Part shown: positions 1-64,000 of the stretch, in pieces
Position numbering within the stretch: the first letter of the stretch is position 1
Layout of the letters: each line of letters begins with the position of its first letter
Assembly: GCA_031275285.1 (NCBI GenBank)
Contig: JAISOY010000001.1
Coordinates: forward strand, 71,435-135,434
Length of the DNA: 64,000 nucleotides
From: Bacteroidales bacterium
GTDB lineage: Bacteria > Bacteroidota > Bacteroidia > Bacteroidales > UBA4181
Direction of reading: 5' to 3'
Notes under the pieces: model-generated
Databases searched by the model: none
What the model was told of the DNA's origin: nothing
Seen by the model: the letters and a program-made list of their open reading frames with translations, nothing else
Program-made: the position numbers and the translations under genes

Positions 1-2593
1 CTACACCATCACTAATCAAAGCATCTTTTATCATTTCCTGCACCTTGGCGTTCATCTGCGCCGTATCGGGTGCATCGCCTTTGGTGAGTTTGAAAACTAT
101 GGAACGAACAGCCAAATAGAAATGTGTATAATCCCGCTCTTCCTGTGTGAGTTGTTCGCTGCCTGTGCAAATATCGTAAGCCGCTTTCAGACGCTTTACC
201 AAATCCATAAAGCGGGTTTCAAATTCTTTGGTGCATTGTACATATTCGGCGGCTCTGTTCAGGCAATTCAGCTGCTCCAATGTGCTGCCCGAAAAATAAT
301 CCGAACCGTCAAATTTATGAAACAGTTTCGCCAACAAATCCAAATGGTCTTTTACCACCACAAGTGACTGGGCAATGTCTTCGAAATTATCTTTGTCGCC
401 TTTGTTGTAATGAGCCAAAGCAAGATTCATCTGCTTTTTGATTCCGATATAATCGACTACCAAACCTTTATTTTTACCTTCAAACTTTCGATTTACGCGC
501 GAAATAGTCTGTATCAGATTGTGTTGCTGTATCGGCTTATCAATATAAATGGTGTCGAGAAACGGCACGTCGAATCCTGTGAGCCACATATCAACCACAA
601 TGGCAACCTTGAAATTCGACTTTTCATTTTTGAATTGTCGGTCGAGTTCCTTGCGGTATTCCTTTGTGCCAAGTAAATCGTACAGCTCTTTATCATCATC
701 TTTACTGCGAGTCATAACAAGTTTTATACGCTCCATCGGTTTCAACTCACGTTTATCTTTATCAGTAAGCTCAACGCTATTATCCGCAAATCGGCTTTCT
801 CCCCATTCGGGACGAAGAGTCAGCACTTTTTTATAAAACTCGTAAGCAATAGTGCGATTGCTGCACACAAACATGGCTTTGCCTTTTACCGAAGAGCCTT
901 CGGATATGCGGTTTTCGTAGTGTTTTACAAAATCTTCCGCCAGAGCTTTTAATCGGTCGGGATCACCGAGAATGGCGTTTAGTCGGGCTGATTCCTGTTT
1001 GCTTTTCTCTATCTGATATTCGTTCGCCCCTTCTTCGGCAACGTCGTTGTAGTATTGTTCTATTTTTTGCAGTTCGCTGTTGTTCAAAACCACTTTTGCG
1101 GCTCGTCCTTCGTACACAATGCGAACGGTAATTTCATCGCGAACCGATTCGGTCATGGTATAAGCATCCACCACTTTGCCGAACACATCGAGTGTCGCAT
1201 CTATCGGCGTACCTGTAAAGCCAACATAAACCGCATTCGGCAACGAATCATGCAGGTACTTGGCAAAACCAAATGTTTTGGAAACGCCTTTTTCTGTTAC
1301 TTTTATCTTTTGGTCGAGATTGGTTTGGCTACGGTGAGCTTCGTCCGAAATACAAATTACATTTGGTCGGTCGGTCAGCAGTTTAGTGTCTTCGGTAAAT
1401 TTGTGAATGGTGGTCAAAAACACGCCGCCACTTTCTCGTCCTTGTAATAACTCTCGCAAATGTTCGCGACTCTCAACACTAATCACATTGTTGTCGCCGA
1501 TATATTGCTTGGCATTGGTAAACTGTCCTGCCAGTTGGTCGTCTAAATCGGTTCGGTCGGTAATAAGCACAATGGTTGGACTTCCGAAATACTCGCTTTT
1601 CATCAGCAAGCGAGTAAGGAAAAGCATGGTATAACTTTTTCCGCAACCTGTCGCTCCGAAATATGTTCCGCCTTTGCCATTACCAAACGGTTTTTGTGCT
1701 TGTTTTATATTGTCGTACAAGGCACGAGCCGCGTAATATTGCGGATAGCGACAAACTATTTTCTCATTCTTCTTCGACGAGTCGGGAATGTAAACAAAGT
1801 TTCGCAGAATATCCCGCAACCTGTTTTTTTGAAACATACCCTGAATCAAGGTGTACATGGAATCTATTCCATCCATATCTTTACTCATTCCTGCAATGCG
1901 TCGCCATGCATAGAAAAAATCGTAGGGAGCGAAAAACGAACCCGCTTTGTTGTTTATGCCGTCGCTGATTACGCAGAAAGCATTGTATTTGAATAATTCG
2001 GGAATGTCGCGTTCGTAGCGAACGGTAAGTTGAGTGTAAGCATCGTGAATGGTGGCATCTTCGCGAATGGCGCTTTTGAACTCGAACACCACCAAAGGCA
2101 GTCCGTTGATGTATAAAATCCCGTCGGGAATGCGTTTTTCCGAACCTTGAATTTCCAATTGAGTTACAAAACGGTAGATATTCGCATCCGTTTTGTATTC
2201 GGCTTGCGGTTCAGCCACAATAGAAATTAAATCTTCGGGCATAAAAGTCTGGTTTTCCAGCCCCGAATAGTCAACCAACTGAATATAAATGTCTTTTTTG
2301 TTATGATCTTCACGTTTGAGGATAAATCCATCGGACAGCATTTTCATAAAACGCTTGTTGGTTTCGTACAGATCGGAAGCGGGAAGCGATTTCAACTCCA
2401 ATAGAATAGATTTGATTTCCGTATCGGTAATGCCATGATTGGCATAACGTTTTTTCAGGAAGTTATGCAAATCGTCTTCTATCAGCACTTCATCGGGCTG
2501 ACGAGCGAGCGTATTGCCCAAACAATGCGGATAGCCCTCCTGTGCCAAGAGTTCTGCAAATGCGTGTTCGAGTTTGGATTCGGTGAATTTCAT
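1..2593 (-). CDS. hsdR: Type I restriction enzyme R subunit (first ~864 codons; C-terminus runs off the left window edge)
   Basis: Absent from the ORF track because there is no stop inside the window. The reverse frame is open from ATG (2593) to position 2. My own translation gives MKFTESKLEHAFAELLAQEGY... at the N-terminus. Walker A GATGCGKS (1634-1657) and DEAH (1334-1345) lie in the same frame. It starts 7 nt after the preceding operon gene. Confidence 0.9.
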   Translation of the reverse strand, partial: MKFTESKLEHAFAELLAQEGYPHCLGNTLARQPDEVLIEDDLHNFLKKRYANHGITDTEIKSILLELKSLPASDLYETNKRFMKMLSDGFILKREDHNKKDIYIQLVDYSGLENQTFMPEDLISIVAEPQAEYKTDANIYRFVTQLEIQGSEKRIPDGILYINGLPLVVFEFKSAIREDATIHDAYTQLTVRYERDIPELFKYNAFCVISDGINNKAGSFFAPYDFFYAWRRIAGMSKDMDGIDSMYTLIQGMFQKNRLRDILRNFVYIPDSSKKNEKIVCRYPQYYAARALYDNIKQAQKPFGNGKGGTYFGATGCGKSYTMLFLTRLLMKSEYFGSPTIVLITDRTDLDDQLAGQFTNAKQYIGDNNVISVESREHLRELLQGRESGGVFLTTIHKFTEDTKLLTDRPNVICISDEAHRSQTNLDQKIKVTEKGVSKTFGFAKYLHDSLPNAVYVGFTGTPIDATLDVFGKVVDAYTMTESVRDEITVRIVYEGRAAKVVLNNSELQKIEQYYNDVAEEGANEYQIEKSKQESARLNAILGDPDRLKALAEDFVKHYENRISEGSSVKGKAMFVCSNRTIAYEFYKKVLTLRPEWGESRFADNSVELTDKDKRELKPMERIKLVMTRSKDDDKELYDLLGTKEYRKELDRQFKNEKSNFKVAIVVDMWLTGFDVPFLDTIYIDKPIQQHNLIQTISRVNRKFEGKNKGLVVDYIGIKKQMNLALAHYNKGDKDNFEDIAQSLVVVKDHLDLLAKLFHKFDGSDYFSGSTLEQLNCLNRAAEYVQCTKEFETRFMDLVKRLKAAYDICTGSEQLTQEERDYTHFYLAVRSIVFKLTKGDAPDTAQMNAKVQEMIKDALISDGV

Positions 2594-2600
2594 GATAATA

Positions 2601-3164
2601 TTACTTTCTTAACCAATCTTTTAAAGGAATAATATTGTTGTTGGGATATTTTACATAATAACCACGAGCAACAAAATTTCCATTGTTATATTTTGTAGTT
2701 CCATCTCTATACACTATGTAGGGGTAGATCTGTAAATACTCTGCACCAGAGAAACTTGCATTATCTTTTTCTACAGGAAATAATGCTATTTTTTCAATAT
2801 ATTTTGCAGCATCACCTAAACCTAACTCCCAATTACACCATTTGGAGTTAATAGCCCCTTCTGAAGCTAAAAGAATGAATTTGTCATTCTCTTTTATTTT
2901 TTGCTTTATTCTTCTTGCTGTTTCACCACTAGTTGTTTTTGGCATACCTTCATCTAACCAATCGACATAAACATCAATTCCTTCTTTTTTTAAGAAGGAT
3001 ATTGCACCATCTAGAACCTCTAGTTCATCATGCTTATGTGATAGAAAAATAGTCGTTTTATTTGACTTCGATTCGTTTCGAATCTGTTTCAAACTCTCAG
3101 TAGCAGAAAAAAACCTTGTGGTATTTCTATATCTCTTTAATTGTGATTCCGTAATAAAACTCAT
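2601..3164 (-). CDS. TIR-domain protein, 187 aa (TIR_2-like)
   Basis: Motifs TIFLSHKHDE ... IDVYVDWLD ... FILLASEGAINSKWCNWELG match the prokaryotic TIR pattern: beta-A FLSH, then the W-x-x-x-E putative catalytic Glu. AT-rich. 6-7 nt gaps to both neighbours. Confidence 0.8.
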   Translation of the reverse strand: MSFITESQLKRYRNTTRFFSATESLKQIRNESKSNKTTIFLSHKHDELEVLDGAISFLKKEGIDVYVDWLDEGMPKTTSGETARRIKQKIKENDKFILLASEGAINSKWCNWELGLGDAAKYIEKIALFPVEKDNASFSGAEYLQIYPYIVYRDGTTKYNNGNFVARGYYVKYPNNNIIPLKDWLRK

Positions 3165-3170
3165 AACTAA

Positions 3171-3779
3171 TTATCGTTGTTTTGTCAAGTCAAATTTTGA
3201 TGTATTCTCGCTCTTATCAAATGCATTTTCTATATAGTAAGAGGGATTAGCCAAAAAATCATTTTCATCAACCAATGTTATATAAGACCCATTCATAAAA
3301 TCATATGTATTACATTCATGACAATGTTTTAGAGCAGGTGTTGAATTATATCTATTTTTATAAATTATAGGATAAAGGAATTCTTGCTTGTAACTGACTG
3401 TTGGACTTCCATGAATATTTGAACTGTGTATTTTTAACCAATCTGCAGAACCATTCACATTCATAATTACACCAACAACACCATTAGTATATGATTTCCT
3501 GTCTTTTCTAGATATTTCTTTTAGACAATATTCTATTTCCCAGTCTATCCATTTACTTTTGACCATACTGGGAGAAATAATAACAATTGCAACAGACGTG
3601 TTGTACATCATGTCTTTTAGATTGTTTTTTATATTATCAGTTGATGTATCTGTTAAGTCTGGAGAATCAGATGTTTCTCCTTGATAATACTGAGCATCAT
3701 TTCCTAAAGCCCTGATGATTTTATCTCGTAAATTTTGAGCTTCGCTATACTTGTATGATATAAAAGTTTTTCTAGCCAT
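3171..3779 (-). CDS. ThsB-like TIR protein (DUF1863-type), 202 aa
   Basis: N-terminus MARKTFISYKYSEAQNLRDKII and VAIVIISPSMVKSKWIDWEIEY are typical of the DUF1863/ThsB-like TIR family. The W-x-x-W-E Glu is retained. Confidence 0.8.
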   Translation of the reverse strand: MARKTFISYKYSEAQNLRDKIIRALGNDAQYYQGETSDSPDLTDTSTDNIKNNLKDMMYNTSVAIVIISPSMVKSKWIDWEIEYCLKEISRKDRKSYTNGVVGVIMNVNGSADWLKIHSSNIHGSPTVSYKQEFLYPIIYKNRYNSTPALKHCHECNTYDFMNGSYITLVDENDFLANPSYYIENAFDKSENTSKFDLTKQR

Positions 3780-3791
3780 GATATCGTCCTT

Positions 3792-4253
3792 TTAATATTG
3801 ATTTCTTATTTTTATTGCCCTTCCCACAAGTTCTGCAATATTCTCCTTTATATCATCATAAACATATTTACTTGTGGAATATGTCGATTCAAAAATAGGT
3901 ACGTGACTTGCCAACGGATTTTTTCCTTTAGAAGACTGATTTCCTAATACATCTTCCAACTTGTGTATGTAAATCCCACAAACCGCTTTTCCTAATTCCC
4001 AAGCTCTATTAATTTCATAATTTACCCATTTTCGTTCACTCGTTTTTTCACCAATCAAAACAACCAAACAAGATTTGTCTTTCAAATTGTCATCAATCCA
4101 TGTCTTGATTGTTGAATCACTTTTACTCTTAACATCTTCCCATTTGTTTCCATTGACAGGTTTATCTCCTTCAACAGTTCCTATGTTGCGAACTTGACCC
4201 GCTCGCCAGTTATCATCATCAAAATGAAAACTATAAAAAACTTTTCTTGCCAT
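3792..4253 (-). CDS. ThsB-like TIR protein (DUF1863-type), 153 aa
   Basis: MARKVFYSFHFDDDNWRAGQVRN ... CLVVLIGEKTSERKWVNYEINRA ... GIYIHKL ... SSKGKNP parallels, from memory, the Bacillus cereus ThsB layout (KRVFFSFHY...VRN; VLIG..RRWVRYEI; GIHI; SKGPNP). Confidence 0.85.
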   Translation of the reverse strand: MARKVFYSFHFDDDNWRAGQVRNIGTVEGDKPVNGNKWEDVKSKSDSTIKTWIDDNLKDKSCLVVLIGEKTSERKWVNYEINRAWELGKAVCGIYIHKLEDVLGNQSSKGKNPLASHVPIFESTYSTSKYVYDDIKENIAELVGRAIKIRNQY

Positions 4254-4258
4254 AATTA

Positions 4259-4855
4259 TTATATTTTATCAATTAAAAATTTCTGAAACAAAGACATGTA
4301 TCCGTAATCCTTTAAGAATCGTTCATTTTTCAACTCTTCTGGAAACTGATTGTCATATACAAGTTTAGTTGCCGCTCCTGTGCTTGCAATTGGTAGTATA
4401 AGAGCATCAGGGTGATATTTAATAAACATATTGTATTCGACTTCTATACCATCCATTCCTCCAATAAAAATAGCAGCTGAAAATTTATTCTCCGAAAACA
4501 TTCTATTTCGCATGTGCTGAATGCTAGAGTGAACATCTCCGACATTCTCTGTAAAAACTATATTTTCAAATTTGTTATTATCAGATGGAAATTTATCCTT
4601 AAAAAATAGAGACTGGTAAAGTAATACATGATTTTGAATGCTTAAATTCAGTTTTTGCATTACATAGTATATCAGTGGTGTAATGGAAGGGTGACCGCCC
4701 CAAACTAATCGATGTTTCGGTAGCACTGTGGTGGCTAAAGCAATTACAGAATCTCTAATTGCAATAATATCCGCCGTTCCTATATATTTAGGATCTCTTT
4801 CAGGCAATGGAGCACTTGCTGAAAGGAAAATGTTTTTCACTTCATTTGTAGCCAT
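4259..4855 (-). CDS. Stand-alone SLOG/LOG-like Rossmannoid protein, 198 aa (resembles the ThsA C-terminal sensor domain without SIR2)
   Basis: Two glycine-rich loops resemble LOG/SLOG motifs: RLVWGGHPSITPLI (like the first GG loop) and AAIFIGGMDGIEVEY (like GGxGTxxE). The protein is only one domain long. Its start overlaps the upstream gene's stop by 19 nt. Confidence 0.6.
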   Translation of the reverse strand: MATNEVKNIFLSASAPLPERDPKYIGTADIIAIRDSVIALATTVLPKHRLVWGGHPSITPLIYYVMQKLNLSIQNHVLLYQSLFFKDKFPSDNNKFENIVFTENVGDVHSSIQHMRNRMFSENKFSAAIFIGGMDGIEVEYNMFIKYHPDALILPIASTGAATKLVYDNQFPEELKNERFLKDYGYMSLFQKFLIDKI

Positions 4856-6027
4856 GTTTCAAAGTCTTGTTTTTTTAATGTTTTTATATCTTTCTTGAAA
4901 TTGTCGTTCAACCAATCCAAATGATTTAGCCATTTATCTCGAATTCGCAAATCATCATATATCAAGCGAATAGAAACCTCATCATATCCCAATAATTCCC
5001 TCTTGATTTCCGCCGATTGGCAATTAGTGGATTGTGGAATCCCGATAGTCGGAATATAAATTACACGACTACCATTTGGCAAGTCTTCTGTTAAAATTTT
5101 CTCAGGTTGAACAGTTACAATTCTACCATTTTTATCTGCAATATTTCTAAATTCGGTTATAAGATTATCTTGTCTTGCTGCTAAATTTCGAGCTCTTACA
5201 GACTCAACCTCAGATATTATTTTGTCAACAATGGTTACTGCTAATTTTGATTTATCCTTATCAGAATAGTCGCTGTCTACAAAATCATCTGCAACCAATT
5301 GTAATGGATAGCTTAAATGTGAGGACGGATCAATATCTTTTATCTTATGGTTTGGCCAAACTAATTGAACTACTCCAATTTGCTTGGCTGCAGCTTCTGC
5401 AAATTCTTCTTTACACCAATGACTTTCTAAAAAGCCTGGGGTGTTAAGTAGGACAACTACATCACAATCAGTCATTCTATGCCATAATTCATCTTGAAAT
5501 GGTTCTCCTTTTTCAATAGAGTGAGTGTCCAAGAAAACGTCAAAATTATGAGACTCCAATGCCTCAAATAGTTGAATTGCAATAGGTGTAGATTCTGTTC
5601 TTCTGTAACTTATAAATACTTTTCGTGTACTTCTTAACAATTCAAATGATTGCAGCACGATATTGGCAATTCTGTTTAATTCAAGTTCTTTATATTGAAT
5701 TCCATTTTGGTTTTCTAACTTTTTAGGAATTTCAGCTCCAAATGCTCCCTCATTAAAATATATAGGCAGAATCATAGTACCATCTTTGATAAGTTTCTCG
5801 ATAATATCTAAGTCCTTGAAATCGCCACCTTCATCTCCAAAATATATTGCAAAAGCGGGTTGATTTCCTTTGTATTCACGCTCCAAATCTTTTGGTTCTA
5901 TGATTTTTATAAAATTTTCAGGTAATCCAAGGTGTGCAAGATCTTTATTGATTTGACTCAATATATCTTGCTTAATTGGAACGTCTGAACCTAATAAAAT
6001 TAATTGGTATTTATACTTCATGTCCAT
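4837..6027 (-). CDS. Multidomain TIR protein, 396 aa (unknown N-domain ~1-135, central TIR ~136-275, unknown C-domain)
   Basis: Central block RKVFISYRRTESTPIAIQLFEALESHNFDVFLDTHSIEKGEPFQDELWHRMTDCDVVVLLNTPGFLESHWCKEEFAEA is a canonical TIR_2 signature (FISY, D..I..G, WC..E). I do not recognise the flanking ~130 and ~120 aa. It starts 1 nt after the hsdS stop. Confidence 0.8.
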   Translation of the reverse strand: MDMKYKYQLILLGSDVPIKQDILSQINKDLAHLGLPENFIKIIEPKDLEREYKGNQPAFAIYFGDEGGDFKDLDIIEKLIKDGTMILPIYFNEGAFGAEIPKKLENQNGIQYKELELNRIANIVLQSFELLRSTRKVFISYRRTESTPIAIQLFEALESHNFDVFLDTHSIEKGEPFQDELWHRMTDCDVVVLLNTPGFLESHWCKEEFAEAAAKQIGVVQLVWPNHKIKDIDPSSHLSYPLQLVADDFVDSDYSDKDKSKLAVTIVDKIISEVESVRARNLAARQDNLITEFRNIADKNGRIVTVQPEKILTEDLPNGSRVIYIPTIGIPQSTNCQSAEIKRELLGYDEVSIRLIYDDLRIRDKWLNHLDWLNDNFKKDIKTLKKQDFETWLQMK

Positions 6028-6028
6028 T

Positions 6029-7258
6029 TTAATTTTCTATTGTTGCCATTTTCGAAAGAAGAAGTGTTTTCAATCCTATCAACTTATGTCGCTCTTCTAA
6101 TGAAGAAGCTTGTAGTTCATTAATGGAGGAAATAGTCTTTTTAAATATGTTAACTATTCTATCATTTGGGATTATCATAGGCATAGACTCTACATTATAC
6201 ATTGGTAATTTCGCTTGAACTCCACCAACCATTCTTGTTTCTATATCCTTTTGTCCAACAGGTGAGTTTAGATAATAGTATAATAAATCAGGGCACAACT
6301 CTTTCAGATTAGTTAATTTGAAGCAATTTTCTGTCAAATTAGCATTATTAAGGGATTTATCAATCATCGAAACGAGTCCGATTGTCCCAACAATTGAAAT
6401 AATAACATCATCGGTAGATACAATATATTTTGATATTGCTTTTTGAGTATTGTTATCAACATATTCGAAATCGCTAGATAACACAATATATTTATCTTTA
6501 CTCATATCTGCAACCTTAATATAAGGTCTGCCTTCCCTTTTATTATTTAAACTGGCTTCCTTTGGAAGTCGTTTACCTCCTTTTATCTCACAAATGTTTT
6601 TTAATTTCTCCACTCTCCATCCCCTTGGAATCTCGCCCAACTCGCTTTCCAGCATTTCGCCGCCTGAACTTTTATAAGGCTTTCCTTCTTCGTTGGGAAA
6701 TTCAAAATCTATAAACCATTGCTTGTAAATAGCCTGTGCAGTTTCTTCGAGTTTTTGTATCAGTTGGTTGTTTAGGTCAATGCGGTGTTGTACGGCATTG
6801 TATTCGGCTACTATTTCGCGTTGCTTTTCGGGAGAGGGAATGGGGAGTTCTGTGTTGCACATTTCATCCCAATCAAATATTTCTCTTGCACTTCCGTGAC
6901 TTTTGAAACGAGCATATCGGTCAAATTCAGGGCGACGAAACCACATCATCAGATATTCGGGAAGAAGTTTTTCTCTATCAAGCACTTCAAAACTGGTGTA
7001 GGCTTGTGAAATTATCGCTTCGTCGTACTCGTTCAACAAAGCGATTGAGATTTTATCTCCATTTCGAGAAGTAACAGGTCCATAAGCAAACTGCCCACGT
7101 TTCATAATCTTGTAAGTGGACATATCAGTTCCTACGGTATTTGCAATTGAGGGCATCATCGCTTTTTGAATGCTAACACCCAATAGCTTTTCGACCTTTA
7201 ATTCTGTGTTTCGGATATTAACTTCGCGAATATAATCGCCCAATCGCTTATAGTTCAT
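6029..7258 (-). CDS. hsdS: Type I R-M specificity subunit
   Basis: 409 aa in a two-TRD layout, with the conserved central coiled region ...EKQREIVAEYNAVQHRIDLNNQLIQKLEETAQAIYKQWFIDFEFP... It overlaps hsdM by 11 nt. The distal TRD half (about 6029-6600) is visibly more AT-rich. Confidence 0.9.
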   Translation of the reverse strand: MNYKRLGDYIREVNIRNTELKVEKLLGVSIQKAMMPSIANTVGTDMSTYKIMKRGQFAYGPVTSRNGDKISIALLNEYDEAIISQAYTSFEVLDREKLLPEYLMMWFRRPEFDRYARFKSHGSAREIFDWDEMCNTELPIPSPEKQREIVAEYNAVQHRIDLNNQLIQKLEETAQAIYKQWFIDFEFPNEEGKPYKSSGGEMLESELGEIPRGWRVEKLKNICEIKGGKRLPKEASLNNKREGRPYIKVADMSKDKYIVLSSDFEYVDNNTQKAISKYIVSTDDVIISIVGTIGLVSMIDKSLNNANLTENCFKLTNLKELCPDLLYYYLNSPVGQKDIETRMVGGVQAKLPMYNVESMPMIIPNDRIVNIFKKTISSINELQASSLEERHKLIGLKTLLLSKMATIEN

Positions 7259-8822
7259 AGCCTAAACCTTTAAATACGTTGAGCAATTCTTTTTTCGACT
7301 CTTCCTCGGATTGCAACAATTTCTTGAACTCGGATTGTAGAGTTTTCATTTTTTCGTCGAAGTCGATATTTTCATCTCGATTCTTGAACGCAATATATTT
7401 ACTCGGCACTAAGGCAAAATCTCTGGTCTCTACTTCTTCACGCGAAGCGGAATAACAATATTCTTCTTGGTTGAAAGCCTCCGAAACGTTTTCTAATACT
7501 GAAGTTTGCCAATCGTGATAGGTTGTGGCAACTTGACGAATGTCATCAATAGAAAATTGAGTAAATTTCTTTTCAAATGGTTCGCCCATTTGGCGTAAAT
7601 CCATAAAGAGGATTTCGCCCTTTCGGTGTCGATAATTGCGTTCTTCACTACCAACTTGTGTTGTTCGAACTGTTTTATTTCGGTTCAATATCCAAAGCGT
7701 AACGCTAATATCGGTGGTGTAAAACATATTTCGAGGCAAAACCAAAATCGCCTCCACCAAATCATTTTCAATTAGTTTTCGACGAATTTTATACTCTTCG
7801 CCTCCGCCGCTCAAAGCACCATTGGCAAGGATAAAGCCCGCAACGCCATCTTCGGAAAGTTTGCTTGCCATATTGAGAATCCAACCGTAATTGGCATTGC
7901 TTTTGGGCGGCACATCGTAGCCACGCCAACGCGGGTCGTCAATGAGTTCGTCTTCGGCACGCCAGTCTTTTTGATTGAAAGGCGGATTTGCCATAATGTA
8001 ATCAGCTTTCAAGTCTTTGTGCTGATCGTCGGAAAACGTATTGGCGGCTTTTGCTCCCAAGTTGGCGGAAATACCACGAATGGCAAGGTTCATTTTTGCC
8101 AGTTTGTAGGTGGTGTTGGTGTATTCCTGTCCGTAAATGGAAACCTCGCGTTTGTTTCCGTGGTGGCTTTCGATAAACTTAATGGACTGCACAAACATAC
8201 CACCCGAACCGCAAGCAGGGTCATAAATGATTCCTTTGTAAGGCTCAATCATTTCGGCAATCAGGTTTACAATGCTTTTTGGGGTGTAGAATTCGCCTTT
8301 CCCTTTTCCTTCCGCCAAAGCGAATTTTGAAAGAAAGTATTCGTACACACGTCCTACAATGTCTTGTTCTTTATCTTTCAGGGTGTTTATCTCGCTTATT
8401 TCATCAATTAATGAAGCCAATTTTGACGACTCCAAACCTAAACGAGAGAAGTAGTTATCGGGCAATGCTCCTTTCAGACTTTTGTTGTCTTTTTCAATAG
8501 TATGGAGGGCGGTATCGATAATGAGAGCCAAATCGTCTTGTTTGGCTTTTTCCTTGATATAGTTCCATCGCGATATTTCTTCAAGAAAAAACACATTGCT
8601 CATATTGTAAAATTCGGGCATTTCCACGTATTTCTCTTTTCCGTCGGCAATGAGCATGGATCGGTGTTCCTCAAACTTGTCGCTGACAAATTTCAGGAAA
8701 ATCAGTCCCAGTACCACGTGTTTGTATTCCGAAGGCTCAACGCTTCCACGCAGTTTATTCGCCGACTCCCACAGACTTACCTCAATGGGCTTTTCTTGTT
8801 TTTCTTTCGCTTGTTTAGCCAT
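7248..8822 (-). CDS. hsdM: Type I R-M N6-adenine DNA methyltransferase subunit
   Basis: 524 aa. It has the HsdM N-terminal pattern LWESANKLRG..EYKHVVLGLIFLKF, the SAM motif DPACGSGGMF and the catalytic motif ANPPFN. Confidence 0.95.
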   Translation of the reverse strand: MAKQAKEKQEKPIEVSLWESANKLRGSVEPSEYKHVVLGLIFLKFVSDKFEEHRSMLIADGKEKYVEMPEFYNMSNVFFLEEISRWNYIKEKAKQDDLALIIDTALHTIEKDNKSLKGALPDNYFSRLGLESSKLASLIDEISEINTLKDKEQDIVGRVYEYFLSKFALAEGKGKGEFYTPKSIVNLIAEMIEPYKGIIYDPACGSGGMFVQSIKFIESHHGNKREVSIYGQEYTNTTYKLAKMNLAIRGISANLGAKAANTFSDDQHKDLKADYIMANPPFNQKDWRAEDELIDDPRWRGYDVPPKSNANYGWILNMASKLSEDGVAGFILANGALSGGGEEYKIRRKLIENDLVEAILVLPRNMFYTTDISVTLWILNRNKTVRTTQVGSEERNYRHRKGEILFMDLRQMGEPFEKKFTQFSIDDIRQVATTYHDWQTSVLENVSEAFNQEEYCYSASREEVETRDFALVPSKYIAFKNRDENIDFDEKMKTLQSEFKKLLQSEEESKKELLNVFKGLGYEL

Positions 8823-8826
8823 GTAT

Positions 8827-9036
8827 CTATTTGCTACTATTTAATAAATCTTTCACATCTACATTCAACAACTCAGCTATTTTTGCAAATGTCTCAATGG
8901 GTGGCTGCATGGTATTTGAGCACCATCGAGATACGGTTGCAGGATCTCTTCCAAGTTGTTCCGCCAGCCATTTGCCGGTTTTTTGCTTTTCAACTAACAC
9001 AATTTTAATCCGATTAATAGGTTTCATCGCTCTCAT
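8827..9036 (-). CDS. XRE/Cro-type HTH regulator, 69 aa (possible controller of the R-M operon)
   Basis: KWLAEQLGRDPATVSRWCSNTMQPPIETFAKIAELLNVDVKDLL is a typical HTH_3 pattern. It ends 4 nt upstream of the hsdM start. Confidence 0.8.
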   Translation of the reverse strand: MRAMKPINRIKIVLVEKQKTGKWLAEQLGRDPATVSRWCSNTMQPPIETFAKIAELLNVDVKDLLNSSK

Positions 9037-9052
9037 CTGTTGATTTTAAACG

Positions 9053-9060
9053 CAAATATA
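9053..9060 (-). promoter_or_regulatory. Candidate Bacteroides-type -7 promoter box (TATATTTG) for the HTH-hsdMS-TIR/SLOG-hsdR operon
   Basis: The reverse complement of caaatata is TATATTTG, which matches TAnnTTTG. It lies 17 nt upstream of the HTH ATG (9036). Confidence 0.4.
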
Positions 9061-9144
9061 TTGATTTTTATCGAAAGCTTCCATATTCAAAACCAGTAAC
9101 TTTTCAACATATTACCAAAACACGTACTTTAAGCATGGCATTGT

Positions 9145-10419
9145 TTACCTCTTCTGCCCTCTATTTTTCTGCTGAACGACAGGCTGCTTACGTTTTTGTT
9201 CTTCCTTTGGAGGTTCTGGCAAACGTGGGTCGCTCCACGACTCCTTATATTCAGCATCTGCTTTATTCTCTTTCCACAAGTAAGGATTCGCATAGCTTCC
9301 CATACCCCACCATTTTACTTTGGCTTTGGTGATATATCCGTTCTCGATCAGAACCTTATCCCGGATACGCATTTCGTACTTGCCGTATTTGACAAATTCA
9401 TCAGGATTGTCATAGCTGAGAAGCACTCGTTTCTTTTCATCATTGAGGAAAGCATAAGCCGAAAATTGTGTTTTCCCATCTTTAGCTGTCATGTTTTCAA
9501 GGAAGATATGACCTCCACTCATTAGTGTTTCCTGTTGCTTGTCACTCAATTCCACACCTTTGACAATAATATTCCGTTTGACCGCTTGCTCTCTTTCTTC
9601 GGCTTCCTGTTTCGCTTTTTGCTCTACTTGCTGCCGTAGATATACTTCTTCTATTCGCTTGTTTTCTTCCAAGAGATTCTTCTGAAACTCCTTTTTCAGA
9701 TTCCCGAAGCTGTATTTTCTATCAATTTCGGAGCCTTTGAAAGCTACATTTTCGTATCGAAACGATACACCTTGAATCTCATTTGAGCCTCGCTTAAACT
9801 TATAATCTATCTCAACTCCATGTTTTTCAAGAGCAAATCTCAGGTCAGCAGGATTCTTACAATCGGGCAAAACCGACTTAATGGCATCGTGGATATAGTA
9901 CTTAATCTTATCAGGATTCTTCAATTTTTCCCGCTTGACTTTCTCTTTATCCTTGCCATAAGTGAGCTGATATTTGTCTTTCAGCATCTTGCAAACCTTG
10001 ATATTCCGCTTGTAATCGTGGTTCACGGAGATAAGTTTAAGGTCGTTGTTGATTCGGTTATAGACAATATGCAAGTGTGGATTCTCCGTGTTATGGTGGC
10101 GAACAATAATATATTGGGTGTTACCAATACCCATTTCCTGCATATATTCTTTGGCTAATTGCACCATAAAATCATCGGTCATTCTGTGTTTATCTTCTGG
10201 CGAAAAAGCAATCGGGATATGTCCGACAGGTTGTTTGACTTCCTTTCTGCCGGAGCGTTGCATGGCAAAGCTCCTAATAATATCTTCTTTGGTTGATGCC
10301 CATACACCTTCCGCTTCGAGCATGGTTGCTCCATCGTGCATCACATACGAAACACAACCCTTGAATGATTTCCCTTTGATATTCTTAGCGATCATGGAAC
10401 AGGCTTTTGATTTTGTCAA
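9145..10419 (-). CDS. Relaxase/mobilization nuclease (MobA/VirD2-type relaxase domain, Bacteroides MobB-like)
   Basis: 424 aa. The N-terminus has GKSFKGCVSYVMHD and the histidine triad region HHNTENPHLHIVYNRI. Downstream there is a Glu/Lys-rich coiled region. Confidence 0.85.
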   Translation of the reverse strand: MTKSKACSMIAKNIKGKSFKGCVSYVMHDGATMLEAEGVWASTKEDIIRSFAMQRSGRKEVKQPVGHIPIAFSPEDKHRMTDDFMVQLAKEYMQEMGIGNTQYIIVRHHNTENPHLHIVYNRINNDLKLISVNHDYKRNIKVCKMLKDKYQLTYGKDKEKVKREKLKNPDKIKYYIHDAIKSVLPDCKNPADLRFALEKHGVEIDYKFKRGSNEIQGVSFRYENVAFKGSEIDRKYSFGNLKKEFQKNLLEENKRIEEVYLRQQVEQKAKQEAEEREQAVKRNIIVKGVELSDKQQETLMSGGHIFLENMTAKDGKTQFSAYAFLNDEKKRVLLSYDNPDEFVKYGKYEMRIRDKVLIENGYITKAKVKWWGMGSYANPYLWKENKADAEYKESWSDPRLPEPPKEEQKRKQPVVQQKNRGQKR

Positions 10420-10759
10420 TAATTTCGATAAGAACTTCTGTTACCATATATAATCCTCTTTGATGAGCAAGTTTTGTAATCTGATTCAGATTGTTTGCCA
10501 TACCTGAAAGTTTACGCATCAAGTCAAGTTCCTCTATCGTAAAACGAGATTTAACCCTCCCTTTGAGAGCCATTTCCCGTGCATATTGTGTTGCTTTCAT
10601 TCCCAGTTTTTCGGCTTTCTCTTTCAATAAAGCATAGTCATCTTCGGTCAATTTCAGATTAATTGACCGGGCTAACTTGGTCTTTTCTTTTAAAGGGCGA
10701 CCGAGTTTTGCTTTATGTTCTTCCTTGTTTTCGATAATATTTTGATTGAAAATATTCAT
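10385..10759 (-). CDS. MobC-family relaxosome accessory protein
   Basis: 124 aa. It has an RHH-like segment NLKLTEDDYALLKEKAEKLGMKATQYAREMAL and the motif LSGMANNLNQITKLAH, typical of the bacterial mobilisation protein MobC. It overlaps the relaxase start. Confidence 0.8.
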   Translation of the reverse strand: MNIFNQNIIENKEEHKAKLGRPLKEKTKLARSINLKLTEDDYALLKEKAEKLGMKATQYAREMALKGRVKSRFTIEELDLMRKLSGMANNLNQITKLAHQRGLYMVTEVLIEIIDKIKSLFHDR

Positions 10760-10777
10760 TTAAGCCGAAGCGAAAGC

Positions 10778-10886
10778 GACCATCGGGAGATTGAGCGGGG
10801 ACGTTCACACAACAGACTGCCGGAGTGACCATCGGGAGCGAAGTAGTCAGTTGTGAAGTGACCTTACCGGTTGCAACCATCGGGCG
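10778..10886. repeat. Three spaced copies of ACCATCGGG(A/C)G in a GC-rich leader; candidate oriT or relaxosome-binding region of IME-1
   Basis: GACCATCGGGAG occurs at 10778-10789 and 10827-10838, and AACCATCGGGCG at 10875-10886 (spacing 49 and 48 nt). An imperfect inverted repeat (cacaacagactg / cagttgtg) brackets the middle copy. The region lies immediately upstream of mobC. Confidence 0.35.
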
Positions 10887-11062
10887 CATTAGGTCTGGTC
10901 ACTGCCCCGCAGGGCAAGGTATGCACAGGAGGAACAAGAAAGAGCCGAAGGCGAATTTCGGGTTACCCGTGCGATTACCTTGCTACCGAACATTTCATGT
11001 TCCGTTAGAGAAGTAAGCCATAAATGATACAGGCTTACTCTTCAACTGGTAGAAGCTAAACA

Positions 11063-11584
11063 TTAAAGCTTCTTCCATCCCTCGACATCTTCCCTGTAGA
11101 TGTCCAGATGGTGGCGGGCAAGATTCTCAATAAAGCCCGACACGCTTCGCCCTCTGCCGCCCAAGCGGTGGACTATCTCATCAATCCGATCCCGAACTTC
11201 ACGGCTGATAAAGACAGGTTTGCGGTCTTCAAGCTTGGGAACAGTTAGAAATGTTTGCCGATACTCTTCAAGCGATTCTTTGCGTTGCTTGGTGGTACTG
11301 CGTTTGGATACTACCGTTGGGATAGGCGGTTGTTCCACTTCGGTTGATACTCCCGCTTCGGTTTGCAGACTATCCATAGTCTCGTCCGCTTCGTCCTGTA
11401 GGATAGTTTCATCGGTGCTGATACCGTTACTGGTAACTTCTCTTTCAACCGCCTTTTGAAATACTTCCTCCAATTCCTTATTGGTTGGTTTTACAAATCC
11501 ACCTTTCTCTTCTCCCGAAGTTGGCAACCAACCGTCGGGAATCTGTACTTTGCCTTTCCGGCTTTCTGTTTGCTTACTACTCAT
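11063..11584 (-). CDS. DUF3408-family protein (Bacteroides conjugative/mobilizable element protein)
   Basis: The C-terminal block DRKPVFISREVRDRIDEIVHRLGGRGRSVSGFIENLARHHLDIYREDVEGW matches my memory of DUF3408. The N-terminal half is acidic and low-complexity. Confidence 0.7.
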   Translation of the reverse strand: MSSKQTESRKGKVQIPDGWLPTSGEEKGGFVKPTNKELEEVFQKAVEREVTSNGISTDETILQDEADETMDSLQTEAGVSTEVEQPPIPTVVSKRSTTKQRKESLEEYRQTFLTVPKLEDRKPVFISREVRDRIDEIVHRLGGRGRSVSGFIENLARHHLDIYREDVEGWKKL

Positions 11585-12178
11585 AGCATACTGTGTTTAG
11601 AAAATTATTACTATGGCTTCCCATGTTATGGGCAACCAATTATCGACAACAAATAAACGACTATTAATCAGCAGGCTGAACAGAATTGGTTTATATGAAA
11701 TAATCCGCAATAACTTTCTACTTTGCTTACCCTGCAATTGGTTCAGACTGCACCGATTTTCCGATTTGATTGTGGTGTACCAATAATGCACTCTGATTTT
11801 TGAAAGTGGATTATATGAATTATAGAAACTTTGAAGCCACTCCCAGCCACAAGTACGCATATGGTTTCGAGCCATTGGGATATGAATTTTTCTGTTTTTC
11901 TTCGTATTGGACGAACGCAATTTTACAGGACTTCGAAGCCACTCTATGCCAAATCGGTGCCACATGCTGCCACCTGATTTAGAATCCATTGAATAGCGGA
12001 CAATTCTGCTTTACTTCGTTGGCGAAACGGTGAAGACAGCACCGCCGGAAGAGGTGATACCGTAGAAAAATACTGTATCCGGTTACATACGAAACGGAAT
12101 TCTTTCAGGTGCTAAACAGACACTGTAATTTTGAGCAAGAACAAAGAAAATTTGAATTATAAATTAAATAACAAGACT

Positions 12179-12490
12179 ATGCAAATCATTAATGTTGATG
12201 CGGAAACATTCGAGGCGATGCTCTCGAAGTTCGAAGATTTTGCCAGCCGGATAGAGAAACTCTCCCGCTTGCATGGAGATAAGGATATGAAAGAGTGGTT
12301 GGACAATCAGGATGTATGTCAACTTCTGAATATCTCGAAACGGACACTTCAAACGCTTCGGGATAACGGAACACTGGCATATACCCAAATCAGCCATAAG
12401 ACCTATTACAGACCGGAAGACGTTCTGCAGGTTGTTCCGGTAGTGGAGGAAAAACGAAAACAGGCAAAGTATAATGGGAAACAATTATGA
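12179..12490 (+). CDS. HTH_17 / excisionase-family DNA-binding protein
   Basis: LDNQDVCQLLNISKRTLQTLRDNGTLAYTQISHKTYYRPEDV. The ORF track starts at TTG 12131, but the ATG at 12179 (MQIINVDAETFEAM...) is the more likely start. Confidence 0.7.
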   Translation: MQIINVDAETFEAMLSKFEDFASRIEKLSRLHGDKDMKEWLDNQDVCQLLNISKRTLQTLRDNGTLAYTQISHKTYYRPEDVLQVVPVVEEKRKQAKYNGKQL

Positions 12491-12786
12491 GACCGGAAGA
12501 GGAATATCAATCAGGCTTCAATCACCTGTTTTCTTGGCAAGGCGGTTGGGAAAGTATAAATGGTAATCCCGATGTATATATTTTTCGGGATTATGACGGT
12601 AGTTACTATCTGCTTACATATAGCTATGACAGAGATTACGGACGTGGCAACTTCTCTTGTCATAGGATAGAGTCAGACGAAAACAGTTGCTATATCTGCA
12701 TGGGGACAAAGCATTATCGCTTGACGGAAGAGAAATATCCATACGGATTATGTATTGGGGATTGGGGCAGCTATATGAAAAATTAG
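12487..12786 (+). CDS. Hypothetical protein, 99 aa (possibly a DUF3876-like element protein)
   Basis: ATGA start/stop overlap with the upstream gene. The sequence is aromatic/Gly-rich. The family assignment is from memory only. Confidence 0.45.
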   Translation: MRPEEEYQSGFNHLFSWQGGWESINGNPDVYIFRDYDGSYYLLTYSYDRDYGRGNFSCHRIESDENSCYICMGTKHYRLTEEKYPYGLCIGDWGSYMKN

Positions 12787-12833
12787 AATGAAACGAAAAT
12801 CAAGTTTAACATAAAAAAGAAAGGAGTAACATT

Positions 12834-13133
12834 ATGAGTAACCAGTTAATTACACGGGAGAACAATGAGAGGGTCAAGGGATTTTTTCTTACGCTCGAAC
12901 GGATATCTGTCGCAGTAGAGAAATTATTTGCCTCTCGCAAACCAACCTTTGGCGGTGATAGTTTTTATTCGGACAAAGAATTGTCGAAGAAATTGAAAAT
13001 AAGTCAGAGGAGTTTACAGGACTACAGAAATGAAGGACGAATTCCTTATATCAAGCTGGGAGGCAAAATCCTCTATCGCAGTTCGGATATTGAGAAATTG
13101 TTAGAAGATGGGTATCGGGACAAGCTCAGGTAG
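12834..13133 (+). CDS. HTH_17 / excisionase-family DNA-binding protein
   Basis: YSDKELSKKLKISQRSLQDYRNEGRIPYIKLGGKILYRSSDIEKLL is the MerR-like HTH_17 pattern. Confidence 0.7.
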   Translation: MSNQLITRENNERVKGFFLTLERISVAVEKLFASRKPTFGGDSFYSDKELSKKLKISQRSLQDYRNEGRIPYIKLGGKILYRSSDIEKLLEDGYRDKLR

Positions 13134-13340
13134 TCGCTCCATATAAGGGAAGTACGAATATTTTTCCCTTTTTCGACTGATAAACACCTCTTAACGGAAG
13201 GAGAATAAATAAGACAAGGCTATTTTGGTAAATACTCTTTTTCGTCCGGCGAAAAAGGAAGATTTGGCAAAATACCCGTAGGATTTAGCCTTGTCGTTTT
13301 ATTTCCTTCTTTTTTCTTTGTGTTCAGATGAGAAAGGACA

Positions 13341-13378
13341 ATGAAAAACGGCAGGCTTTAATGTAGATAGCCTGCCGT
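13341..13378 (-). terminator. Rho-independent terminator-like hairpin after the int/RhuM-like genes
   Basis: 10-bp stem acggcaggct (13348-13357) / agcctgccgt (13369-13378), followed on the minus strand by TTTT. Confidence 0.5.
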
Positions 13379-13398
13379 CCTCGTTTGAAAAAATCTGT

Positions 13399-13788
13399 TC
13401 AATTCAATATCGGATTTTGAATGTTCCTTATCAGTATTTCGGGGATTTCCGGTTTCGACAACTTTCTTGTCAGATACTTCCGAAAAGCTTCTGCATTCCT
13501 CGATTGAATACGAAACGAAAGAGCGATAGTCATTTCCAGATTATATTGTTCTACGAAATCGCCATTCTTATAATGATAAGTCTGGCAGACTTTGCTTTCA
13601 TCCAATACTCCGGTTTTCAGGATGGCGCGAATGTTCGCATTTATTTTGCTAATAAAGCATTGGAACAAATCGGCAAGCTGATGCTGTGTCATCCAGATTT
13701 CAGTAAACTGAGGGATATGCACAAAACCATTCTCTATTTTAATTATGCTGTTTTCCATATATTTATTTGCTTTTGTCATTATTATCAT
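13399..13788 (-). CDS. RhuM-like / DNA-binding protein, 129 aa
   Basis: IWMTQHQLADLFQCFISKINANIRAILKTGVLDESKV...YNLEMTIALSFRIQSRNAEAFRKYL follows the RhuM-family pattern (W.tq.qiA.LF......I..Hi.nI...gEL....YNLD.IiavGYRv.S..A..FR.W). It overlaps the integrase stop by 26 nt. Confidence 0.5.
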   Translation of the reverse strand: MIIMTKANKYMENSIIKIENGFVHIPQFTEIWMTQHQLADLFQCFISKINANIRAILKTGVLDESKVCQTYHYKNGDFVEQYNLEMTIALSFRIQSRNAEAFRKYLTRKLSKPEIPEILIRNIQNPILN

Positions 13789-15058
13789 CAGGCAATTTAT
13801 ATTTCTGACCGATGCAGTCGCTTAGTTTTTTCATATCCTTATTGATTTTCTTCCGTGTAAGTTTGGCATAAATCTGGGTCGTGCGGAAACATTTGTTTCC
13901 CATCATCTGACTGACGGTTTCCAACGGAACTCCCTTGGATAGAGTGATTAGGGTCGCAAAATTATGGCGACTTTGATGGTAGGTAATCCGCTTCTCTATG
14001 CCGCATAATTTGGCAACCTTATTCAGATTGACAGTCACACGAGGAAGCGTTACCATATTGAACAACTTGTCTCCTTTTCGTTCCGACTTATACTTCTCCA
14101 TAATTTGTAAAGGAATATCCAGTAATGGAATATCACACCGGACACCGGTTTTCTGCCGATTGATGCGAATCCAAAGGCTGCCATTCTTACCTTTATGAAT
14201 ATTCTCCTCCGATAGATTACACATATCCGCATACGACAAACCAGTAAAAGTGGCGAAAATGAACATATCCCGTGAGTGGCATAAACGTTTGGATGCTACC
14301 GGAACATTCATGAATTTTTCCAATTCTTCCTGTGTCATGTGCCTGCGTTTACGGGGAGGCTGTTCCGGGATATAGGCTGCAAAAGGATTCTTGTGTAATG
14401 TTCCCTGACTAATTGCCCGTCGAATCATCTTGCGAAGAATTATGGTATAGCCGGATACCGTATGGGCGGTAAATCCTTGCTCGATGCGTAGAAAAGAATC
14501 GAACTTTTCGATAAATGACAGTTCCAACTGTCGCAATGGAATATCTTCTACACCGTAATGAACTTGTAAAAAACGCTCTGTCTGCTTATATACAGAGATA
14601 TAGTTACGAAGAGATTCACCGGAACGGGTAACACCAACCTGTTTGGCATATTCCTCATTATGCTCCCTAAAGAGTTCCAACAGGTTTTCTCTTTTTCTCC
14701 CGATACCACTGACTGCATTTTTTACAAGCTCTGCCGTAATATATCCCTGCTCGTCCAGTATCTGCTTATAATACCGGTCAATCCTTTCTTTCAGTTGCCT
14801 AATCTGATGATTTGCTTCGGTGGCATGACGGCTTTTACCTTTCATACAATATGCTTTCGCATCCCACAAGGATGGATCTATATCTATTCCGGCTGAGAAT
14901 TGAGCGATTTCGGTATTGATGGATATTCTTCCCATCAATGGACACATACCGTTTTTCTTTATCTTTTGGCGATTGATATAAAACAAGACTGCGAATGTGC
15001 TATAAGCGGTATTTGCCTGATTGCTCTTATTCTTGTTTCTATTATTGTTGGTCTTCAT
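13763..15058 (-). CDS. Tyrosine site-specific integrase (Bacteroides type, N-terminal arm-binding domain)
   Basis: 431 aa. The C-terminal catalytic region is HQSRHNFATLITLSKGVPLETVSQMMGNKCFRTTQIYAKL (R..H..RH..Y). Confidence 0.9.
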   Translation of the reverse strand: MKTNNNRNKNKSNQANTAYSTFAVLFYINRQKIKKNGMCPLMGRISINTEIAQFSAGIDIDPSLWDAKAYCMKGKSRHATEANHQIRQLKERIDRYYKQILDEQGYITAELVKNAVSGIGRKRENLLELFREHNEEYAKQVGVTRSGESLRNYISVYKQTERFLQVHYGVEDIPLRQLELSFIEKFDSFLRIEQGFTAHTVSGYTIILRKMIRRAISQGTLHKNPFAAYIPEQPPRKRRHMTQEELEKFMNVPVASKRLCHSRDMFIFATFTGLSYADMCNLSEENIHKGKNGSLWIRINRQKTGVRCDIPLLDIPLQIMEKYKSERKGDKLFNMVTLPRVTVNLNKVAKLCGIEKRITYHQSRHNFATLITLSKGVPLETVSQMMGNKCFRTTQIYAKLTRKKINKDMKKLSDCIGQKYKLPDDNNDKSK

Positions 15059-15076
15059 TGTATCCTCCTTTCCCGA

Positions 15077-16312
15077 TTATAATGCTACATTATTATTCGC
15101 CAAATGAAACTTGCCGGACAGTCGTTTATTCAGTAGTTTCATGTCTTCGTCGATTTTCTCATTGTTTACCTGAGCATAGATACGGGTGGCTCTCCAATCA
15201 GTATGACCGAGCAATTCGCCTACCGTTTCCAGTGGAACTCCCTGTGAAAGAGTAACTATACTTGCGTAGCAATGTCTCGCCATATGAAAGGTAATCCGCT
15301 TACTTATAGAGCATTCATTGGCTATCCGTTTCAGATAAATATTGGTCTTACTGCAACTAATCATGGGGAATAGTTTGCCATCCTTCGCTAATCCCCGATA
15401 TTTTTCGATTAATTTAATTGGAATTTCCAATAGTGGTATATGGCAGGGCGCACCGGTCTTCTTTCTTTTAAGATGCACCCACCGGATACCATCTTCGGCT
15501 GTAGATAGATTTTTCTCGGTCAGATTACGCATATCGCTGAATGCGATGCCGGTGAACGATGAAAACAAAAACATATCTCGGATAAAATTCAGGTTCGGAC
15601 GGGATAGCTTTGCTTTTATCAGCGTTTGTAGTTCTTCTGTCGTCAGTGATTTGGGAACAATAGGCTGTGTGATATACTCATAGCCAAGAAACGGGTCATT
15701 GCGGAGTAATCCGTTATTGATTGCTATCTTTATGATTCTGCGCAACTGGCAAATTGTATTCACAATCGTTTGGGCAGCGAAGCGGAGTTCCACGCGCAGG
15801 TAATAATCATAATCGGCAACAAATGATGGGGTCAATGCCTGAAAAGACATATCGCTCACATTATATTTCTTTCGCATGAATCTTTTCAGGTGATTAAGAG
15901 AGATGCCATAACGTTTGTAGGTTTCCATGCATCGGTTTACGCCGACATTTTTCAGGAAATGCTCGTTATGCGCTTCGTAGTATTTGACAAGAGTATCCTG
16001 CTTGGATGCTATGCCTTGAAACGCATTTTTCACCTCTCCGGCAGATACGTTTTCTTTTTTCACCGACAAATCCCGATAGGCGGAATGAACAGCTACACAA
16101 ATCTTGTTTAGGGATGCATTAATGGAGAGGGCGGTTTTGCTTTTTCCGGTAGCCCTGCCGGACTTGGTATCCCAAAGGGATACAGGAATACTCACTTTGG
16201 CACTGAACTGTACCATTGATTTACCAATGCGGATACGCCCCAGAACGGGAACGGTTCCGTCTGCTTTCTCCTCATTTCGTTTGAGGTAGAAATTTACTTT
16301 TACTTCTGTCAT
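15077..16312 (-). CDS. Tyrosine site-specific integrase (second, tandem paralog)
   Basis: 411 aa. HMARHCYASIVTLSQGVPLETVGELLGHTDWRATRIYAQV, with an N-terminus of the same family (VKVNFYLKR...VPVLGRI). Confidence 0.9.
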   Translation of the reverse strand: MTEVKVNFYLKRNEEKADGTVPVLGRIRIGKSMVQFSAKVSIPVSLWDTKSGRATGKSKTALSINASLNKICVAVHSAYRDLSVKKENVSAGEVKNAFQGIASKQDTLVKYYEAHNEHFLKNVGVNRCMETYKRYGISLNHLKRFMRKKYNVSDMSFQALTPSFVADYDYYLRVELRFAAQTIVNTICQLRRIIKIAINNGLLRNDPFLGYEYITQPIVPKSLTTEELQTLIKAKLSRPNLNFIRDMFLFSSFTGIAFSDMRNLTEKNLSTAEDGIRWVHLKRKKTGAPCHIPLLEIPIKLIEKYRGLAKDGKLFPMISCSKTNIYLKRIANECSISKRITFHMARHCYASIVTLSQGVPLETVGELLGHTDWRATRIYAQVNNEKIDEDMKLLNKRLSGKFHLANNNVAL

Positions 16313-16725
16313 AATTAACTCTTTTACAGATTACAAAATTAACTGTTATAGAGCTAATCAATGTTACGCAAGAAATTGTGATTCAGTGAATAAAAACCCG
16401 GACTCAGGCTTATTTCTTACATAACAGAAGAACAAGACAAGAATCCTTCTTCTTTCATGGGAAAATCCGTAGTTTGAATGGTTGCTGCAATACAAAAACA
16501 GGTAACGCATTCGTAACGGAAAGTCTTCCGAAATACACAATATCTTGCTTTTTTACTGCTTGCAGCGGAGAGAAGATTAATGAAGTTCGCACCAATGGGT
16601 CAGCCATTTACGCCATTTTATCCGTTTTTGCTTTTTCGGTGCATAGTTTAGAAACGAGCGAAACACTTTGGTCGGTTTAGGTTTTCCGTTGTTTAAAATA
16701 TCTCTTTTACCAAATAATTGACAGG

Positions 16726-16765
16726 AAAACCTTATTCCGGACCATATTTTTGGTCCGGAATAAGG
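16726..16765 (-). terminator. Strong terminator hairpin
   Basis: Perfect 14-bp stem ccttattccggacc (16730-16743) / ggtccggaataagg (16752-16765), followed by a T-run on the minus strand. It is downstream of the 16843-17118 gene. Confidence 0.6.
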
Positions 16766-16842
16766 AAATAGATACATCCTTACCTTATAATACCTTGTTA
16801 TAAAACAAGGTATAGATAATAATGTAAAAGGTAGAATTTATT

Positions 16843-17118
16843 CTAGGCAAAATGATCCAACAGGCTTGGCATATTGGTCATATCAGCCCTTAATGTTTTA
16901 TAAAACGACTTGATTTTTTTCGCCTCCGATTCTGATTTCGGAACATTCCTGTTCATCCTGGATATCAATTCGTTTCGTGTATGAGCTAATGCCCACATGG
17001 TTTCTTTCACCTGTTTGGGCTTAGTTTCCGGATGAAAATAACTAAAAGCAAAACACTCATTTAACAACTCACCGGTAAGAACATTGATGTTCTTCTTTAA
17101 TATTCTTTTGCTTGCCAT
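16843..17118 (-). CDS. Hypothetical protein, 91 aa
   Basis: An ORF with plausible composition, followed by two hairpins. I recognise no motif. Confidence 0.4.
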   Translation of the reverse strand: MASKRILKKNINVLTGELLNECFAFSYFHPETKPKQVKETMWALAHTRNELISRMNRNVPKSESEAKKIKSFYKTLRADMTNMPSLLDHFA

Positions 17119-17319
17119 AGTCGTATGATTTATAGGTTATACATCATAACGATGTTTCACAAATATAATATTTTTCATTCAGATAACAAACAAAAACAGG
17201 AATGTTTTTAATTGTTAAAAATAAAAATACGGAAATAGCATTAAAATCTGATATAAAAGATGGTCATCCATGAATAACATGAATAATTAATCATAAAAAT
17301 TCGCAATATTGCGAACATT

Positions 17320-18591
17320 TTAATCCAGGATATTCACTATCTTATTTCCCACGGCGCAATGCAAGCAACGCTTGGACATACAATACTCATTTTTAAGCTG
17401 TAATAAAGCTTGTGAAGTAAGTGCGGTAGGATTATCCACCCCTGATTCATGCCATAGGGTTAAGATCGTATTTTTTTCAGGAGGAAGATTTTGCAGAAGA
17501 TCAATAGCACGGATACAAAAGTCTTCTTTGCTGCGAACTTTACCGTAGACAAATAGGAAAGGTATAACAGTATTGATCATGACGGAATGGAATGCTGTCT
17601 TTCCAAATGTCTTTTTCCGGTCAACCGCATCTTTTCCGAAAACGTAATGTGTATCCCAGTAACCGGAAGCCCGTATCGTGAACATTTCCTCTAATTGCCG
17701 GGTTGTATCCGACCCAATAATCCGTGAAAATAAATGATCGTTACGATGAATCAAATCAGCAAACTGGGCAATACGGACAGTGGGAAAGTTTACCGGACGC
17801 AACCGGAGAAATTTCCATAGATGAGATTCGATGGGTACCAATTGGTATTTATTCCGCAGGAAAAGATATTCATCCTGCAATCCGGTATAATAAGCATCCT
17901 CATATTTATCCTGTAGCATTCCTGCTTGTCCGAACAACAATGCTTCCAACTGATCCGGATGATCTTTATGTTTCAGCAAAAGATGGTATGGCAATGATTT
18001 TGCCAAAGTTTCAAAAGGCAGCCCGTTTAGACTGAACCCAAAATTACGGGCCAATCTCCGGTAAAAAGTTTCTTCCCAATTATTTCCTGTTGATGAATAA
18101 GTGCGTAGTATATCATTGGATTTTTGTTCCAGTCTTTCAATGGCCATCCTGTCCAGCCAGGCCATCCAGGTAAATTCATCGATAGATCCCAGTTTTTCTT
18201 TACAGGCAATGGTTTCTTTTTTTCCGGCAAGCTGAAGATAATTTTCATAATAACGATCATCAAAATGTAATTCCAGCACAGGCAACTTTTGTCCGTTTTC
18301 GGTATATACATCCGTATCATGTTGGTAAACCACATGCAAAATCACATTGTTGTATGCCGGATCATGATGATGTCCGTGTTTTTCCCAATCGGAAGAACAG
18401 ATGTGTATTTCTACACAACCTGCCCATAAGGTAGTTCCTATCCTGATACGTGCATCTGAAAAATCAGGCCCGGCGTGGGTATTAGCTATTCCGGGATGAA
18501 GCACCTCTATTTTTTCACCCCCGATGGCTGTATGATCTTGCGTAAGGTATAACCGGTGCTTCCAGACATAGTGCAGAAAATCTTCCGTCAT
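17320..18591 (-). CDS. DUF2851 family protein
   Basis: 423 aa. The N-terminus MTEDFLHYVWKHRLY and the His-rich HICSSDWEKHGHHHDPAYNNVILHVV are characteristic of DUF2851. Confidence 0.75.
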   Translation of the reverse strand: MTEDFLHYVWKHRLYLTQDHTAIGGEKIEVLHPGIANTHAGPDFSDARIRIGTTLWAGCVEIHICSSDWEKHGHHHDPAYNNVILHVVYQHDTDVYTENGQKLPVLELHFDDRYYENYLQLAGKKETIACKEKLGSIDEFTWMAWLDRMAIERLEQKSNDILRTYSSTGNNWEETFYRRLARNFGFSLNGLPFETLAKSLPYHLLLKHKDHPDQLEALLFGQAGMLQDKYEDAYYTGLQDEYLFLRNKYQLVPIESHLWKFLRLRPVNFPTVRIAQFADLIHRNDHLFSRIIGSDTTRQLEEMFTIRASGYWDTHYVFGKDAVDRKKTFGKTAFHSVMINTVIPFLFVYGKVRSKEDFCIRAIDLLQNLPPEKNTILTLWHESGVDNPTALTSQALLQLKNEYCMSKRCLHCAVGNKIVNILD

Positions 18592-18667
18592 CGCTCATTC
18601 GTTTAAATAGTTTGTTCAAAGATAGAAAAATTGAAATAAACTGACGGAGAAAATCAAAATAAATTCG

Positions 18668-19459
18668 TCAATGTTTCAGCCCCTTTGTATCCCTTAAAAT
18701 AGCCTTGACCGAACCTACCAGAATCTTCGCTTCAACCATGACCGGAATTTTATTTTTATCATCCGTCACCCAGATAATTGCATCCTCATCCCCTTTGAAT
18801 AAAGTACCTTCCACCAATTGTATGGCACATTTGATACAATTGTATTTCTTTTTGTTCTTGGTCTTAATCTCCTCTTTTCCCAGATACCTGAGATGTAAAT
18901 GATAAGCTTCACTATCCAGGATCATATTGATGGGTATCTTCTCTCCTACTTCAAAACGGCTAAAATCAATGCTCCTGAAATAATACACTGCCGACATGAC
19001 ATCAAACAGGCAGAATGTTAAGGGTAAAGTCCCGTTTACACCCGGTTTTTTTCGTTTCTGGACATAGGTATGAATCACACTGTCTTCATAATCAAACTTA
19101 TAGTCTTCAAATGCCGTATAACTACCTTCAACCACATCCCGTTCATACCATAGCGGCATTTGGGTGTGAGGATCAATATATGACTGGTATCTCTCCCTGA
19201 CTTTAAAAATCCAGTCATAGGATTTATAAGTAGTTCCAAATGCATATATGTGATATACCTCTCGTCCCTCATATTGTTTAGCAGTTACATTGAATTCAAC
19301 TTCTCCTGCATTGAGCCAAATGAAGCCCCAATTGTAATAAGCATTGTAAGTAAGCACTTCGCCGGGCATAAAAGCTTTTTCATCGATATGGCACTGGGCA
19401 CGTACAAAATAACAACTGCAAAAAGACAGAATTATATATATGACTATTTTTAGGTTCAC
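18668..19459 (-). CDS. DUF3108 domain protein (secreted)
   Basis: 263 aa with a signal peptide. YNAYYNWGFIWLNAGEVEF matches the DUF3108 pattern. Confidence 0.65.
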   Translation of the reverse strand: MNLKIVIYIILSFCSCYFVRAQCHIDEKAFMPGEVLTYNAYYNWGFIWLNAGEVEFNVTAKQYEGREVYHIYAFGTTYKSYDWIFKVRERYQSYIDPHTQMPLWYERDVVEGSYTAFEDYKFDYEDSVIHTYVQKRKKPGVNGTLPLTFCLFDVMSAVYYFRSIDFSRFEVGEKIPINMILDSEAYHLHLRYLGKEEIKTKNKKKYNCIKCAIQLVEGTLFKGDEDAIIWVTDDKNKIPVMVEAKILVGSVKAILRDTKGLKH

Positions 19460-19647
19460 TATTGGATATTATTATCTTGAATGTGGACGGATCAAAAATC
19501 ATACAAAGAAAACAGATATCGCTGATCATCCTTCAGGTATCATACAATAATTTTTACTTTCCCTCAACAAAAATGCATTATTTCATAGGGTATTTTCATG
19601 CTGAACCATCATAGGTATGTCAAATAAACTTATCTAAAAATACAGAC

Positions 19648-20922
19648 ATGAATTCTCTTATCAAAAAAATAATCTTATGCGTATTGTTTTCCGGTCTTTT
19701 TTTCTCAGGAATGACAACCACTGCACAAGAAAATTATTTCACCATCAGCGGTGTTATAAAAGATGAGATCACGAAAAAACCAATTGAATACGCCACCATA
19801 TCAGTAACTGGGTACAACATCGGGACCATATCCAATGAAGATGGTGATTTTTCACTAAAAATCCCTGCTTTCATCAGTAAAAAAACATTTATAGAATGCT
19901 CTCATATAGGTTATTATAGCATTCGCATTACTACCGATGGAAATGACGCTTCAGACCTGAAAATATTTCTCACTCCTTATACCGCACCTATCAATGAAGT
20001 AATAGTGCAGGGATGGGATGCCCAATACCTGATCCAGGAAGCCATTCGTAAAATCGGAGACAATTATAGTTCTTCGCCTACACGACTCACCGGTTTTTAC
20101 AGGGAAACCATACAAAAAAAACATAACTATATCAACATTACCGAAGCTATTATTGATATATACAAAACAGCATATACCATGGGAGTTGACCGGGACCTTG
20201 TACAAATAATGAAAGGAAGGAAAATTCTAAGTCCCAGGAAATCGGACACTCTGGCTATTAATTTAATGGGTGGACCTAACCTGTCTGTTGCTCTGGATGT
20301 TGTCAAAGATCCTGATTTCATATTAAGTAAAGATGCTTCATTTTTCTTTTCATTTGAATTGGAAGGTACAACACAACTTAACGGACGCGATCAGTTCATC
20401 ATATCTTTCGAACCAAAGGTCACACTACCTGATCACCTGCTGTATACGGGTACTTTTTACATTGATAAGGAAAATCTGGCATTTAGTCGTGCAGATATTG
20501 ATCTTGATATGAGCGATAAAAATAAAGTAACCAGTATATTGTTGAAAAAGAAACCGATCGGACTTCGTTTTAAGCCGAGCAAAGTATCTTACATAATTAC
20601 TTATCGGGAACAAGATGGAAAAACTTATTTACATTACATTCGCAACAATTTTCAATTCAAATGTGACTGGAAAAGAAAATTGTTTTCCACCAATTATTCA
20701 ATCGTAAGTGAAATGGTAGTAACCAATATTGATGAACAAAATGTATCTGTTATTCCCAAAAAGTCTGCTTTCCATACGAATCAGATATTAACCGATGAGA
20801 TCATGAATTTTTATGATCAGAATTTCTGGGGTGCATACAATATCATAGAACCTACCGAGTCGCTGGATTTAGCAATTTCGCGGCTTAAGAAAAGGAAAGA
20901 AAACACCCAATCAACTAAATAA
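19648..20922 (+). CDS. Carboxypeptidase-regulatory-like domain protein, 424 aa (paralog of 22536-24050 without the STN domain)
   Basis: Signal peptide, then ISGVIKDEITKKPIEYATISVTGYNIGTISNEDGDFSLKIP (CarboxypepD_reg). The shared downstream block FYRETIQKK...IDIYKTAY compares with FYREGINRK...FRIYKTGY in the paralog. Confidence 0.65.
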   Translation: MNSLIKKIILCVLFSGLFFSGMTTTAQENYFTISGVIKDEITKKPIEYATISVTGYNIGTISNEDGDFSLKIPAFISKKTFIECSHIGYYSIRITTDGNDASDLKIFLTPYTAPINEVIVQGWDAQYLIQEAIRKIGDNYSSSPTRLTGFYRETIQKKHNYINITEAIIDIYKTAYTMGVDRDLVQIMKGRKILSPRKSDTLAINLMGGPNLSVALDVVKDPDFILSKDASFFFSFELEGTTQLNGRDQFIISFEPKVTLPDHLLYTGTFYIDKENLAFSRADIDLDMSDKNKVTSILLKKKPIGLRFKPSKVSYIITYREQDGKTYLHYIRNNFQFKCDWKRKLFSTNYSIVSEMVVTNIDEQNVSVIPKKSAFHTNQILTDEIMNFYDQNFWGAYNIIEPTESLDLAISRLKKRKENTQSTK

Positions 20923-20929
20923 CAACACT

Positions 20930-21460
20930 TTGAAAGAATTTTTGATCTATACAAAGATCCGTCATGGGGATATCCGGGCTTTCGAAATGCTTTTCAGGCA
21001 GTATTATGAAGCATTATGCCTGTATAGTAACCGGATAGTAGATGATATGAGTGTCTCTGAAGAGATTGTCCAGGAATTGTTCTATAAACTTTGGAAAGAC
21101 CGCCATAGTATAAAAATAAGATTATCTGTAAAATCATACCTATATGGTGCTGTACGGAATCAATCGCTCCAATACCTGGAACATCTGAAAGTCCGGGAAC
21201 AATACCACCGGGTAACTTTAGATATGGATATGAGTAATCCAACACCTCTGGATGTTCTGGAATACAATGAGCTAAAACGACAATATGAATCTGTACTGGA
21301 AAATCTTCCGAAACGCAGGCGGGAAATTTTCCAGATGAGCCGTATCGAAGGAAAAAGTTATGAACAAATAGCCAGGGAATTATCATTATCGGTTAAAACG
21401 ATAGAAGCCGAAATAAGCAAAACACTCCAAACATTGAGAAAAAATATAAAAAACATATAA
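20930..21460 (+). CDS. ECF-type RNA polymerase sigma-70 factor
   Basis: 176 aa. Region 2 is IVQELFYKLWKDR and region 4 is REIFQMSRIEGKSYEQIARELSLSVKTIEAEISKTL. The ORF track gives a TTG start. Confidence 0.85.
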   Translation: MKEFLIYTKIRHGDIRAFEMLFRQYYEALCLYSNRIVDDMSVSEEIVQELFYKLWKDRHSIKIRLSVKSYLYGAVRNQSLQYLEHLKVREQYHRVTLDMDMSNPTPLDVLEYNELKRQYESVLENLPKRRREIFQMSRIEGKSYEQIARELSLSVKTIEAEISKTLQTLRKNIKNI

Positions 21461-21472
21461 AATGTTAAGAAG

Positions 21473-22300
21473 ATGAAGATCAATACAGATAAAGCCTGGG
21501 ATAAAGTATACACAAGAATAAAAGAAGAGCAGTTGCTCGTTCCCGAACATGATCAAAAAATACGTATATTAGCCTTTACCAGGAAATGGGTGGCAGGCAT
21601 TGCCGTTTTGTGTATCTGTGGTATGGTTATAGCTTATTTTATCATATCCAAAGAAAAAGAAAATACCTGGTTGACTGTACAAAATCAGGATATTTTGAAC
21701 ACATTGGTGAATACCCTGGAAGACGGATCTATCGTCTTCCTCAAAAAAGGCTCCACACTTTCATATCCGAAACACTTCACCGGAGAAAAAAGAACTGTAT
21801 CCTTCGAAGGCGAAGCCATGTTCGATATTTTTCCCGACCAGGAATCTCCTTTTTTGATTGAAACCAAACCAGTAACAGTTGAAGTATTAGGTACTACATT
21901 TGATATCATATCTAATGGAGAAGAATCGTTTAAATTATCTGTGCAAAACGGAACTGTAAAGATATCGCTAAAAAATTCAATGATAAACGCCATTGTCAAA
22001 GCAGGGGAATCGGTACAACTGGAATCAGGACAGCTACACAAAACAATATCCGGACACGAAATTTACGACCTGTATACCGAAAAAATGGATTTCAAAGATG
22101 AGTCATTGTCCAATATCATTAAAGTAATCAATCTGATTTGCGACAAACCTGTGGTTTTGAAAAATACAGATGTGGCTGAAAGGAAAATGACCATTAGCTT
22201 CTCTAACAATACACCATCGGATATGATTGAACTATTATGCATTGCAATGGGATTAAAATATAATGATGACGGGCATACTATATGGATTGATGCCGAATAG
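21473..22300 (+). CDS. FecR-family anti-sigma factor
   Basis: 275 aa with a single TM segment (WVAGIAVLCICGMVIAYFII). It has a FecR-like beta region and a C-terminal DUF4974-like tail (MTISFSNNTPSDMIELLCIAMGLKY). Confidence 0.75.
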   Translation: MKINTDKAWDKVYTRIKEEQLLVPEHDQKIRILAFTRKWVAGIAVLCICGMVIAYFIISKEKENTWLTVQNQDILNTLVNTLEDGSIVFLKKGSTLSYPKHFTGEKRTVSFEGEAMFDIFPDQESPFLIETKPVTVEVLGTTFDIISNGEESFKLSVQNGTVKISLKNSMINAIVKAGESVQLESGQLHKTISGHEIYDLYTEKMDFKDESLSNIIKVINLICDKPVVLKNTDVAERKMTISFSNNTPSDMIELLCIAMGLKYNDDGHTIWIDAE

Positions 22301-22442
22301 AACCCAAAACAATACCATAACAAAATCAAAATGCAGAAAAAGAATTAATTTTAAGCACTCTGTGCTATTTATTGTTTTCTTAAATCGCATTGATCAAGTT
22401 GATTACGCTCAGAAAGTGTAACATTAATTGTTTTATATTACA

Positions 22443-22450
22443 TATATTTG
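22443..22450 (+). promoter_or_regulatory. Candidate -7 box TATATTTG
   Basis: Matches TAnnTTTG and lies 86 nt upstream of the 22536 start. Confidence 0.3.
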
Positions 22451-22535
22451 TAGAATATAGGATGTGCCTCGGACAAGCTCAAGCAAGCTTGGCTTGCCTT
22501 CTCGGCTTTCACTATATTTGATATAAACGGGAAAT

Positions 22536-24050
22536 ATGATGTTCGGAAAGGTATGGATGTGTATTGGGCTATTGTTTATTCTTCCTTTAAATGCACAGGA
22601 TAATGATATCCTAAACAAGGAATTATATATCCCCAAGCTAAAAGGCAGCACTTATGAGGTATTAAAAAAAATCTCCGATCTCTCCGGGTACCTGTTTATG
22701 TATGATAGCGAAGTCGTAAATAACGAACGAAATATTAAAATCCCCGCCGGAGATTATTCACTCAAAGATATCATTTTACAAGTAACAGATTTTGAGATAC
22801 AGATAAAAGTCATTGACCGGCATATTCTGCTCCATAAATCATCTGATCAAAATCAGCATACTGAAAGGAATAAAAGTCATCTGATACTTGAAGGAATTGT
22901 TAAAGACAAGGAAAATAATGAACCTATCCCATATTGTTCGGTGAACATATCGGAAAACGGAATGGGAACTGTGACCAACCAAAATGGGGCATTTATATTA
23001 AAACTACCTGATTCCCTAAAGAATACAAGTGTCCGGATTTCGCATATCGGGTATGAATCCCAAAACATTCCGGCTGATTTATTCATGGACCATACAATTG
23101 ATATTTATTTGAATGCCCAAGCCATTGCACTGGAAAGTGTCATCATCAACTATATCGATCCGCAAAAAATATTGAAGGATATGATGGAAAATCGTTCCCG
23201 TAATTATCCATCCAGACCATTCTATACAACCAGTTTTTACAGAGAAGGGATCAACCGGAAAAAAGGATTTTGCAGTCTTTCCGAAGGAGTATTCCGTATT
23301 TATAAAACAGGATACAACTCTACATCAAAAGAACAGGTAAAACTGATGAAAATGCGTAAAATTTCCGATGCCCGGAAACAGGATACAGTAATCATGAAAA
23401 TGAAAGCCGGAGTTAGTGCTATCCTGATGTTGGATGTTGTAAAAGACATACCCGATTTTCTGGAAATTGACGGAAACATGTTTGATTACAGAAAAACCGG
23501 CATAGAAACCATGAATGAACACCGGACCCATGTGATCACATTCGAACAAAAACCGGAAATAAGAGGTCCTTTGTATAAAGGTTCGCTGTATATAGACGAA
23601 AAAAGCTATGCACTCATACATACTCATTTTCAGATCAACCCTGCCTATATTGAACAAGCCAATTCGCTACTGGTTGCCAATAAAGGCCGTAATGTGAATA
23701 TTTCTGTACAATCTGCGGAGTATTCCGTTTCATATCGCTTATGGAACAGCAAATATTACATCAATCATATACGTGGGGATCTGCACTTTAAGGTGAAGTT
23801 AAAAAAAATATTCTCTGTCCCATCTCTCATCCATACTTATTTCGAAATGGTTACCTGTGCCATAGATACGCTAAACGTCAAAAAAATTCCTTTCAAAGAA
23901 GTACAACCCGCACACAAAGTCTTTTCGGAAACCCATTATGTGTATGATGCCGGATTCTGGGAGAATTTCAATATGATTTTACCCGAAGAAAAACTAAGTG
24001 ATGCTATTTCCCGCATCACTTCAAAAATTGAAGAAAAAATAGAATTCTAA
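22536..24050 (+). CDS. STN domain + carboxypeptidase-regulatory-like domain protein, 504 aa, lacking a TonB-dependent plug/barrel
   Basis: Signal peptide. An STN-like block (YIPKLKGSTYEVLKKISDLSGYLFMYDSEVVNNERNIKIPAGDYSLKDIILQV...IKVIDRHILL) is followed by LILEGIVKDKENNEPIPYCSVNISENGMGTVTNQNGAFILKLP, then ~300 aa shared with the 19648 paralog. Confidence 0.6.
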   Translation: MMFGKVWMCIGLLFILPLNAQDNDILNKELYIPKLKGSTYEVLKKISDLSGYLFMYDSEVVNNERNIKIPAGDYSLKDIILQVTDFEIQIKVIDRHILLHKSSDQNQHTERNKSHLILEGIVKDKENNEPIPYCSVNISENGMGTVTNQNGAFILKLPDSLKNTSVRISHIGYESQNIPADLFMDHTIDIYLNAQAIALESVIINYIDPQKILKDMMENRSRNYPSRPFYTTSFYREGINRKKGFCSLSEGVFRIYKTGYNSTSKEQVKLMKMRKISDARKQDTVIMKMKAGVSAILMLDVVKDIPDFLEIDGNMFDYRKTGIETMNEHRTHVITFEQKPEIRGPLYKGSLYIDEKSYALIHTHFQINPAYIEQANSLLVANKGRNVNISVQSAEYSVSYRLWNSKYYINHIRGDLHFKVKLKKIFSVPSLIHTYFEMVTCAIDTLNVKKIPFKEVQPAHKVFSETHYVYDAGFWENFNMILPEEKLSDAISRITSKIEEKIEF

Positions 24051-24213
24051 TAAAGTTACTGAAACAGACATTTAAAAGACTACTCATCAAAATTTCTTAA
24101 CCGGACAAATAAAAACAGGCTTTATTTTGATATATCGAACAAACAAAAACTGATGAATTCCGTATACTTGCAATAAAATTGATATCATACTCTCTAAATT
24201 ATAATCGTTTTAT

Positions 24214-25530
24214 ATGAAAGTTGCTATTGTAGGAACTGGCTATGTCGGATTAGTCACCGGTACTTGTTTTGCTGAGGTAGGTCTGGATGTAACATGTATA
24301 GATGTTGATCAGAAAAAAATCGATAATCTGAACAAGGGTATCACTCCCATATATGAACCCGGATTGGAAGAAATGGTCCTGAAAAATATGCAGGTTGGAC
24401 GTTTGCACTTTGGAACAGAATTAAGCGCCTGCATGGAAGACATGGAAGTAGTTTTCATTGCGGTGGGGACTCCTCCCGATGAAGACGGAAGTGCCGATCT
24501 CAAATATGTATTGGATGTTGCCCGGACCATTGGAGCAAACTTGAATAAATATGTCTTAGCCGTCACCAAAAGTACGGTTCCGGTAGGCACCGCAAAAAAA
24601 GTACGTCAGGCCATTCAGGGAGAACTTGACAAAAGAAAGGTGGATATTCAATTTGATGTAGCGTCAAACCCGGAATTTCTGAAGGAAGGAGCTGCCATCC
24701 GTGATTTTATGTACCCGGAAAGAGTGGTACTGGGTGTGGAATCCGAAAAAGCAGAAAACATCCTGAAAAAACTATATCGCCCTTTTCTATTGAATAACTT
24801 TCCGGTAATTTTTATGGATGTCCCATCCGCAGAAATGACTAAGTATGCAGCCAATGCCATGTTGGCCACCCGCATTAGTTTTATGAATGATATCGCCAAC
24901 CTGTGTGAAATCATGGGGGCAGATGTCAATATGGTCCGTAAGGGTATCGGTTCGGATAGCCGCATCGGTTCGAAATTCCTGTATGCCGGATGCGGATATG
25001 GAGGCTCCTGTTTCCCGAAAGATGTAAAAGCACTGATAAAGACGGCCAAAGAAAATGGGTATCGCATGAAGGTCATTGAAGCGGTAGAAGAAGTAAACGA
25101 AGCCCAGAAAGAAATTCTTTTCCAAAAGCTATCGGATCATTACCAGGGCAACCTGAAAAACAAAACGGTAGCCATCTGGGGATTATCATTCAAGCCTGAA
25201 ACAGACGATATGCGGGAAGCTCCGGCAATCAGCCTGATCGATAGATTAATCAAGGCAGGTGTAAAAGTCAAAGCATATGATCCGGTGGCTATGGATGAAG
25301 CCAGGATCAGGATCAAAGATCCTGTTACTTACTGCAAAGATAAATATGAAGCAACCATAGATGCCGACGCATTACTGTTGGTTACTGAATGGACTGAATT
25401 CCGGCTTCCTGCCTGGCCGGTAGTAAAGAAAACAATGTCTCAACCATTCATTATTGACGGAAGAAATATTTATGATAAAAATGAATTAAAGGAGAGTGGA
25501 TTTGAATATGTATGCATAGGGAAAAAATAA
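24214..25530 (+). CDS. ugd: UDP-glucose 6-dehydrogenase
   Basis: 438 aa. MKVAIVGTGYVGLVTG (NAD-binding motif) and the catalytic GGSCFPKD. Confidence 0.95.
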   Translation: MKVAIVGTGYVGLVTGTCFAEVGLDVTCIDVDQKKIDNLNKGITPIYEPGLEEMVLKNMQVGRLHFGTELSACMEDMEVVFIAVGTPPDEDGSADLKYVLDVARTIGANLNKYVLAVTKSTVPVGTAKKVRQAIQGELDKRKVDIQFDVASNPEFLKEGAAIRDFMYPERVVLGVESEKAENILKKLYRPFLLNNFPVIFMDVPSAEMTKYAANAMLATRISFMNDIANLCEIMGADVNMVRKGIGSDSRIGSKFLYAGCGYGGSCFPKDVKALIKTAKENGYRMKVIEAVEEVNEAQKEILFQKLSDHYQGNLKNKTVAIWGLSFKPETDDMREAPAISLIDRLIKAGVKVKAYDPVAMDEARIRIKDPVTYCKDKYEATIDADALLLVTEWTEFRLPAWPVVKKTMSQPFIIDGRNIYDKNELKESGFEYVCIGKK

Positions 25531-25688
25531 TTTTTCCTATACAACAAAATAAGTAATCGTTCAAAATAATTCTAAATTATTTATGGTGAGTAAAGAACAA
25601 GACTTACCTTCTCAACGAATAGTCTCACGTTCATCCGGAAAATGGGCATTGAACCCGGAACTTTGAACTTTGAACTTTTTCAACCCGC

Positions 25689-26244
25689 CTATTGATGTAA
25701 AATCGCTCCCGTACCGTTGAAAATCCGGGTTAAAGGAATAAGTGTAACCGCACCGGTCAGGCCCGAAGGAGATATATCCCAGTTATCAAAACGAATATCC
25801 TTATAAAAAACACTGACAAAGTTAATGTCTTTAAAAATACGCCAGTTAACCCCTCTCCTGTCATAATCCCGGATGAGATTGGCAGGGAGGTTGGTTACTT
25901 CAATTTCCAGTAAATTTTTTCCCGGGTTCAAATGTTGGCCAATCTGTATCGTATATGGCAATGACCAAACGATCCCCACATCTTTTCCGTTCACATATAC
26001 CCGTGCACTTTCACAAAGGTTTCCGAGATCAAGCAACCATTCTTCGGCGTTCCCTGTCAATTCAAATTCGATGCTATACTTCCCGGTTCCCGCATATATC
26101 CCGGCACTGTCATGAGGTAACTCCGTCCACGAGATGGGATACCCTTCCATTGTATATATTCCCGGGATGTCCGGAATTCCTTCTGTAAAACTGAATGACC
26201 AGTTTCCAGCAATAGTATATGGAGTACCTTCTTTATAAAATAAA
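25689..26244 (-). pseudogene. 3' (C-terminal) fragment of a glycoside hydrolase gene split by IME-2
   Basis: Translating upstream of the ORF-track Met gives ...LFYKEGTPYTIAGNWSFSFTEGIPDIPGIYTMEGYPISW... This continues the ...DIPDYLF end of the 33014-35254 ORF exactly, across the 9-bp repeat. Confidence 0.85.
26236..26244. repeat. Left copy of the 9-bp direct repeat TAAAATAAA (target duplication / att core of IME-2)
   Basis: An identical 9-mer occurs at 33015-33023. Joining the outer flanks restores one open reading frame (gat tat tta ttt tat aaa gaa = DYLFYKE). Confidence 0.8.
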
Positions 26245-26505
26245 CTTCTAAGCAGAAAGTAAAATTAAGCAGAGTGTAGCGAATTAGCTGAACCAGCGTT
26301 CGTTACACTCTGTTTTGCTTTGTATTGCAAAAGGCAGAAAAGCATATTTAGGCAGAACACAGCAGTAGTTTCGTTACTATCCCATTACTTGAATAGTGAT
26401 GCAAATTCTTTGCTAATAGGTTTTTATTCAGTGGTTTGCGTAGTTTTGCATAGCGTCAGATAACTCAATGATAACTAATTTTGTAACCAGAAAAAACATT
26501 GAGTT

Positions 26506-27738
26506 ATGAGGTCAACATTCAAAGTATTATTTTACGTGAAGAAAGGCAGCGAGAAACCCAACGGGAACCTGCCCTTGATGTGCCGTATCACGGTGGACGG
26601 CGAAGTTAAACAGTTCAGCTGCAAAATGGACATTCCACTCCACTTGTGGGATGTGAAGAACAATCGTGCACCGGGAAAGAGTGCGGAAGCGCAGAAAATC
26701 AACCGCGCTATCGACAAAATTCGAGTGGATATAAACCGCCGTTATCAGGAACTGATGCAGGCGGACGGCTATGTTACCGCAACTAAGTTGAAAAACGCTT
26801 ATCTCGGAATCGGGGTAAAGCAGGAAACGTTGTTAAAGCTATTCGAACAGCACAATGCCGAGTTTGAGAAGAAAGTGGGCTATAGCCGGGCACAGGGTAC
26901 TTTCGCCCGCTACCGTACTGTCTGTAAACATATCCGGGAGTTTCTTCCCTCTACCTACCACAGAGAGGATATACCGCTCAAAGAACTAAGCCTGACATTT
27001 ATCAACGATTTTGAATACTTTCTGCGGGAAGAAAAGAAATGCCGTACCAATACCGTGTGGGGATATATGATTGTTTTGAAGCATATTATTTCCATTGCAC
27101 GGAATACCGGACTATTGCCGTTCAATCCCTTTGCCGGATATATCAACAGTCCCGAAAGCGTGGACAGGGGGTATCTTACAGAAGAGGAAATACAGACACT
27201 TATAGAGGCTCCCATGAAAAATAAAACATACGAACTGGTGCGCGACCTTTTCGTTTTTTCTATTTTCACCGGCTTGTCGTATGCGGATGTGAAAAAACTC
27301 ACCACCGACAACCTGCAAACGTTCTTTGACGGCAACCTATGGATTATTACCCGCAGACGAAAGACTAACACAGATTCCAATATCCGGCTATTAGATGTTC
27401 CCAAGCGGATAATAGAAAAATACAAGGGCTTAACGGGAGATAATCGTGTTTTCCCTGTTCCGAGTAACAGCAGTTGCAACGAGAAACTGAAAAAGATAGG
27501 CGTACAGTGTGGTATCAAAACCCGGCTGACCTATCATGTCGCAAGGCATTCCGCGGCCACGACTATCCTTTTATCGCACGGCGTACCCATCGAAACCGTG
27601 AGCCGTATTCTCGGACACACGAATATCAAAACCACGCAGATATATGCCCGAATCACTAATCAAAAGATAAGTCGGGATATGGAAGCCCTTTCGCACAAGT
27701 TGGAGGGTATGGAGAAGAATATCTGTGAAGCTATCTAA
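26506..27738 (+). CDS. Tyrosine site-specific integrase (Bacteroides type)
   Basis: 410 aa. HVARHSAATTILLSHGVPIETVSRILGHTNIKTTQIYARI. The N-terminus FKVLFYVKKGSEKPNGNLPLMCRI is of the same family as the IME-1 integrases. Confidence 0.9.
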   Translation: MRSTFKVLFYVKKGSEKPNGNLPLMCRITVDGEVKQFSCKMDIPLHLWDVKNNRAPGKSAEAQKINRAIDKIRVDINRRYQELMQADGYVTATKLKNAYLGIGVKQETLLKLFEQHNAEFEKKVGYSRAQGTFARYRTVCKHIREFLPSTYHREDIPLKELSLTFINDFEYFLREEKKCRTNTVWGYMIVLKHIISIARNTGLLPFNPFAGYINSPESVDRGYLTEEEIQTLIEAPMKNKTYELVRDLFVFSIFTGLSYADVKKLTTDNLQTFFDGNLWIITRRRKTNTDSNIRLLDVPKRIIEKYKGLTGDNRVFPVPSNSSCNEKLKKIGVQCGIKTRLTYHVARHSAATTILLSHGVPIETVSRILGHTNIKTTQIYARITNQKISRDMEALSHKLEGMEKNICEAI

Positions 27739-28000
27739 ACCTGTCGGCATACTGTACCCGCTATCTTCAGTGTAGCGGGTATGGCTGCTATCAGAGTTTA
27801 ACCGCAGCGACCCCAATGGGCTTTTAAAGAAAAGCCGTAGCTTATTAGGGCATTTTTTTAACGCATCCGTTTCACTACTGCTAAAAATGCCCCAATAAGC
27901 CAAAGGGTAAACCCTCTGGACACCCTAAAGCGGCCTTCCGACCGCAACCGCTTCGGGCGGTTATCATAATAAATTATCGACTTAAAATTTACCTACACAA

Positions 28001-29218
28001 ATGGGATTTGTCGTATTACATATACAGAAGCCGAAAGGCAACGATGCTCGAACGACGGCGCATATAGAACGGACGGTACAGCCGGGCAACGCCGATCCGG
28101 AACGAAAGGACCTCAACAAAGAGTTTATCACTTTTCCGGACGGAGTGGAGAACCGGACACAGGCGATACAGCACCGGATAGAGAACGCAGGGATAACCCG
28201 TAAAATCAGGGAGAATCAGGTACGTGCGTTACAGGTCATGCTGTCAGGTACTCCCGAAGATATGCAACGCATACAGAACGAGGGAAAAATAGATGACTGG
28301 TGTCAGAGTAATATTGATTGGTTACAAGATACGTTCGGAAAAGAAAACGTTGTATCAGCTGTTTTACACATGGACGAGAAAACTCCACATATCCACGCTA
28401 CGGTAGTTCCTATCGTATCCGGTGAAAGAAGAAAAGCCAAACAGGAAGAGAACAATGGCAAGAAGAAATACCGGAAAAAGCCTAAAGATACCATCCGGCT
28501 CTGCGCCGATGATGTGATGACACGCGATAATCTGGAACGGTTTCAGGATACATACGCCGAGAAAATGCAGAAATACGGATTGCAACGGGGTATCAAAGGC
28601 TCTGATGCCCGGCATATCTCTACGCCCCAATATTACAGAGAGTTATTCGCCCAAAACGAAGACCTGAAAGAAAATATAGAATATCTGCAAGAGGAAAAGC
28701 AGGAGGTTTACGAAAAAGTACGGGATATGTACGACCGAAAGGACGAAGCCCGGGAGAAGTTCCTGAACATGCACGAATATACCCAAAGGAAAAAAACGGA
28801 AATATCCGACCTTGAAACTCGTATAGAACAGCTAAAACTGGATTATGAACCTTACAAGGCGCAAGACGATATAAATTTGCTATTCGATGTATTTCCTCAT
28901 TTAAGCGAACGGCTACGGATAGCGCAGTTATGCAAGGGTATCGGATTGACAATAGACACCATTAAGCTGTTATTTAAGGGTGAAGCCGTATCGGTTACGG
29001 GTAAGCTCCATTCGCCCGAACATAATCATTCCTTCAACGTGCAGGATGCCAAATTACAGCTATTTAAGGAGAGCAAGGACTCCGACAGGCTGAAATTATC
29101 TATCAACGGACAGAATATCATCGACTGGTTCAAAGAGAAGTATCAAGAAATCCGGCAGGTGGTTAGACCGCATATCAAGCCTGCTCCACCCACACCGAAG
29201 AAAGGGAGAGGAATATAA
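28001..29218 (+). CDS. MobV-family relaxase (Mob_Pre / plasmid recombination enzyme type)
   Basis: 405 aa. The N-terminus MGFVVLHIQKPKG...HIER and the motif HMDEKTPHIHATVVPI follow the MobM-like HxDE..PHxH pattern. Confidence 0.8.
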   Translation: MGFVVLHIQKPKGNDARTTAHIERTVQPGNADPERKDLNKEFITFPDGVENRTQAIQHRIENAGITRKIRENQVRALQVMLSGTPEDMQRIQNEGKIDDWCQSNIDWLQDTFGKENVVSAVLHMDEKTPHIHATVVPIVSGERRKAKQEENNGKKKYRKKPKDTIRLCADDVMTRDNLERFQDTYAEKMQKYGLQRGIKGSDARHISTPQYYRELFAQNEDLKENIEYLQEEKQEVYEKVRDMYDRKDEAREKFLNMHEYTQRKKTEISDLETRIEQLKLDYEPYKAQDDINLLFDVFPHLSERLRIAQLCKGIGLTIDTIKLLFKGEAVSVTGKLHSPEHNHSFNVQDAKLQLFKESKDSDRLKLSINGQNIIDWFKEKYQEIRQVVRPHIKPAPPTPKKGRGI

Positions 29219-29325
29219 GTCTACCCAAAGCTGAAACTAAATAAAGGCAAAGGTTTTAGATAGTATAGTATGTTTGATTTGCAGAGATTTACTACTTTTG
29301 CAGTCAGAAACTTTAAAAAATAGTA

Positions 29326-29781
29326 TTGATGATGAAGTACTTGAAACTTACCCCGATTTTACTCTTTTTAGTTATTGCTTCTGCCTGCGGAACGATAAAC
29401 AAAACAACTATTTCTGATTCGGCAGACTTATCAAAATATAATTATGCTACTATAACTGATGTAGAGGGATATGGTGGATCTCCGGTATTAATGGATCTAT
29501 CTGTAAGGATATATGATGCTCTTTCTAAGACCAGATTGACGGTAATTGGGGACAAGCAAATTGAAGCTCTTTCTTTACCTCAAAAACAGGAATTATTGCT
29601 TGTAAGATATACTGCAACGCAGAATGATGCCGAGTCTGTTGTCAGTATAAATTTTGTAGAATACTTGTCTGGCAGACCTGTGGCATCTTTTCGTGGTGCA
29701 TATGGGTTGGGATGGGGAGTAGAACAAGATATGAATCGTGCTATTAATAATGCTATAGAGCAAATGAAAAAACACTTTTAA
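29326..29781 (+). CDS. Lipoprotein of unknown function, 151 aa
   Basis: Signal peptide with the lipobox LVIASAC. The stop is 3 nt before the next gene's start, suggesting operon coupling. Confidence 0.6.
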   Translation: MMMKYLKLTPILLFLVIASACGTINKTTISDSADLSKYNYATITDVEGYGGSPVLMDLSVRIYDALSKTRLTVIGDKQIEALSLPQKQELLLVRYTATQNDAESVVSINFVEYLSGRPVASFRGAYGLGWGVEQDMNRAINNAIEQMKKHF

Positions 29782-29784
29782 GAT

Positions 29785-31656
29785 ATGAATCAGAAACTCC
29801 AAAATAAGATTGAGGCTACAGATACGAGTATCAGTAAATTACTGAAAGATCAAAAATTCACAATTGATTATTTTCAAAGAGAGTATAGGTGGCAAGAGAA
29901 ACATATTAGACTTTTAATAGAAGACCTTTCCACTACATTTTTAAAATCTTACAAGGACGGCGATAAGCGATCTGAAGTTGCAAATTATCAGAATTATTAT
30001 TTGGGTCCCGTAGTTTTTAATATTAATGAGGACGGCAAAAAATCCATTATTGACGGACAGCAGAGAATAACCTCAATTACCCTTTTGCTTATATACCTGA
30101 ACCACCTGCAAGCTGAATGTCCCCAAAAGATTAATATCACTCACTTAATTTTTTCTGAGAAATATGGCGAGAAGTCATTTAATATGTCCGATGATTCACG
30201 GGAAGAATGCTTAACTTCATTATTTGAGAAAGGAGATTATACACTTCAGGATAATGATGACGAGACAGTAATTAATATGCTTGAAAGATACGAGGATATA
30301 GTCGAATCATTTCCGGAAGAATTAACTGGTGAGGCTCTCCCTTATTTCATCGATTGGTTTATAGATAATGTAGTAATTGTCGAGATTACGGCATATTCGG
30401 ATGAAAATGCTTATACAATCTTTGAAACCATGAATGACAGGGGATTAAACCTTACTCCTACAGAAATGTTAAAGGGTTATATACTCTCAAAAATCACAAA
30501 TAAAAAACAAAGGACTGAAATAAATGATTTATGGAAAGATGAGATTCAGAAGCTGCATGAATATGACGAGAATGCAGACCAAAGCTTTTTTCAGGCATGG
30601 TTTCGAGGCAAGTATGCAAACACAATCCGTCCGGGGAAAGCTGGTTCTGAAAACCAAGACTTTGAATTAATTGGCTCCCGTTTTCATAATTGGTTTAAAG
30701 ATAATCACAAGTCTATATTCAACTTATCGTCTTCTGATGATTTCTATTCTTTTTTTAAGAGATATTTTCCATTCTATGTGAAAATATTTATTAACATGTG
30801 GAAAGATCAGGCTCATTATAATCCTAAAACTCCGCACTTACATTACATAAATCATTGGGGTATTGCCGAATCTTTACAGGATCCATTGTTGATGGCCTCG
30901 ATTAATATTGACGATAATCCATCTGTAATAAATCAGAAACTTGATTTTGTTGCAAGGTTCATAGAAACATTTACTGTAAGAAGAAGTGTCAACTATAGAA
31001 AGTTTGGACAAACTGCTATTAAGTATTCCATTTTCAACATAATACGACTAATCCGCGATAATGATTTGGATAAATTGTCCCACAATCTTATCAAAGAAAC
31101 GGAAAGGATAGATGAACAATGGGATGGAGTATGGTATTTCGGATTACATGGGATGAACAGGAAGTTTGTTAAACATTTATTATCAAGAGTTTCCAGCTAC
31201 CTCGATAATCTGGTTGGAAAAGACACGACTTACGTTACTTATCATCATCCGAACGGCAAACAATTTGAAATTGAACACATATGGGCCGACAAGTTCGAAG
31301 AGCATACGGATGAATTTGAGCAAAAATCTGAGTTTAATAAATGGCGAAATTCCGCAGGGGCTTTACTGTTACTACCTCATGGAACTAATCAGTCTTTTAA
31401 TAGTGATAAATATGCAGATAAAATAGAACATTACCTAAAAGAGAATACATACGCACAAACTCTGCACCCTAATTACTATATCAAGAATCCGAATTTTTTA
31501 AAGTCTGATATAATAAAAGATTTAGACTTTAAACCCCATCATGACTTTAAAAAGGATGACATTGCTGAAAGACAGAGATTGCTTCAACGAATTTGCGAGA
31601 AGCTCTGGTCACCAGAGTATTATAACGAAAGCCTTATAGTATCGGAAACGAAATAA
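29785..31656 (+). CDS. DUF262 + DUF1524 protein (GmrSD-like; likely a type IV modification-dependent restriction enzyme family)
   Basis: 623 aa. The N-terminal DUF262 motifs are FTIDYFQREYRWQEKHI and IIDGQQRITSITLL. The C-terminal His-Me/HNH-like block is FEIEHIWADKF...NKWRNSAGALLLLPHGTNQSFN (DUF1524). Confidence 0.8.
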   Translation: MNQKLQNKIEATDTSISKLLKDQKFTIDYFQREYRWQEKHIRLLIEDLSTTFLKSYKDGDKRSEVANYQNYYLGPVVFNINEDGKKSIIDGQQRITSITLLLIYLNHLQAECPQKINITHLIFSEKYGEKSFNMSDDSREECLTSLFEKGDYTLQDNDDETVINMLERYEDIVESFPEELTGEALPYFIDWFIDNVVIVEITAYSDENAYTIFETMNDRGLNLTPTEMLKGYILSKITNKKQRTEINDLWKDEIQKLHEYDENADQSFFQAWFRGKYANTIRPGKAGSENQDFELIGSRFHNWFKDNHKSIFNLSSSDDFYSFFKRYFPFYVKIFINMWKDQAHYNPKTPHLHYINHWGIAESLQDPLLMASINIDDNPSVINQKLDFVARFIETFTVRRSVNYRKFGQTAIKYSIFNIIRLIRDNDLDKLSHNLIKETERIDEQWDGVWYFGLHGMNRKFVKHLLSRVSSYLDNLVGKDTTYVTYHHPNGKQFEIEHIWADKFEEHTDEFEQKSEFNKWRNSAGALLLLPHGTNQSFNSDKYADKIEHYLKENTYAQTLHPNYYIKNPNFLKSDIIKDLDFKPHHDFKKDDIAERQRLLQRICEKLWSPEYYNESLIVSETK

Positions 31657-31670
31657 TATCAGAAGAAAGC

Positions 31671-32663
31671 ATGGTAGATGTTAATGATTATAGTAGTGAA
31701 GTAAATTGTATCTATAAAGGAGAAAAATACTCTGTTCGTGATAATGGGGCTATTTTACGTCATCCTTGCGAGGGTAAACGCCCGCGACCAAACGATAACC
31801 ATTGGACATTCGGTAAGCCAAACAATAAAACTGGCTATATGGAAATAGCCTCTGTTCGCGTACATAGAATAGTTGCAACTGCGTTTCATGGAGAACCACC
31901 AACGAAAGAACATGTAGTCGATCATATTGATACTAACAAGCGGAATAACCGAGCGAAAAATCTACGGTGGGTTACAAGATTGGAAAACGTATTGCTTAAT
32001 CCAATTACGGCAAAGCGTATAGCGTATGTTTGTGGGAGTGTAGAGGCATTTTTGTCTGATCCGGCAAAATACCGTGATATGTTCTCAGAACCGTATGAAC
32101 AATGGATGCAGACAGTTAGTACAGAAGAAGCCCAAATAAGTTTGGAGCGGATGTTAGCATGGGCTAAGAGCGATAAACCGTCAAAAAGTGGGACATCTTT
32201 GGATAAATGGATTTTTACTCGGAATAATTTACAGGGCGAACAAACAATAGTGGCTCCGGAAGAACCTGATTTTATAATATCTTTAACACCTGGGGCGGTA
32301 CAACGCAACTGGCGTACACCTTCTGAATTTCCATGTACACCTCACGAAATGGGGAATAGTTCTTTAACTGCCTACGCCGATAATTTGAAAGAGGGAACTG
32401 TTTTTTCTCAAAATATATATGGTTCATCCTTAGTGGTAAATAGTGGATTTTCCGAAGATCGCCAATCACTATATGTGATGACAGAATCATCTGATGGTGA
32501 AGAGTCGGTTAAGCGTTATGCACTTGCAGAGGTTACTTATGAAGATAACCTTTTCATTCATACAGGGCGTACATTCTTTTCTAAAGAGGGAGCGGAGAAA
32601 CAATTCACTCTTGCCCAAGGTTTTGAATGGAGTGGTGGCGATTCTATTGATGATTATTGCTGA
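31671..32663 (+). CDS. HNH (HNH_3 / homing-endonuclease-like) nuclease with an uncharacterised ~200-aa C-terminal region
   Basis: 330 aa. VHRIVATAFHGEPPTKEHVVDHIDTNKRNNRAKNLRWVTRLENVL is a classic HNH_3 motif, preceded by a NUMOD4-like beta region (YKGEKYSVRDNGAILRH). Confidence 0.75.
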   Translation: MVDVNDYSSEVNCIYKGEKYSVRDNGAILRHPCEGKRPRPNDNHWTFGKPNNKTGYMEIASVRVHRIVATAFHGEPPTKEHVVDHIDTNKRNNRAKNLRWVTRLENVLLNPITAKRIAYVCGSVEAFLSDPAKYRDMFSEPYEQWMQTVSTEEAQISLERMLAWAKSDKPSKSGTSLDKWIFTRNNLQGEQTIVAPEEPDFIISLTPGAVQRNWRTPSEFPCTPHEMGNSSLTAYADNLKEGTVFSQNIYGSSLVVNSGFSEDRQSLYVMTESSDGEESVKRYALAEVTYEDNLFIHTGRTFFSKEGAEKQFTLAQGFEWSGGDSIDDYC

Positions 32664-33013
32664 ATGAATAGCCCCTTCTTTATCCGAACACAAAGATATA
32701 TTCCAAGAATGGAACGGCAACACCGAGCCGCAAGCGGTTTTTGTAGATTTCTTCCTTTTCGTTCCGAAAAGAGTAAATCTACAAAAAGTATTGCCTAATT
32801 CATTCTTTCCATAGGAGAGGTGTTTACCGGATAAAGAAAGAGAAAAAATATGCGTATAGTCTCAGAAATATTGCTTATTTTTGGCGTGAGTTATTTGATT
32901 GTATTGTACCGCAAAACGCTGAGATACGCACGGTTACTAAATCGTTACTTCTGAAATTCAAAAACTCTGCGAAAGGTTTATTCTTCAACAGGTTAAGTCA
33001 AACCGATGAAAAT

Positions 33014-35254
33014 CTAAAATAAATAATCCGGAATATCCGGTATGGATCGGTCAAATGTCTTAACTATCAGGGATTGTCCGGGCGCTAATTGAAGATATAT
33101 CTCTGTTTTTCCGTCACGTTTTCTCAGATTTGCTTTTCCCTTCTCACCGGTAAGCGGATCATATATCATAGCGGTTTGTGCATTTACGGACAAACCGACC
33201 CAATTATCCAGATGATTATTCTCCAGCATAGCAATAAAATAAAAATGGCCATCTTTATGCTTGCGACGAATTGTCTGAACTGCATATTCGACCTTTATTT
33301 CTTCCGGTTTCGCCGAAGACGCCTGTAACAACTTCAGGTAGTCTTTCCCGGATAATATATTGCCTTTTCCTACAGCCTGTATTACTATGGAATCATTAAA
33401 ATCATCATTCCGTATATCGGCAAGTATTTTTTGGAATGCATTTCTGCGACGTTCCAGATCATGTAATCCCGGAACATCTTCAGGAAACCGATCCGTGAAT
33501 ATTACAGTAGCACCGTCTTTGGCCAGTTCAATTAATTTGGCCAATGTTTCGTAAGGCATATACCGGACATCCGGGACTATAATGGCTTTATAAGAGGCTC
33601 CCGGAGTCTGCAGAAGATGGTTGCAGACACTGGTCTGTAAAATATACCGGTCCGAGATATAGTCCACATCAAAACCAAGAGACTGGATATTGACCACCCA
33701 TTCAAAAAAAGCGGGCATCAGGTGTTTCATCCTGTGAATATCAAACATGAGGTACATACCTGACTGTTGTTGCCATATATCATAGATAGGCAGATAAACC
33801 AAAAAGTCATTGTCCGGCTCACCATGTTGCAAAAATGACTGTGTCCGGGTAATATACTCGTTCAATCCTTTTATATCCCTGAAAATAGTATTGTTGGCAT
33901 TCAGGTTGACGGACGCATAAAACAGCCATCCCGGCCAGGGTACATCTTTGGGTGAATAAGGCGAACCATGATAATGCATATGGTTCACCCCTGCAACAAA
34001 CATCTGGTCGATTTCCGGTTTCATTTGGGATAAAGAGGTCCTGAAATGTTCAGTCAACCAGGTAAAGGTTTCGGATGACACCTGTTTTTTTCCGGTAATG
34101 TGTGCCGCTGAAGAAGCATATTTCAATACAGACGGATGGGAATCACTTTCTTTCATCCCACTGTCAATACGAAGGCCGGGAATGTCAAAAAATGTTCTCC
34201 CGAAAGACTCGCATTCCGGAATATCAACCGCAGCATATAAATCGATCAGGTTTCCCGGAGATCCATGAGCCTGACTCCGTGTAACAGATCCACGCGCATG
34301 TGCCCAATCCGTCCAGGGAATGGTAAACTCGTTCAACAACAGTTCAGCAATAGTTTGCCGGTAATCACAAACCACACGCGCACAAATATCCGGATCTCCT
34401 TCCCTGTTCAATTCAGGAAGATATTCCTGTAACCTGTAACCCCGCCTTTTTTCAAATTCTTCCATTAGGTTTTCCGACCAGTTTGCGCCATATACTTCGT
34501 ACGAATCGTTAAAAAAATGATCTGGCCATGATGCTCCTGCATCGGTAAAGGCCCGGTCAAAACGAGTAAGATAACGGTCCAGTGATCTCCGGGAATAATG
34601 ATTGATCACCCATCCCTCGCCTCCGGGAGCCGCACGTTTTACTTTCTGTAATGTTTTACCATTAAACACAGTCCATATTGTCCAGTCCCCTTCCGGAACA
34701 TCCCAGAGGAGTGTTGTTCCGGTTACACGATCCGTCAATTCTATTTTCTGTTCCTGACCATAAGCAACAACAGCAGCTATTGTCGCGACATCGGTTTGCC
34801 TGCGGTCATTTACGGTTATTTCTTTTTCCAAACGATAAGGGCCCTTTACTTTATATTGTTGAAATATGGCCTTACAAGCAGCATCATTGATCATTACATC
34901 AGGTCCGCCAAAAGGCCATCCGGTTCCGGTCGCCATATCAACAGACATGTCCAGTCTCTTTGCTTCCGCTTTCACATGTTGATACATATCCATCCACCGG
35001 GGTGATAAATAGTCAATATGCCTGCTTTCTGCGCTATCGATACCATAAATAGGTGTAATTTCAACACTTCCGATCCCGGCCTCTTTCAATTCTTCCATAC
35101 TTATAGTTAATCCGGCTGAATCGACTGCATTACCCAGCCACCACCAACGAACCCCGGGTTTATTCTCCCTGCATGTTTCCGGCCAGGATGTGTCTACAGG
35201 GGAAGAACAGGCTGATATCCAAAAAAACAATAAACAACAGTATATTTCCCTCAT
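33014..35254 (-). pseudogene. 5' (N-terminal, 746 codon) fragment of a glycoside hydrolase gene split by IME-2
   Basis: Lipoprotein-type signal (LFFWISAC). The block NKPGVRWWWLGNAVD...EITPIYG...GTGWPFGGP resembles large Bacteroidetes glycosyl hydrolases (possibly GH106-like, from memory and at low certainty). The frame ends in a TAG created at the element junction. Confidence 0.8.
33015..33023. repeat. Right copy of the 9-bp direct repeat TAAAATAAA
   Basis: See 26236-26244. Confidence 0.8.
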
Positions 35255-35357
35255 TGATAAATTTATAAAAAGATTACTCTATTGATACAAAGATATAAAT
35301 AACATGGTAATAATCAGCATTGGTCAGGTGCATTATATGCATGTAGCAAAAATTAGC

Positions 35358-35365
35358 TACATTTG
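35358..35365 (+). promoter_or_regulatory. Candidate -7 box TACATTTG upstream of lspA
   Basis: Matches TAnnTTTG. It lies inside the 5' extension of the track ORF, which argues for the ATG at 35388 as the true start. Confidence 0.4.
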
Positions 35366-35387
35366 TGCACTTTTTAATTTTTTACAA

Positions 35388-36011
35388 ATGAAGCAATCTA
35401 TCGCGTGGAAATCGGCACTTCTGGTTTTTGTGATCCTTTTATTCGATCAAATATTAAAAGTATGGGTAAAAACCAATATGAGTATTGGTGAAGATATACC
35501 TCTATTAGGAAACTGGTTTCACATTCATTTTGTAGAAAATCCGGGAATGGCATTTGGCTGGCAACTCGGCGGGAAGTGGGGAAAACTGGTATTAAGCCTG
35601 TTCCGGCTTGTAGCTATAGCAGCCATTATTTGGTATATACGCATCCTGATCCGGGAAAAAGCACCCAATGGTTTTATTTTATGCGTTTCACTCATCCTTG
35701 CCGGCGCTATGGGAAATATGATCGACTGTGCGTTTTACGGATTATTGTTCAGTGAAAGCAACTTCGGTATTGTTGCCGAATTTCTTCCCGAAGGGGGTGG
35801 ATATGCACCGTTTTTATTCGGAAAAGTAGTGGATATGCTTTCTTTTCCGATCATTCATGGAACCTATCCCGGCTGGTTCCCTTTGGTAGGTGGAGAAGAA
35901 TTCCTTTTCTTCCGTCCGGTATTTAATATCGCAGATTCTGCCGTAACTATAGGAGTGCTATCCATTATATTGTTTTACTGGAGTTACTTGAAAAATATCA
36001 GTAAATCCTGA
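35388..36011 (+). CDS. lspA: Lipoprotein signal peptidase II
   Basis: Motifs NPGMAFGW, GNMIDC, VVDMLSF and FNIADSAVTIGV. The start was moved to MKQSIAWK (the track ORF starts at 35304). Confidence 0.9.
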   Translation: MKQSIAWKSALLVFVILLFDQILKVWVKTNMSIGEDIPLLGNWFHIHFVENPGMAFGWQLGGKWGKLVLSLFRLVAIAAIIWYIRILIREKAPNGFILCVSLILAGAMGNMIDCAFYGLLFSESNFGIVAEFLPEGGGYAPFLFGKVVDMLSFPIIHGTYPGWFPLVGGEEFLFFRPVFNIADSAVTIGVLSIILFYWSYLKNISKS

Positions 36012-36033
36012 TTGAGTATTTTAAACTTCAAAA

Positions 36034-36789
36034 ATGTTTTTTTTCTTATCCAAAACCATCGGACTGCTTACCAAACCTTTTTCATGGTTGGTGATCCTGA
36101 TGATATTGGCTGTATTCCTCCGGAAACCCAAATGGAAAAGAATATGTTTGATTACGTCGTTGTTGGTATTACTTGTCTTCTCCAATCCATGGTTCCTGAA
36201 TTTTTCACTCAGTAAATGGGAGCCTAAGCCAATAGATATCGACCAGTTAGATGGGATTTATGACATCGGCATTGTTCTGGGTGGCTTTGCCCGCTATTTA
36301 CCCGAATACCAAAAGACCCAACTAAATGATGCCGGAGACCGTATTTGGCAAGCCATCTACCTTTACAAAAAAGGGAAAATCAAAAAAATACTCATCAGCG
36401 GAGGAGGAATAAAAGATACTAAGTCAGAAGCTGAAGCCACCAGGGAAAGTTTAATTTTATTCGGTATCCCTGATAGTGTGATCCTCTTCGAAACAGCTTC
36501 CAGGAATACCTTTGAAAACCTGAACAACAGTGCTGAAATTATCCGTTCCGTACAACCGGATGCCCGGTGTCTGGTCATCACTTCAGCCATACATATTCCC
36601 CGCGCAATGGGCTGCGCCAAAAAAGTAGGACTTCCGGTTGATGCCTTCCCGGCAGAGCATCTTACCCGTCATGATAAGCGGATATGGGCGGAATGGATCA
36701 CTCCCCGCCCGGAAATACTCAAGGATTGGGACAGGTTGATCAATGAATGGGTAGGGATCCTGGCTTATAAGATACGAGGTTATCTATGA
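36034..36789 (+). CDS. YdcF/ElyC/SanA (DUF218) family protein
   Basis: 251 aa with an N-terminal TM segment. IVLGGF...ILISGG...SRNTFEN...VITSAIHIPRA is the DUF218 pattern. Confidence 0.75.
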   Translation: MFFFLSKTIGLLTKPFSWLVILMILAVFLRKPKWKRICLITSLLVLLVFSNPWFLNFSLSKWEPKPIDIDQLDGIYDIGIVLGGFARYLPEYQKTQLNDAGDRIWQAIYLYKKGKIKKILISGGGIKDTKSEAEATRESLILFGIPDSVILFETASRNTFENLNNSAEIIRSVQPDARCLVITSAIHIPRAMGCAKKVGLPVDAFPAEHLTRHDKRIWAEWITPRPEILKDWDRLINEWVGILAYKIRGYL

Positions 36790-36831
36790 AAATGCTATAT
36801 TATTTTTATAGATTGGCTCCCCATAAAAACA

Positions 36832-36839
36832 TATCTTTG
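36832..36839 (+). promoter_or_regulatory. Candidate -7 box TATCTTTG upstream of tgt
   Basis: Matches TAnnTTTG and lies 17 nt upstream of the GTG start at 36856. Confidence 0.4.
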
Positions 36840-36855
36840 TATACAAAAAAATTAA

Positions 36856-37986
36856 GTGAAATTCAGGGTAACAGACAGCGACCAGCATAGTGCTGCCCGG
36901 TGTGGCATCGTCTCAACCTGCCATGGAGAGATCGAAACACCAATTTTTATGCCTGTGGGAACACAGGGAACCGTAAAAAGCATCAATCAACGCGATCTGG
37001 CAGATGATGTACAGGCACAAATTATTCTAGGAAATACTTATCATTTATTTCTGCGTCCGGGCCTTGATATCCTGGAGGGAGCAGGAGGGTTACACCGCTT
37101 TATAGGATGGAAACGCCCCATATTAACCGATAGCGGAGGATTCCAGGTGTTCTCATTATCCGACATCAGAAAATTAAAGGAAGATGGCGCTGAATTCCGT
37201 TCCCATATTGACGGCGCCAAACATTTTTTCACTCCTGAACGTGTGGTGGATATCCAACGTTCTATCGGAGCGGATATCATGATGGCTTTTGACGAATGCA
37301 CTCCATATCCTTGTGATTTTCAATACGCCAAATCATCGATGGAACGAACATTACGATGGCTGGACCGCGGATTGAAACGTTTCGGGGAAACCGATCCTGT
37401 TTATGATTATCAACAAGCATTTTTCCCTATTGTACAAGGAAGCGTTTATCCTGAGCTTCGCCGGATCTCAGCAGAAAGGACAGCGGAAACTGACTGTCCC
37501 GGTAATGCTATCGGTGGACTGGCCGTTGGTGAGCCAGCCGACCAGATGTATGAAATGATACATCTGGTAAACCAGATCCTGCCTGAACATAAACCACGTT
37601 ACCTGATGGGGGTGGGCACTCCTGTTAATATCTTGGAATCCATTTCATTAGGCGTAGACATGTTTGACTGTGTCATGCCTACCCGTAACGGGCGCAACGG
37701 TTCTATCTTCACCCGGGAGGGACAGATCAATATCAAAAATGAAAAATGGAAAAAAGATTATTCGCCAATTGAAGAAGGTGGCGCGTCTTTTGTTGATGAA
37801 ATGTTTTCAAAAGCCTATCTTCGCCATTTGATTATTTCAAAGGAGATATTAGGCGCACAAATATCCAGTCTTCACAATGTTGCTTTTTATTTATGGTTAA
37901 CACGCGAGGCAAGAAAACAAATCAAAGAAGGCAATTTTGCCGGTTGGAAAATTGAAATGGTAGAGAAATTATCAAGAAAATTATGA
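36856..37986 (+). CDS. tgt: Queuine tRNA-ribosyltransferase (tRNA-guanine transglycosylase)
   Basis: 376 aa. ARCGIVSTCHGEIETPIFMPVGTQGTVK and LTDSGGFQVFSL, plus the FDCVMPTRNGRNG zinc region. Confidence 0.95.
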   Translation: MKFRVTDSDQHSAARCGIVSTCHGEIETPIFMPVGTQGTVKSINQRDLADDVQAQIILGNTYHLFLRPGLDILEGAGGLHRFIGWKRPILTDSGGFQVFSLSDIRKLKEDGAEFRSHIDGAKHFFTPERVVDIQRSIGADIMMAFDECTPYPCDFQYAKSSMERTLRWLDRGLKRFGETDPVYDYQQAFFPIVQGSVYPELRRISAERTAETDCPGNAIGGLAVGEPADQMYEMIHLVNQILPEHKPRYLMGVGTPVNILESISLGVDMFDCVMPTRNGRNGSIFTREGQINIKNEKWKKDYSPIEEGGASFVDEMFSKAYLRHLIISKEILGAQISSLHNVAFYLWLTREARKQIKEGNFAGWKIEMVEKLSRKL

Positions 37987-39086
37987 GATTTCTAAGAAAA
38001 TTAAAATTAGGCATCCTGGATTGGTACATCATCAAGAAGTTCCTTGGTACTTTTTTCTTTTCGATGTTATTGATCATTGTCATTGTTATTGTCTTCGATA
38101 TCTCTGAAAAAATCGACGATTTCCTTGAAAAGAAAGTCCCGTTAAATGCCATTATTTTTGAATATTACGTCAATTTTGTCCCGTATTTTGTTACTATGTT
38201 CAGTTCCCTGTTCATTTTTATCGCGGTGATCTTCTTTACCTCGAAGTTGGCGTACAACACCGAAATTATTGCTATCCTGAGTAGTGGGATCAGCTTCCGG
38301 AGATTTCTATACCCTTATTTTATCAGTTCTTGTTTTCTGGTGATTTTTACTTTCTTCCTGAATGATGTGATCATGCCTTCGGCCAATCAGAAACGTCTGG
38401 CATTCGATGACAAATACATCAAAAAGCCGGTGATGTATTTGCAGCAAAATGTGCATAAACAGGTTGAACCCGGATTATTTGTATACCTGGAATCATTCAG
38501 TAATGCTACCGAACAGGCATACCGTTTTTCCATGGAAAGATTTGACGGGGACCGTTTGGTATCCAAACTCATATCTGACAAAGCTCTATGGGACAAGAAA
38601 AAGGAAAAATGGACCGTGGTAAAATACCATATCCGGGATATTGATTCTTTGGGTAATGAAACCATTACTTCCGGCGAAAGAATCGACACTACCATCAATC
38701 TGCATCCCAGTGAATTCAAAAGACGCGAGAATTTCACAGAACAGATGAATATGGGGGAACTAAAAGATTTCATTGATGAATTGAGAATGCAGGGAGCCGA
38801 CAACATCAACCAGTATATCATTGACCTTCAGGAACGGATTGCCAATCCTTTTTCCACGTTTATACTTACTTTAATTGGTGTCAGCTTATCGACCCGTAAA
38901 GTAAGGGGTGGAATCGGTATACATATCGCCATTGGGATCACTATTTGTTTCCTCTATATACTGTTCATGCAGTTTTCTTCGGAATTTGCCACAAAAGGGA
39001 ACCTCAGTCCCTTTATAGCTGCATGGATCCCGAACATCATTTTCGGAATAGTGGGAATCATTCTTTACCGCATGGCTCCTAAATAA
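37983..39086 (+). CDS. LptF/LptG (YjgP/YjgQ) family permease
   Basis: 367 aa. LDWYIIKKFLGTFFFSMLLII at the N-terminus, six TM segments and a periplasmic beta-jellyroll insert. There is a 4-nt overlap with tgt. Confidence 0.8.
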   Translation: MRFLRKLKLGILDWYIIKKFLGTFFFSMLLIIVIVIVFDISEKIDDFLEKKVPLNAIIFEYYVNFVPYFVTMFSSLFIFIAVIFFTSKLAYNTEIIAILSSGISFRRFLYPYFISSCFLVIFTFFLNDVIMPSANQKRLAFDDKYIKKPVMYLQQNVHKQVEPGLFVYLESFSNATEQAYRFSMERFDGDRLVSKLISDKALWDKKKEKWTVVKYHIRDIDSLGNETITSGERIDTTINLHPSEFKRRENFTEQMNMGELKDFIDELRMQGADNINQYIIDLQERIANPFSTFILTLIGVSLSTRKVRGGIGIHIAIGITICFLYILFMQFSSEFATKGNLSPFIAAWIPNIIFGIVGIILYRMAPK

Positions 39087-39127
39087 TCTGATCCATCCAT
39101 TATTTTACAGAACCGGAAAACAGGAAT

Positions 39128-40237
39128 TTATTTCAGTGGAATGACCATATTCCAGGTTCTCTTAAAATTCCATGGGCTTGATCCCTCTCCGGTTGCAGCG
39201 AATAAATAGGCAGGTTTTTCATCCTCAAACAATAAAAAAGGCCGTTCAAAATTAGCCTGTACCGTAACCGTGTGATCATCCCATAATATATGCCGGGAAT
39301 ATGCCTTGACCGGATCAGATAATTTCCAGTCGATTCCATTTTGGGAAACAGCATGTACTCCTCCTCCCTCTTCTCCGCACACATGACCGAAACGGTCTTT
39401 CATGATCAGTTCATAATGGCCGTCTGCCCACCAGACAAAAGGATCTTCAACATCATTATCCTTTTGAGCATCCGTATCAAAACGAAAAATAGGATCATCA
39501 GACAACCGGCGGTATATACCCTGGGGATGTTCGCTTTCTGCTGCACCCAATAACAAAGGTGGTCTGGAACTAAATTGTGATGATTTATAGATCAGTAAAA
39601 TTTTTCCGGTTTCAGGATTAATGACAGGAGATGGATTTGTTGTTATAGTGGCATCCCAATGCCCCGGACGAGGTTCGATCACCGGTTTATCCATACGTTT
39701 CCACGGGCCATAAAGGGATTGTGAACTTGCCACACCGATTCGTTTATTCATCCAGGCCTTTTCAAACCAATCGTCTTCCCATTTGCATCCGGGCGTAGGA
39801 ACCGGAAAATCATAAGTAGTCCCGAAATAGTACAAATAGTACTGTCCCTCAAAAAAGACAATACGGGGATTATGAGTCACCAAACCATCAAAATACCCAG
39901 CGCCACGGGCAGGTAAAGCTACATCGGAAAAGACATAAGGCCCTTCCGGGGTATCGGATATGGCGTGTACAACTTCCGAATTGGTCACCCAGGCCCCAAA
40001 TCCCAGGTTTTTAGCCCAACGATCAACAAACATGTGGTACTTTCCATCATTACCCTTCACAACAGACGATCCCCAAATCCAATAGTCATCCATGGAGAAT
40101 CCACCACCGACAGGTGCCGGCAGTAATCTGTCGATAAATGCTTCCGGTTGTCTTTCATTGCACGAAAATGGTAAAAGGGATAAAGCCAGTACACCGTAGG
40201 TTGACTGTTTCAAAAATATTCGTCGGGATAATATCAT
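39128..40237 (-). CDS. Secreted glycoside hydrolase, five-bladed beta-propeller type (GH43-like)
   Basis: 369 aa with a signal peptide. WIWGSSVVKGNDGKYHMFVDRW ... THNPRIVFFEGQYYLYYFG ... DPFVWWADGHYELIMKD is the repeated propeller-blade pattern typical of GH43/GH117-like enzymes. Confidence 0.6.
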   Translation of the reverse strand: MILSRRIFLKQSTYGVLALSLLPFSCNERQPEAFIDRLLPAPVGGGFSMDDYWIWGSSVVKGNDGKYHMFVDRWAKNLGFGAWVTNSEVVHAISDTPEGPYVFSDVALPARGAGYFDGLVTHNPRIVFFEGQYYLYYFGTTYDFPVPTPGCKWEDDWFEKAWMNKRIGVASSQSLYGPWKRMDKPVIEPRPGHWDATITTNPSPVINPETGKILLIYKSSQFSSRPPLLLGAAESEHPQGIYRRLSDDPIFRFDTDAQKDNDVEDPFVWWADGHYELIMKDRFGHVCGEEGGGVHAVSQNGIDWKLSDPVKAYSRHILWDDHTVTVQANFERPFLLFEDEKPAYLFAATGEGSSPWNFKRTWNMVIPLK

Positions 40238-40611
40238 TTTTGGTATCAGGTATAAAATTTATACAATAATATTTTATTTAATCGTAACTTCCAAAAAGCA
40301 TTATAGTTCCTGAAATTCAAATATAAATACTATTTTCAATCATAAAAATATCCAAATTTTTATTTACACCCATATTTTTTCTATTTACATTAAAAATTTC
40401 TAAAAGATAAATAATCATCATTTTTTATGCTTATGAAAATAAAACTTATTACCTGCTACTGATCATTATTTGATTGTTTTCCTGCCAGCATGTTAAATCT
40501 ATTTGGACCTGTCATCAATAAATAATATTTTGTATTCACATTTTAATAAACTTTTTGGCATTTAAATTGTTATATTACTATGTAGCAGAAAATACAAAAT
40601 AAATAATTGTC

Positions 40612-40776
40612 ATGAAAGAACTAATAACACAGTTGCAAAATGAGGTGAACCTGGATAAAAAGCAAGCCCGGACGGCTGTTGGCATTTTCAGGAATTATCT
40701 GATCAAAAAAATCGATGACACAACTCTCACAGAGGCATTAAAAGGTAGAAAAATAAATACCTCTACCCGGTTTTAA
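40612..40776 (+). CDS. Small hypothetical protein, 54 aa (below the ORF-track cutoff)
   Basis: My translation is MKELITQLQNEVNLDKKQARTAVGIFRNYLIKKIDDTTLTEALKGRKINTSTRF. It is helical-looking and followed by a strong terminator. Confidence 0.35.
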   Translation: MKELITQLQNEVNLDKKQARTAVGIFRNYLIKKIDDTTLTEALKGRKINTSTRF

Positions 40777-40837
40777 AAATTTGTTTTGCAGGACTAAATA
40801 GTCCAAACAACCGACATTCGTGATTAACGTAAAATAT

Positions 40838-40870
40838 AAAAAACTACAGGTAATTACCTGTAGTTTTTTA
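40838..40870 (+). terminator. Rho-independent terminator
   Basis: The self-complementary sequence ctacaggtaattacctgtag (40844-40863) is extended by flanking A and T runs and followed by tttttta. Confidence 0.65.
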
Positions 40871-40969
40871 TATGATCACAGGTGTATAAAATTTTCTTGA
40901 TTTCCTGATCACCATACAGAGCGATAAGAATCATATCATGTATTAACTTGTGCATGAACACAAAAAAAC

Positions 40970-40977
40970 TATCTTTG
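40970..40977 (+). promoter_or_regulatory. Candidate -7 box TATCTTTG upstream of ftsY
   Basis: Matches TAnnTTTG and lies 38 nt upstream of ATG 41015. Confidence 0.4.
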
Positions 40978-41014
40978 CATTTGTTTTCACTCAAGTGCTT
41001 AAATTATTATCCAT

Positions 41015-41965
41015 ATGGCATTTTTCGGATTATTCTCAAAAGAAAAAAAAGAAAGCCTCGACAAGGGAGTTGAAAAAACCAAAGAGAGTCTTTTTCAGAA
41101 ATTAACACGTGCTGTTGCAGGAAAATCTAAGGTAGATGACGAAGTCCTTGACAATCTTGAGGAAGTACTGATCACTTCCGATGTAGGTGTAGAAACTACA
41201 TTAAAGATCATCAAACGAATTGAGGATAGGGTTGCACGCGATAAAGTAATGAATACGAATGAACTGAATACTATTTTAAAGGAAGAAATCGCAGCTCTAT
41301 TGGAGGAAAACAATACCGGAAATATCGATGATTTTGCATCTGTGATCACAAACAAACCCTACGTAATTATGGTGGTAGGTGTTAATGGGGTAGGTAAAAC
41401 CACCACTATCGGAAAACTGGCATACCAGTTCAAAAAAGCAGGTAAAAAAGTCTGCCTGGGGGCTGCTGATACGTTCAGGGCTGCTGCAGTAGATCAACTT
41501 ACCATCTGGTCGGAACGTGTCGGGGTAGATATTGTCAAACAACAAATGGGATCCGATCCTGCATCGGTAGCGTATGATACGGTAAGTTCGGCAAAAGCGA
41601 ATAATGCTGATGTAGTGATCATTGATACGGCCGGGCGCCTGCACAATAAGGTGAACCTGATGAATGAGCTTTCAAAAATCAAGAAAGTAATACAAAAAGT
41701 CATCCCGGATGCCCCTCATGAAGTATTGCTGGTATTGGACGGATCCACAGGACAGAATGCTTTCGAACAAGCCAAACAGTTTACCCTGGCAACAGAAGTC
41801 TCTGCGTTGGCATTAACAAAATTAGACGGTACTGCAAAAGGGGGAGTAATACTTGGCATATCCGATCAATTTAAAATTCCGGTAAGATATATCGGAGTAG
41901 GTGAAAAAATGGATGATCTGCTGGTATTCAATAAATATGAATTTGTCGATTCCCTGTTTAAATAA
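41015..41965 (+). CDS. ftsY: Signal recognition particle receptor
   Basis: 316 aa. GVNGVGKTTTIGKLA (G1), DTAGR and TKLDGTAKGG. Confidence 0.95.
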   Translation: MAFFGLFSKEKKESLDKGVEKTKESLFQKLTRAVAGKSKVDDEVLDNLEEVLITSDVGVETTLKIIKRIEDRVARDKVMNTNELNTILKEEIAALLEENNTGNIDDFASVITNKPYVIMVVGVNGVGKTTTIGKLAYQFKKAGKKVCLGAADTFRAAAVDQLTIWSERVGVDIVKQQMGSDPASVAYDTVSSAKANNADVVIIDTAGRLHNKVNLMNELSKIKKVIQKVIPDAPHEVLLVLDGSTGQNAFEQAKQFTLATEVSALALTKLDGTAKGGVILGISDQFKIPVRYIGVGEKMDDLLVFNKYEFVDSLFK

Positions 41966-42052
41966 CTGTTTCTTCCCTTTATGATAAATCTCATATTATG
42001 ATTTACCGATAAATGCTACATTAGCATTTTATTATTCAAAAACGGTAAAGCT

Positions 42053-43240
42053 ATGTACGGAAAACTGCAACAATATTTAACCAAAGAGCTGGAAAATATT
42101 CAACAAGCCGGCTTATACAAAAACGAACGGATCATTGTTACTCCCCAGGGAGTTGAGATCAAGTTGGATAATGGTCAGGAAGTCTTGAATTTCTGCGCCA
42201 ATAATTACCTGGGACTCTCATCCCACCCGGCCATCATAAAAGCCGCCCATGAGTCTCTTGATAGTCATGGATTTGGTATGTCTTCGGTTCGTTTTATTTG
42301 CGGCACACAAGACATCCATAAGGAGCTGGAGCAGCGGATTGCCCAATATTTCGGAACGGAGGATACCATCTTGTATGCTGCGTGCTTTGATGCCAACGGA
42401 GGTGTTTTCGAACCGTTATTGTCCGAAGAAGATGCCATTATTTCCGACTCCCTGAATCATGCGTCTATCATAGATGGAGTACGTTTATGCAAGGCTGCCC
42501 GGTACCGTTATGCCAATGCAGATATGGCTGATCTGGAAGCACAGCTCAAAGAAGCCCAAAAACACCGTTTCCGGATTATTGTCACTGACGCAGTATTTTC
42601 TATGGACGGTAATGTCGCCCCAATGGACAAAATCTGTGCACTGGCAGAAAAATATGATGCGCTGGTCATGATCGATGAATGTCATTCGGCAGGAGTGGTA
42701 GGTTCAACCGGACGTGGTGTCACTGAATTGTTCAATGTTCGCGGAAAAGTAGATATCATCACCGGTACCCTGGGAAAAGCTTTAGGGGGTGGAATCGGAG
42801 GATTTACTACCGGACGGAAAGAAATTATCCAGATGTTACGACAACGTTCACGTCCATACCTGTTCTCCAACTCCATTCCACCTTCGGTTGCCGGGGCGGG
42901 TATTGCTGCTTTTGATCTTTTGGAAGGTTCCACCGAATTACATGATCATCTGGTCGAAAATACACGGTATTTCATGTCTGCCATGCAAAAATTGGGGTTT
43001 GATATCAAACCAAGCCAATCGGCTATTGTTGCTGTCATGCTTTATGATGCGCCTCTTTCACAAAAATTTGCGGAACGATTATTGCAAGAAGGCATATATG
43101 TGGTAGGGTTCTATTATCCTGTTGTTCCAAAAGAACAAGCCCGTATCAGGGTACAATTATCTGCCGCTCATACCCGGGCTCATCTGGACAAAGCACTGGC
43201 TGCATTTGCCAAAATAGGGAAAGAGTTGGGTGTAATTTGA
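42053..43240 (+). CDS. kbl: Glycine C-acetyltransferase (2-amino-3-ketobutyrate CoA ligase)
   Basis: 395 aa. NNYLGLS, DSLNHASIIDG, DECHS and GTLGKALGG match the alpha-oxoamine synthase pattern, and the N-terminus is typical of Kbl. Confidence 0.85.
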   Translation: MYGKLQQYLTKELENIQQAGLYKNERIIVTPQGVEIKLDNGQEVLNFCANNYLGLSSHPAIIKAAHESLDSHGFGMSSVRFICGTQDIHKELEQRIAQYFGTEDTILYAACFDANGGVFEPLLSEEDAIISDSLNHASIIDGVRLCKAARYRYANADMADLEAQLKEAQKHRFRIIVTDAVFSMDGNVAPMDKICALAEKYDALVMIDECHSAGVVGSTGRGVTELFNVRGKVDIITGTLGKALGGGIGGFTTGRKEIIQMLRQRSRPYLFSNSIPPSVAGAGIAAFDLLEGSTELHDHLVENTRYFMSAMQKLGFDIKPSQSAIVAVMLYDAPLSQKFAERLLQEGIYVVGFYYPVVPKEQARIRVQLSAAHTRAHLDKALAAFAKIGKELGVI

Positions 43241-43291
43241 TAAAGTTTTTAACCAACGGATGATACAATATCATCCTGAAAATATATAAAT

Positions 43292-43471
43292 TTGGTAAAA
43301 TTAGGTAAGACAATATCTGTATTGTTGCTTCTCAGTTTCTTGTTAGGGGCTTGCAGTAGATCACACAGCCCCTATAAAAAGCGGCGTAAGGCAGCCCCTT
43401 GTAACTGTCCTTCGTTCTATCAGAATAGTATGCCTGAGGACAACCATGCTTTTTTTGTTCAAAATGCCTGA
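43292..43471 (+). CDS. Possible small lipoprotein, 59 aa, TTG start (speculative)
   Basis: My translation is (M/L)VKLGKTISVLLLLSFLLGACSRSHSPYKKRRKAAPCNCPSF..., with the lipobox LLGAC. There is no ATG start. An in-frame TGA lies 15 nt upstream of the TTG. Confidence 0.25.
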   Translation: MVKLGKTISVLLLLSFLLGACSRSHSPYKKRRKAAPCNCPSFYQNSMPEDNHAFFVQNA

Positions 43472-43490
43472 TTGATTTCTGAATTAAGTC

Positions 43491-44270
43491 GTGTCTACTT
43501 TTTTATTCGACCAACTTGTTTTTGGTCCGGTACATAGCCGAAGATTAGGAATATCATTGGGGATCAATTTACTACCCATTGAAAGCAAATACTGTAATTT
43601 CAACTGTATTTACTGCGAATGTGGATGGAATGCAGATAAACGACCAGCAGGGATACATCTTCCCAAAAGGCAGGATGTTTATTCTGCCCTGGAAAAAAAA
43701 CTGACGGAAATGCAATCATCCGGAGAATTACCGGATGCCATTACCTTTGCCGGAAATGGAGAACCGACCATTCATCCGGATTTTCCTGAAATTATTGATG
43801 ATACCATTTCGTTACGCAACCGTTATGCTCCAGAATCAAAAATATCGGTATTGACTAATGCCACAATGTTGCACCGGAACAGGATCGTTGAAGCATTAAA
43901 AAAAACAGATATGCCGATATTGAAACTGGATTCGGCTATTGAATCAACGATACAATTGCTGAATCAACCTGCCGGAAAGATATCCATAAAAAAACTGATC
44001 GATCAGTTAAAGTCATTTGAGGGAGCATGCGTTATCCAGACCATGTTTGTCCATGGCATGTATGAAGGAAAAAAAGTTGACAATACGACACAGGAAGAAT
44101 TGGATGCCTGGGAAAAAACCATCCTTGAGATCAAGCCCCGACAGTTGATGATCTATACCATTGCCCGGGACACTCCGGCCCAAAGCCTGCAAAAAGTATC
44201 CGAACAAACATTGAAAGACATTGCATTACGTATGGAAAAACAAGGAATACCGGTACATGTGTCTACCTGA
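43491..44270 (+). CDS. Radical SAM protein
   Basis: 259 aa. GPVHSRRLGISLGINLLP..KYCNFNCIYCECGW contains the CxxxCxxC cluster motif. GTG start. Confidence 0.75.
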   Translation: MSTFLFDQLVFGPVHSRRLGISLGINLLPIESKYCNFNCIYCECGWNADKRPAGIHLPKRQDVYSALEKKLTEMQSSGELPDAITFAGNGEPTIHPDFPEIIDDTISLRNRYAPESKISVLTNATMLHRNRIVEALKKTDMPILKLDSAIESTIQLLNQPAGKISIKKLIDQLKSFEGACVIQTMFVHGMYEGKKVDNTTQEELDAWEKTILEIKPRQLMIYTIARDTPAQSLQKVSEQTLKDIALRMEKQGIPVHVST

Positions 44271-44394
44271 TTCTTTTTGCTGCAATTCTTTTTATGATAT
44301 TAGTGTTTATATAGATTAGTTGTATTAAGAGAAATCTATAAATAGATGTTAATTATGGTGCGGACGAAGTCCGTTTAACAGGTGAAGCCTACCA

Positions 44395-44560
44395 TATTCG
44401 ACAATTTTACTTACTTCGTTGCGTGAGAACGCTAACGCTAAGTTCTGTCTGAACAAACGGCGAAGCCCTCGTGAACAAAGTGAATAACCCGATAGGCGGA
44501 GTGAGTTAAAACTTAGCATAGCGTTCTCACGACTGAAGGGAGTAATTGTCAAGCCGTTTT
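44395..44560. repeat. Long imperfect palindrome / structured element of unknown nature
   Basis: The arm gacaattttacttacttcgttgcgtgagaacgctaacgctaagtt (about 44399-44444) pairs with aacttagcatagcgttctcacgactgaagggagtaattgtc (about 44509-44550). They are separated by a ~65-nt core that contains one GGCGAAGCC mini-hairpin. A second GGCGAAGCC copy (and a GTGAAGCC variant) flank the arms. Confidence 0.5.
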
Positions 44561-44684
44561 TGGTTACTTTTTGCGGCGTCAACGGCGAAGCCTTCACGTA
44601 ATACCATTGAAAATAATTTATGCATGAGTAAAAAGTAATAAAGAAAAGTAAGGAAATATTCTTCATACCTAATTATAAGGTATA

Positions 44685-45710
44685 TTATATCATAGACGAC
44701 ATTTTGTGATTGCGGACTATGATCCATATAATAATAGGAATACCGATAAATGCCGTAACGGAATTGATCGGTAATACGACGCCTTTGCCTGGGAATGATG
44801 CAATCAGGTCACACATCATCATCACGATGGAACCAACAAGTATACAGGCTAAAAGTAGTGTCCGCTGGTCTGCCGTCCGGAAAAGCATCCTGCAAATATG
44901 GGGAACGGCAATACCGACAAAACCTATGGGGCCACAAAAAGCGGTTACACTTCCAGCCAGTATACCTGTACTGAAAAATATCAATAACCGGGATGAGATG
45001 ATATTTACCCCTAACGAACGGGCATAATTTTCTCCCAGCAACATTGCATTAAGACTTTTCACAGATAACAGAGCCACCAATACTCCAATAAATACACATG
45101 GAACCAGTACTTTCAACTGGGAGACAGTTACTCCATGAATACTACCCATGGTCCATGTGGTAAATGATTTCAGCAAAGATTCATTGGTAAAATATTGTAA
45201 CACATTGATCAATGAAGAGGTAATACTTCCAAACATGATACCAAGGATCAATATTGTCATGACATCCTTAATACGAAGTGATACGGAAAAAATGAGGAAT
45301 AAAACAGCCGATGCTCCTAAAAAAGCAGCAATAACGATCATCCAGTTCCCCACGACACCAGTATTACTGAAAATCGCCATCCCTGAAACTCCCATCACCA
45401 GTATGGCAACCCCAAGGCTTGCTCCGGCACTGATCCCCAACACATAAGGTCCTGCCAAAGGATTACGGAATACCGTCTGCATCTGCAGACCGCTAACACT
45501 CAATGATATTCCGGCCAATACGGACGTGATGGCTTTGGGTAGGCGAAATTCCCGGATAATGGTTCCCCATTCCTCCACAGCACTTTCACCCGTAAATAAG
45601 ATCTGAAAAATATTCTTTATAGGGATATGGATGTTACCCACCAGCAATACCAGAACAAAACATACAACAAACAACAAAACCAGTACGATATATATAACGG
45701 TATGCCTCAC
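44685..45710 (-). CDS. FecCD-family ABC transporter permease (iron-siderophore / B12 type)
   Basis: 341 aa with ~9-10 TM segments. FRNPLAGPYVLGISAGASLG and GPIGFVGIAVPHICR are FecCD/BtuC signatures. Confidence 0.85.
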   Translation of the reverse strand: MRHTVIYIVLVLLFVVCFVLVLLVGNIHIPIKNIFQILFTGESAVEEWGTIIREFRLPKAITSVLAGISLSVSGLQMQTVFRNPLAGPYVLGISAGASLGVAILVMGVSGMAIFSNTGVVGNWMIVIAAFLGASAVLFLIFSVSLRIKDVMTILILGIMFGSITSSLINVLQYFTNESLLKSFTTWTMGSIHGVTVSQLKVLVPCVFIGVLVALLSVKSLNAMLLGENYARSLGVNIISSRLLIFFSTGILAGSVTAFCGPIGFVGIAVPHICRMLFRTADQRTLLLACILVGSIVMMMCDLIASFPGKGVVLPINSVTAFIGIPIIIWIIVRNHKMSSMI

Positions 45711-45762
45711 GAAGATCGGTTTATGCGTTAAAACAATTCATCTGGTTGCAAAGATATCATTT

Positions 45763-46656
45763 TTATGAGGATTCTCCCTGATCCGACATATCACGAACCT
45801 GCAAAAGAAATTTCAGGTTTCCTGCATTATATATCTTTGTATATCCCTTTCTGGTTAAAAAGTCATCGATAGTTATTGATTGGTCTTGTTCCTTAAATTC
45901 ATTTATAAGACTTTCAGGAAGTCGATGCGGATACCAACGAACCTGTTCCTGAGGATCAACCCAAAAGATTTGAGGAGGAGTAATGTCGGTTTGTTTAAAA
46001 TTAAGCTTTTTATATCCCATACCCGAACCCCAATCCAGATCTGCATAAGTCATGATATCTTCAGGAGAATGTTTTCTGATAAAACAGGTTATTAATTTCC
46101 CAAGTCCACCTACCACCGTATGATTGAGCATATTTGCATAACGTAATAGTTCAAAAGACCGGTAAATAACTCCTCCCCTATCCATAAGCCTGCCGGCACT
46201 GAATGATGCCACAGCTGACAATTGGTCCTGATAAAAAAGCCCATAAGCATACCGGGCTGTAACCGCACCCTGCAAGTGGTTAAGGGATAAAAAGCCACTC
46301 ATCTGTTCCTTATCAATACGTAAAACATTCGTCCGACGAGCCGGAATACAGGTACTGAATCCTAAAAGAGCCGAGATCCTTGAACGTACAATATCTTCAC
46401 TCCTGATCCATTGGTCGTGCCACAAGTGTATAACCTGAATCCCAAATAACAGGAACTCAAGGGATTTTTTCTGAAAAAAATCCACACTTACCTGTGTGCT
46501 ATCAAACGGGAAGGGAATAAGATGAAATAACATTTTCCGGTCCGGAAGGTATAAAACTTTACCTAATAAGCCGGGGAAATGAGACGGAAGGTCAATGATA
46601 TGTAAATTATATTGCCGAATGCAATGATATACCTGATTTACAAAATCATCTCTCAA
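45763..46656 (-). CDS. Hypothetical protein, 297 aa (possible GNAT-fold / Mom-like C-terminal half; low certainty)
   Basis: The block FLSLNHLQG..ARYAYGLFYQDQLSAVASFSAGR...FELLRYA....VVGGLGKLI...YADLDWGSGMGYKKLNF resembles an acyltransferase-like family. This is from memory only. Confidence 0.35.
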   Translation of the reverse strand: MRDDFVNQVYHCIRQYNLHIIDLPSHFPGLLGKVLYLPDRKMLFHLIPFPFDSTQVSVDFFQKKSLEFLLFGIQVIHLWHDQWIRSEDIVRSRISALLGFSTCIPARRTNVLRIDKEQMSGFLSLNHLQGAVTARYAYGLFYQDQLSAVASFSAGRLMDRGGVIYRSFELLRYANMLNHTVVGGLGKLITCFIRKHSPEDIMTYADLDWGSGMGYKKLNFKQTDITPPQIFWVDPQEQVRWYPHRLPESLINEFKEQDQSITIDDFLTRKGYTKIYNAGNLKFLLQVRDMSDQGESS

Positions 46657-46668
46657 AACAGAATGAAA

Positions 46669-47598
46669 TCAATAAGTATTTATTGTCTGTACCTGCCTGA
46701 TACGTTCAACAATAACATCGGCTGCCGCAAAACACTGTAGTTGTTGTTCTATTTGAGACAACATATCAGGATCATCAAGAATAGCCTTTTCAAAGTTGAC
46801 AAAATCCTGTTTATAAACCATCTTCGAATTGTAGTTTTCAATCTCTATCTGGTCAACTACATCGTATGCACAATATTGTTTTTCAATTACGGGCTTAAAA
46901 ATGTCAGCCTGAACGATCACATCCGGAAAATTAAACATAAAGTCTATTTTGGGATCGCCATCCAGGATTGTATGCATCATTATATTGATATAGCTGCCAT
47001 TATCACACTCCAGACGGCAATTGAGCAAATCCGGATTTCTTTCCGATACAGACCATGTTTTCACATCAATCTTCGCAATGTTGGCATTCATGATTCCCAA
47101 AATAAAATCAAGATCATAAGCCAGCTCGGATTTTATCTGTGTACACAACTCACTTTTGTTCCTCTTCATATGGTGTTTGACTTCAACAACACGTGGAATC
47201 CCCAACTCGGAAACATGGTTATATACAGGGCAATAACGATGTCTCGTAGCTAATTGCAATATGACTCCGGATTCGTTGGCCAGTTTAACCAGGTATTGTA
47301 TTTCATCTAAGGAAAGATTTTGCGGATGAGTAATGTACACATGCTTCATTTCTTTCAATGCTCTTTCTGCAATGAACATTATTTCAGGAACATCATCCGT
47401 AATGTCAATAGCATCCGTATATTTAAAAAGTGCATCTAAAGAAGAATAAGATACCAAACGGTTTTGCCTGGCAAAGACCATTGATTCCCTGTTCTCCAAC
47501 GCATAGCATCCTACAATTTCGTAACTGTTATTGGTCATTAAAACAGCGGTGTGCAAATGAGCTAATACATCCGTCCCAACAATTCCTATCCGAATCAT
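46669..47598 (-). CDS. Gfo/Idh/MocA-like oxidoreductase family protein (degenerate dinucleotide loop)
   Basis: 309 aa. MIRIGIVGTDVLA..H, then the EIVGCYA...AIDITDD...A..ALKEMKHVYITHP layout of the family. Confidence 0.5.
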   Translation of the reverse strand: MIRIGIVGTDVLAHLHTAVLMTNNSYEIVGCYALENRESMVFARQNRLVSYSSLDALFKYTDAIDITDDVPEIMFIAERALKEMKHVYITHPQNLSLDEIQYLVKLANESGVILQLATRHRYCPVYNHVSELGIPRVVEVKHHMKRNKSELCTQIKSELAYDLDFILGIMNANIAKIDVKTWSVSERNPDLLNCRLECDNGSYINIMMHTILDGDPKIDFMFNFPDVIVQADIFKPVIEKQYCAYDVVDQIEIENYNSKMVYKQDFVNFEKAILDDPDMLSQIEQQLQCFAAADVIVERIRQVQTINTY

Positions 47599-47785
47599 AA
47601 AATCATTATATTAATGATACAAATATAGATTTTGAATTCAGATGTTCTTCATTTTTGATGAACATTTTATCAACTAAATAATGTTAATAAGATCGTATTA
47701 CCGGGTAATGCTCATTCATAAGCGCTTCTGAATATTTCCATATAAGCACCCTTCAATTAAATTTCAGAGGGGAACGACTTTTGAT

Positions 47786-47793
47786 TATTTTTG
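47786..47793 (+). promoter_or_regulatory. Candidate -7 box TATTTTTG upstream of polA
   Basis: Matches TAnnTTTG and lies 24 nt upstream of ATG 47817 (MADKKLFLLDAYALIYRSYYA). Confidence 0.4.
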
Positions 47794-47816
47794 TATCCTA
47801 TCAAAAATACCCTATT

Positions 47817-50603
47817 ATGGCTGACAAAAAATTATTCCTGTTGGATGCTTATGCTTTAATCTACCGATCATACTATGCGCTGATCCGGAATCCTATGTTT
47901 AATACATCCGGATTTAACACATCCACTATTTTTGGTTTTACCAATACATTAGAAGAAGTATTAAATAAGGAGAAGCCAACGCACATTGCTGTCGCGTTCG
48001 ATCCTCCTACCCCGACATTCCGGCATGAATTATATCCGAAATACAAAGCACAACGGGAAGAGACTCCTGAAGAAATAGTAAAATCCGTTCCTCGTATCCG
48101 GGAATTAATTGAAGCATACCGTATACCCATCATTGAATGTCCGGGATATGAAGCAGACGATGTGATAGGGACAATTGCCAAACATGCAGCATCCATAGGT
48201 TTTGACGTTTATATGATGACCCCGGACAAGGACTATGCCCAATTAGTAGATGAACATATATATATGTATAAGCCGGCACGATCAGGAAAAGGGGCTGAAA
48301 TACTCGACACGGCAAAAGTACGTGAGGTCTACAAAGTAAAAGAGCCGATACAATTCATTGAGGTATTGGCTATTATGGGTGACAAATCGGATAACATCCC
48401 TGGAGTGAAAGGAATAGGTGAAGTAGGGGCAACCAAGTTAATAGATGAATTCGGAACTGTGGAAAACCTGCTGGAAAACATCGACCATATAAAAGGAGCC
48501 AACAAGGATAAAATTATCGAGCATAAAGACGATTTACTCTTATCCAAGACCCTTGTAACAATAAGCACAGATGTTCCCATTACTTTCTCGGAAGAAAATT
48601 ATGCCATCAAAACACCGGATATTTCCCGGCTAAAGGAATTATTCAAAGAATTCAACTTCCGGACTTTTCTGAGCAGGTTAGAAGATAAGATTAGTCCGAA
48701 AACATCCTCCCAACCACAACAATTAAGTCTTTTCGATTCGGCCACTCCCACCGCCGGTACAGCTGATACCCCTCCCGAGGAACGTATCTATCAGAATATC
48801 GACACTGTAGAACATGAATACCATATTGCCGACAACCAGGAAAAAAGGCAGTTATTGATACGTATTTTACATACACGGCAAGAATTCTGTTTCGACACGG
48901 AGACAACGGGGTTAGAAACCTTTAACAATAAACTGGTGGGAATATCATTTTCCGTAAAACCGCATAGCGCATGGTATGTACCTGTACCTCAGGATGAATC
49001 ATCAGAAATTATTGCTGAGTTCAGGGAATTATTCGAAAATCCTGAAATACGCAAAATCGGGCAAAACCTGAAATTCGACATGTTGGTTCTGAAGCAATAT
49101 GGAGTAGATACAAAAGGAGCATTGTTCGATACCATGTTAGCCCATTACCTCATCCAGCCGGAACAACGGCATAATTTGAATTATCTTTCGGAAAAGTACC
49201 TGGATTATTCCCCTGTGGAAATAGAAACACTGATTGGTAAAAGTGGGAAAAACCAGATGAACATGATCGATGTGCCTCTGGAAAAAATTGCATCGTATGC
49301 AGCTGAAGATGCAGATATCGCATTGCAGCTAAAAGAAAAACTCGAAATACAACTTCGACAATCAGGCATGGAGGAACTGGCGCAAACAGTCGAAATGCCA
49401 TTGGCCCGCGTACTTGCTTGCATGGAAGCAACCGGAGTAAAAATCGACGTATCGGCAATGGACGAACTGGCACAGATACTGAATGCAGATGCTGAAAAAC
49501 TGGAAGAAGAAATATATCAACTGGCCGATACCCGTTTCAATATTGCATCTCCGAAACAGTTGGGCGATGTGTTATTTGTCAAACTAAACATTAACGACGG
49601 TGACCGGACCAAAAAAACCAAAACGAAACAATTTTCCACAAGTGAAGAAGTTTTGTCCAGTTTAACCGGCAAACATCCGATCGTTTCAAAGATATTGGAA
49701 TACAGAGGGCTAAAAAAATTATTGTCCACCTATGTCGAAGCACTGCCCAAACTTATTAACCCGCATACCGGAAAAATACACACATCGTTTAACCAGGCTG
49801 TAACCTCTACCGGAAGGCTCAGTTCCACGGATCCTAATCTTCAGAATATCCCTATCCGGGAAGAAAGGGGACGAGAGATCAGAAAAGCTTTTATACCCAG
49901 TGATGAAGATCATTTATTACTTTCGGCGGATTATTCCCAGATTGAACTGAGATTAATGGCCCACATGAGTAATGACCCTAATATGCTCGATGCTTTCCGG
50001 AACAACGAAGATATCCATGCAGCTACCGCTGCAAAAATATACGGGATCCCGGTTGCTGAAGTAAACTCCGACATGCGGCGCAAAGCCAAAACGGCTAATT
50101 TTGGCATCATCTACGGCATCTCGGTTTTCGGACTTTCCCAAAGGCTCAATATACCAAGAACAGAAGCACAGGATTTAATTTCCGGGTATTTTGATGCATA
50201 TAAAGAAGTGCGGAACTATATGAATAATGCGATCAACAAGGCCAAGGAGCAAGGCTATGTAGAAACGTTGATGGGGCGACGCCGTTATATTCCCGACATC
50301 CGGTCTGCAAATGCCGTAGTAAGGTGAATGGCCGAACGCAATGCAATTAATGCCCCGCTACAAGGCTCTGCAGCAGATATCATTAAATTAGCAATGATCC
50401 GTATATATGATGCCTTTGAGCAATCCCAACTGAAATCAAAAATGATTTTGCAGGTACATGATGAATTGGTTTTTGATGTGCTGAAGTCAGAACTTCAGCA
50501 AGTGAAAGAAATTGTCCGTAAAGAAATGGAGAACGCTTATCCTTTATCCATTCCGCTTACAGTGGAAATGGGTGAAGGTTATAATTGGCTGGAAGCTCAT
50601 TAA
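47817..50603 (+). pseudogene. polA: DNA polymerase I interrupted by one in-frame TGA (50325-50327), giving an 836-codon part and a 91-codon part
   Basis: 5'-nuclease N-terminus, 3'-5' exo region and motif A LLSADYSQIELRLMAH. The frame stops at ...RSANAVVR*, then immediately continues in the same frame with MAERNAINAPLQGSAADIIK...QVHDELVFDV (motif C). Confidence 0.8.
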
Positions 50604-50627
50604 TCTGTTTTAAAACTGATATATAAA

Positions 50628-51920
50628 ATGTTATTTCCTAAAAATCTCATCCCGGTTGCCTTTCTTATCGTTTTCCATTTCTCGATACTCTCCGGACAAA
50701 CGGAATATAAAGACTTTTTTGAGCCGAAAACGCTCCGGTTCGATTTTTACCTGGCTGGAAATGCGGAACAACAACATATATATATCAATTGTTTCAGGGA
50801 GGAACCGCTGTGGGGAGGACCGTTTACTCATCTTACCGATCATCCCGGATATGGAGAATATTGTTACCGGATATATGATGAAGCTTCCGGAAAGTTGATC
50901 TTCCAGAGGGGATTTAATTCCCTTTTCCAGGAATGGCGAACCACAGATGAAGCCAAAACGATAAACCGCTCTTATAATCAGGTAATTTTGTTTCCTTACC
51001 CTAAGAATAAAATACGTCTGGAAATACTGGAAAGAAATTTTCAAACGGGTTTATTCATTCCTTTATTCGAAACAGGGGTTGATCCTAACAGTATGTACAT
51101 CAACCGGGAAAAGCGGCCTTCATATCCCATAACCCCTATTCTCAACAATGGAGAAAGCGCCCGAAAAGTCGATCTGGTATTTGTTGCAGAAGGATATACG
51201 AAAGAAGAAATGGATAAATTCAGGAAAGATGTGATCCGTTTTTCTGATTATCTCTTTCAAACACCACCCTATTCCACACGCAAAAAGGACTTTAATATAT
51301 GGGCAGTGGAATGCCCGTCTGAAGAATCCGGTGTGGATATTCCCGGACAAAACATCTGGAAAAATACGACACTGAATGCTCACTTCTATACATTTGGTAT
51401 TGACCGTTATTTGACTGCTCCCGATCTATCTGCCATACGGGACCGTATCTGGAATGTTTCCTGCGATGCGGTTTATGTAATGGTTAATTCCAATGTATAC
51501 GGAGGAGGTGGCATTTATAATTATTATGGACTCAGCACTTCAGACCATGCGTTAAGCGAACCTGTGTTCGTCCATGAATTCGGCCATAGTTTTGCCGGAT
51601 TGGCCGACGAATATTTTTCGGCAGAGGTGGCCTACAATGATTTTTATAACCTGAAAAACGAGCCTTGGGAACCGAACATCACTACATTGGTCGATTTCAG
51701 TTCAAAATGGAAAGATATGTTGCCTCCGGGAATTCAGATCCCGACTCCTGACATAAAAGAAAATAAAGATAAGCCCGGTGTATATGAAGGAGGCGGATAC
51801 CTGTCAAAAGGTATATACCGTCCGATGATCAATTGCCGGATGCGTACCAACCATGCCGATTTTTGTCCTGTATGCCAGAAAGCGATCAACCGGATGATTG
51901 ACCTGACCATTGATCAGTAA
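50628..51920 (+). CDS. M64-family (IgA-peptidase-like) zinc metallopeptidase
   Basis: 430 aa with a signal peptide. VHEFGHSFAGLADEY is the zinc motif with the M64-type context. Confidence 0.8.
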   Translation: MLFPKNLIPVAFLIVFHFSILSGQTEYKDFFEPKTLRFDFYLAGNAEQQHIYINCFREEPLWGGPFTHLTDHPGYGEYCYRIYDEASGKLIFQRGFNSLFQEWRTTDEAKTINRSYNQVILFPYPKNKIRLEILERNFQTGLFIPLFETGVDPNSMYINREKRPSYPITPILNNGESARKVDLVFVAEGYTKEEMDKFRKDVIRFSDYLFQTPPYSTRKKDFNIWAVECPSEESGVDIPGQNIWKNTTLNAHFYTFGIDRYLTAPDLSAIRDRIWNVSCDAVYVMVNSNVYGGGGIYNYYGLSTSDHALSEPVFVHEFGHSFAGLADEYFSAEVAYNDFYNLKNEPWEPNITTLVDFSSKWKDMLPPGIQIPTPDIKENKDKPGVYEGGGYLSKGIYRPMINCRMRTNHADFCPVCQKAINRMIDLTIDQ

Positions 51921-51977
51921 GTATAAAATATCAGGGAAATGTTTACTTTTACGCCTTTATTTCAATAGTATAATTTA

Positions 51978-53804
51978 ATGAAAGATTTTCTTCGCCTGTT
52001 AAGTTTTGCCAAACCTTATGGCAGGTATTGGCCTAAGTATGCTTTGTTTACCATTATTGGATCCTTAATGGGAACTATCAATTATGTATTGATAGCACCA
52101 GCTCTAAAAGTAATTTTTAATGGACACTCGGACTTGGATTTGGTAAAACCGGAAATGACAGAAGATTTGATAACTTATTGTAAAGATATGTACAATTACT
52201 ATCTTACTGTTTATACTGTTGAACATGGAAGTATGGGGTCTTTGGTTTTTGTTATTTCCATACTACTTTTTGCTTCATTGATTGCCAATACATTCCGTTA
52301 TCTTTCCCAAAGAACTTTAACATCACTTCGTGTAAATGTAATCCGAAATATACGTAAAGCTATATTTGATAAAATATGTCATTTCAATGTCGGTTACTTT
52401 CATGACAAACAAAAAGGAGATATTTTATCAAGTATTTCTAATGATGTAGCAGAGGTACAGGGATCTGTCGTAAATTCTTTCCAGGTAGTTTTCCGTGAAC
52501 CCTTATCTATAATTGTCGCTATGGGGGTTTTATTCTATCTCTCTCCTCAACTCACTTTGTTCACTTTAATAGCACTGCCTGTAGCCTCTTTTTTTGTTGG
52601 CCGGCTGGTAAAGAAACTTAAAACCCATGCAAAAGAAGGGCAGGAATTAGTAGGGCGGATTCTCAGTATTTTTGAAGAAACCATATCCGGAATTAAAATT
52701 ATTAAGGCTTTTAATGCAGAAAAATATATCACTAACAAGTTTGATGAAACCAATAATAAACATCGGAGAGTTAATAAGCGGGTTATGAATAGGATTGAAC
52801 TGGCAAACCCCTTGTCCGAGTTTTTAGGAGTAGCTATTGTTTGTTGTATCATTTTTTATGCCGGTTACATGATGATCAACGGTAAAATGAACATGGGTTT
52901 GGAGGATTTTGTGTCTTATCTGGCCATTTATTACAGTCTTCTTGCTCCTGCTAAAAATTTAGCAAATTCTTATGGTAATATACAAAGGGGGATGGCTTCC
53001 GGCCAACGTATTTTTGCTATTCTGGACCAAAAAAATAAAATAACAGAATCGGAACATCCTTTAGCGATCAGTGCTTTTCGGGAAAATATTGCTTTTCGGG
53101 ATGTTACTTTCCAATACGCTTCCGAACCTGTACTACATAGTATTAATCTCACCATCCCTAAAGGAAAGATGTATGCATTAGTGGGACATTCGGGTGCGGG
53201 AAAATCAACGATTGCCGACCTTATACCCCGATTCTATGATGTCACATTAGGAGAACTATGTATCGACAATGTGAACATTAAAGATTATAAACTTGATGAC
53301 CTGGTTGGTTTGATGGGAATTGTCACGCAGGAACCGATCCTTTTTAATGATACCGTGTTTGCCAATATTGCTTTCGGGATGGGAAATGTAAGCGAAGAAC
53401 AGGTAATAACAGCAGCAAAAATAGCCAATGCCGATGAATTCATCGTCTTACTTGAGAACGGATATTATACCAATATCGGAGATAGAGGCATGCGGTTATC
53501 CGGAGGACAGCGCCAACGTCTGGCTATTGCCCGCGCAGTTTTGAAAAATCCTCCTATTCTCATTCTTGACGAAGCGACTTCCGCACTGGATACTGAATCT
53601 GAACGCTTGGTACAGGATGCATTGACAAAATTAATGGCCAACCGGACTTCCGTTGTCATTGCACATAGGTTATCTACGATCAAGCATGCAGACTGTATCT
53701 GTGTACTCGATAACGGGCGCATTGTCGAGCAAGGTACACATGATGAATTGATCCGTATTGAAAAAGGAATATACAAACACCTGCATTCGTTACAGGTGAA
53801 ATAA
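51978..53804 (+). CDS. ABC transporter permease/ATPase fusion (MsbA-like exporter)
   Basis: 608 aa. Six N-terminal TM segments, Walker A GHSGAGKST, signature LSGGQRQRLAIARA and Walker B ILILDEATSALD. Confidence 0.9.
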   Translation: MKDFLRLLSFAKPYGRYWPKYALFTIIGSLMGTINYVLIAPALKVIFNGHSDLDLVKPEMTEDLITYCKDMYNYYLTVYTVEHGSMGSLVFVISILLFASLIANTFRYLSQRTLTSLRVNVIRNIRKAIFDKICHFNVGYFHDKQKGDILSSISNDVAEVQGSVVNSFQVVFREPLSIIVAMGVLFYLSPQLTLFTLIALPVASFFVGRLVKKLKTHAKEGQELVGRILSIFEETISGIKIIKAFNAEKYITNKFDETNNKHRRVNKRVMNRIELANPLSEFLGVAIVCCIIFYAGYMMINGKMNMGLEDFVSYLAIYYSLLAPAKNLANSYGNIQRGMASGQRIFAILDQKNKITESEHPLAISAFRENIAFRDVTFQYASEPVLHSINLTIPKGKMYALVGHSGAGKSTIADLIPRFYDVTLGELCIDNVNIKDYKLDDLVGLMGIVTQEPILFNDTVFANIAFGMGNVSEEQVITAAKIANADEFIVLLENGYYTNIGDRGMRLSGGQRQRLAIARAVLKNPPILILDEATSALDTESERLVQDALTKLMANRTSVVIAHRLSTIKHADCICVLDNGRIVEQGTHDELIRIEKGIYKHLHSLQVK

Positions 53805-53908
53805 ATGCAGCATTTTTATCTGCGGGAGAAGTGCAATATCTATTTTTATTCGCAAATCTGCAATCTACGAACAGCTCATCTGAATAAAATATCTAAAATA
53901 GTATCGAT

Positions 53909-55975
53909 TTAGTCTTTGGGATATTCGATCCGGACATGATAGATATTCATCAGCCGGTTTTTGATGATCTGCTTGGCTGTGTTGATCTCCCTGTAAGTAA
54001 TATTGGCGTCATTATATTGATCCTCCAGAACCTGATAGTTAACGATATTGTCAACCAGGTCGCTGATGCTTGCCTGGTTGATTTCCTTTAAGCTCCGGGA
54101 AGCTGCTTCAATAGAATCACACATCATCAATATGACCATTTCTTTTGAAAAAGGGATAGGTCCCGGATAAGTAAATTTAGACCGGTCTATTTTCTGGTCG
54201 GGATGTTGCTTTTGGTATTGATGATAAAAGAAACGGACTGTAGTGGTACCATGATGGGTGCGGATAAAATTAATGATATGCTGCGGGATCCTGTTCTTCT
54301 TGGCAATCTCCACTCCATTGGATACATGTTCAATAATGATTTGTGCACTATTTTCCGGACTGATGTCCTCATGGGGATTTCTTCCTCCGGATTGGTTTTC
54401 AATGAAATATGCCGGACGGGATATCTTCCCTATATCGTGATATAAGGCCCCGGTACGCATCAACAAAGGATTTCCTCCTATCTTCTGTATGACTTCTTCT
54501 GAAATATTCGCCACCTGTAATGAATGCTGGAACGTGCCGGGAGCAACTTCTGATAATTTACGCAATAAAGGCTGGTTAGTATCCGATAGTTCCATCAACG
54601 TAATATCAGATATAAACCCGAATATCTTCTCGAAAATAAATATACTCGGGTAGGCGACAAATAACAATGCCCCACTTATTCCGAAACGGACATAATTCAT
54701 CCATTCGATTTGTGAAAATTTAATGCCTTGCATCATGATCAATGCTGTATACGTAACAGAATAGGTGGCGATAATCCAAAGAACAGCCCTAAAGAGTGTT
54801 CCCCGACGATAAATGGCTTGCACATTGACTATTCCGACAATTCCTGCAATAAAATTCAGGAAAATAAATTCAAACCCGTTAGGTGCCAAAAAGCCGATCA
54901 ATAATGTGGATACCATGAAAATAAACGTTGCCGTACGGGCATCGAAAAAAGTACATATAATAATAGGTATCAATATAAAAGGAAGATTATACAAGCTGAA
55001 ATATCCATTACGCACCACCAAACAGGATATCCCGACAAACATAACCATCATCAGCAGGAGAAAACCTGTCCGCAATGTACTCCGGAATATATCCTTACGG
55101 AAAAACATCAGGTAAATGTATACCAGCATAAAACAAAGCGTAATGACGGATATCTGCCCTACAAGTATCTGGCTGAAATTACCGGATGTGCCTACCTTAT
55201 GTTCAAATTCATACTTTAATGAAGTCAACTGAATGAACTTTTCATCATTGACGATCTCTCCATTAGCAATTATTTTACGATTAGTGGGTATCACTCCTTT
55301 TGTAGGAGATATCTTTTTTATACTTTCAGATTTGGCAGTATTGGTAATTTCTGCATTATAAAAAACATTGGGCTGGAGAAATTCATTCAAATCAAGACCT
55401 TTCAGAAAATTCCGTTCCTCTTCATGCTCCATCAGGTCCAATTGACTTATAATTAAACTATAAGCCGTTTTCGGAGTAAATACATCACTTCGATTCATTT
55501 CTTCTCCGACATTGTTTCTGATGATCATCACCTGTTTGGATAAGTTATCCGAAGAAGGCTGATCGCCTTGAAAAATTCCGGTCTTATACACAGAATCCAG
55601 TAAGGATAATCCTTTTTCGTACAGGTATTTTTTCTTGTAAGTATTTAAATGACCATTTTCCCAATGTGTATTAAATACTTTTTGGTAAGCTGATTTCTGT
55701 TGTTCGGCAATCTCAGGACGATAATTATAATATTCAGCAAAGGAACGAAGAATACTATCTGTTTCCGTGGCTATTTCAGATTCCGATTTTAGAATAGGTA
55801 CATCAAACGGCGCATACAGATCTTTGTGCCCCCATATCTTTCCCTTCTGAAATTCATACGGATATTTTCCTTCCCTGGGAAACAATAAACAAATAACAAC
55901 AACACTTATGATATACAACAATATAACATAAGTATGCGTACGTATAAAAAGTAAAAATCTTGACATTCTATTCAA
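53909..55975 (-). CDS. 7TM receptor with intracellular HD/HDIG hydrolase domain (PgpH/YqfF-like)
   Basis: 688 aa. An extracellular N-domain, a 7-TM block, then HSLQVANISE...GALYHDIGK (HDIG) and MMCDSIEAASR. Confidence 0.85.
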   Translation of the reverse strand: MNRMSRFLLFIRTHTYVILLYIISVVVICLLFPREGKYPYEFQKGKIWGHKDLYAPFDVPILKSESEIATETDSILRSFAEYYNYRPEIAEQQKSAYQKVFNTHWENGHLNTYKKKYLYEKGLSLLDSVYKTGIFQGDQPSSDNLSKQVMIIRNNVGEEMNRSDVFTPKTAYSLIISQLDLMEHEEERNFLKGLDLNEFLQPNVFYNAEITNTAKSESIKKISPTKGVIPTNRKIIANGEIVNDEKFIQLTSLKYEFEHKVGTSGNFSQILVGQISVITLCFMLVYIYLMFFRKDIFRSTLRTGFLLLMMVMFVGISCLVVRNGYFSLYNLPFILIPIIICTFFDARTATFIFMVSTLLIGFLAPNGFEFIFLNFIAGIVGIVNVQAIYRRGTLFRAVLWIIATYSVTYTALIMMQGIKFSQIEWMNYVRFGISGALLFVAYPSIFIFEKIFGFISDITLMELSDTNQPLLRKLSEVAPGTFQHSLQVANISEEVIQKIGGNPLLMRTGALYHDIGKISRPAYFIENQSGGRNPHEDISPENSAQIIIEHVSNGVEIAKKNRIPQHIINFIRTHHGTTTVRFFYHQYQKQHPDQKIDRSKFTYPGPIPFSKEMVILMMCDSIEAASRSLKEINQASISDLVDNIVNYQVLEDQYNDANITYREINTAKQIIKNRLMNIYHVRIEYPKD

Positions 55976-55991
55976 TTATATAATCATCCGG

Positions 55992-56552
55992 TTATTTCAC
56001 CAGTTTTGATATTTCTTTAAATGTATCGGTCCCCGCTTCCCGGCACAATTCAAAAAGGATAGATTCAACGCTGCCGGTTACCGCACCTTCATCACGCATG
56101 CGTTTGATCCCGATACGTCTGTTCTCCGGAGTACGGGACGATATACAGTCCTCGATAATTACAGGTGTATAACCTGAATATATCAGGTCAATAGCCGTCT
56201 GCATCACACAAATATGTGACTCCACACCAGCCATGATCACATACTGCTTATTATTCAATGCTAAATTTTCCATAAAAGCAGGATGATCACAGCAACTGAA
56301 ACATACCTTTTCGATAGGATGTACCGGATCCAGTAATTTTCGCAAAGATTCGACTGTTTCACCCAACCCCTTTCGATATTGTTCCATCCACAACAATGGT
56401 ACTCCCAAAATCTTCAAACCACGTACCAGAATCTGTATGTTCCGGATTATTTTCTCATGATCATGTATCACCGGAATCAAACGCTCCTGAACATCAACGA
56501 TCAATCCGATACTTTTTTCTTTATCAATCCTCATAATACATATTTCATACAA
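55992..56552 (-). CDS. Isochorismatase-family cysteine hydrolase
   Basis: 186 aa. IGLIVDVQERL, VIMAGVESHICVMQTA (the catalytic Cys context). Confidence 0.75.
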   Translation of the reverse strand: MYEICIMRIDKEKSIGLIVDVQERLIPVIHDHEKIIRNIQILVRGLKILGVPLLWMEQYRKGLGETVESLRKLLDPVHPIEKVCFSCCDHPAFMENLALNNKQYVIMAGVESHICVMQTAIDLIYSGYTPVIIEDCISSRTPENRRIGIKRMRDEGAVTGSVESILFELCREAGTDTFKEISKLVK

Positions 56553-57000
56553 AATAAGGGAAAAACATTGGATAAAATTTCCAGAAATTCAAAAATATTC
56601 ATCTCTTCCGCTAAAAATTGAATACAAAAATTGTTCCTCAATTTCATATTACATTTTGATATGTATGTGAAATTCAAAAAAATAATTATATTTGCATAAA
56701 GGAAAAGTCACAGAAAAGAACACAAATTACTCATTGATAACACAATGCACAATTAATTGATAATTAAAATAATAGCATATTTTAAAAAACGACAAAAAAA
56801 GTAAAACCTTTTTTATCCAAAAACATCAATAAATTAACCATTTTATAATCATTTACCAAAAATTAAAAATATTGTTCTATTTTTGAAGTTGACACAATCA
56901 TTAAATTTAAATATAAACAGAAACGAATCAACCTGTCCTGATAAGGAAGTAATTTCAATACCATTATTTTATTGTAACATTTTCCATAAATCATTCTGCT

Positions 57001-60000
57001 ATGAAGAAAAAGGATAACAGTAGATCCGATTTTGCAATATTGGGTACCAAAAGACTTCGAACAGAAAACGCTAAATTACGAAGCGAGGTAGACAGATTAT
57101 CCAAAATCAATTCAAGATACAAACAAATCATTTCAAACATTTCGAACAGTGTTATAGCTATTGATATGTCTGGAGATATTGTAGACGTTAGTTCGACCAG
57201 ACGTGATTCTCATACCGGACATGAAAAAATGATCGGAAATTCATTCTGGGATAAATATGAAGAGTTAAATCTTACGGAAGATATGATCCCACATCCGGAA
57301 AACGAGGAGAAAATGACCTTATTATATAATGCAGCCCAACAAAAAAGCCGCAAGCTTCACCAAATCACTCAAAATAACAAGACATCTACACAAAGGTGTA
57401 TTGATTATTTTATGATAAAAGACAACAATGAAGAACTCATTTGTATCGTAACAAAAAATATCACTTCAGAAATACAGCAAAATTGTGCCTGTCTGCAGGA
57501 AAATAATATCCGGAAACCGGATACAGTGCATGAAAAATATACCTCTGCAAATAAAGAATTAGAAAAACAAATAGCAGAAAAAAATAAGGCCATTAGTGAT
57601 TTAAAAGAAAACAGGATGATCTTCACAGCTTTCTTTGAACAATCCCGCGAAGGCATTTTGCTTCTTGATAAAACAGGAAAGATTCAACGATGTAATAAAA
57701 ATGCAGAGACATTTCTTTCCTTGAACAAGAAACAATGCATCGGAAAATATCTTTGGGATATAGCACAAACAACATTGGCTAATCCCAGGCAATATGATGA
57801 TTATAAGGATCATTACAAAATAATGATAGAAGATATTATTAAAAGTAAAAAAAATGATATTTTCCATGAAGAATATAATTTCCGGATCACACATTCCGGG
57901 ACGCCCCGTTATATCCATACAATCCTTTTCCCGGTTGTTGTGGATGAAGAAAAATATATAGGCGCAATATTACAGGACAAGACGGAAATATATTTTTATC
58001 AACAGGAAGTAAAGGATTATAATGAAGAATTGGAAGCACTGGTCCGTAAAAAATCCCAGGCCTTATATGAAAATGAACAAAAACTACGGACGCTTAGTGA
58101 TAATTTCCCTAATGGATTCATATTCCGTTTCGAAAAAAATACAGAAACATCAGAAATAAAATTTACCTACCTCAGTAAAGGATTTACAAAAATAACAGGC
58201 TTGGATCGGGAAAGTGTAATGAAAGATCCCTACATCTTATTTGAGCGGATGCCCCCGGATAGCTTGAACAAATTAGCTGAAATAGATAATATCAAATCAA
58301 TTGATTTTATTTCAACTGCATTCCTTGGCGAAAATAACCGGGAACATAACTGGTATCATGTATCCGGCATTACACATCCCCAAAACAACCACATATTGGT
58401 CAACGACGGATTTGTTATGGATGTTACGGAGCAGATGGCATATCGCGAGGCATTAGAATTCAGCGAACATCGCTTAAAAACCATTGTCAGCAAACTTCAG
58501 GATATGGTTCTTGTCATGGATGCAAACGGTATCATTTCGTATGTTACACCTTCCTGCCGCAGCATAATCGGGTATGAAACGGATGATATCATTAATCAAT
58601 CCATTTTTAAATATATACATCCGGAAGACAATCAAACGGTCAACCAATACATTAACTATGTACAAACATGTAATGAATTACCCGAATGTAGATACCGGTT
58701 TTATAAATCCAATGGCGAAATTGCCGAAGTAAAAGCCGCTATTGTTAACATGCTGTATGATCCTTATGTAAACGGACTGGTGGTTACCCATACCGATATT
58801 ACTAAGCAAGTAGAAACTCAAAGACGTATGGAAAGAAGCCTGTTACGCCATCGCCTGTTAAATAACATATTAATACCCCTACAAAGGACTGAAGTGATTG
58901 ACCCTGTGATACAAAATGCAATCAATCAATTCGGAAAATTTCTGAATATAGCCTGTATATCAGTATATGAGTTCGCTGATGATCTGAAAATCATGAAATG
59001 CCTGTTTGACTGGAGTGAAAATGATATATCTATTGTATCAAAAACATTCATGATTGAAGATGGAATCATATCCGAGGAAGTGACCATAGATCGTTTCTGG
59101 GAAAATGAGATCATCCACATCACTAATTTTAACCGGGTCAGTAAAGATGTAGTACTCCTCTTAAAAAGACGGAAGATCGAATCAACATTATTGATCCCAT
59201 TATTTGTAGATGGGGGTATTTTCGGAATGGTTTCTTTTTCTGTTTGCGGAAAACGGGAATGGAAACATGACGAGGAAAGCCTTTTCCTTAGTTTCTCCCA
59301 AATATTGTCAAGCGCCCTTCAAAAGCAGAAAGCCGCAGCTTCTGAACTGGCTGCTCAACGCTATATTGCCCGGAACCTGGAACGACAGGAATTATTAAAC
59401 AGGATTTTGACTCCTCTTCAGAAAGCAAAAAATATGGGTCAGAATATCCAGAAAGCATTAGGTGAGATCGGTCGTTATACCAATGTGAGCAGAGTATCAG
59501 TGCATGAAATAAGCAATGATATGATGTATTGGACCTACAGCTATGAGTGGTGCAATACAGGTATTGAACCTCAAATCGACAAATTTAAACGCCATTCATA
59601 TGATACATACCGCTTTCTATTCCAATCACTGAAATCCGGACAATCTTTTTGCGTGTACGATGTAGAGAAGGCATCTCCTCCACTCAATGAAACACTAATG
59701 GTACAGGGGATCTGTTCTATCCTTTTCATACCCTTGTATATGGACGGTATCCTGAAAGGATGTATCAGCATCAGTGAATGCAGCTTTAAACGGCAATGGA
59801 CGGATGATGAAATATCTCTTCTTAAAGGATTTGCACAAATATTGTCCAACTCCCTGCAGAAATTAAAAACCGAAATAAGCAAAGAAAATGCCCTTATGTC
59901 AATGATTACGGTTTTAGACAATACACCCCTGCATATCTATGTAACGGATGTCGTCAATAATGAATTATTGTTTGCCAACCAGAGAGTAAGAAAGACCATA

Positions 60001-60951
60001 CACAACAGCATTGTTCATTCTTCCATCAATGATATTTATGGAGAAATTCCTGAAGAATTACAAAACGACAGGTCACACGATGTGGTGGCTTATGAACACT
60101 ACAATCCGGGTAACAATATCTGGTTGCAGCAAAATGCCCTGAATTTTCAATGGATTGATGGGCGAATGGCCCATATCGTTACAGGAATCGATATTACCCA
60201 GCGGAAAAAAATGGAATTGGACTTAATAGAAGCAAAAAATAAAGCCGAAGAATCAGACAGGTTAAAATCTGCATTCCTGGCCAATATGTCGCATGAGATC
60301 CGTACACCCATGAATGCGATCATTGGTTTTTCCCAGTTAATTGTAGAAGAACATAGCTCCGAAGAAGGCAAGCAATACTCAGGTATCATTAAAGATAATT
60401 GTGATTTACTGCTCAAATTGATTGACGATATCATTGAATTATCAAAAATCGACTCGAATCAGGTGGATATTTCTTTAACATTTTGTGATTTGAACATTTT
60501 TCTAGATGAACTTGACGTTTTCTATAAAGAAGAATTACAAATCAGAAAAAAAAATGAGGTGAAGTTCATCTGCCACAAAACACCACAACTACCTGTCATT
60601 CTAACAGATACAATAATTTTGCGGCAAATCCTGGATAATTTACTGGATAATGCCATTAAATTTATTGATAAAGGACACATTAAAGTAACATGTGATATTC
60701 CCGATGACGGGTACATCCATTTTACAGTTTCGGATACCGGTATCGGTATCCCAGAAAACAAACAAGGGATCATTTTCGAACGTTTCCGGCAGGCGAAAGA
60801 CAACAATATCCGGAACCTTTCCGGAACCGGATTAGGATTATCCATTTCTAAAAGTCTGGTACGACTGCTTGGTGGTGATATCCATTTCGATTCGAAGGAA
60901 GGAGAAGGGACATCTTTTCATTTTACCGTTCAACATCAATCTGTTGAATAA
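57001..60951 (+). CDS. Large cytoplasmic sensor histidine kinase (multiple PAS, two GAF-like, HisKA + HATPase_c; no receiver and no TM segment seen)
   Basis: 1316 aa. H-box SAFLANMSHEIRTPMNAIIGF, N-box LDNLLDNAIKF, and G-boxes DTGIGI and GTGLGLSISKSLV. Upstream PAS-like repeats contain the INDGFVMDVTEQ, THTDITKQ and GIDITQRK junction motifs. Confidence 0.85.
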   Translation: MKKKDNSRSDFAILGTKRLRTENAKLRSEVDRLSKINSRYKQIISNISNSVIAIDMSGDIVDVSSTRRDSHTGHEKMIGNSFWDKYEELNLTEDMIPHPENEEKMTLLYNAAQQKSRKLHQITQNNKTSTQRCIDYFMIKDNNEELICIVTKNITSEIQQNCACLQENNIRKPDTVHEKYTSANKELEKQIAEKNKAISDLKENRMIFTAFFEQSREGILLLDKTGKIQRCNKNAETFLSLNKKQCIGKYLWDIAQTTLANPRQYDDYKDHYKIMIEDIIKSKKNDIFHEEYNFRITHSGTPRYIHTILFPVVVDEEKYIGAILQDKTEIYFYQQEVKDYNEELEALVRKKSQALYENEQKLRTLSDNFPNGFIFRFEKNTETSEIKFTYLSKGFTKITGLDRESVMKDPYILFERMPPDSLNKLAEIDNIKSIDFISTAFLGENNREHNWYHVSGITHPQNNHILVNDGFVMDVTEQMAYREALEFSEHRLKTIVSKLQDMVLVMDANGIISYVTPSCRSIIGYETDDIINQSIFKYIHPEDNQTVNQYINYVQTCNELPECRYRFYKSNGEIAEVKAAIVNMLYDPYVNGLVVTHTDITKQVETQRRMERSLLRHRLLNNILIPLQRTEVIDPVIQNAINQFGKFLNIACISVYEFADDLKIMKCLFDWSENDISIVSKTFMIEDGIISEEVTIDRFWENEIIHITNFNRVSKDVVLLLKRRKIESTLLIPLFVDGGIFGMVSFSVCGKREWKHDEESLFLSFSQILSSALQKQKAAASELAAQRYIARNLERQELLNRILTPLQKAKNMGQNIQKALGEIGRYTNVSRVSVHEISNDMMYWTYSYEWCNTGIEPQIDKFKRHSYDTYRFLFQSLKSGQSFCVYDVEKASPPLNETLMVQGICSILFIPLYMDGILKGCISISECSFKRQWTDDEISLLKGFAQILSNSLQKLKTEISKENALMSMITVLDNTPLHIYVTDVVNNELLFANQRVRKTIHNSIVHSSINDIYGEIPEELQNDRSHDVVAYEHYNPGNNIWLQQNALNFQWIDGRMAHIVTGIDITQRKKMELDLIEAKNKAEESDRLKSAFLANMSHEIRTPMNAIIGFSQLIVEEHSSEEGKQYSGIIKDNCDLLLKLIDDIIELSKIDSNQVDISLTFCDLNIFLDELDVFYKEELQIRKKNEVKFICHKTPQLPVILTDTIILRQILDNLLDNAIKFIDKGHIKVTCDIPDDGYIHFTVSDTGIGIPENKQGIIFERFRQAKDNNIRNLSGTGLGLSISKSLVRLLGGDIHFDSKEGEGTSFHFTVQHQSVE

Positions 60952-60970
60952 AATCAATACCTTACTGAAT

Positions 60971-61007
60971 AAAAAAGAAGATATCCGTTTGGATATCTTC
61001 TTTTTTT
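60971..61007. terminator. Bidirectional rho-independent terminator between convergent genes
   Basis: aaaaaagaagatatcc gttt ggatatcttcttttttt forms a 10-bp GC/AT stem flanked by A-run and T-run. Confidence 0.7.
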
Positions 61008-61027
61008 AAAGCATTCACTCAGGGTCA

Positions 61028-62647
61028 TTAATAATAATAGCCCAGCTTGAAATCAGCTATCTGCATGGTATTACTGGCTGAAGTCCATAAATCATACCTT
61101 ACTTTGACATATTTGTAGGTAGATGTTACAGGAAGTGGTACATTTCCGCTTTCCATATTAGCTCCGGGAGCAAATACGCCTTTATCAGTCGGTTGAGTGG
61201 AATCGGCCGTTGAGCTTGTAGGTACAATCGGTTCGGCATTGATCTGCGTCCATTTGCTTTCATCTGTAATACAATCATCATCATTACTACCAAAGAAAGT
61301 TACACCCTGTGGTTTCAGACCAGCTCCGTTGCCTCCGTTTTCTCTGTAACGCATACTGAAATAATTAAATTGCTGAGGTGTAGTCGGATCCAAACGGATA
61401 ATGAACCATGGCTTTTCATTGGGTTCAGTAATGCTGACTCCACCATTACTATGTGTGGCACCATCGGTAGCATCAGTACCGATACCTTTTACCATCGACA
61501 GATATGTGCGGCTGTCACTGTCAAAATGAGCACTTGGGCTGTTGGTCCCATCACCGGAAGTATTACTGAGTGCAGCGTTATTGTATGGTAAAAGATGTGA
61601 CAAATACGGAGACTTATTCTTGTCATTTACCGATGATTTATAATTCACAGTCGCTATAGGATTTCCGGTTTCCTTATCTGTTTCCGGATCTGCATACCAA
61701 TTGGTTCTATCCATATCAAAATACCTTGCTGTTGTATATTCCTGCATGGTAGTTGATACCGAAACATCATCAAATTGATATAATCTGAGACAATTGACTA
61801 CAAGCGCATTATAGTCTGTTAATGTAATCGTATTGGAGGTAGTGGATTGCGATTTTTCTTCACCTGTTGTGATATCAACCCACCGGAATTCATAACCGGT
61901 CCAATAGCCATCATTTGGTACAGGCAAAGTAAAACTATTGGTCGGTTTATCAAATCCGGCATCTATTTCCGCTTCCGTTGCATTCATTACAAAATACTGC
62001 CAGGGGGACTGAAAAATGTCAGTGCCGCCTTCTTCTGGAATATAAGAAGTACGGTAACGGAACGAGCTTGCTTTGAAATCATTCAGGTAACCTACAGTAT
62101 CAGAAGAATTGATTTGTACGAAAAAAGCATTGCCGTCCTGTTTCCACTCAAAATCCGTATATAAGACAGTCTGGTCGGCATTTTCCCTGTATACGATCTT
62201 CCGGTCTGCGCCAATCTGGTCATTTTTGATAATATTCCGGTTATTCAGGTATGATTCCCATACGGAACCGTACACTGTCGCAGTTACCGAAGTAGGAACA
62301 GAAGTATTACCTTCATCGTCCAGAATATATACTTCAAAAATATAAGAAGCTTCAGCCAGATCATTAATATAGAAATCTGTTGCTACAGAAGGATCAAATG
62401 GTTGCGTGTGGTGTCCTTGTTTATTCGACCAGTATATTTCAGCCTTAACACCACGTGGGTCTTCTAATTTAGGCCACATAAAACGGACACGGTTACGTTC
62501 GCCAATGGCTATTAACTCAGCTTCATCCAGTTTGGCAAGATAAGTGATCGGTCCATCGTCTACAAAATCTTTATAATTATCGTCTATAGGCGAACAGGCA
62601 CCTGCAAGAACGATCAGGAATAAGAATAAATATCTGATATTATTCAT
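61028..62647 (-). CDS. PUL-associated surface lipoprotein (DUF4998-like N-terminus, discoidin/F5-8-type-C-like C-terminus)
   Basis: 539 aa. The lipobox is VLAGAC and the N-terminal pattern is DFVDDGPITYLAK...NRVRFMWPKLEDPRGVKAEIYW. The family was recalled from memory. Confidence 0.55.
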   Translation of the reverse strand: MNNIRYLFLFLIVLAGACSPIDDNYKDFVDDGPITYLAKLDEAELIAIGERNRVRFMWPKLEDPRGVKAEIYWSNKQGHHTQPFDPSVATDFYINDLAEASYIFEVYILDDEGNTSVPTSVTATVYGSVWESYLNNRNIIKNDQIGADRKIVYRENADQTVLYTDFEWKQDGNAFFVQINSSDTVGYLNDFKASSFRYRTSYIPEEGGTDIFQSPWQYFVMNATEAEIDAGFDKPTNSFTLPVPNDGYWTGYEFRWVDITTGEEKSQSTTSNTITLTDYNALVVNCLRLYQFDDVSVSTTMQEYTTARYFDMDRTNWYADPETDKETGNPIATVNYKSSVNDKNKSPYLSHLLPYNNAALSNTSGDGTNSPSAHFDSDSRTYLSMVKGIGTDATDGATHSNGGVSITEPNEKPWFIIRLDPTTPQQFNYFSMRYRENGGNGAGLKPQGVTFFGSNDDDCITDESKWTQINAEPIVPTSSTADSTQPTDKGVFAPGANMESGNVPLPVTSTYKYVKVRYDLWTSASNTMQIADFKLGYYY

Positions 62648-62674
62648 GTTTTACAAATTAATATGAATGAAAAT

Positions 62675-63973
62675 TTATTTATCTGAACCGAAAACACTTA
62701 TTTCAGCCATCATAACTGCATTGGCTATTGTATTGGTAGAGAAGCATTTCAAAACCTGGATGCGTATATACCTGACTTTTCCGTCCGTAGCATCCAATGC
62801 CATTTCATGCCCTGCTTCTATCAATGCATCATCTTCAGCAGAACGGTCGTTATTTCCGGGATACGGCTCGAATGAGCCGTCGGCGCGGGAAATGTAGAAG
62901 ATACCCAGATCCAGCCAGGCGGTGGGATCATTGATATCATCCACCAGTTCAGTAGGATCACTACCATTATATGTAGATGCGAATACGCGTACAATCTGCG
63001 GATGCCCGTTACGGAACTTATTGGCAGCGTCATTCCTGGGCCATATCAGTAAACGGCTCAGCATATACTGGGCTCCGAGATCAATGGTCACATGCTGCGG
63101 GAATGGGGCCAGGGGCTTGGTATGATAGCATGCTCCTGATGTGTGGCTTCCATCCCATAAATATCTGACTCCGGTGGTGGAACCGCTCCAGGTATGCATC
63201 TTATGCCCCCAGAAATTTGAAGGTAGTAATTGGCCAGTCTGGTCAGGTACAAAAGAACCATCACCATCCAGGTTGCACAACGCTACTTCTGCAAATTTAT
63301 TCTTGGGTAATTCCATTTCAAACCAGGGTTTAACCGAGGCCTCTTTCATCGGGGACCAGTGTCCCCAGCGGTCGCGGACCTGTACGCCAAAATGTTGTAG
63401 TGTATCTGCCGCATGCCCTTTGTTATAGAATTGTATATTCGGACTTATCAAATAATCGGTACCTACTTCGACATATTCGTTCATTACGGTATCTTTTTTA
63501 AAGGTACGGAAAGTAAGTTTCGCCATCGTTTCATTTTCAGAAACAACACGGACACCTAAAAAGTAAGGCAGGATATTCATTTCATCATATGCAACCAGGT
63601 ATGGAGGACGAGCCGGATTGACGGTCGCCTCTACCGGTTCGGAATAGGTTCCGCCGTCGCTGATGGAATACAGTTTTACATTATATGTACCTTCGGCGCC
63701 AAAACCGTCCACCAGGATAGAGTCGGTATAGAACGAGGCTGTGGCATCGTATTCGATGCCGTCATCGGTGGTCCATACAGCTTTTACATACTTCAGATGC
63801 TTGTCGTTCGGGCGGTCGTAATAAATAACGGAAGCCCCGCTGATATCCCTGACCCCGGTAACCGTTACCTGTTTCGGAACTTCGGTACTCCCCTTAGGAG
63901 TGTTTAAATCATCTTCTTTACAAGAATAAAGCCATAAACAGGCTGTAATAAATAGAATAATATATCGTGTCAT
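62675..63973 (-). CDS. PUL-associated surface lipoprotein (DUF4959/DUF5126/DUF5000-like)
   Basis: 432 aa. The lipobox is WLYSC and there are Ig-like N-terminal repeats (VTVTGVRDISGASVIYYDRPNDKHLKYVKAVW). The C-terminal discoidin-like block ends ...IRIQVLKCFSTNT. The family was recalled from memory. Confidence 0.55.
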   Translation of the reverse strand: MTRYIILFITACLWLYSCKEDDLNTPKGSTEVPKQVTVTGVRDISGASVIYYDRPNDKHLKYVKAVWTTDDGIEYDATASFYTDSILVDGFGAEGTYNVKLYSISDGGTYSEPVEATVNPARPPYLVAYDEMNILPYFLGVRVVSENETMAKLTFRTFKKDTVMNEYVEVGTDYLISPNIQFYNKGHAADTLQHFGVQVRDRWGHWSPMKEASVKPWFEMELPKNKFAEVALCNLDGDGSFVPDQTGQLLPSNFWGHKMHTWSGSTTGVRYLWDGSHTSGACYHTKPLAPFPQHVTIDLGAQYMLSRLLIWPRNDAANKFRNGHPQIVRVFASTYNGSDPTELVDDINDPTAWLDLGIFYISRADGSFEPYPGNNDRSAEDDALIEAGHEMALDATDGKVRYIRIQVLKCFSTNTIANAVMMAEISVFGSDK

Positions 63974-64000
63974 TATTATATAATTAAAAGGTTACCAACC

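Follow-up and report, generated by a model that had tools for sequence, protein, structure and literature searches.

A predicted type III Thoeris cassette as candidate cargo of a type I restriction–modification operon on a putative integrative mobilizable element

Could TIR and SLOG genes lodged between hsdS and hsdR serve as a guard of the restriction enzyme, in the manner of PrrC? The question is raised by a locus in a 64,000-nucleotide stretch of contig JAISOY010000001.1 (hereafter, the window) from a Bacteroidales bacterium. Here, five such genes occupy the position that prrC holds in the E. coli prr locus, and a first-pass annotation had taken this placement to suggest that the cassette could sense anti-restriction proteins directed at the type I restriction–modification (R-M) complex. 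Our analysis favors another answer: the cassette is probably an autonomous, second-layer type III Thoeris system, carried as cargo that is co-transcribed and co-mobilized with the type I R-M genes on an integrative mobilizable element (IME).

Layout and expression of the operon

According to the ORF calls, the minus strand carries, in order, HTH, hsdM, hsdS, TIR396, SLOG198, TIR153, TIR202, TIR187 and hsdR. The ORF coordinates and the Pfam and PADLOC identities are as follows:

8827–9036, minus strand: HTH, 69-aa Cro/C1-type protein (Pfam HTH_26, 9e-09; HTH_3, 2e-07)
7248–8822, minus strand: hsdM, type I methyltransferase subunit, 524 aa (N6_Mtase, 1.6e-100; HsdM_N, 1e-21; PADLOC MTase_I, 3e-147)
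6029–7258, minus strand: hsdS, specificity subunit, 409 aa (Methylase_S), overlapping hsdM by 11 nt
4837–6027, minus strand: TIR396, ThsB-type TIR protein, 396 aa (PADLOC ThsB model PDLC00434, 1e-142, full length)
4259–4855, minus strand: SLOG198, ThsD-like protein, 198 aa, SLOG domain only (PF18180, SLOG cluster 3, 2.6e-61)
3792–4253, minus strand: TIR153, ThsB-type TIR protein, 153 aa (ThsB_TIR, 2e-26; PADLOC ThsB, 3e-66)
3171–3779, minus strand: TIR202, ThsB-type TIR protein, 202 aa (PADLOC ThsB, 6.5e-80)
2601–3164, minus strand: TIR187, ThsB-type TIR protein, 187 aa (PADLOC ThsB, 4.8e-76), ending 7 nt before hsdR
1–2593, minus strand: hsdR, restriction/translocase subunit (HSDR_N, SWI2_SNF2, T1R_D3-like, T1RH-like_C; PADLOC REase_I, E = 0), cut by the window start, with its first 864 codons inside the window

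These assignments bear out the order HTH–hsdM–hsdS–five genes–hsdR given by the first-pass annotation. Its description of every junction as overlapping or no longer than 12 nt also holds: the recomputed junctions, from 5′ to 3′, are a 4-nt gap, an 11-nt overlap, a 1-nt gap, a 19-nt overlap and gaps of 5, 12, 6 and 7 nt. The HTH protein, encoded 4 nt 5′ of hsdM, may control the operon. Its counterpart in the closest genome (L001) shows 100% identity, and homologues with 45–47% identity precede hsdM in four other loci (L036, L083, L137 and L138).

A Bacteroidetes-type −7 box, TATATTTG, lies at 9053–9060 on the minus strand, 17 nt 5′ of the HTH ATG. It is the only match to TAnnTTTG on this strand that is placed intergenically and directly ahead of a gene; the matches number six in total versus 3.7 ± 1.8 in shuffles, and another of them lies inside TIR153, 111 nt 5′ of a gene start. 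No good −33 TTTG was found at canonical spacing to the box, and generic sigma-70 and terminator scans performed no better than chance. The minus strand has no intergenic terminator, all terminator-like matches being intragenic. The TATATTTG box is likely the promoter of the whole operon, in agreement with the single promoter-like box noted earlier upstream of HTH. Co-expression of the cassette with the type I enzyme, as previously proposed, is plausible in view of the tight junctions, the single strand, the one well-placed box and the lack of an intergenic terminator. Judging from the layout, transcription of the cassette would start at the HTH/hsdM promoter and continue through it into hsdR.

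Identity of the five-gene cassette

What, then, is the cassette? The five genes appear to constitute a type III Thoeris system composed of four ThsB-type TIR enzymes and a SLOG-only ThsD, an assignment based on the Pfam and PADLOC matches, blastp comparison with the TIR proteins of Pseudomonas aeruginosa L0872, the neighborhoods of TIR4 relatives, the gene content given in the literature and the SLOG fold. The four TIR proteins match PADLOC ThsB models at E values of 1e-66 to 1e-142. By blastp, TIR396 is 44% identical to TIR4 of the L0872 type III system, TIR187 is 42% identical to its TIR1, and TIR153 is 40% and 38% identical to the type III TIR2 and TIR3, respectively. As in the L0872 system, several TIR genes accompany a SLOG-only ThsD, and TIR4 relatives adjoin PF18180 SLOG genes and ThsB TIR genes. 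The literature describes the type as several TIR proteins with a SLOG effector, and a preprint (bioRxiv 10.64898/2025.12.03.692087) cites and tabulates it as a Thoeris type of its own, published by van den Berg et al. (2024, Cell Host Microbe 32:1427). Secondary citations credit type III Thoeris with stand-alone defense, and the anti-phage activity of Thoeris systems has been validated experimentally.

The cassette differs from the L0872 system in three respects. First, the long TIR protein of Bacteroidota (386–411 aa) has extra N- and C-terminal domains, whereas the closest TIR4 relatives have 188–221 aa; a 380-aa long-TIR version exists on enterobacterial plasmids. Second, one of its TIR proteins, TIR202, is of a family found in type IX Thoeris, and blastp gives 64% identity to a TIR domain of that type. 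Third, the system is nested in a type I R-M operon. The TIR core of TIR396 spans residues 135–225, preceded by an N-terminal alpha/beta domain and followed by a long helix and a C-terminal alpha/beta domain; clear PDB matches are confined to the TIR part of its AF2 model (pLDDT 80.7).

The SLOG protein carries the invariant glycine-rich motifs WGGHxSITP and GGMxGxxxE. The best PDB matches of its AF2 model (pLDDT 75.7) are the SLOG domains of ThsA (8wc0, probability 0.97; 8btp, probability 0.90), and we predict it to be the receptor of a TIR-made nucleotide signal. A Pfam search of its 198 residues found no recognizable killing or effector domain. The modeled fold would give the cassette a SLOG-type signal receptor like that of type I Thoeris (ThsA SIR2–STALD plus ThsB). 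Its TIR sensors, too, come from families shared with type I, TIR187 being 61% identical to the ThsB of a type I system at locus L099. On the other hand, the cassette lacks a SIR2 domain, its SLOG domain is PF18180 and not PF18185 (STALD), and a profile comparison of its SLOG family with the type I STALD showed no significant sequence similarity.

Occupants of the hsdS–hsdR slot and distribution of the cassette

Does the position between hsdS and hsdR point to a guard? In a PrrC-like guard, at least one cassette protein (TIR396 is the most plausible) would be bound to HsdMS(R) and held latent until released by anti-restriction attack, leading to TIR signaling and abortive infection. R-M guards such as PrrC, PARIS, Ronin and EcoR22I are an established concept, and the placement itself was confirmed. 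In the window, as in the E. coli prr locus (EcoprrI hsdMSR plus prrC) and RloC, the interval from hsdS to hsdR is occupied by a non-R-M defense gene of the same orientation, presumably co-transcribed. Moreover, in sibling operons, the same slot holds 742–795-aa AAA_13 proteins, which match the PADLOC PrrC model in their C-terminal part (4.5e-11). However, ABC-ATPase and anticodon-nuclease domains are both absent from the cassette proteins, and PrrC is almost exclusively R-M-embedded (bioRxiv 10.1101/2024.01.29.577857), whereas the cassette is free in more than half of its loci.

We surveyed the slot in 36 sibling hsd operons whose hsdM is 71–85% identical to that of the window. More than 1 kb of cargo was present in 29 of them, comprising at least 71 unrelated protein clusters (57 seen only once), with all but two ORFs on the hsd strand. 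The occupants include RloC/PrrC-like ATPases, Gabija (GajA and GajB), type I Thoeris (ThsA and two ThsB, filling the slot in L099), AbiH, the Abi-P2 reverse transcriptase, AbiE, GmrSD, KAP, YobI and NACHT/STAND NTPases. Some of these, such as Gabija, type I Thoeris, AbiE and GmrSD, are autonomous systems present in complete form. Thoeris is carried by at most 2 of the 36 operons. At locus L083, HsdR is 95% and HsdM 85% identical to the window proteins, and the cargo is entirely different. These results show that, within this hsd lineage, the slot is generic and accepts cargo promiscuously. Consequently, as many other defense systems share it, position alone does not show guarding of the restriction enzyme.

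Embedding of defense genes in type I R-M, BREX, DISARM and Hma clusters is a general phenomenon (Payne et al. 2024, bioRxiv 10.1101/2024.01.29.577857), as also seen for TgvAB in the type I R-M system of Vibrio cholerae VPI-2 (PMC11411939). As in those cases, the window has a complete module inserted, in the same orientation, among the genes that make up a larger system, with cargo that varies highly among sibling operons and includes GmrSD-like genes; the main text of the Payne et al. survey makes no mention of Thoeris.

The cassette was then followed across 80 species-level genome loci. In 36 of them (~45%), it lies in the hsdS–hsdR slot of one hsd lineage, in the order hsdM–hsdS–TIR396–SLOG–TIRs–(other cargo)–hsdR, a recurrence indicating that the arrangement is not due to chance; hsdM identity among these embedded loci is 70–95%. 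In the embedded loci, TIR396 always comes immediately 3′ of hsdS, any other cargo being distal to the cassette, and it is paired with the SLOG gene in essentially all 80 loci (the two genes overlap in the window and are 3 nt apart on an E. coli plasmid). This ~45% embedding rate across Bacteroidota was quantified here; being far above random placement, it could reflect functional coupling instead of a vehicle effect. The cassette and hsd distances are also positively correlated (Mantel r 0.27–0.49), which counts against autonomous cargo. Together with the two extra domains of TIR396, to which fold matches assign no function, the single lineage and the fixed first place of TIR396 speak for a guard.

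On the other hand, R-M embedding is absent from the remaining 44 loci. In 43 of them, 34 of which have at least 5 kb on both sides, the sequence within reach contains no hsd gene of this lineage; the 44th, L063, has hsd genes close by, but they lie outside the cassette. TIR–TIR–SLOG–TIR also occurs with no R-M system on an E. coli IncHI plasmid and on two metagenome contigs from Proteobacteria. All proteobacterial relatives examined lack adjacent R-M, and yet they and the free loci have the same gene set with full-length TIR396. None of the cassette genes among the 80 loci is specific to the embedded state; the same TIR families are common to both states, which interleave on the cassette tree with at least 16 switches. 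Furthermore, the slot houses many systems with known R-M-independent triggers, near-identical hsdR genes accompany unrelated cargo, and a whole-chain fold search with TIR396 returned nothing pointing to Hsd binding. We therefore regard a guard as unlikely. The earlier step from position to guard function is not sustained, given the generic slot, the 44 free loci, the R-M-free proteobacterial relatives, the operon with 95% identical HsdR and other cargo, and the citation of the family as a separate, published Thoeris type.

Mobility, remaining alternatives and a proposed mechanism

The operon adjoins an IME backbone:

9145–16312, minus strand except for the excisionase-like gene: IME backbone, including a DUF3408 gene
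9145–10419, minus strand: relaxase
10385–10759, minus strand: MobC/NikA
12834–13133, plus strand: HTH_17 excisionase-like gene
13763–15058 and 15077–16312, minus strand: two tyrosine integrases

Dysgonomonas sp. Marseille-P4361 has the same backbone next to the operon, at 84–97% amino-acid identity. On this gene content, the type I R-M operon appears to be horizontally mobile cargo of an IME in a Dysgonomonas-like genome. Could the cassette, or the whole R-M–Thoeris operon, mainly retain the element through addiction-like or selfish linkage, rather than defend the host? Carriage with a relaxase and integrases would fit, and Payne et al. propose a selfish linkage benefit for embedded systems (bioRxiv 10.1101/2024.01.29.577857). 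However, mobility genes homologous to the window's relaxase and integrases occur near only a minority of related loci, and Thoeris is validated against phages. Such stabilization as the main role is very improbable, and it is compatible with the cargo reading and does not exclude it. Least probable of all is a role of the type I enzyme as the effector at embedded loci, in which the signal-bound SLOG protein would, for instance, turn HsdR loose on modified or host DNA. This idea arises because the 198-aa ThsD has no killing domain, and it gains from hsdR lying directly 3′ of the cassette in the window and 8 other loci. Nothing in the data, however, points to such a mechanism; 0.7–6.8 kb of other cargo parts the cassette from hsdR in 21 embedded loci, and most cassettes with this SLOG-only protein are free-standing, including some on plasmids that lack R-M.

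For an autonomous Thoeris system carried as cargo, we propose the following mechanism. By analogy with characterized Thoeris types, the TIR proteins would detect components of the phage and use NAD+ to make an ADP-ribose-derived signal; binding of this signal by the SLOG protein would then arrest growth or kill the cell. A fixed core would be formed by the SLOG protein and the long TIR396, possibly a split ThsA analogue in which a TIR NADase replaces SIR2, and the remaining TIRs would be exchangeable sensors. The link to R-M would consist of shared expression and shared mobility, not of an obligate PrrC-style guard circuit, and the operon would provide layered defense, with restriction first and abortive infection second.

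The conserved hsdM and hsdR may serve as homology arms for swapping the target-recognition halves of hsdS and the cargo. G+C falls from ~0.42 to 0.30–0.34 across 2500–6500, that is, over the cassette and the 3′ half of hsdS; as this dip covers exactly the variable segment, we count it as support for cargo turnover. The second target-recognition half of hsdS (about 6064–6600) has a low G+C content and has been swapped with respect to L001. The differences between L001 and the window are confined to this half and TIR202: window positions 3050–3746 have no DNA homology in L001, where TIR202 is replaced by a different TIR.

Layout and promoter of the operon

Nine consecutive ORFs, called on the minus strand across window positions 1–9036, form a type I restriction-modification (R-M) operon whose hsdS–hsdR interval (the slot) holds five TIR and SLOG genes (the cassette). 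The numbers in the cassette gene names give protein lengths in amino acids.

Genes of the operon in order of reading (ORF calls, with the supporting annotation)
8827–9036, minus strand, HTH gene (Pfam)
7248–8822, minus strand, hsdM (Pfam N6_Mtase and HsdM_N; PADLOC)
6029–7258, minus strand, hsdS (Pfam Methylase_S, two matched stretches; PADLOC)
4837–6027, minus strand, TIR396 (Pfam TIR; PADLOC ThsB)
4259–4855, minus strand, SLOG198 (Pfam PF18180)
3792–4253, minus strand, TIR153 (Pfam TIR; PADLOC ThsB)
3171–3779, minus strand, TIR202 (Pfam TIR; PADLOC ThsB)
2601–3164, minus strand, TIR187 (Pfam TIR; PADLOC ThsB)
2593 to base 1, minus strand, hsdR, 864 codons, truncated by the window edge (Pfam; PADLOC)

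In this order, the first four junctions are a gap of 4 nt, an overlap of 11 nt, a gap of 1 nt and an overlap of 19 nt, and the last four are gaps of 5, 12, 6 and 7 nt; a terminator scan found no terminator-like sites between the operon genes. The R-M components are those of a type I enzyme: HsdM is an N6-adenine methyltransferase, HsdS has two target-recognition domains, and HsdR combines a nuclease, an SF2 motor and a C-terminal domain (HSDR_N, SWI2_SNF2, T1R_D3-like and T1RH-like_C in Pfam, within the window). The gene order and tight junctions reported in the first-pass annotation are therefore borne out by the ORF coordinates, Pfam and PADLOC, and because the arrangement recurs in 36 species, chance or an annotation artefact can be rejected.

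The same annotation had recognized a single promoter-like box, ahead of the HTH gene, and this also held. A Bacteroidetes-type −7 box, TATATTTG, lies at 9060–9053, 17 nt upstream of the HTH start, and is the sole −7 match that is both intergenic and ahead of a gene; a second match lies inside TIR153, 111 nt upstream of TIR202. The −7 box was used alone because a combined −33/−7 pattern missed the HTH site, and the total number of matches was near chance (6 observed vs. 3.7 ± 1.8). A generic sigma-70/terminator scan was discarded, as it performed at chance level with a model unsuited to Bacteroidota promoters.

Assignment of the cassette to type III Thoeris

Judged from its sequence, the cassette is a predicted member of the type III Thoeris family, which is recognized by multiple TIR genes beside a SLOG-only effector (ThsD). 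Four ThsB-type genes are present in the one operon; their products match PADLOC ThsB models with E values of 1e-66 to 1e-142, as well as Pfam TIR_2 or ThsB_TIR. Beside them, SLOG198 matches PF18180 (SLOG cluster 3; 2.6e-61) over residues 23–193, with no second domain in Pfam. In type I Thoeris, on the other hand, ThsA carries SIR2 or another effector fused to a STALD-type SLOG, a fusion that the window cassette lacks: neither Pfam nor PADLOC found a SIR2 domain in the cassette proteins, and the PADLOC ThsA match reached only E 0.006 over 44 residues.

Further evidence came from blastp comparisons of the TIR domains with those of the P. aeruginosa L0872 system, four of which are given in Table S1 of the Yirmiya preprint (bioRxiv 10.64898/2025.12.03.692087). 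TIR396 was 44% identical to TIR4 (3e-35), TIR187 was 42% identical to TIR1 (4e-26), and TIR153 was 40% identical to TIR2 (4e-23) and 38% to TIR3. The TIR domain of TIR202 is 64% identical to a type IX Thoeris TIR (IMG gene 2639430606). Two proteobacterial metagenome contigs carry relatives of TIR4 (71% identity), whose neighbors there are a PF18180 gene and TIR genes of the ThsB type.

Across 24 homologues, the SLOG protein has invariant glycine-rich motifs, WGGHxSITP and GGMxGxxxE, which would be compatible with ligand binding. The best PDB matches of its AlphaFold2 model (pLDDT 75.7) are the SLOG domains of ThsA, at TM 0.43–0.48 (probability 0.97 for 8wc0 and 0.90 for 8btp). The relationship of SLOG198 to ThsA comes from this fold search only, since an hhalign profile comparison between the SLOG alignment and a ThsA STALD domain was not significant (probability 0.35%). 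For the whole TIR396 chain, Foldseek against the PDB returned low-TM matches to multi-Rossmann proteins only, with the TIR core recognized and no assignment obtained for either flanking domain.

Relatives, linkage to R-M and turnover

A scan for SLOG homologues, with one genome per species, gave 80 loci (54–97% identity), nearly all from Bacteroidota, the closest being that of Dysgonomonas sp. Marseille-P4361. The TIR396–SLOG pair is adjacent and overlapping in essentially all of them, and the other TIRs differ in number, family and order. In 36 of the 80 loci, the hsdS–hsdR slot of a single hsd lineage holds the cassette, a count that takes in contigs ending inside the operon; in these embedded loci, HsdM and HsdR are mostly 70–80% identical to those of the window, and TIR396 directly follows hsdS without exception. 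In 21 of them, a further 0.7–6.8 kb of cargo, including GmrSD, AbiEi/AbiEii, a Schlafen-AlbA_2 ATPase, RhuM, AAA_14/DUF4143 and a metallophosphatase-STAND protein, separates the last TIR from hsdR. Another 43 loci have no hsd gene of the window's lineage in the available flanks (5 kb or more on each side in 34), and in the remaining locus, L063, the hsd genes are near the cassette and do not surround it. R-M was also absent beside the proteobacterial relatives examined, namely the two metagenome contigs and an E. coli IncHI plasmid that carries TIR (275 aa), TIR (380 aa), SLOG (189 aa) and TIR (190 aa) genes in that order. The frequency and recurrence of embedding in a single hsd lineage of Bacteroidota add a quantitative point that is modestly new.

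On the neighbor-joining tree of TIR396 and SLOG, embedded loci are intermingled with free ones, and the embedded state requires 16 Fitch changes vs. 24.1 ± 2.2 for shuffled tips, a figure that is approximate because the tree carries no support values. With the embedded state scattered in this way, a single ancestral fusion followed by vertical inheritance is rejected. Cassette and Hsd protein distances are moderately correlated (Mantel r 0.27–0.49 vs. 0.62 within each module). The same TIR families and full-length TIR396 occur in both states, and no gene specific to either was found in the loci compared. We also looked for a conserved free-locus gene that R-M might replace and found none; the recurrent neighbors were other TIR systems.

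About 12 of the 44 free-standing loci (among them L005, L017, L020, L027, L030, L033, L037, L038, L049, L055 and L072) adjoin a conserved four-gene module that may be another TIR-based, nucleotide-centered system. It encodes MazG with MazG_C (~295 aa), a 5-hmdU-DNA-kinase-like HMUDK_hel protein (~338 aa), a ThsB-like TIR (~162 aa) and Nmad2 (~214 aa), and spans 11204–14259 on the minus strand in L005. In Chryseobacterium gambrini, an LRR-Roc-COR-TIR protein of 1136 aa (L041, 4115–7525) is encoded upstream of a type III Thoeris cassette that is free-standing, at a distance of ~1.3 kb and with one 267-aa gene between. An IncHI island on the E. coli plasmid NZ_CP034659.1 (L163, 204904–211578) contains five TIR genes, a gene with the annotation "CBASS cGAMP-activated phospholipase" and a PF18180-like SLOG gene whose sole annotation is "hypothetical protein", and is adjoined by a TnsD-family (Tn7-like transposition) gene.

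Two close relatives of the window locate the exchange of cargo. In L083, an operon with 95% HsdR and 85% HsdM amino-acid identity, DNA homology ends at 2596, no more than 3 nt from where hsdR starts, and at 7596, inside hsdM, with unrelated genes between these points. The Dysgonomonas locus is homologous throughout except at 6064–6600, the second target-recognition half of hsdS, and at 3050–3746, where an unrelated TIR (24% amino-acid identity) takes the place of TIR202 within an operon otherwise 86–94% identical. These breaks in homology show that the segment between conserved hsdM and hsdR flanks is turning over by recombination. A low-G+C tract coincides with this segment, the G+C content falling from ~0.42 to 0.30–0.34 across 2500–6500, that is, over the cassette and the 3′ half of hsdS. 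Window positions 9145–16312, adjoining the operon, hold a relaxase (MobA/VirD2), MobC/NikA, DUF3408, an excisionase-like HTH_17 gene and two tyrosine integrases, and constitute the backbone of an integrative mobilizable element. This backbone, directly upstream of the operon, is common to the Dysgonomonas locus at 84–97% amino-acid identity.

How might such a cassette work? By analogy with the characterized Thoeris types, the TIR proteins would sense phage components and turn NAD+ into an ADP-ribose-derived signal, and the SLOG protein would bind the signal made by the TIR. Because the TIR396–SLOG pair is invariant and overlapping, the two may form a two-subunit core, perhaps a split ThsA analogue in which a TIR NADase replaces SIR2, with the exchangeable TIRs acting as sensors.

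The hsdS–hsdR slot and a possible guard function

The slot was also viewed from the R-M side. A metagenome scan with an HsdM alignment yielded 80 operons (71–85% HsdM identity), a sample not selected for the cassette because HsdM was the query. The first-pass annotation had proposed surveying hsdS–hsdR gaps for TIR genes. Cargo proved common, with more than 1 kb (median 3 kb) between the two genes in 29 of the 36 operons in which both were visible and direct adjacency in 6. Thoeris genes occurred only in L099 (type I) and L122 (a TIR396 fragment at a contig end). Clustering divided the cargo proteins into 71 groups, of which 57 occurred just once, and all but two of the cargo ORFs are on the hsd strand. 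L119 and L131 carry a complete Gabija (GajA and GajB) and L121 a Gabija-like pair; AbiH, an Abi-P2-type reverse transcriptase, KAP, YobI-like and NACHT NTPases, YhcG nucleases and RhuM were also found. [quoted passage not shown]

The slots of L094 (6719–9097), L098 and L118 contain AAA_13 proteins of 742–795 aa that match the PADLOC candidate PDC-S06 and, in their C-terminal part, the PADLOC PrrC model (4.5e-11). They resemble anticodon nucleases of the RloC/PrrC type, and since such genes use the same slot in sibling operons, the positional analogy with E. coli prrC, whose gene lies between hsdS and hsdR, becomes literal. The placement of the cassette in the PrrC slot, in the same operon, was therefore correctly recognized in the first-pass annotation; the step from position to guard function was not supported, given a generic slot and 44 of 80 cassettes that are not embedded.

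Autonomous defence systems use the slot as a general docking site. For type I R-M, BREX and DISARM, such genetic embedding is described by Payne et al. (2024; bioRxiv 10.1101/2024.01.29.577857), and both the same-strand insertion and the variation of cargo among sibling operons that mark embedded cargo there are seen here; TgvAB of Vibrio cholerae is an example within type I R-M (PMC11411939). The locus combines known kinds, a type I R-M operon and, embedded in it, a type III Thoeris, and the cassette is probably an independent abortive-infection layer, co-transcribed with and co-mobilized by that operon.

Could the cassette instead be a PrrC-like guard of the type I enzyme? We consider this unlikely, and retain it since the embedding rate of 45% and the constant placement beside hsdS are otherwise explained only in outline. 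A vehicle effect, by recombination between conserved hsd flanks, together with selection for layered defence would explain both without physical coupling, and a general docking site speaks against a dedicated guard. PrrC is almost exclusively R-M-embedded in the survey of Payne et al. (bioRxiv 10.1101/2024.01.29.577857), whereas the cassette family, with its proteobacterial examples lacking R-M, is not. PrrC/RloC and the cassette share the gene position; however, PrrC/RloC combines an ABC-type ATPase with a C-terminal anticodon nuclease, neither of which the cassette proteins have, and Pfam and PADLOC gave no AAA_13, PrrC or RloC match in any of them. A more specific proposal, which we also regard as unlikely, is that in Bacteroidota type III Thoeris was repeatedly recruited to one type I R-M lineage because one of its sensors tracks the type I enzyme or registers when DNA-mimic anti-restriction proteins inhibit it. 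TIR396 would be the most plausible such sensor, as its gene always abuts hsdS and it has two extra domains. If true, the cassette would be a PrrC-like guard signaling via an NAD+-derived messenger, the first link of TIR signaling to restriction-enzyme surveillance. The comparative sequence data do not require PrrC-like coupling, although an embedding rate of ~45% is high enough to make it worth direct testing.

If the cassette is an independent layer carried by the operon, the locus would be a clear Bacteroidota case of defence systems nested inside defence systems. The mobile R-M operon would be the carrier, with a fast-turning slot between conserved hsdM and hsdR that shuffles hsdS specificity halves along with whole abortive-infection systems, which would help explain the spread of little-studied systems such as type III Thoeris across Bacteroidota classes. 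Operons that differ only in one TIR gene, or that have the same hsdR and either carry or lack the cassette, would then be natural study material that could show the role of the SLOG-only effector and whether R-M and Thoeris act together.

A second, smaller slot of 1–3 kb lies between hsdM and hsdS in 17 loci (L085, L093, L100, L102, L110, L111, L114, L115, L117, L121, L139, L144, L146–L149, L162); its cargo comprises Schlafen-AlbA_2/HATPase_c_4, YhcG PD-(D/E)xK nucleases, Fic/DOC, REase-ARP and DUF4062.
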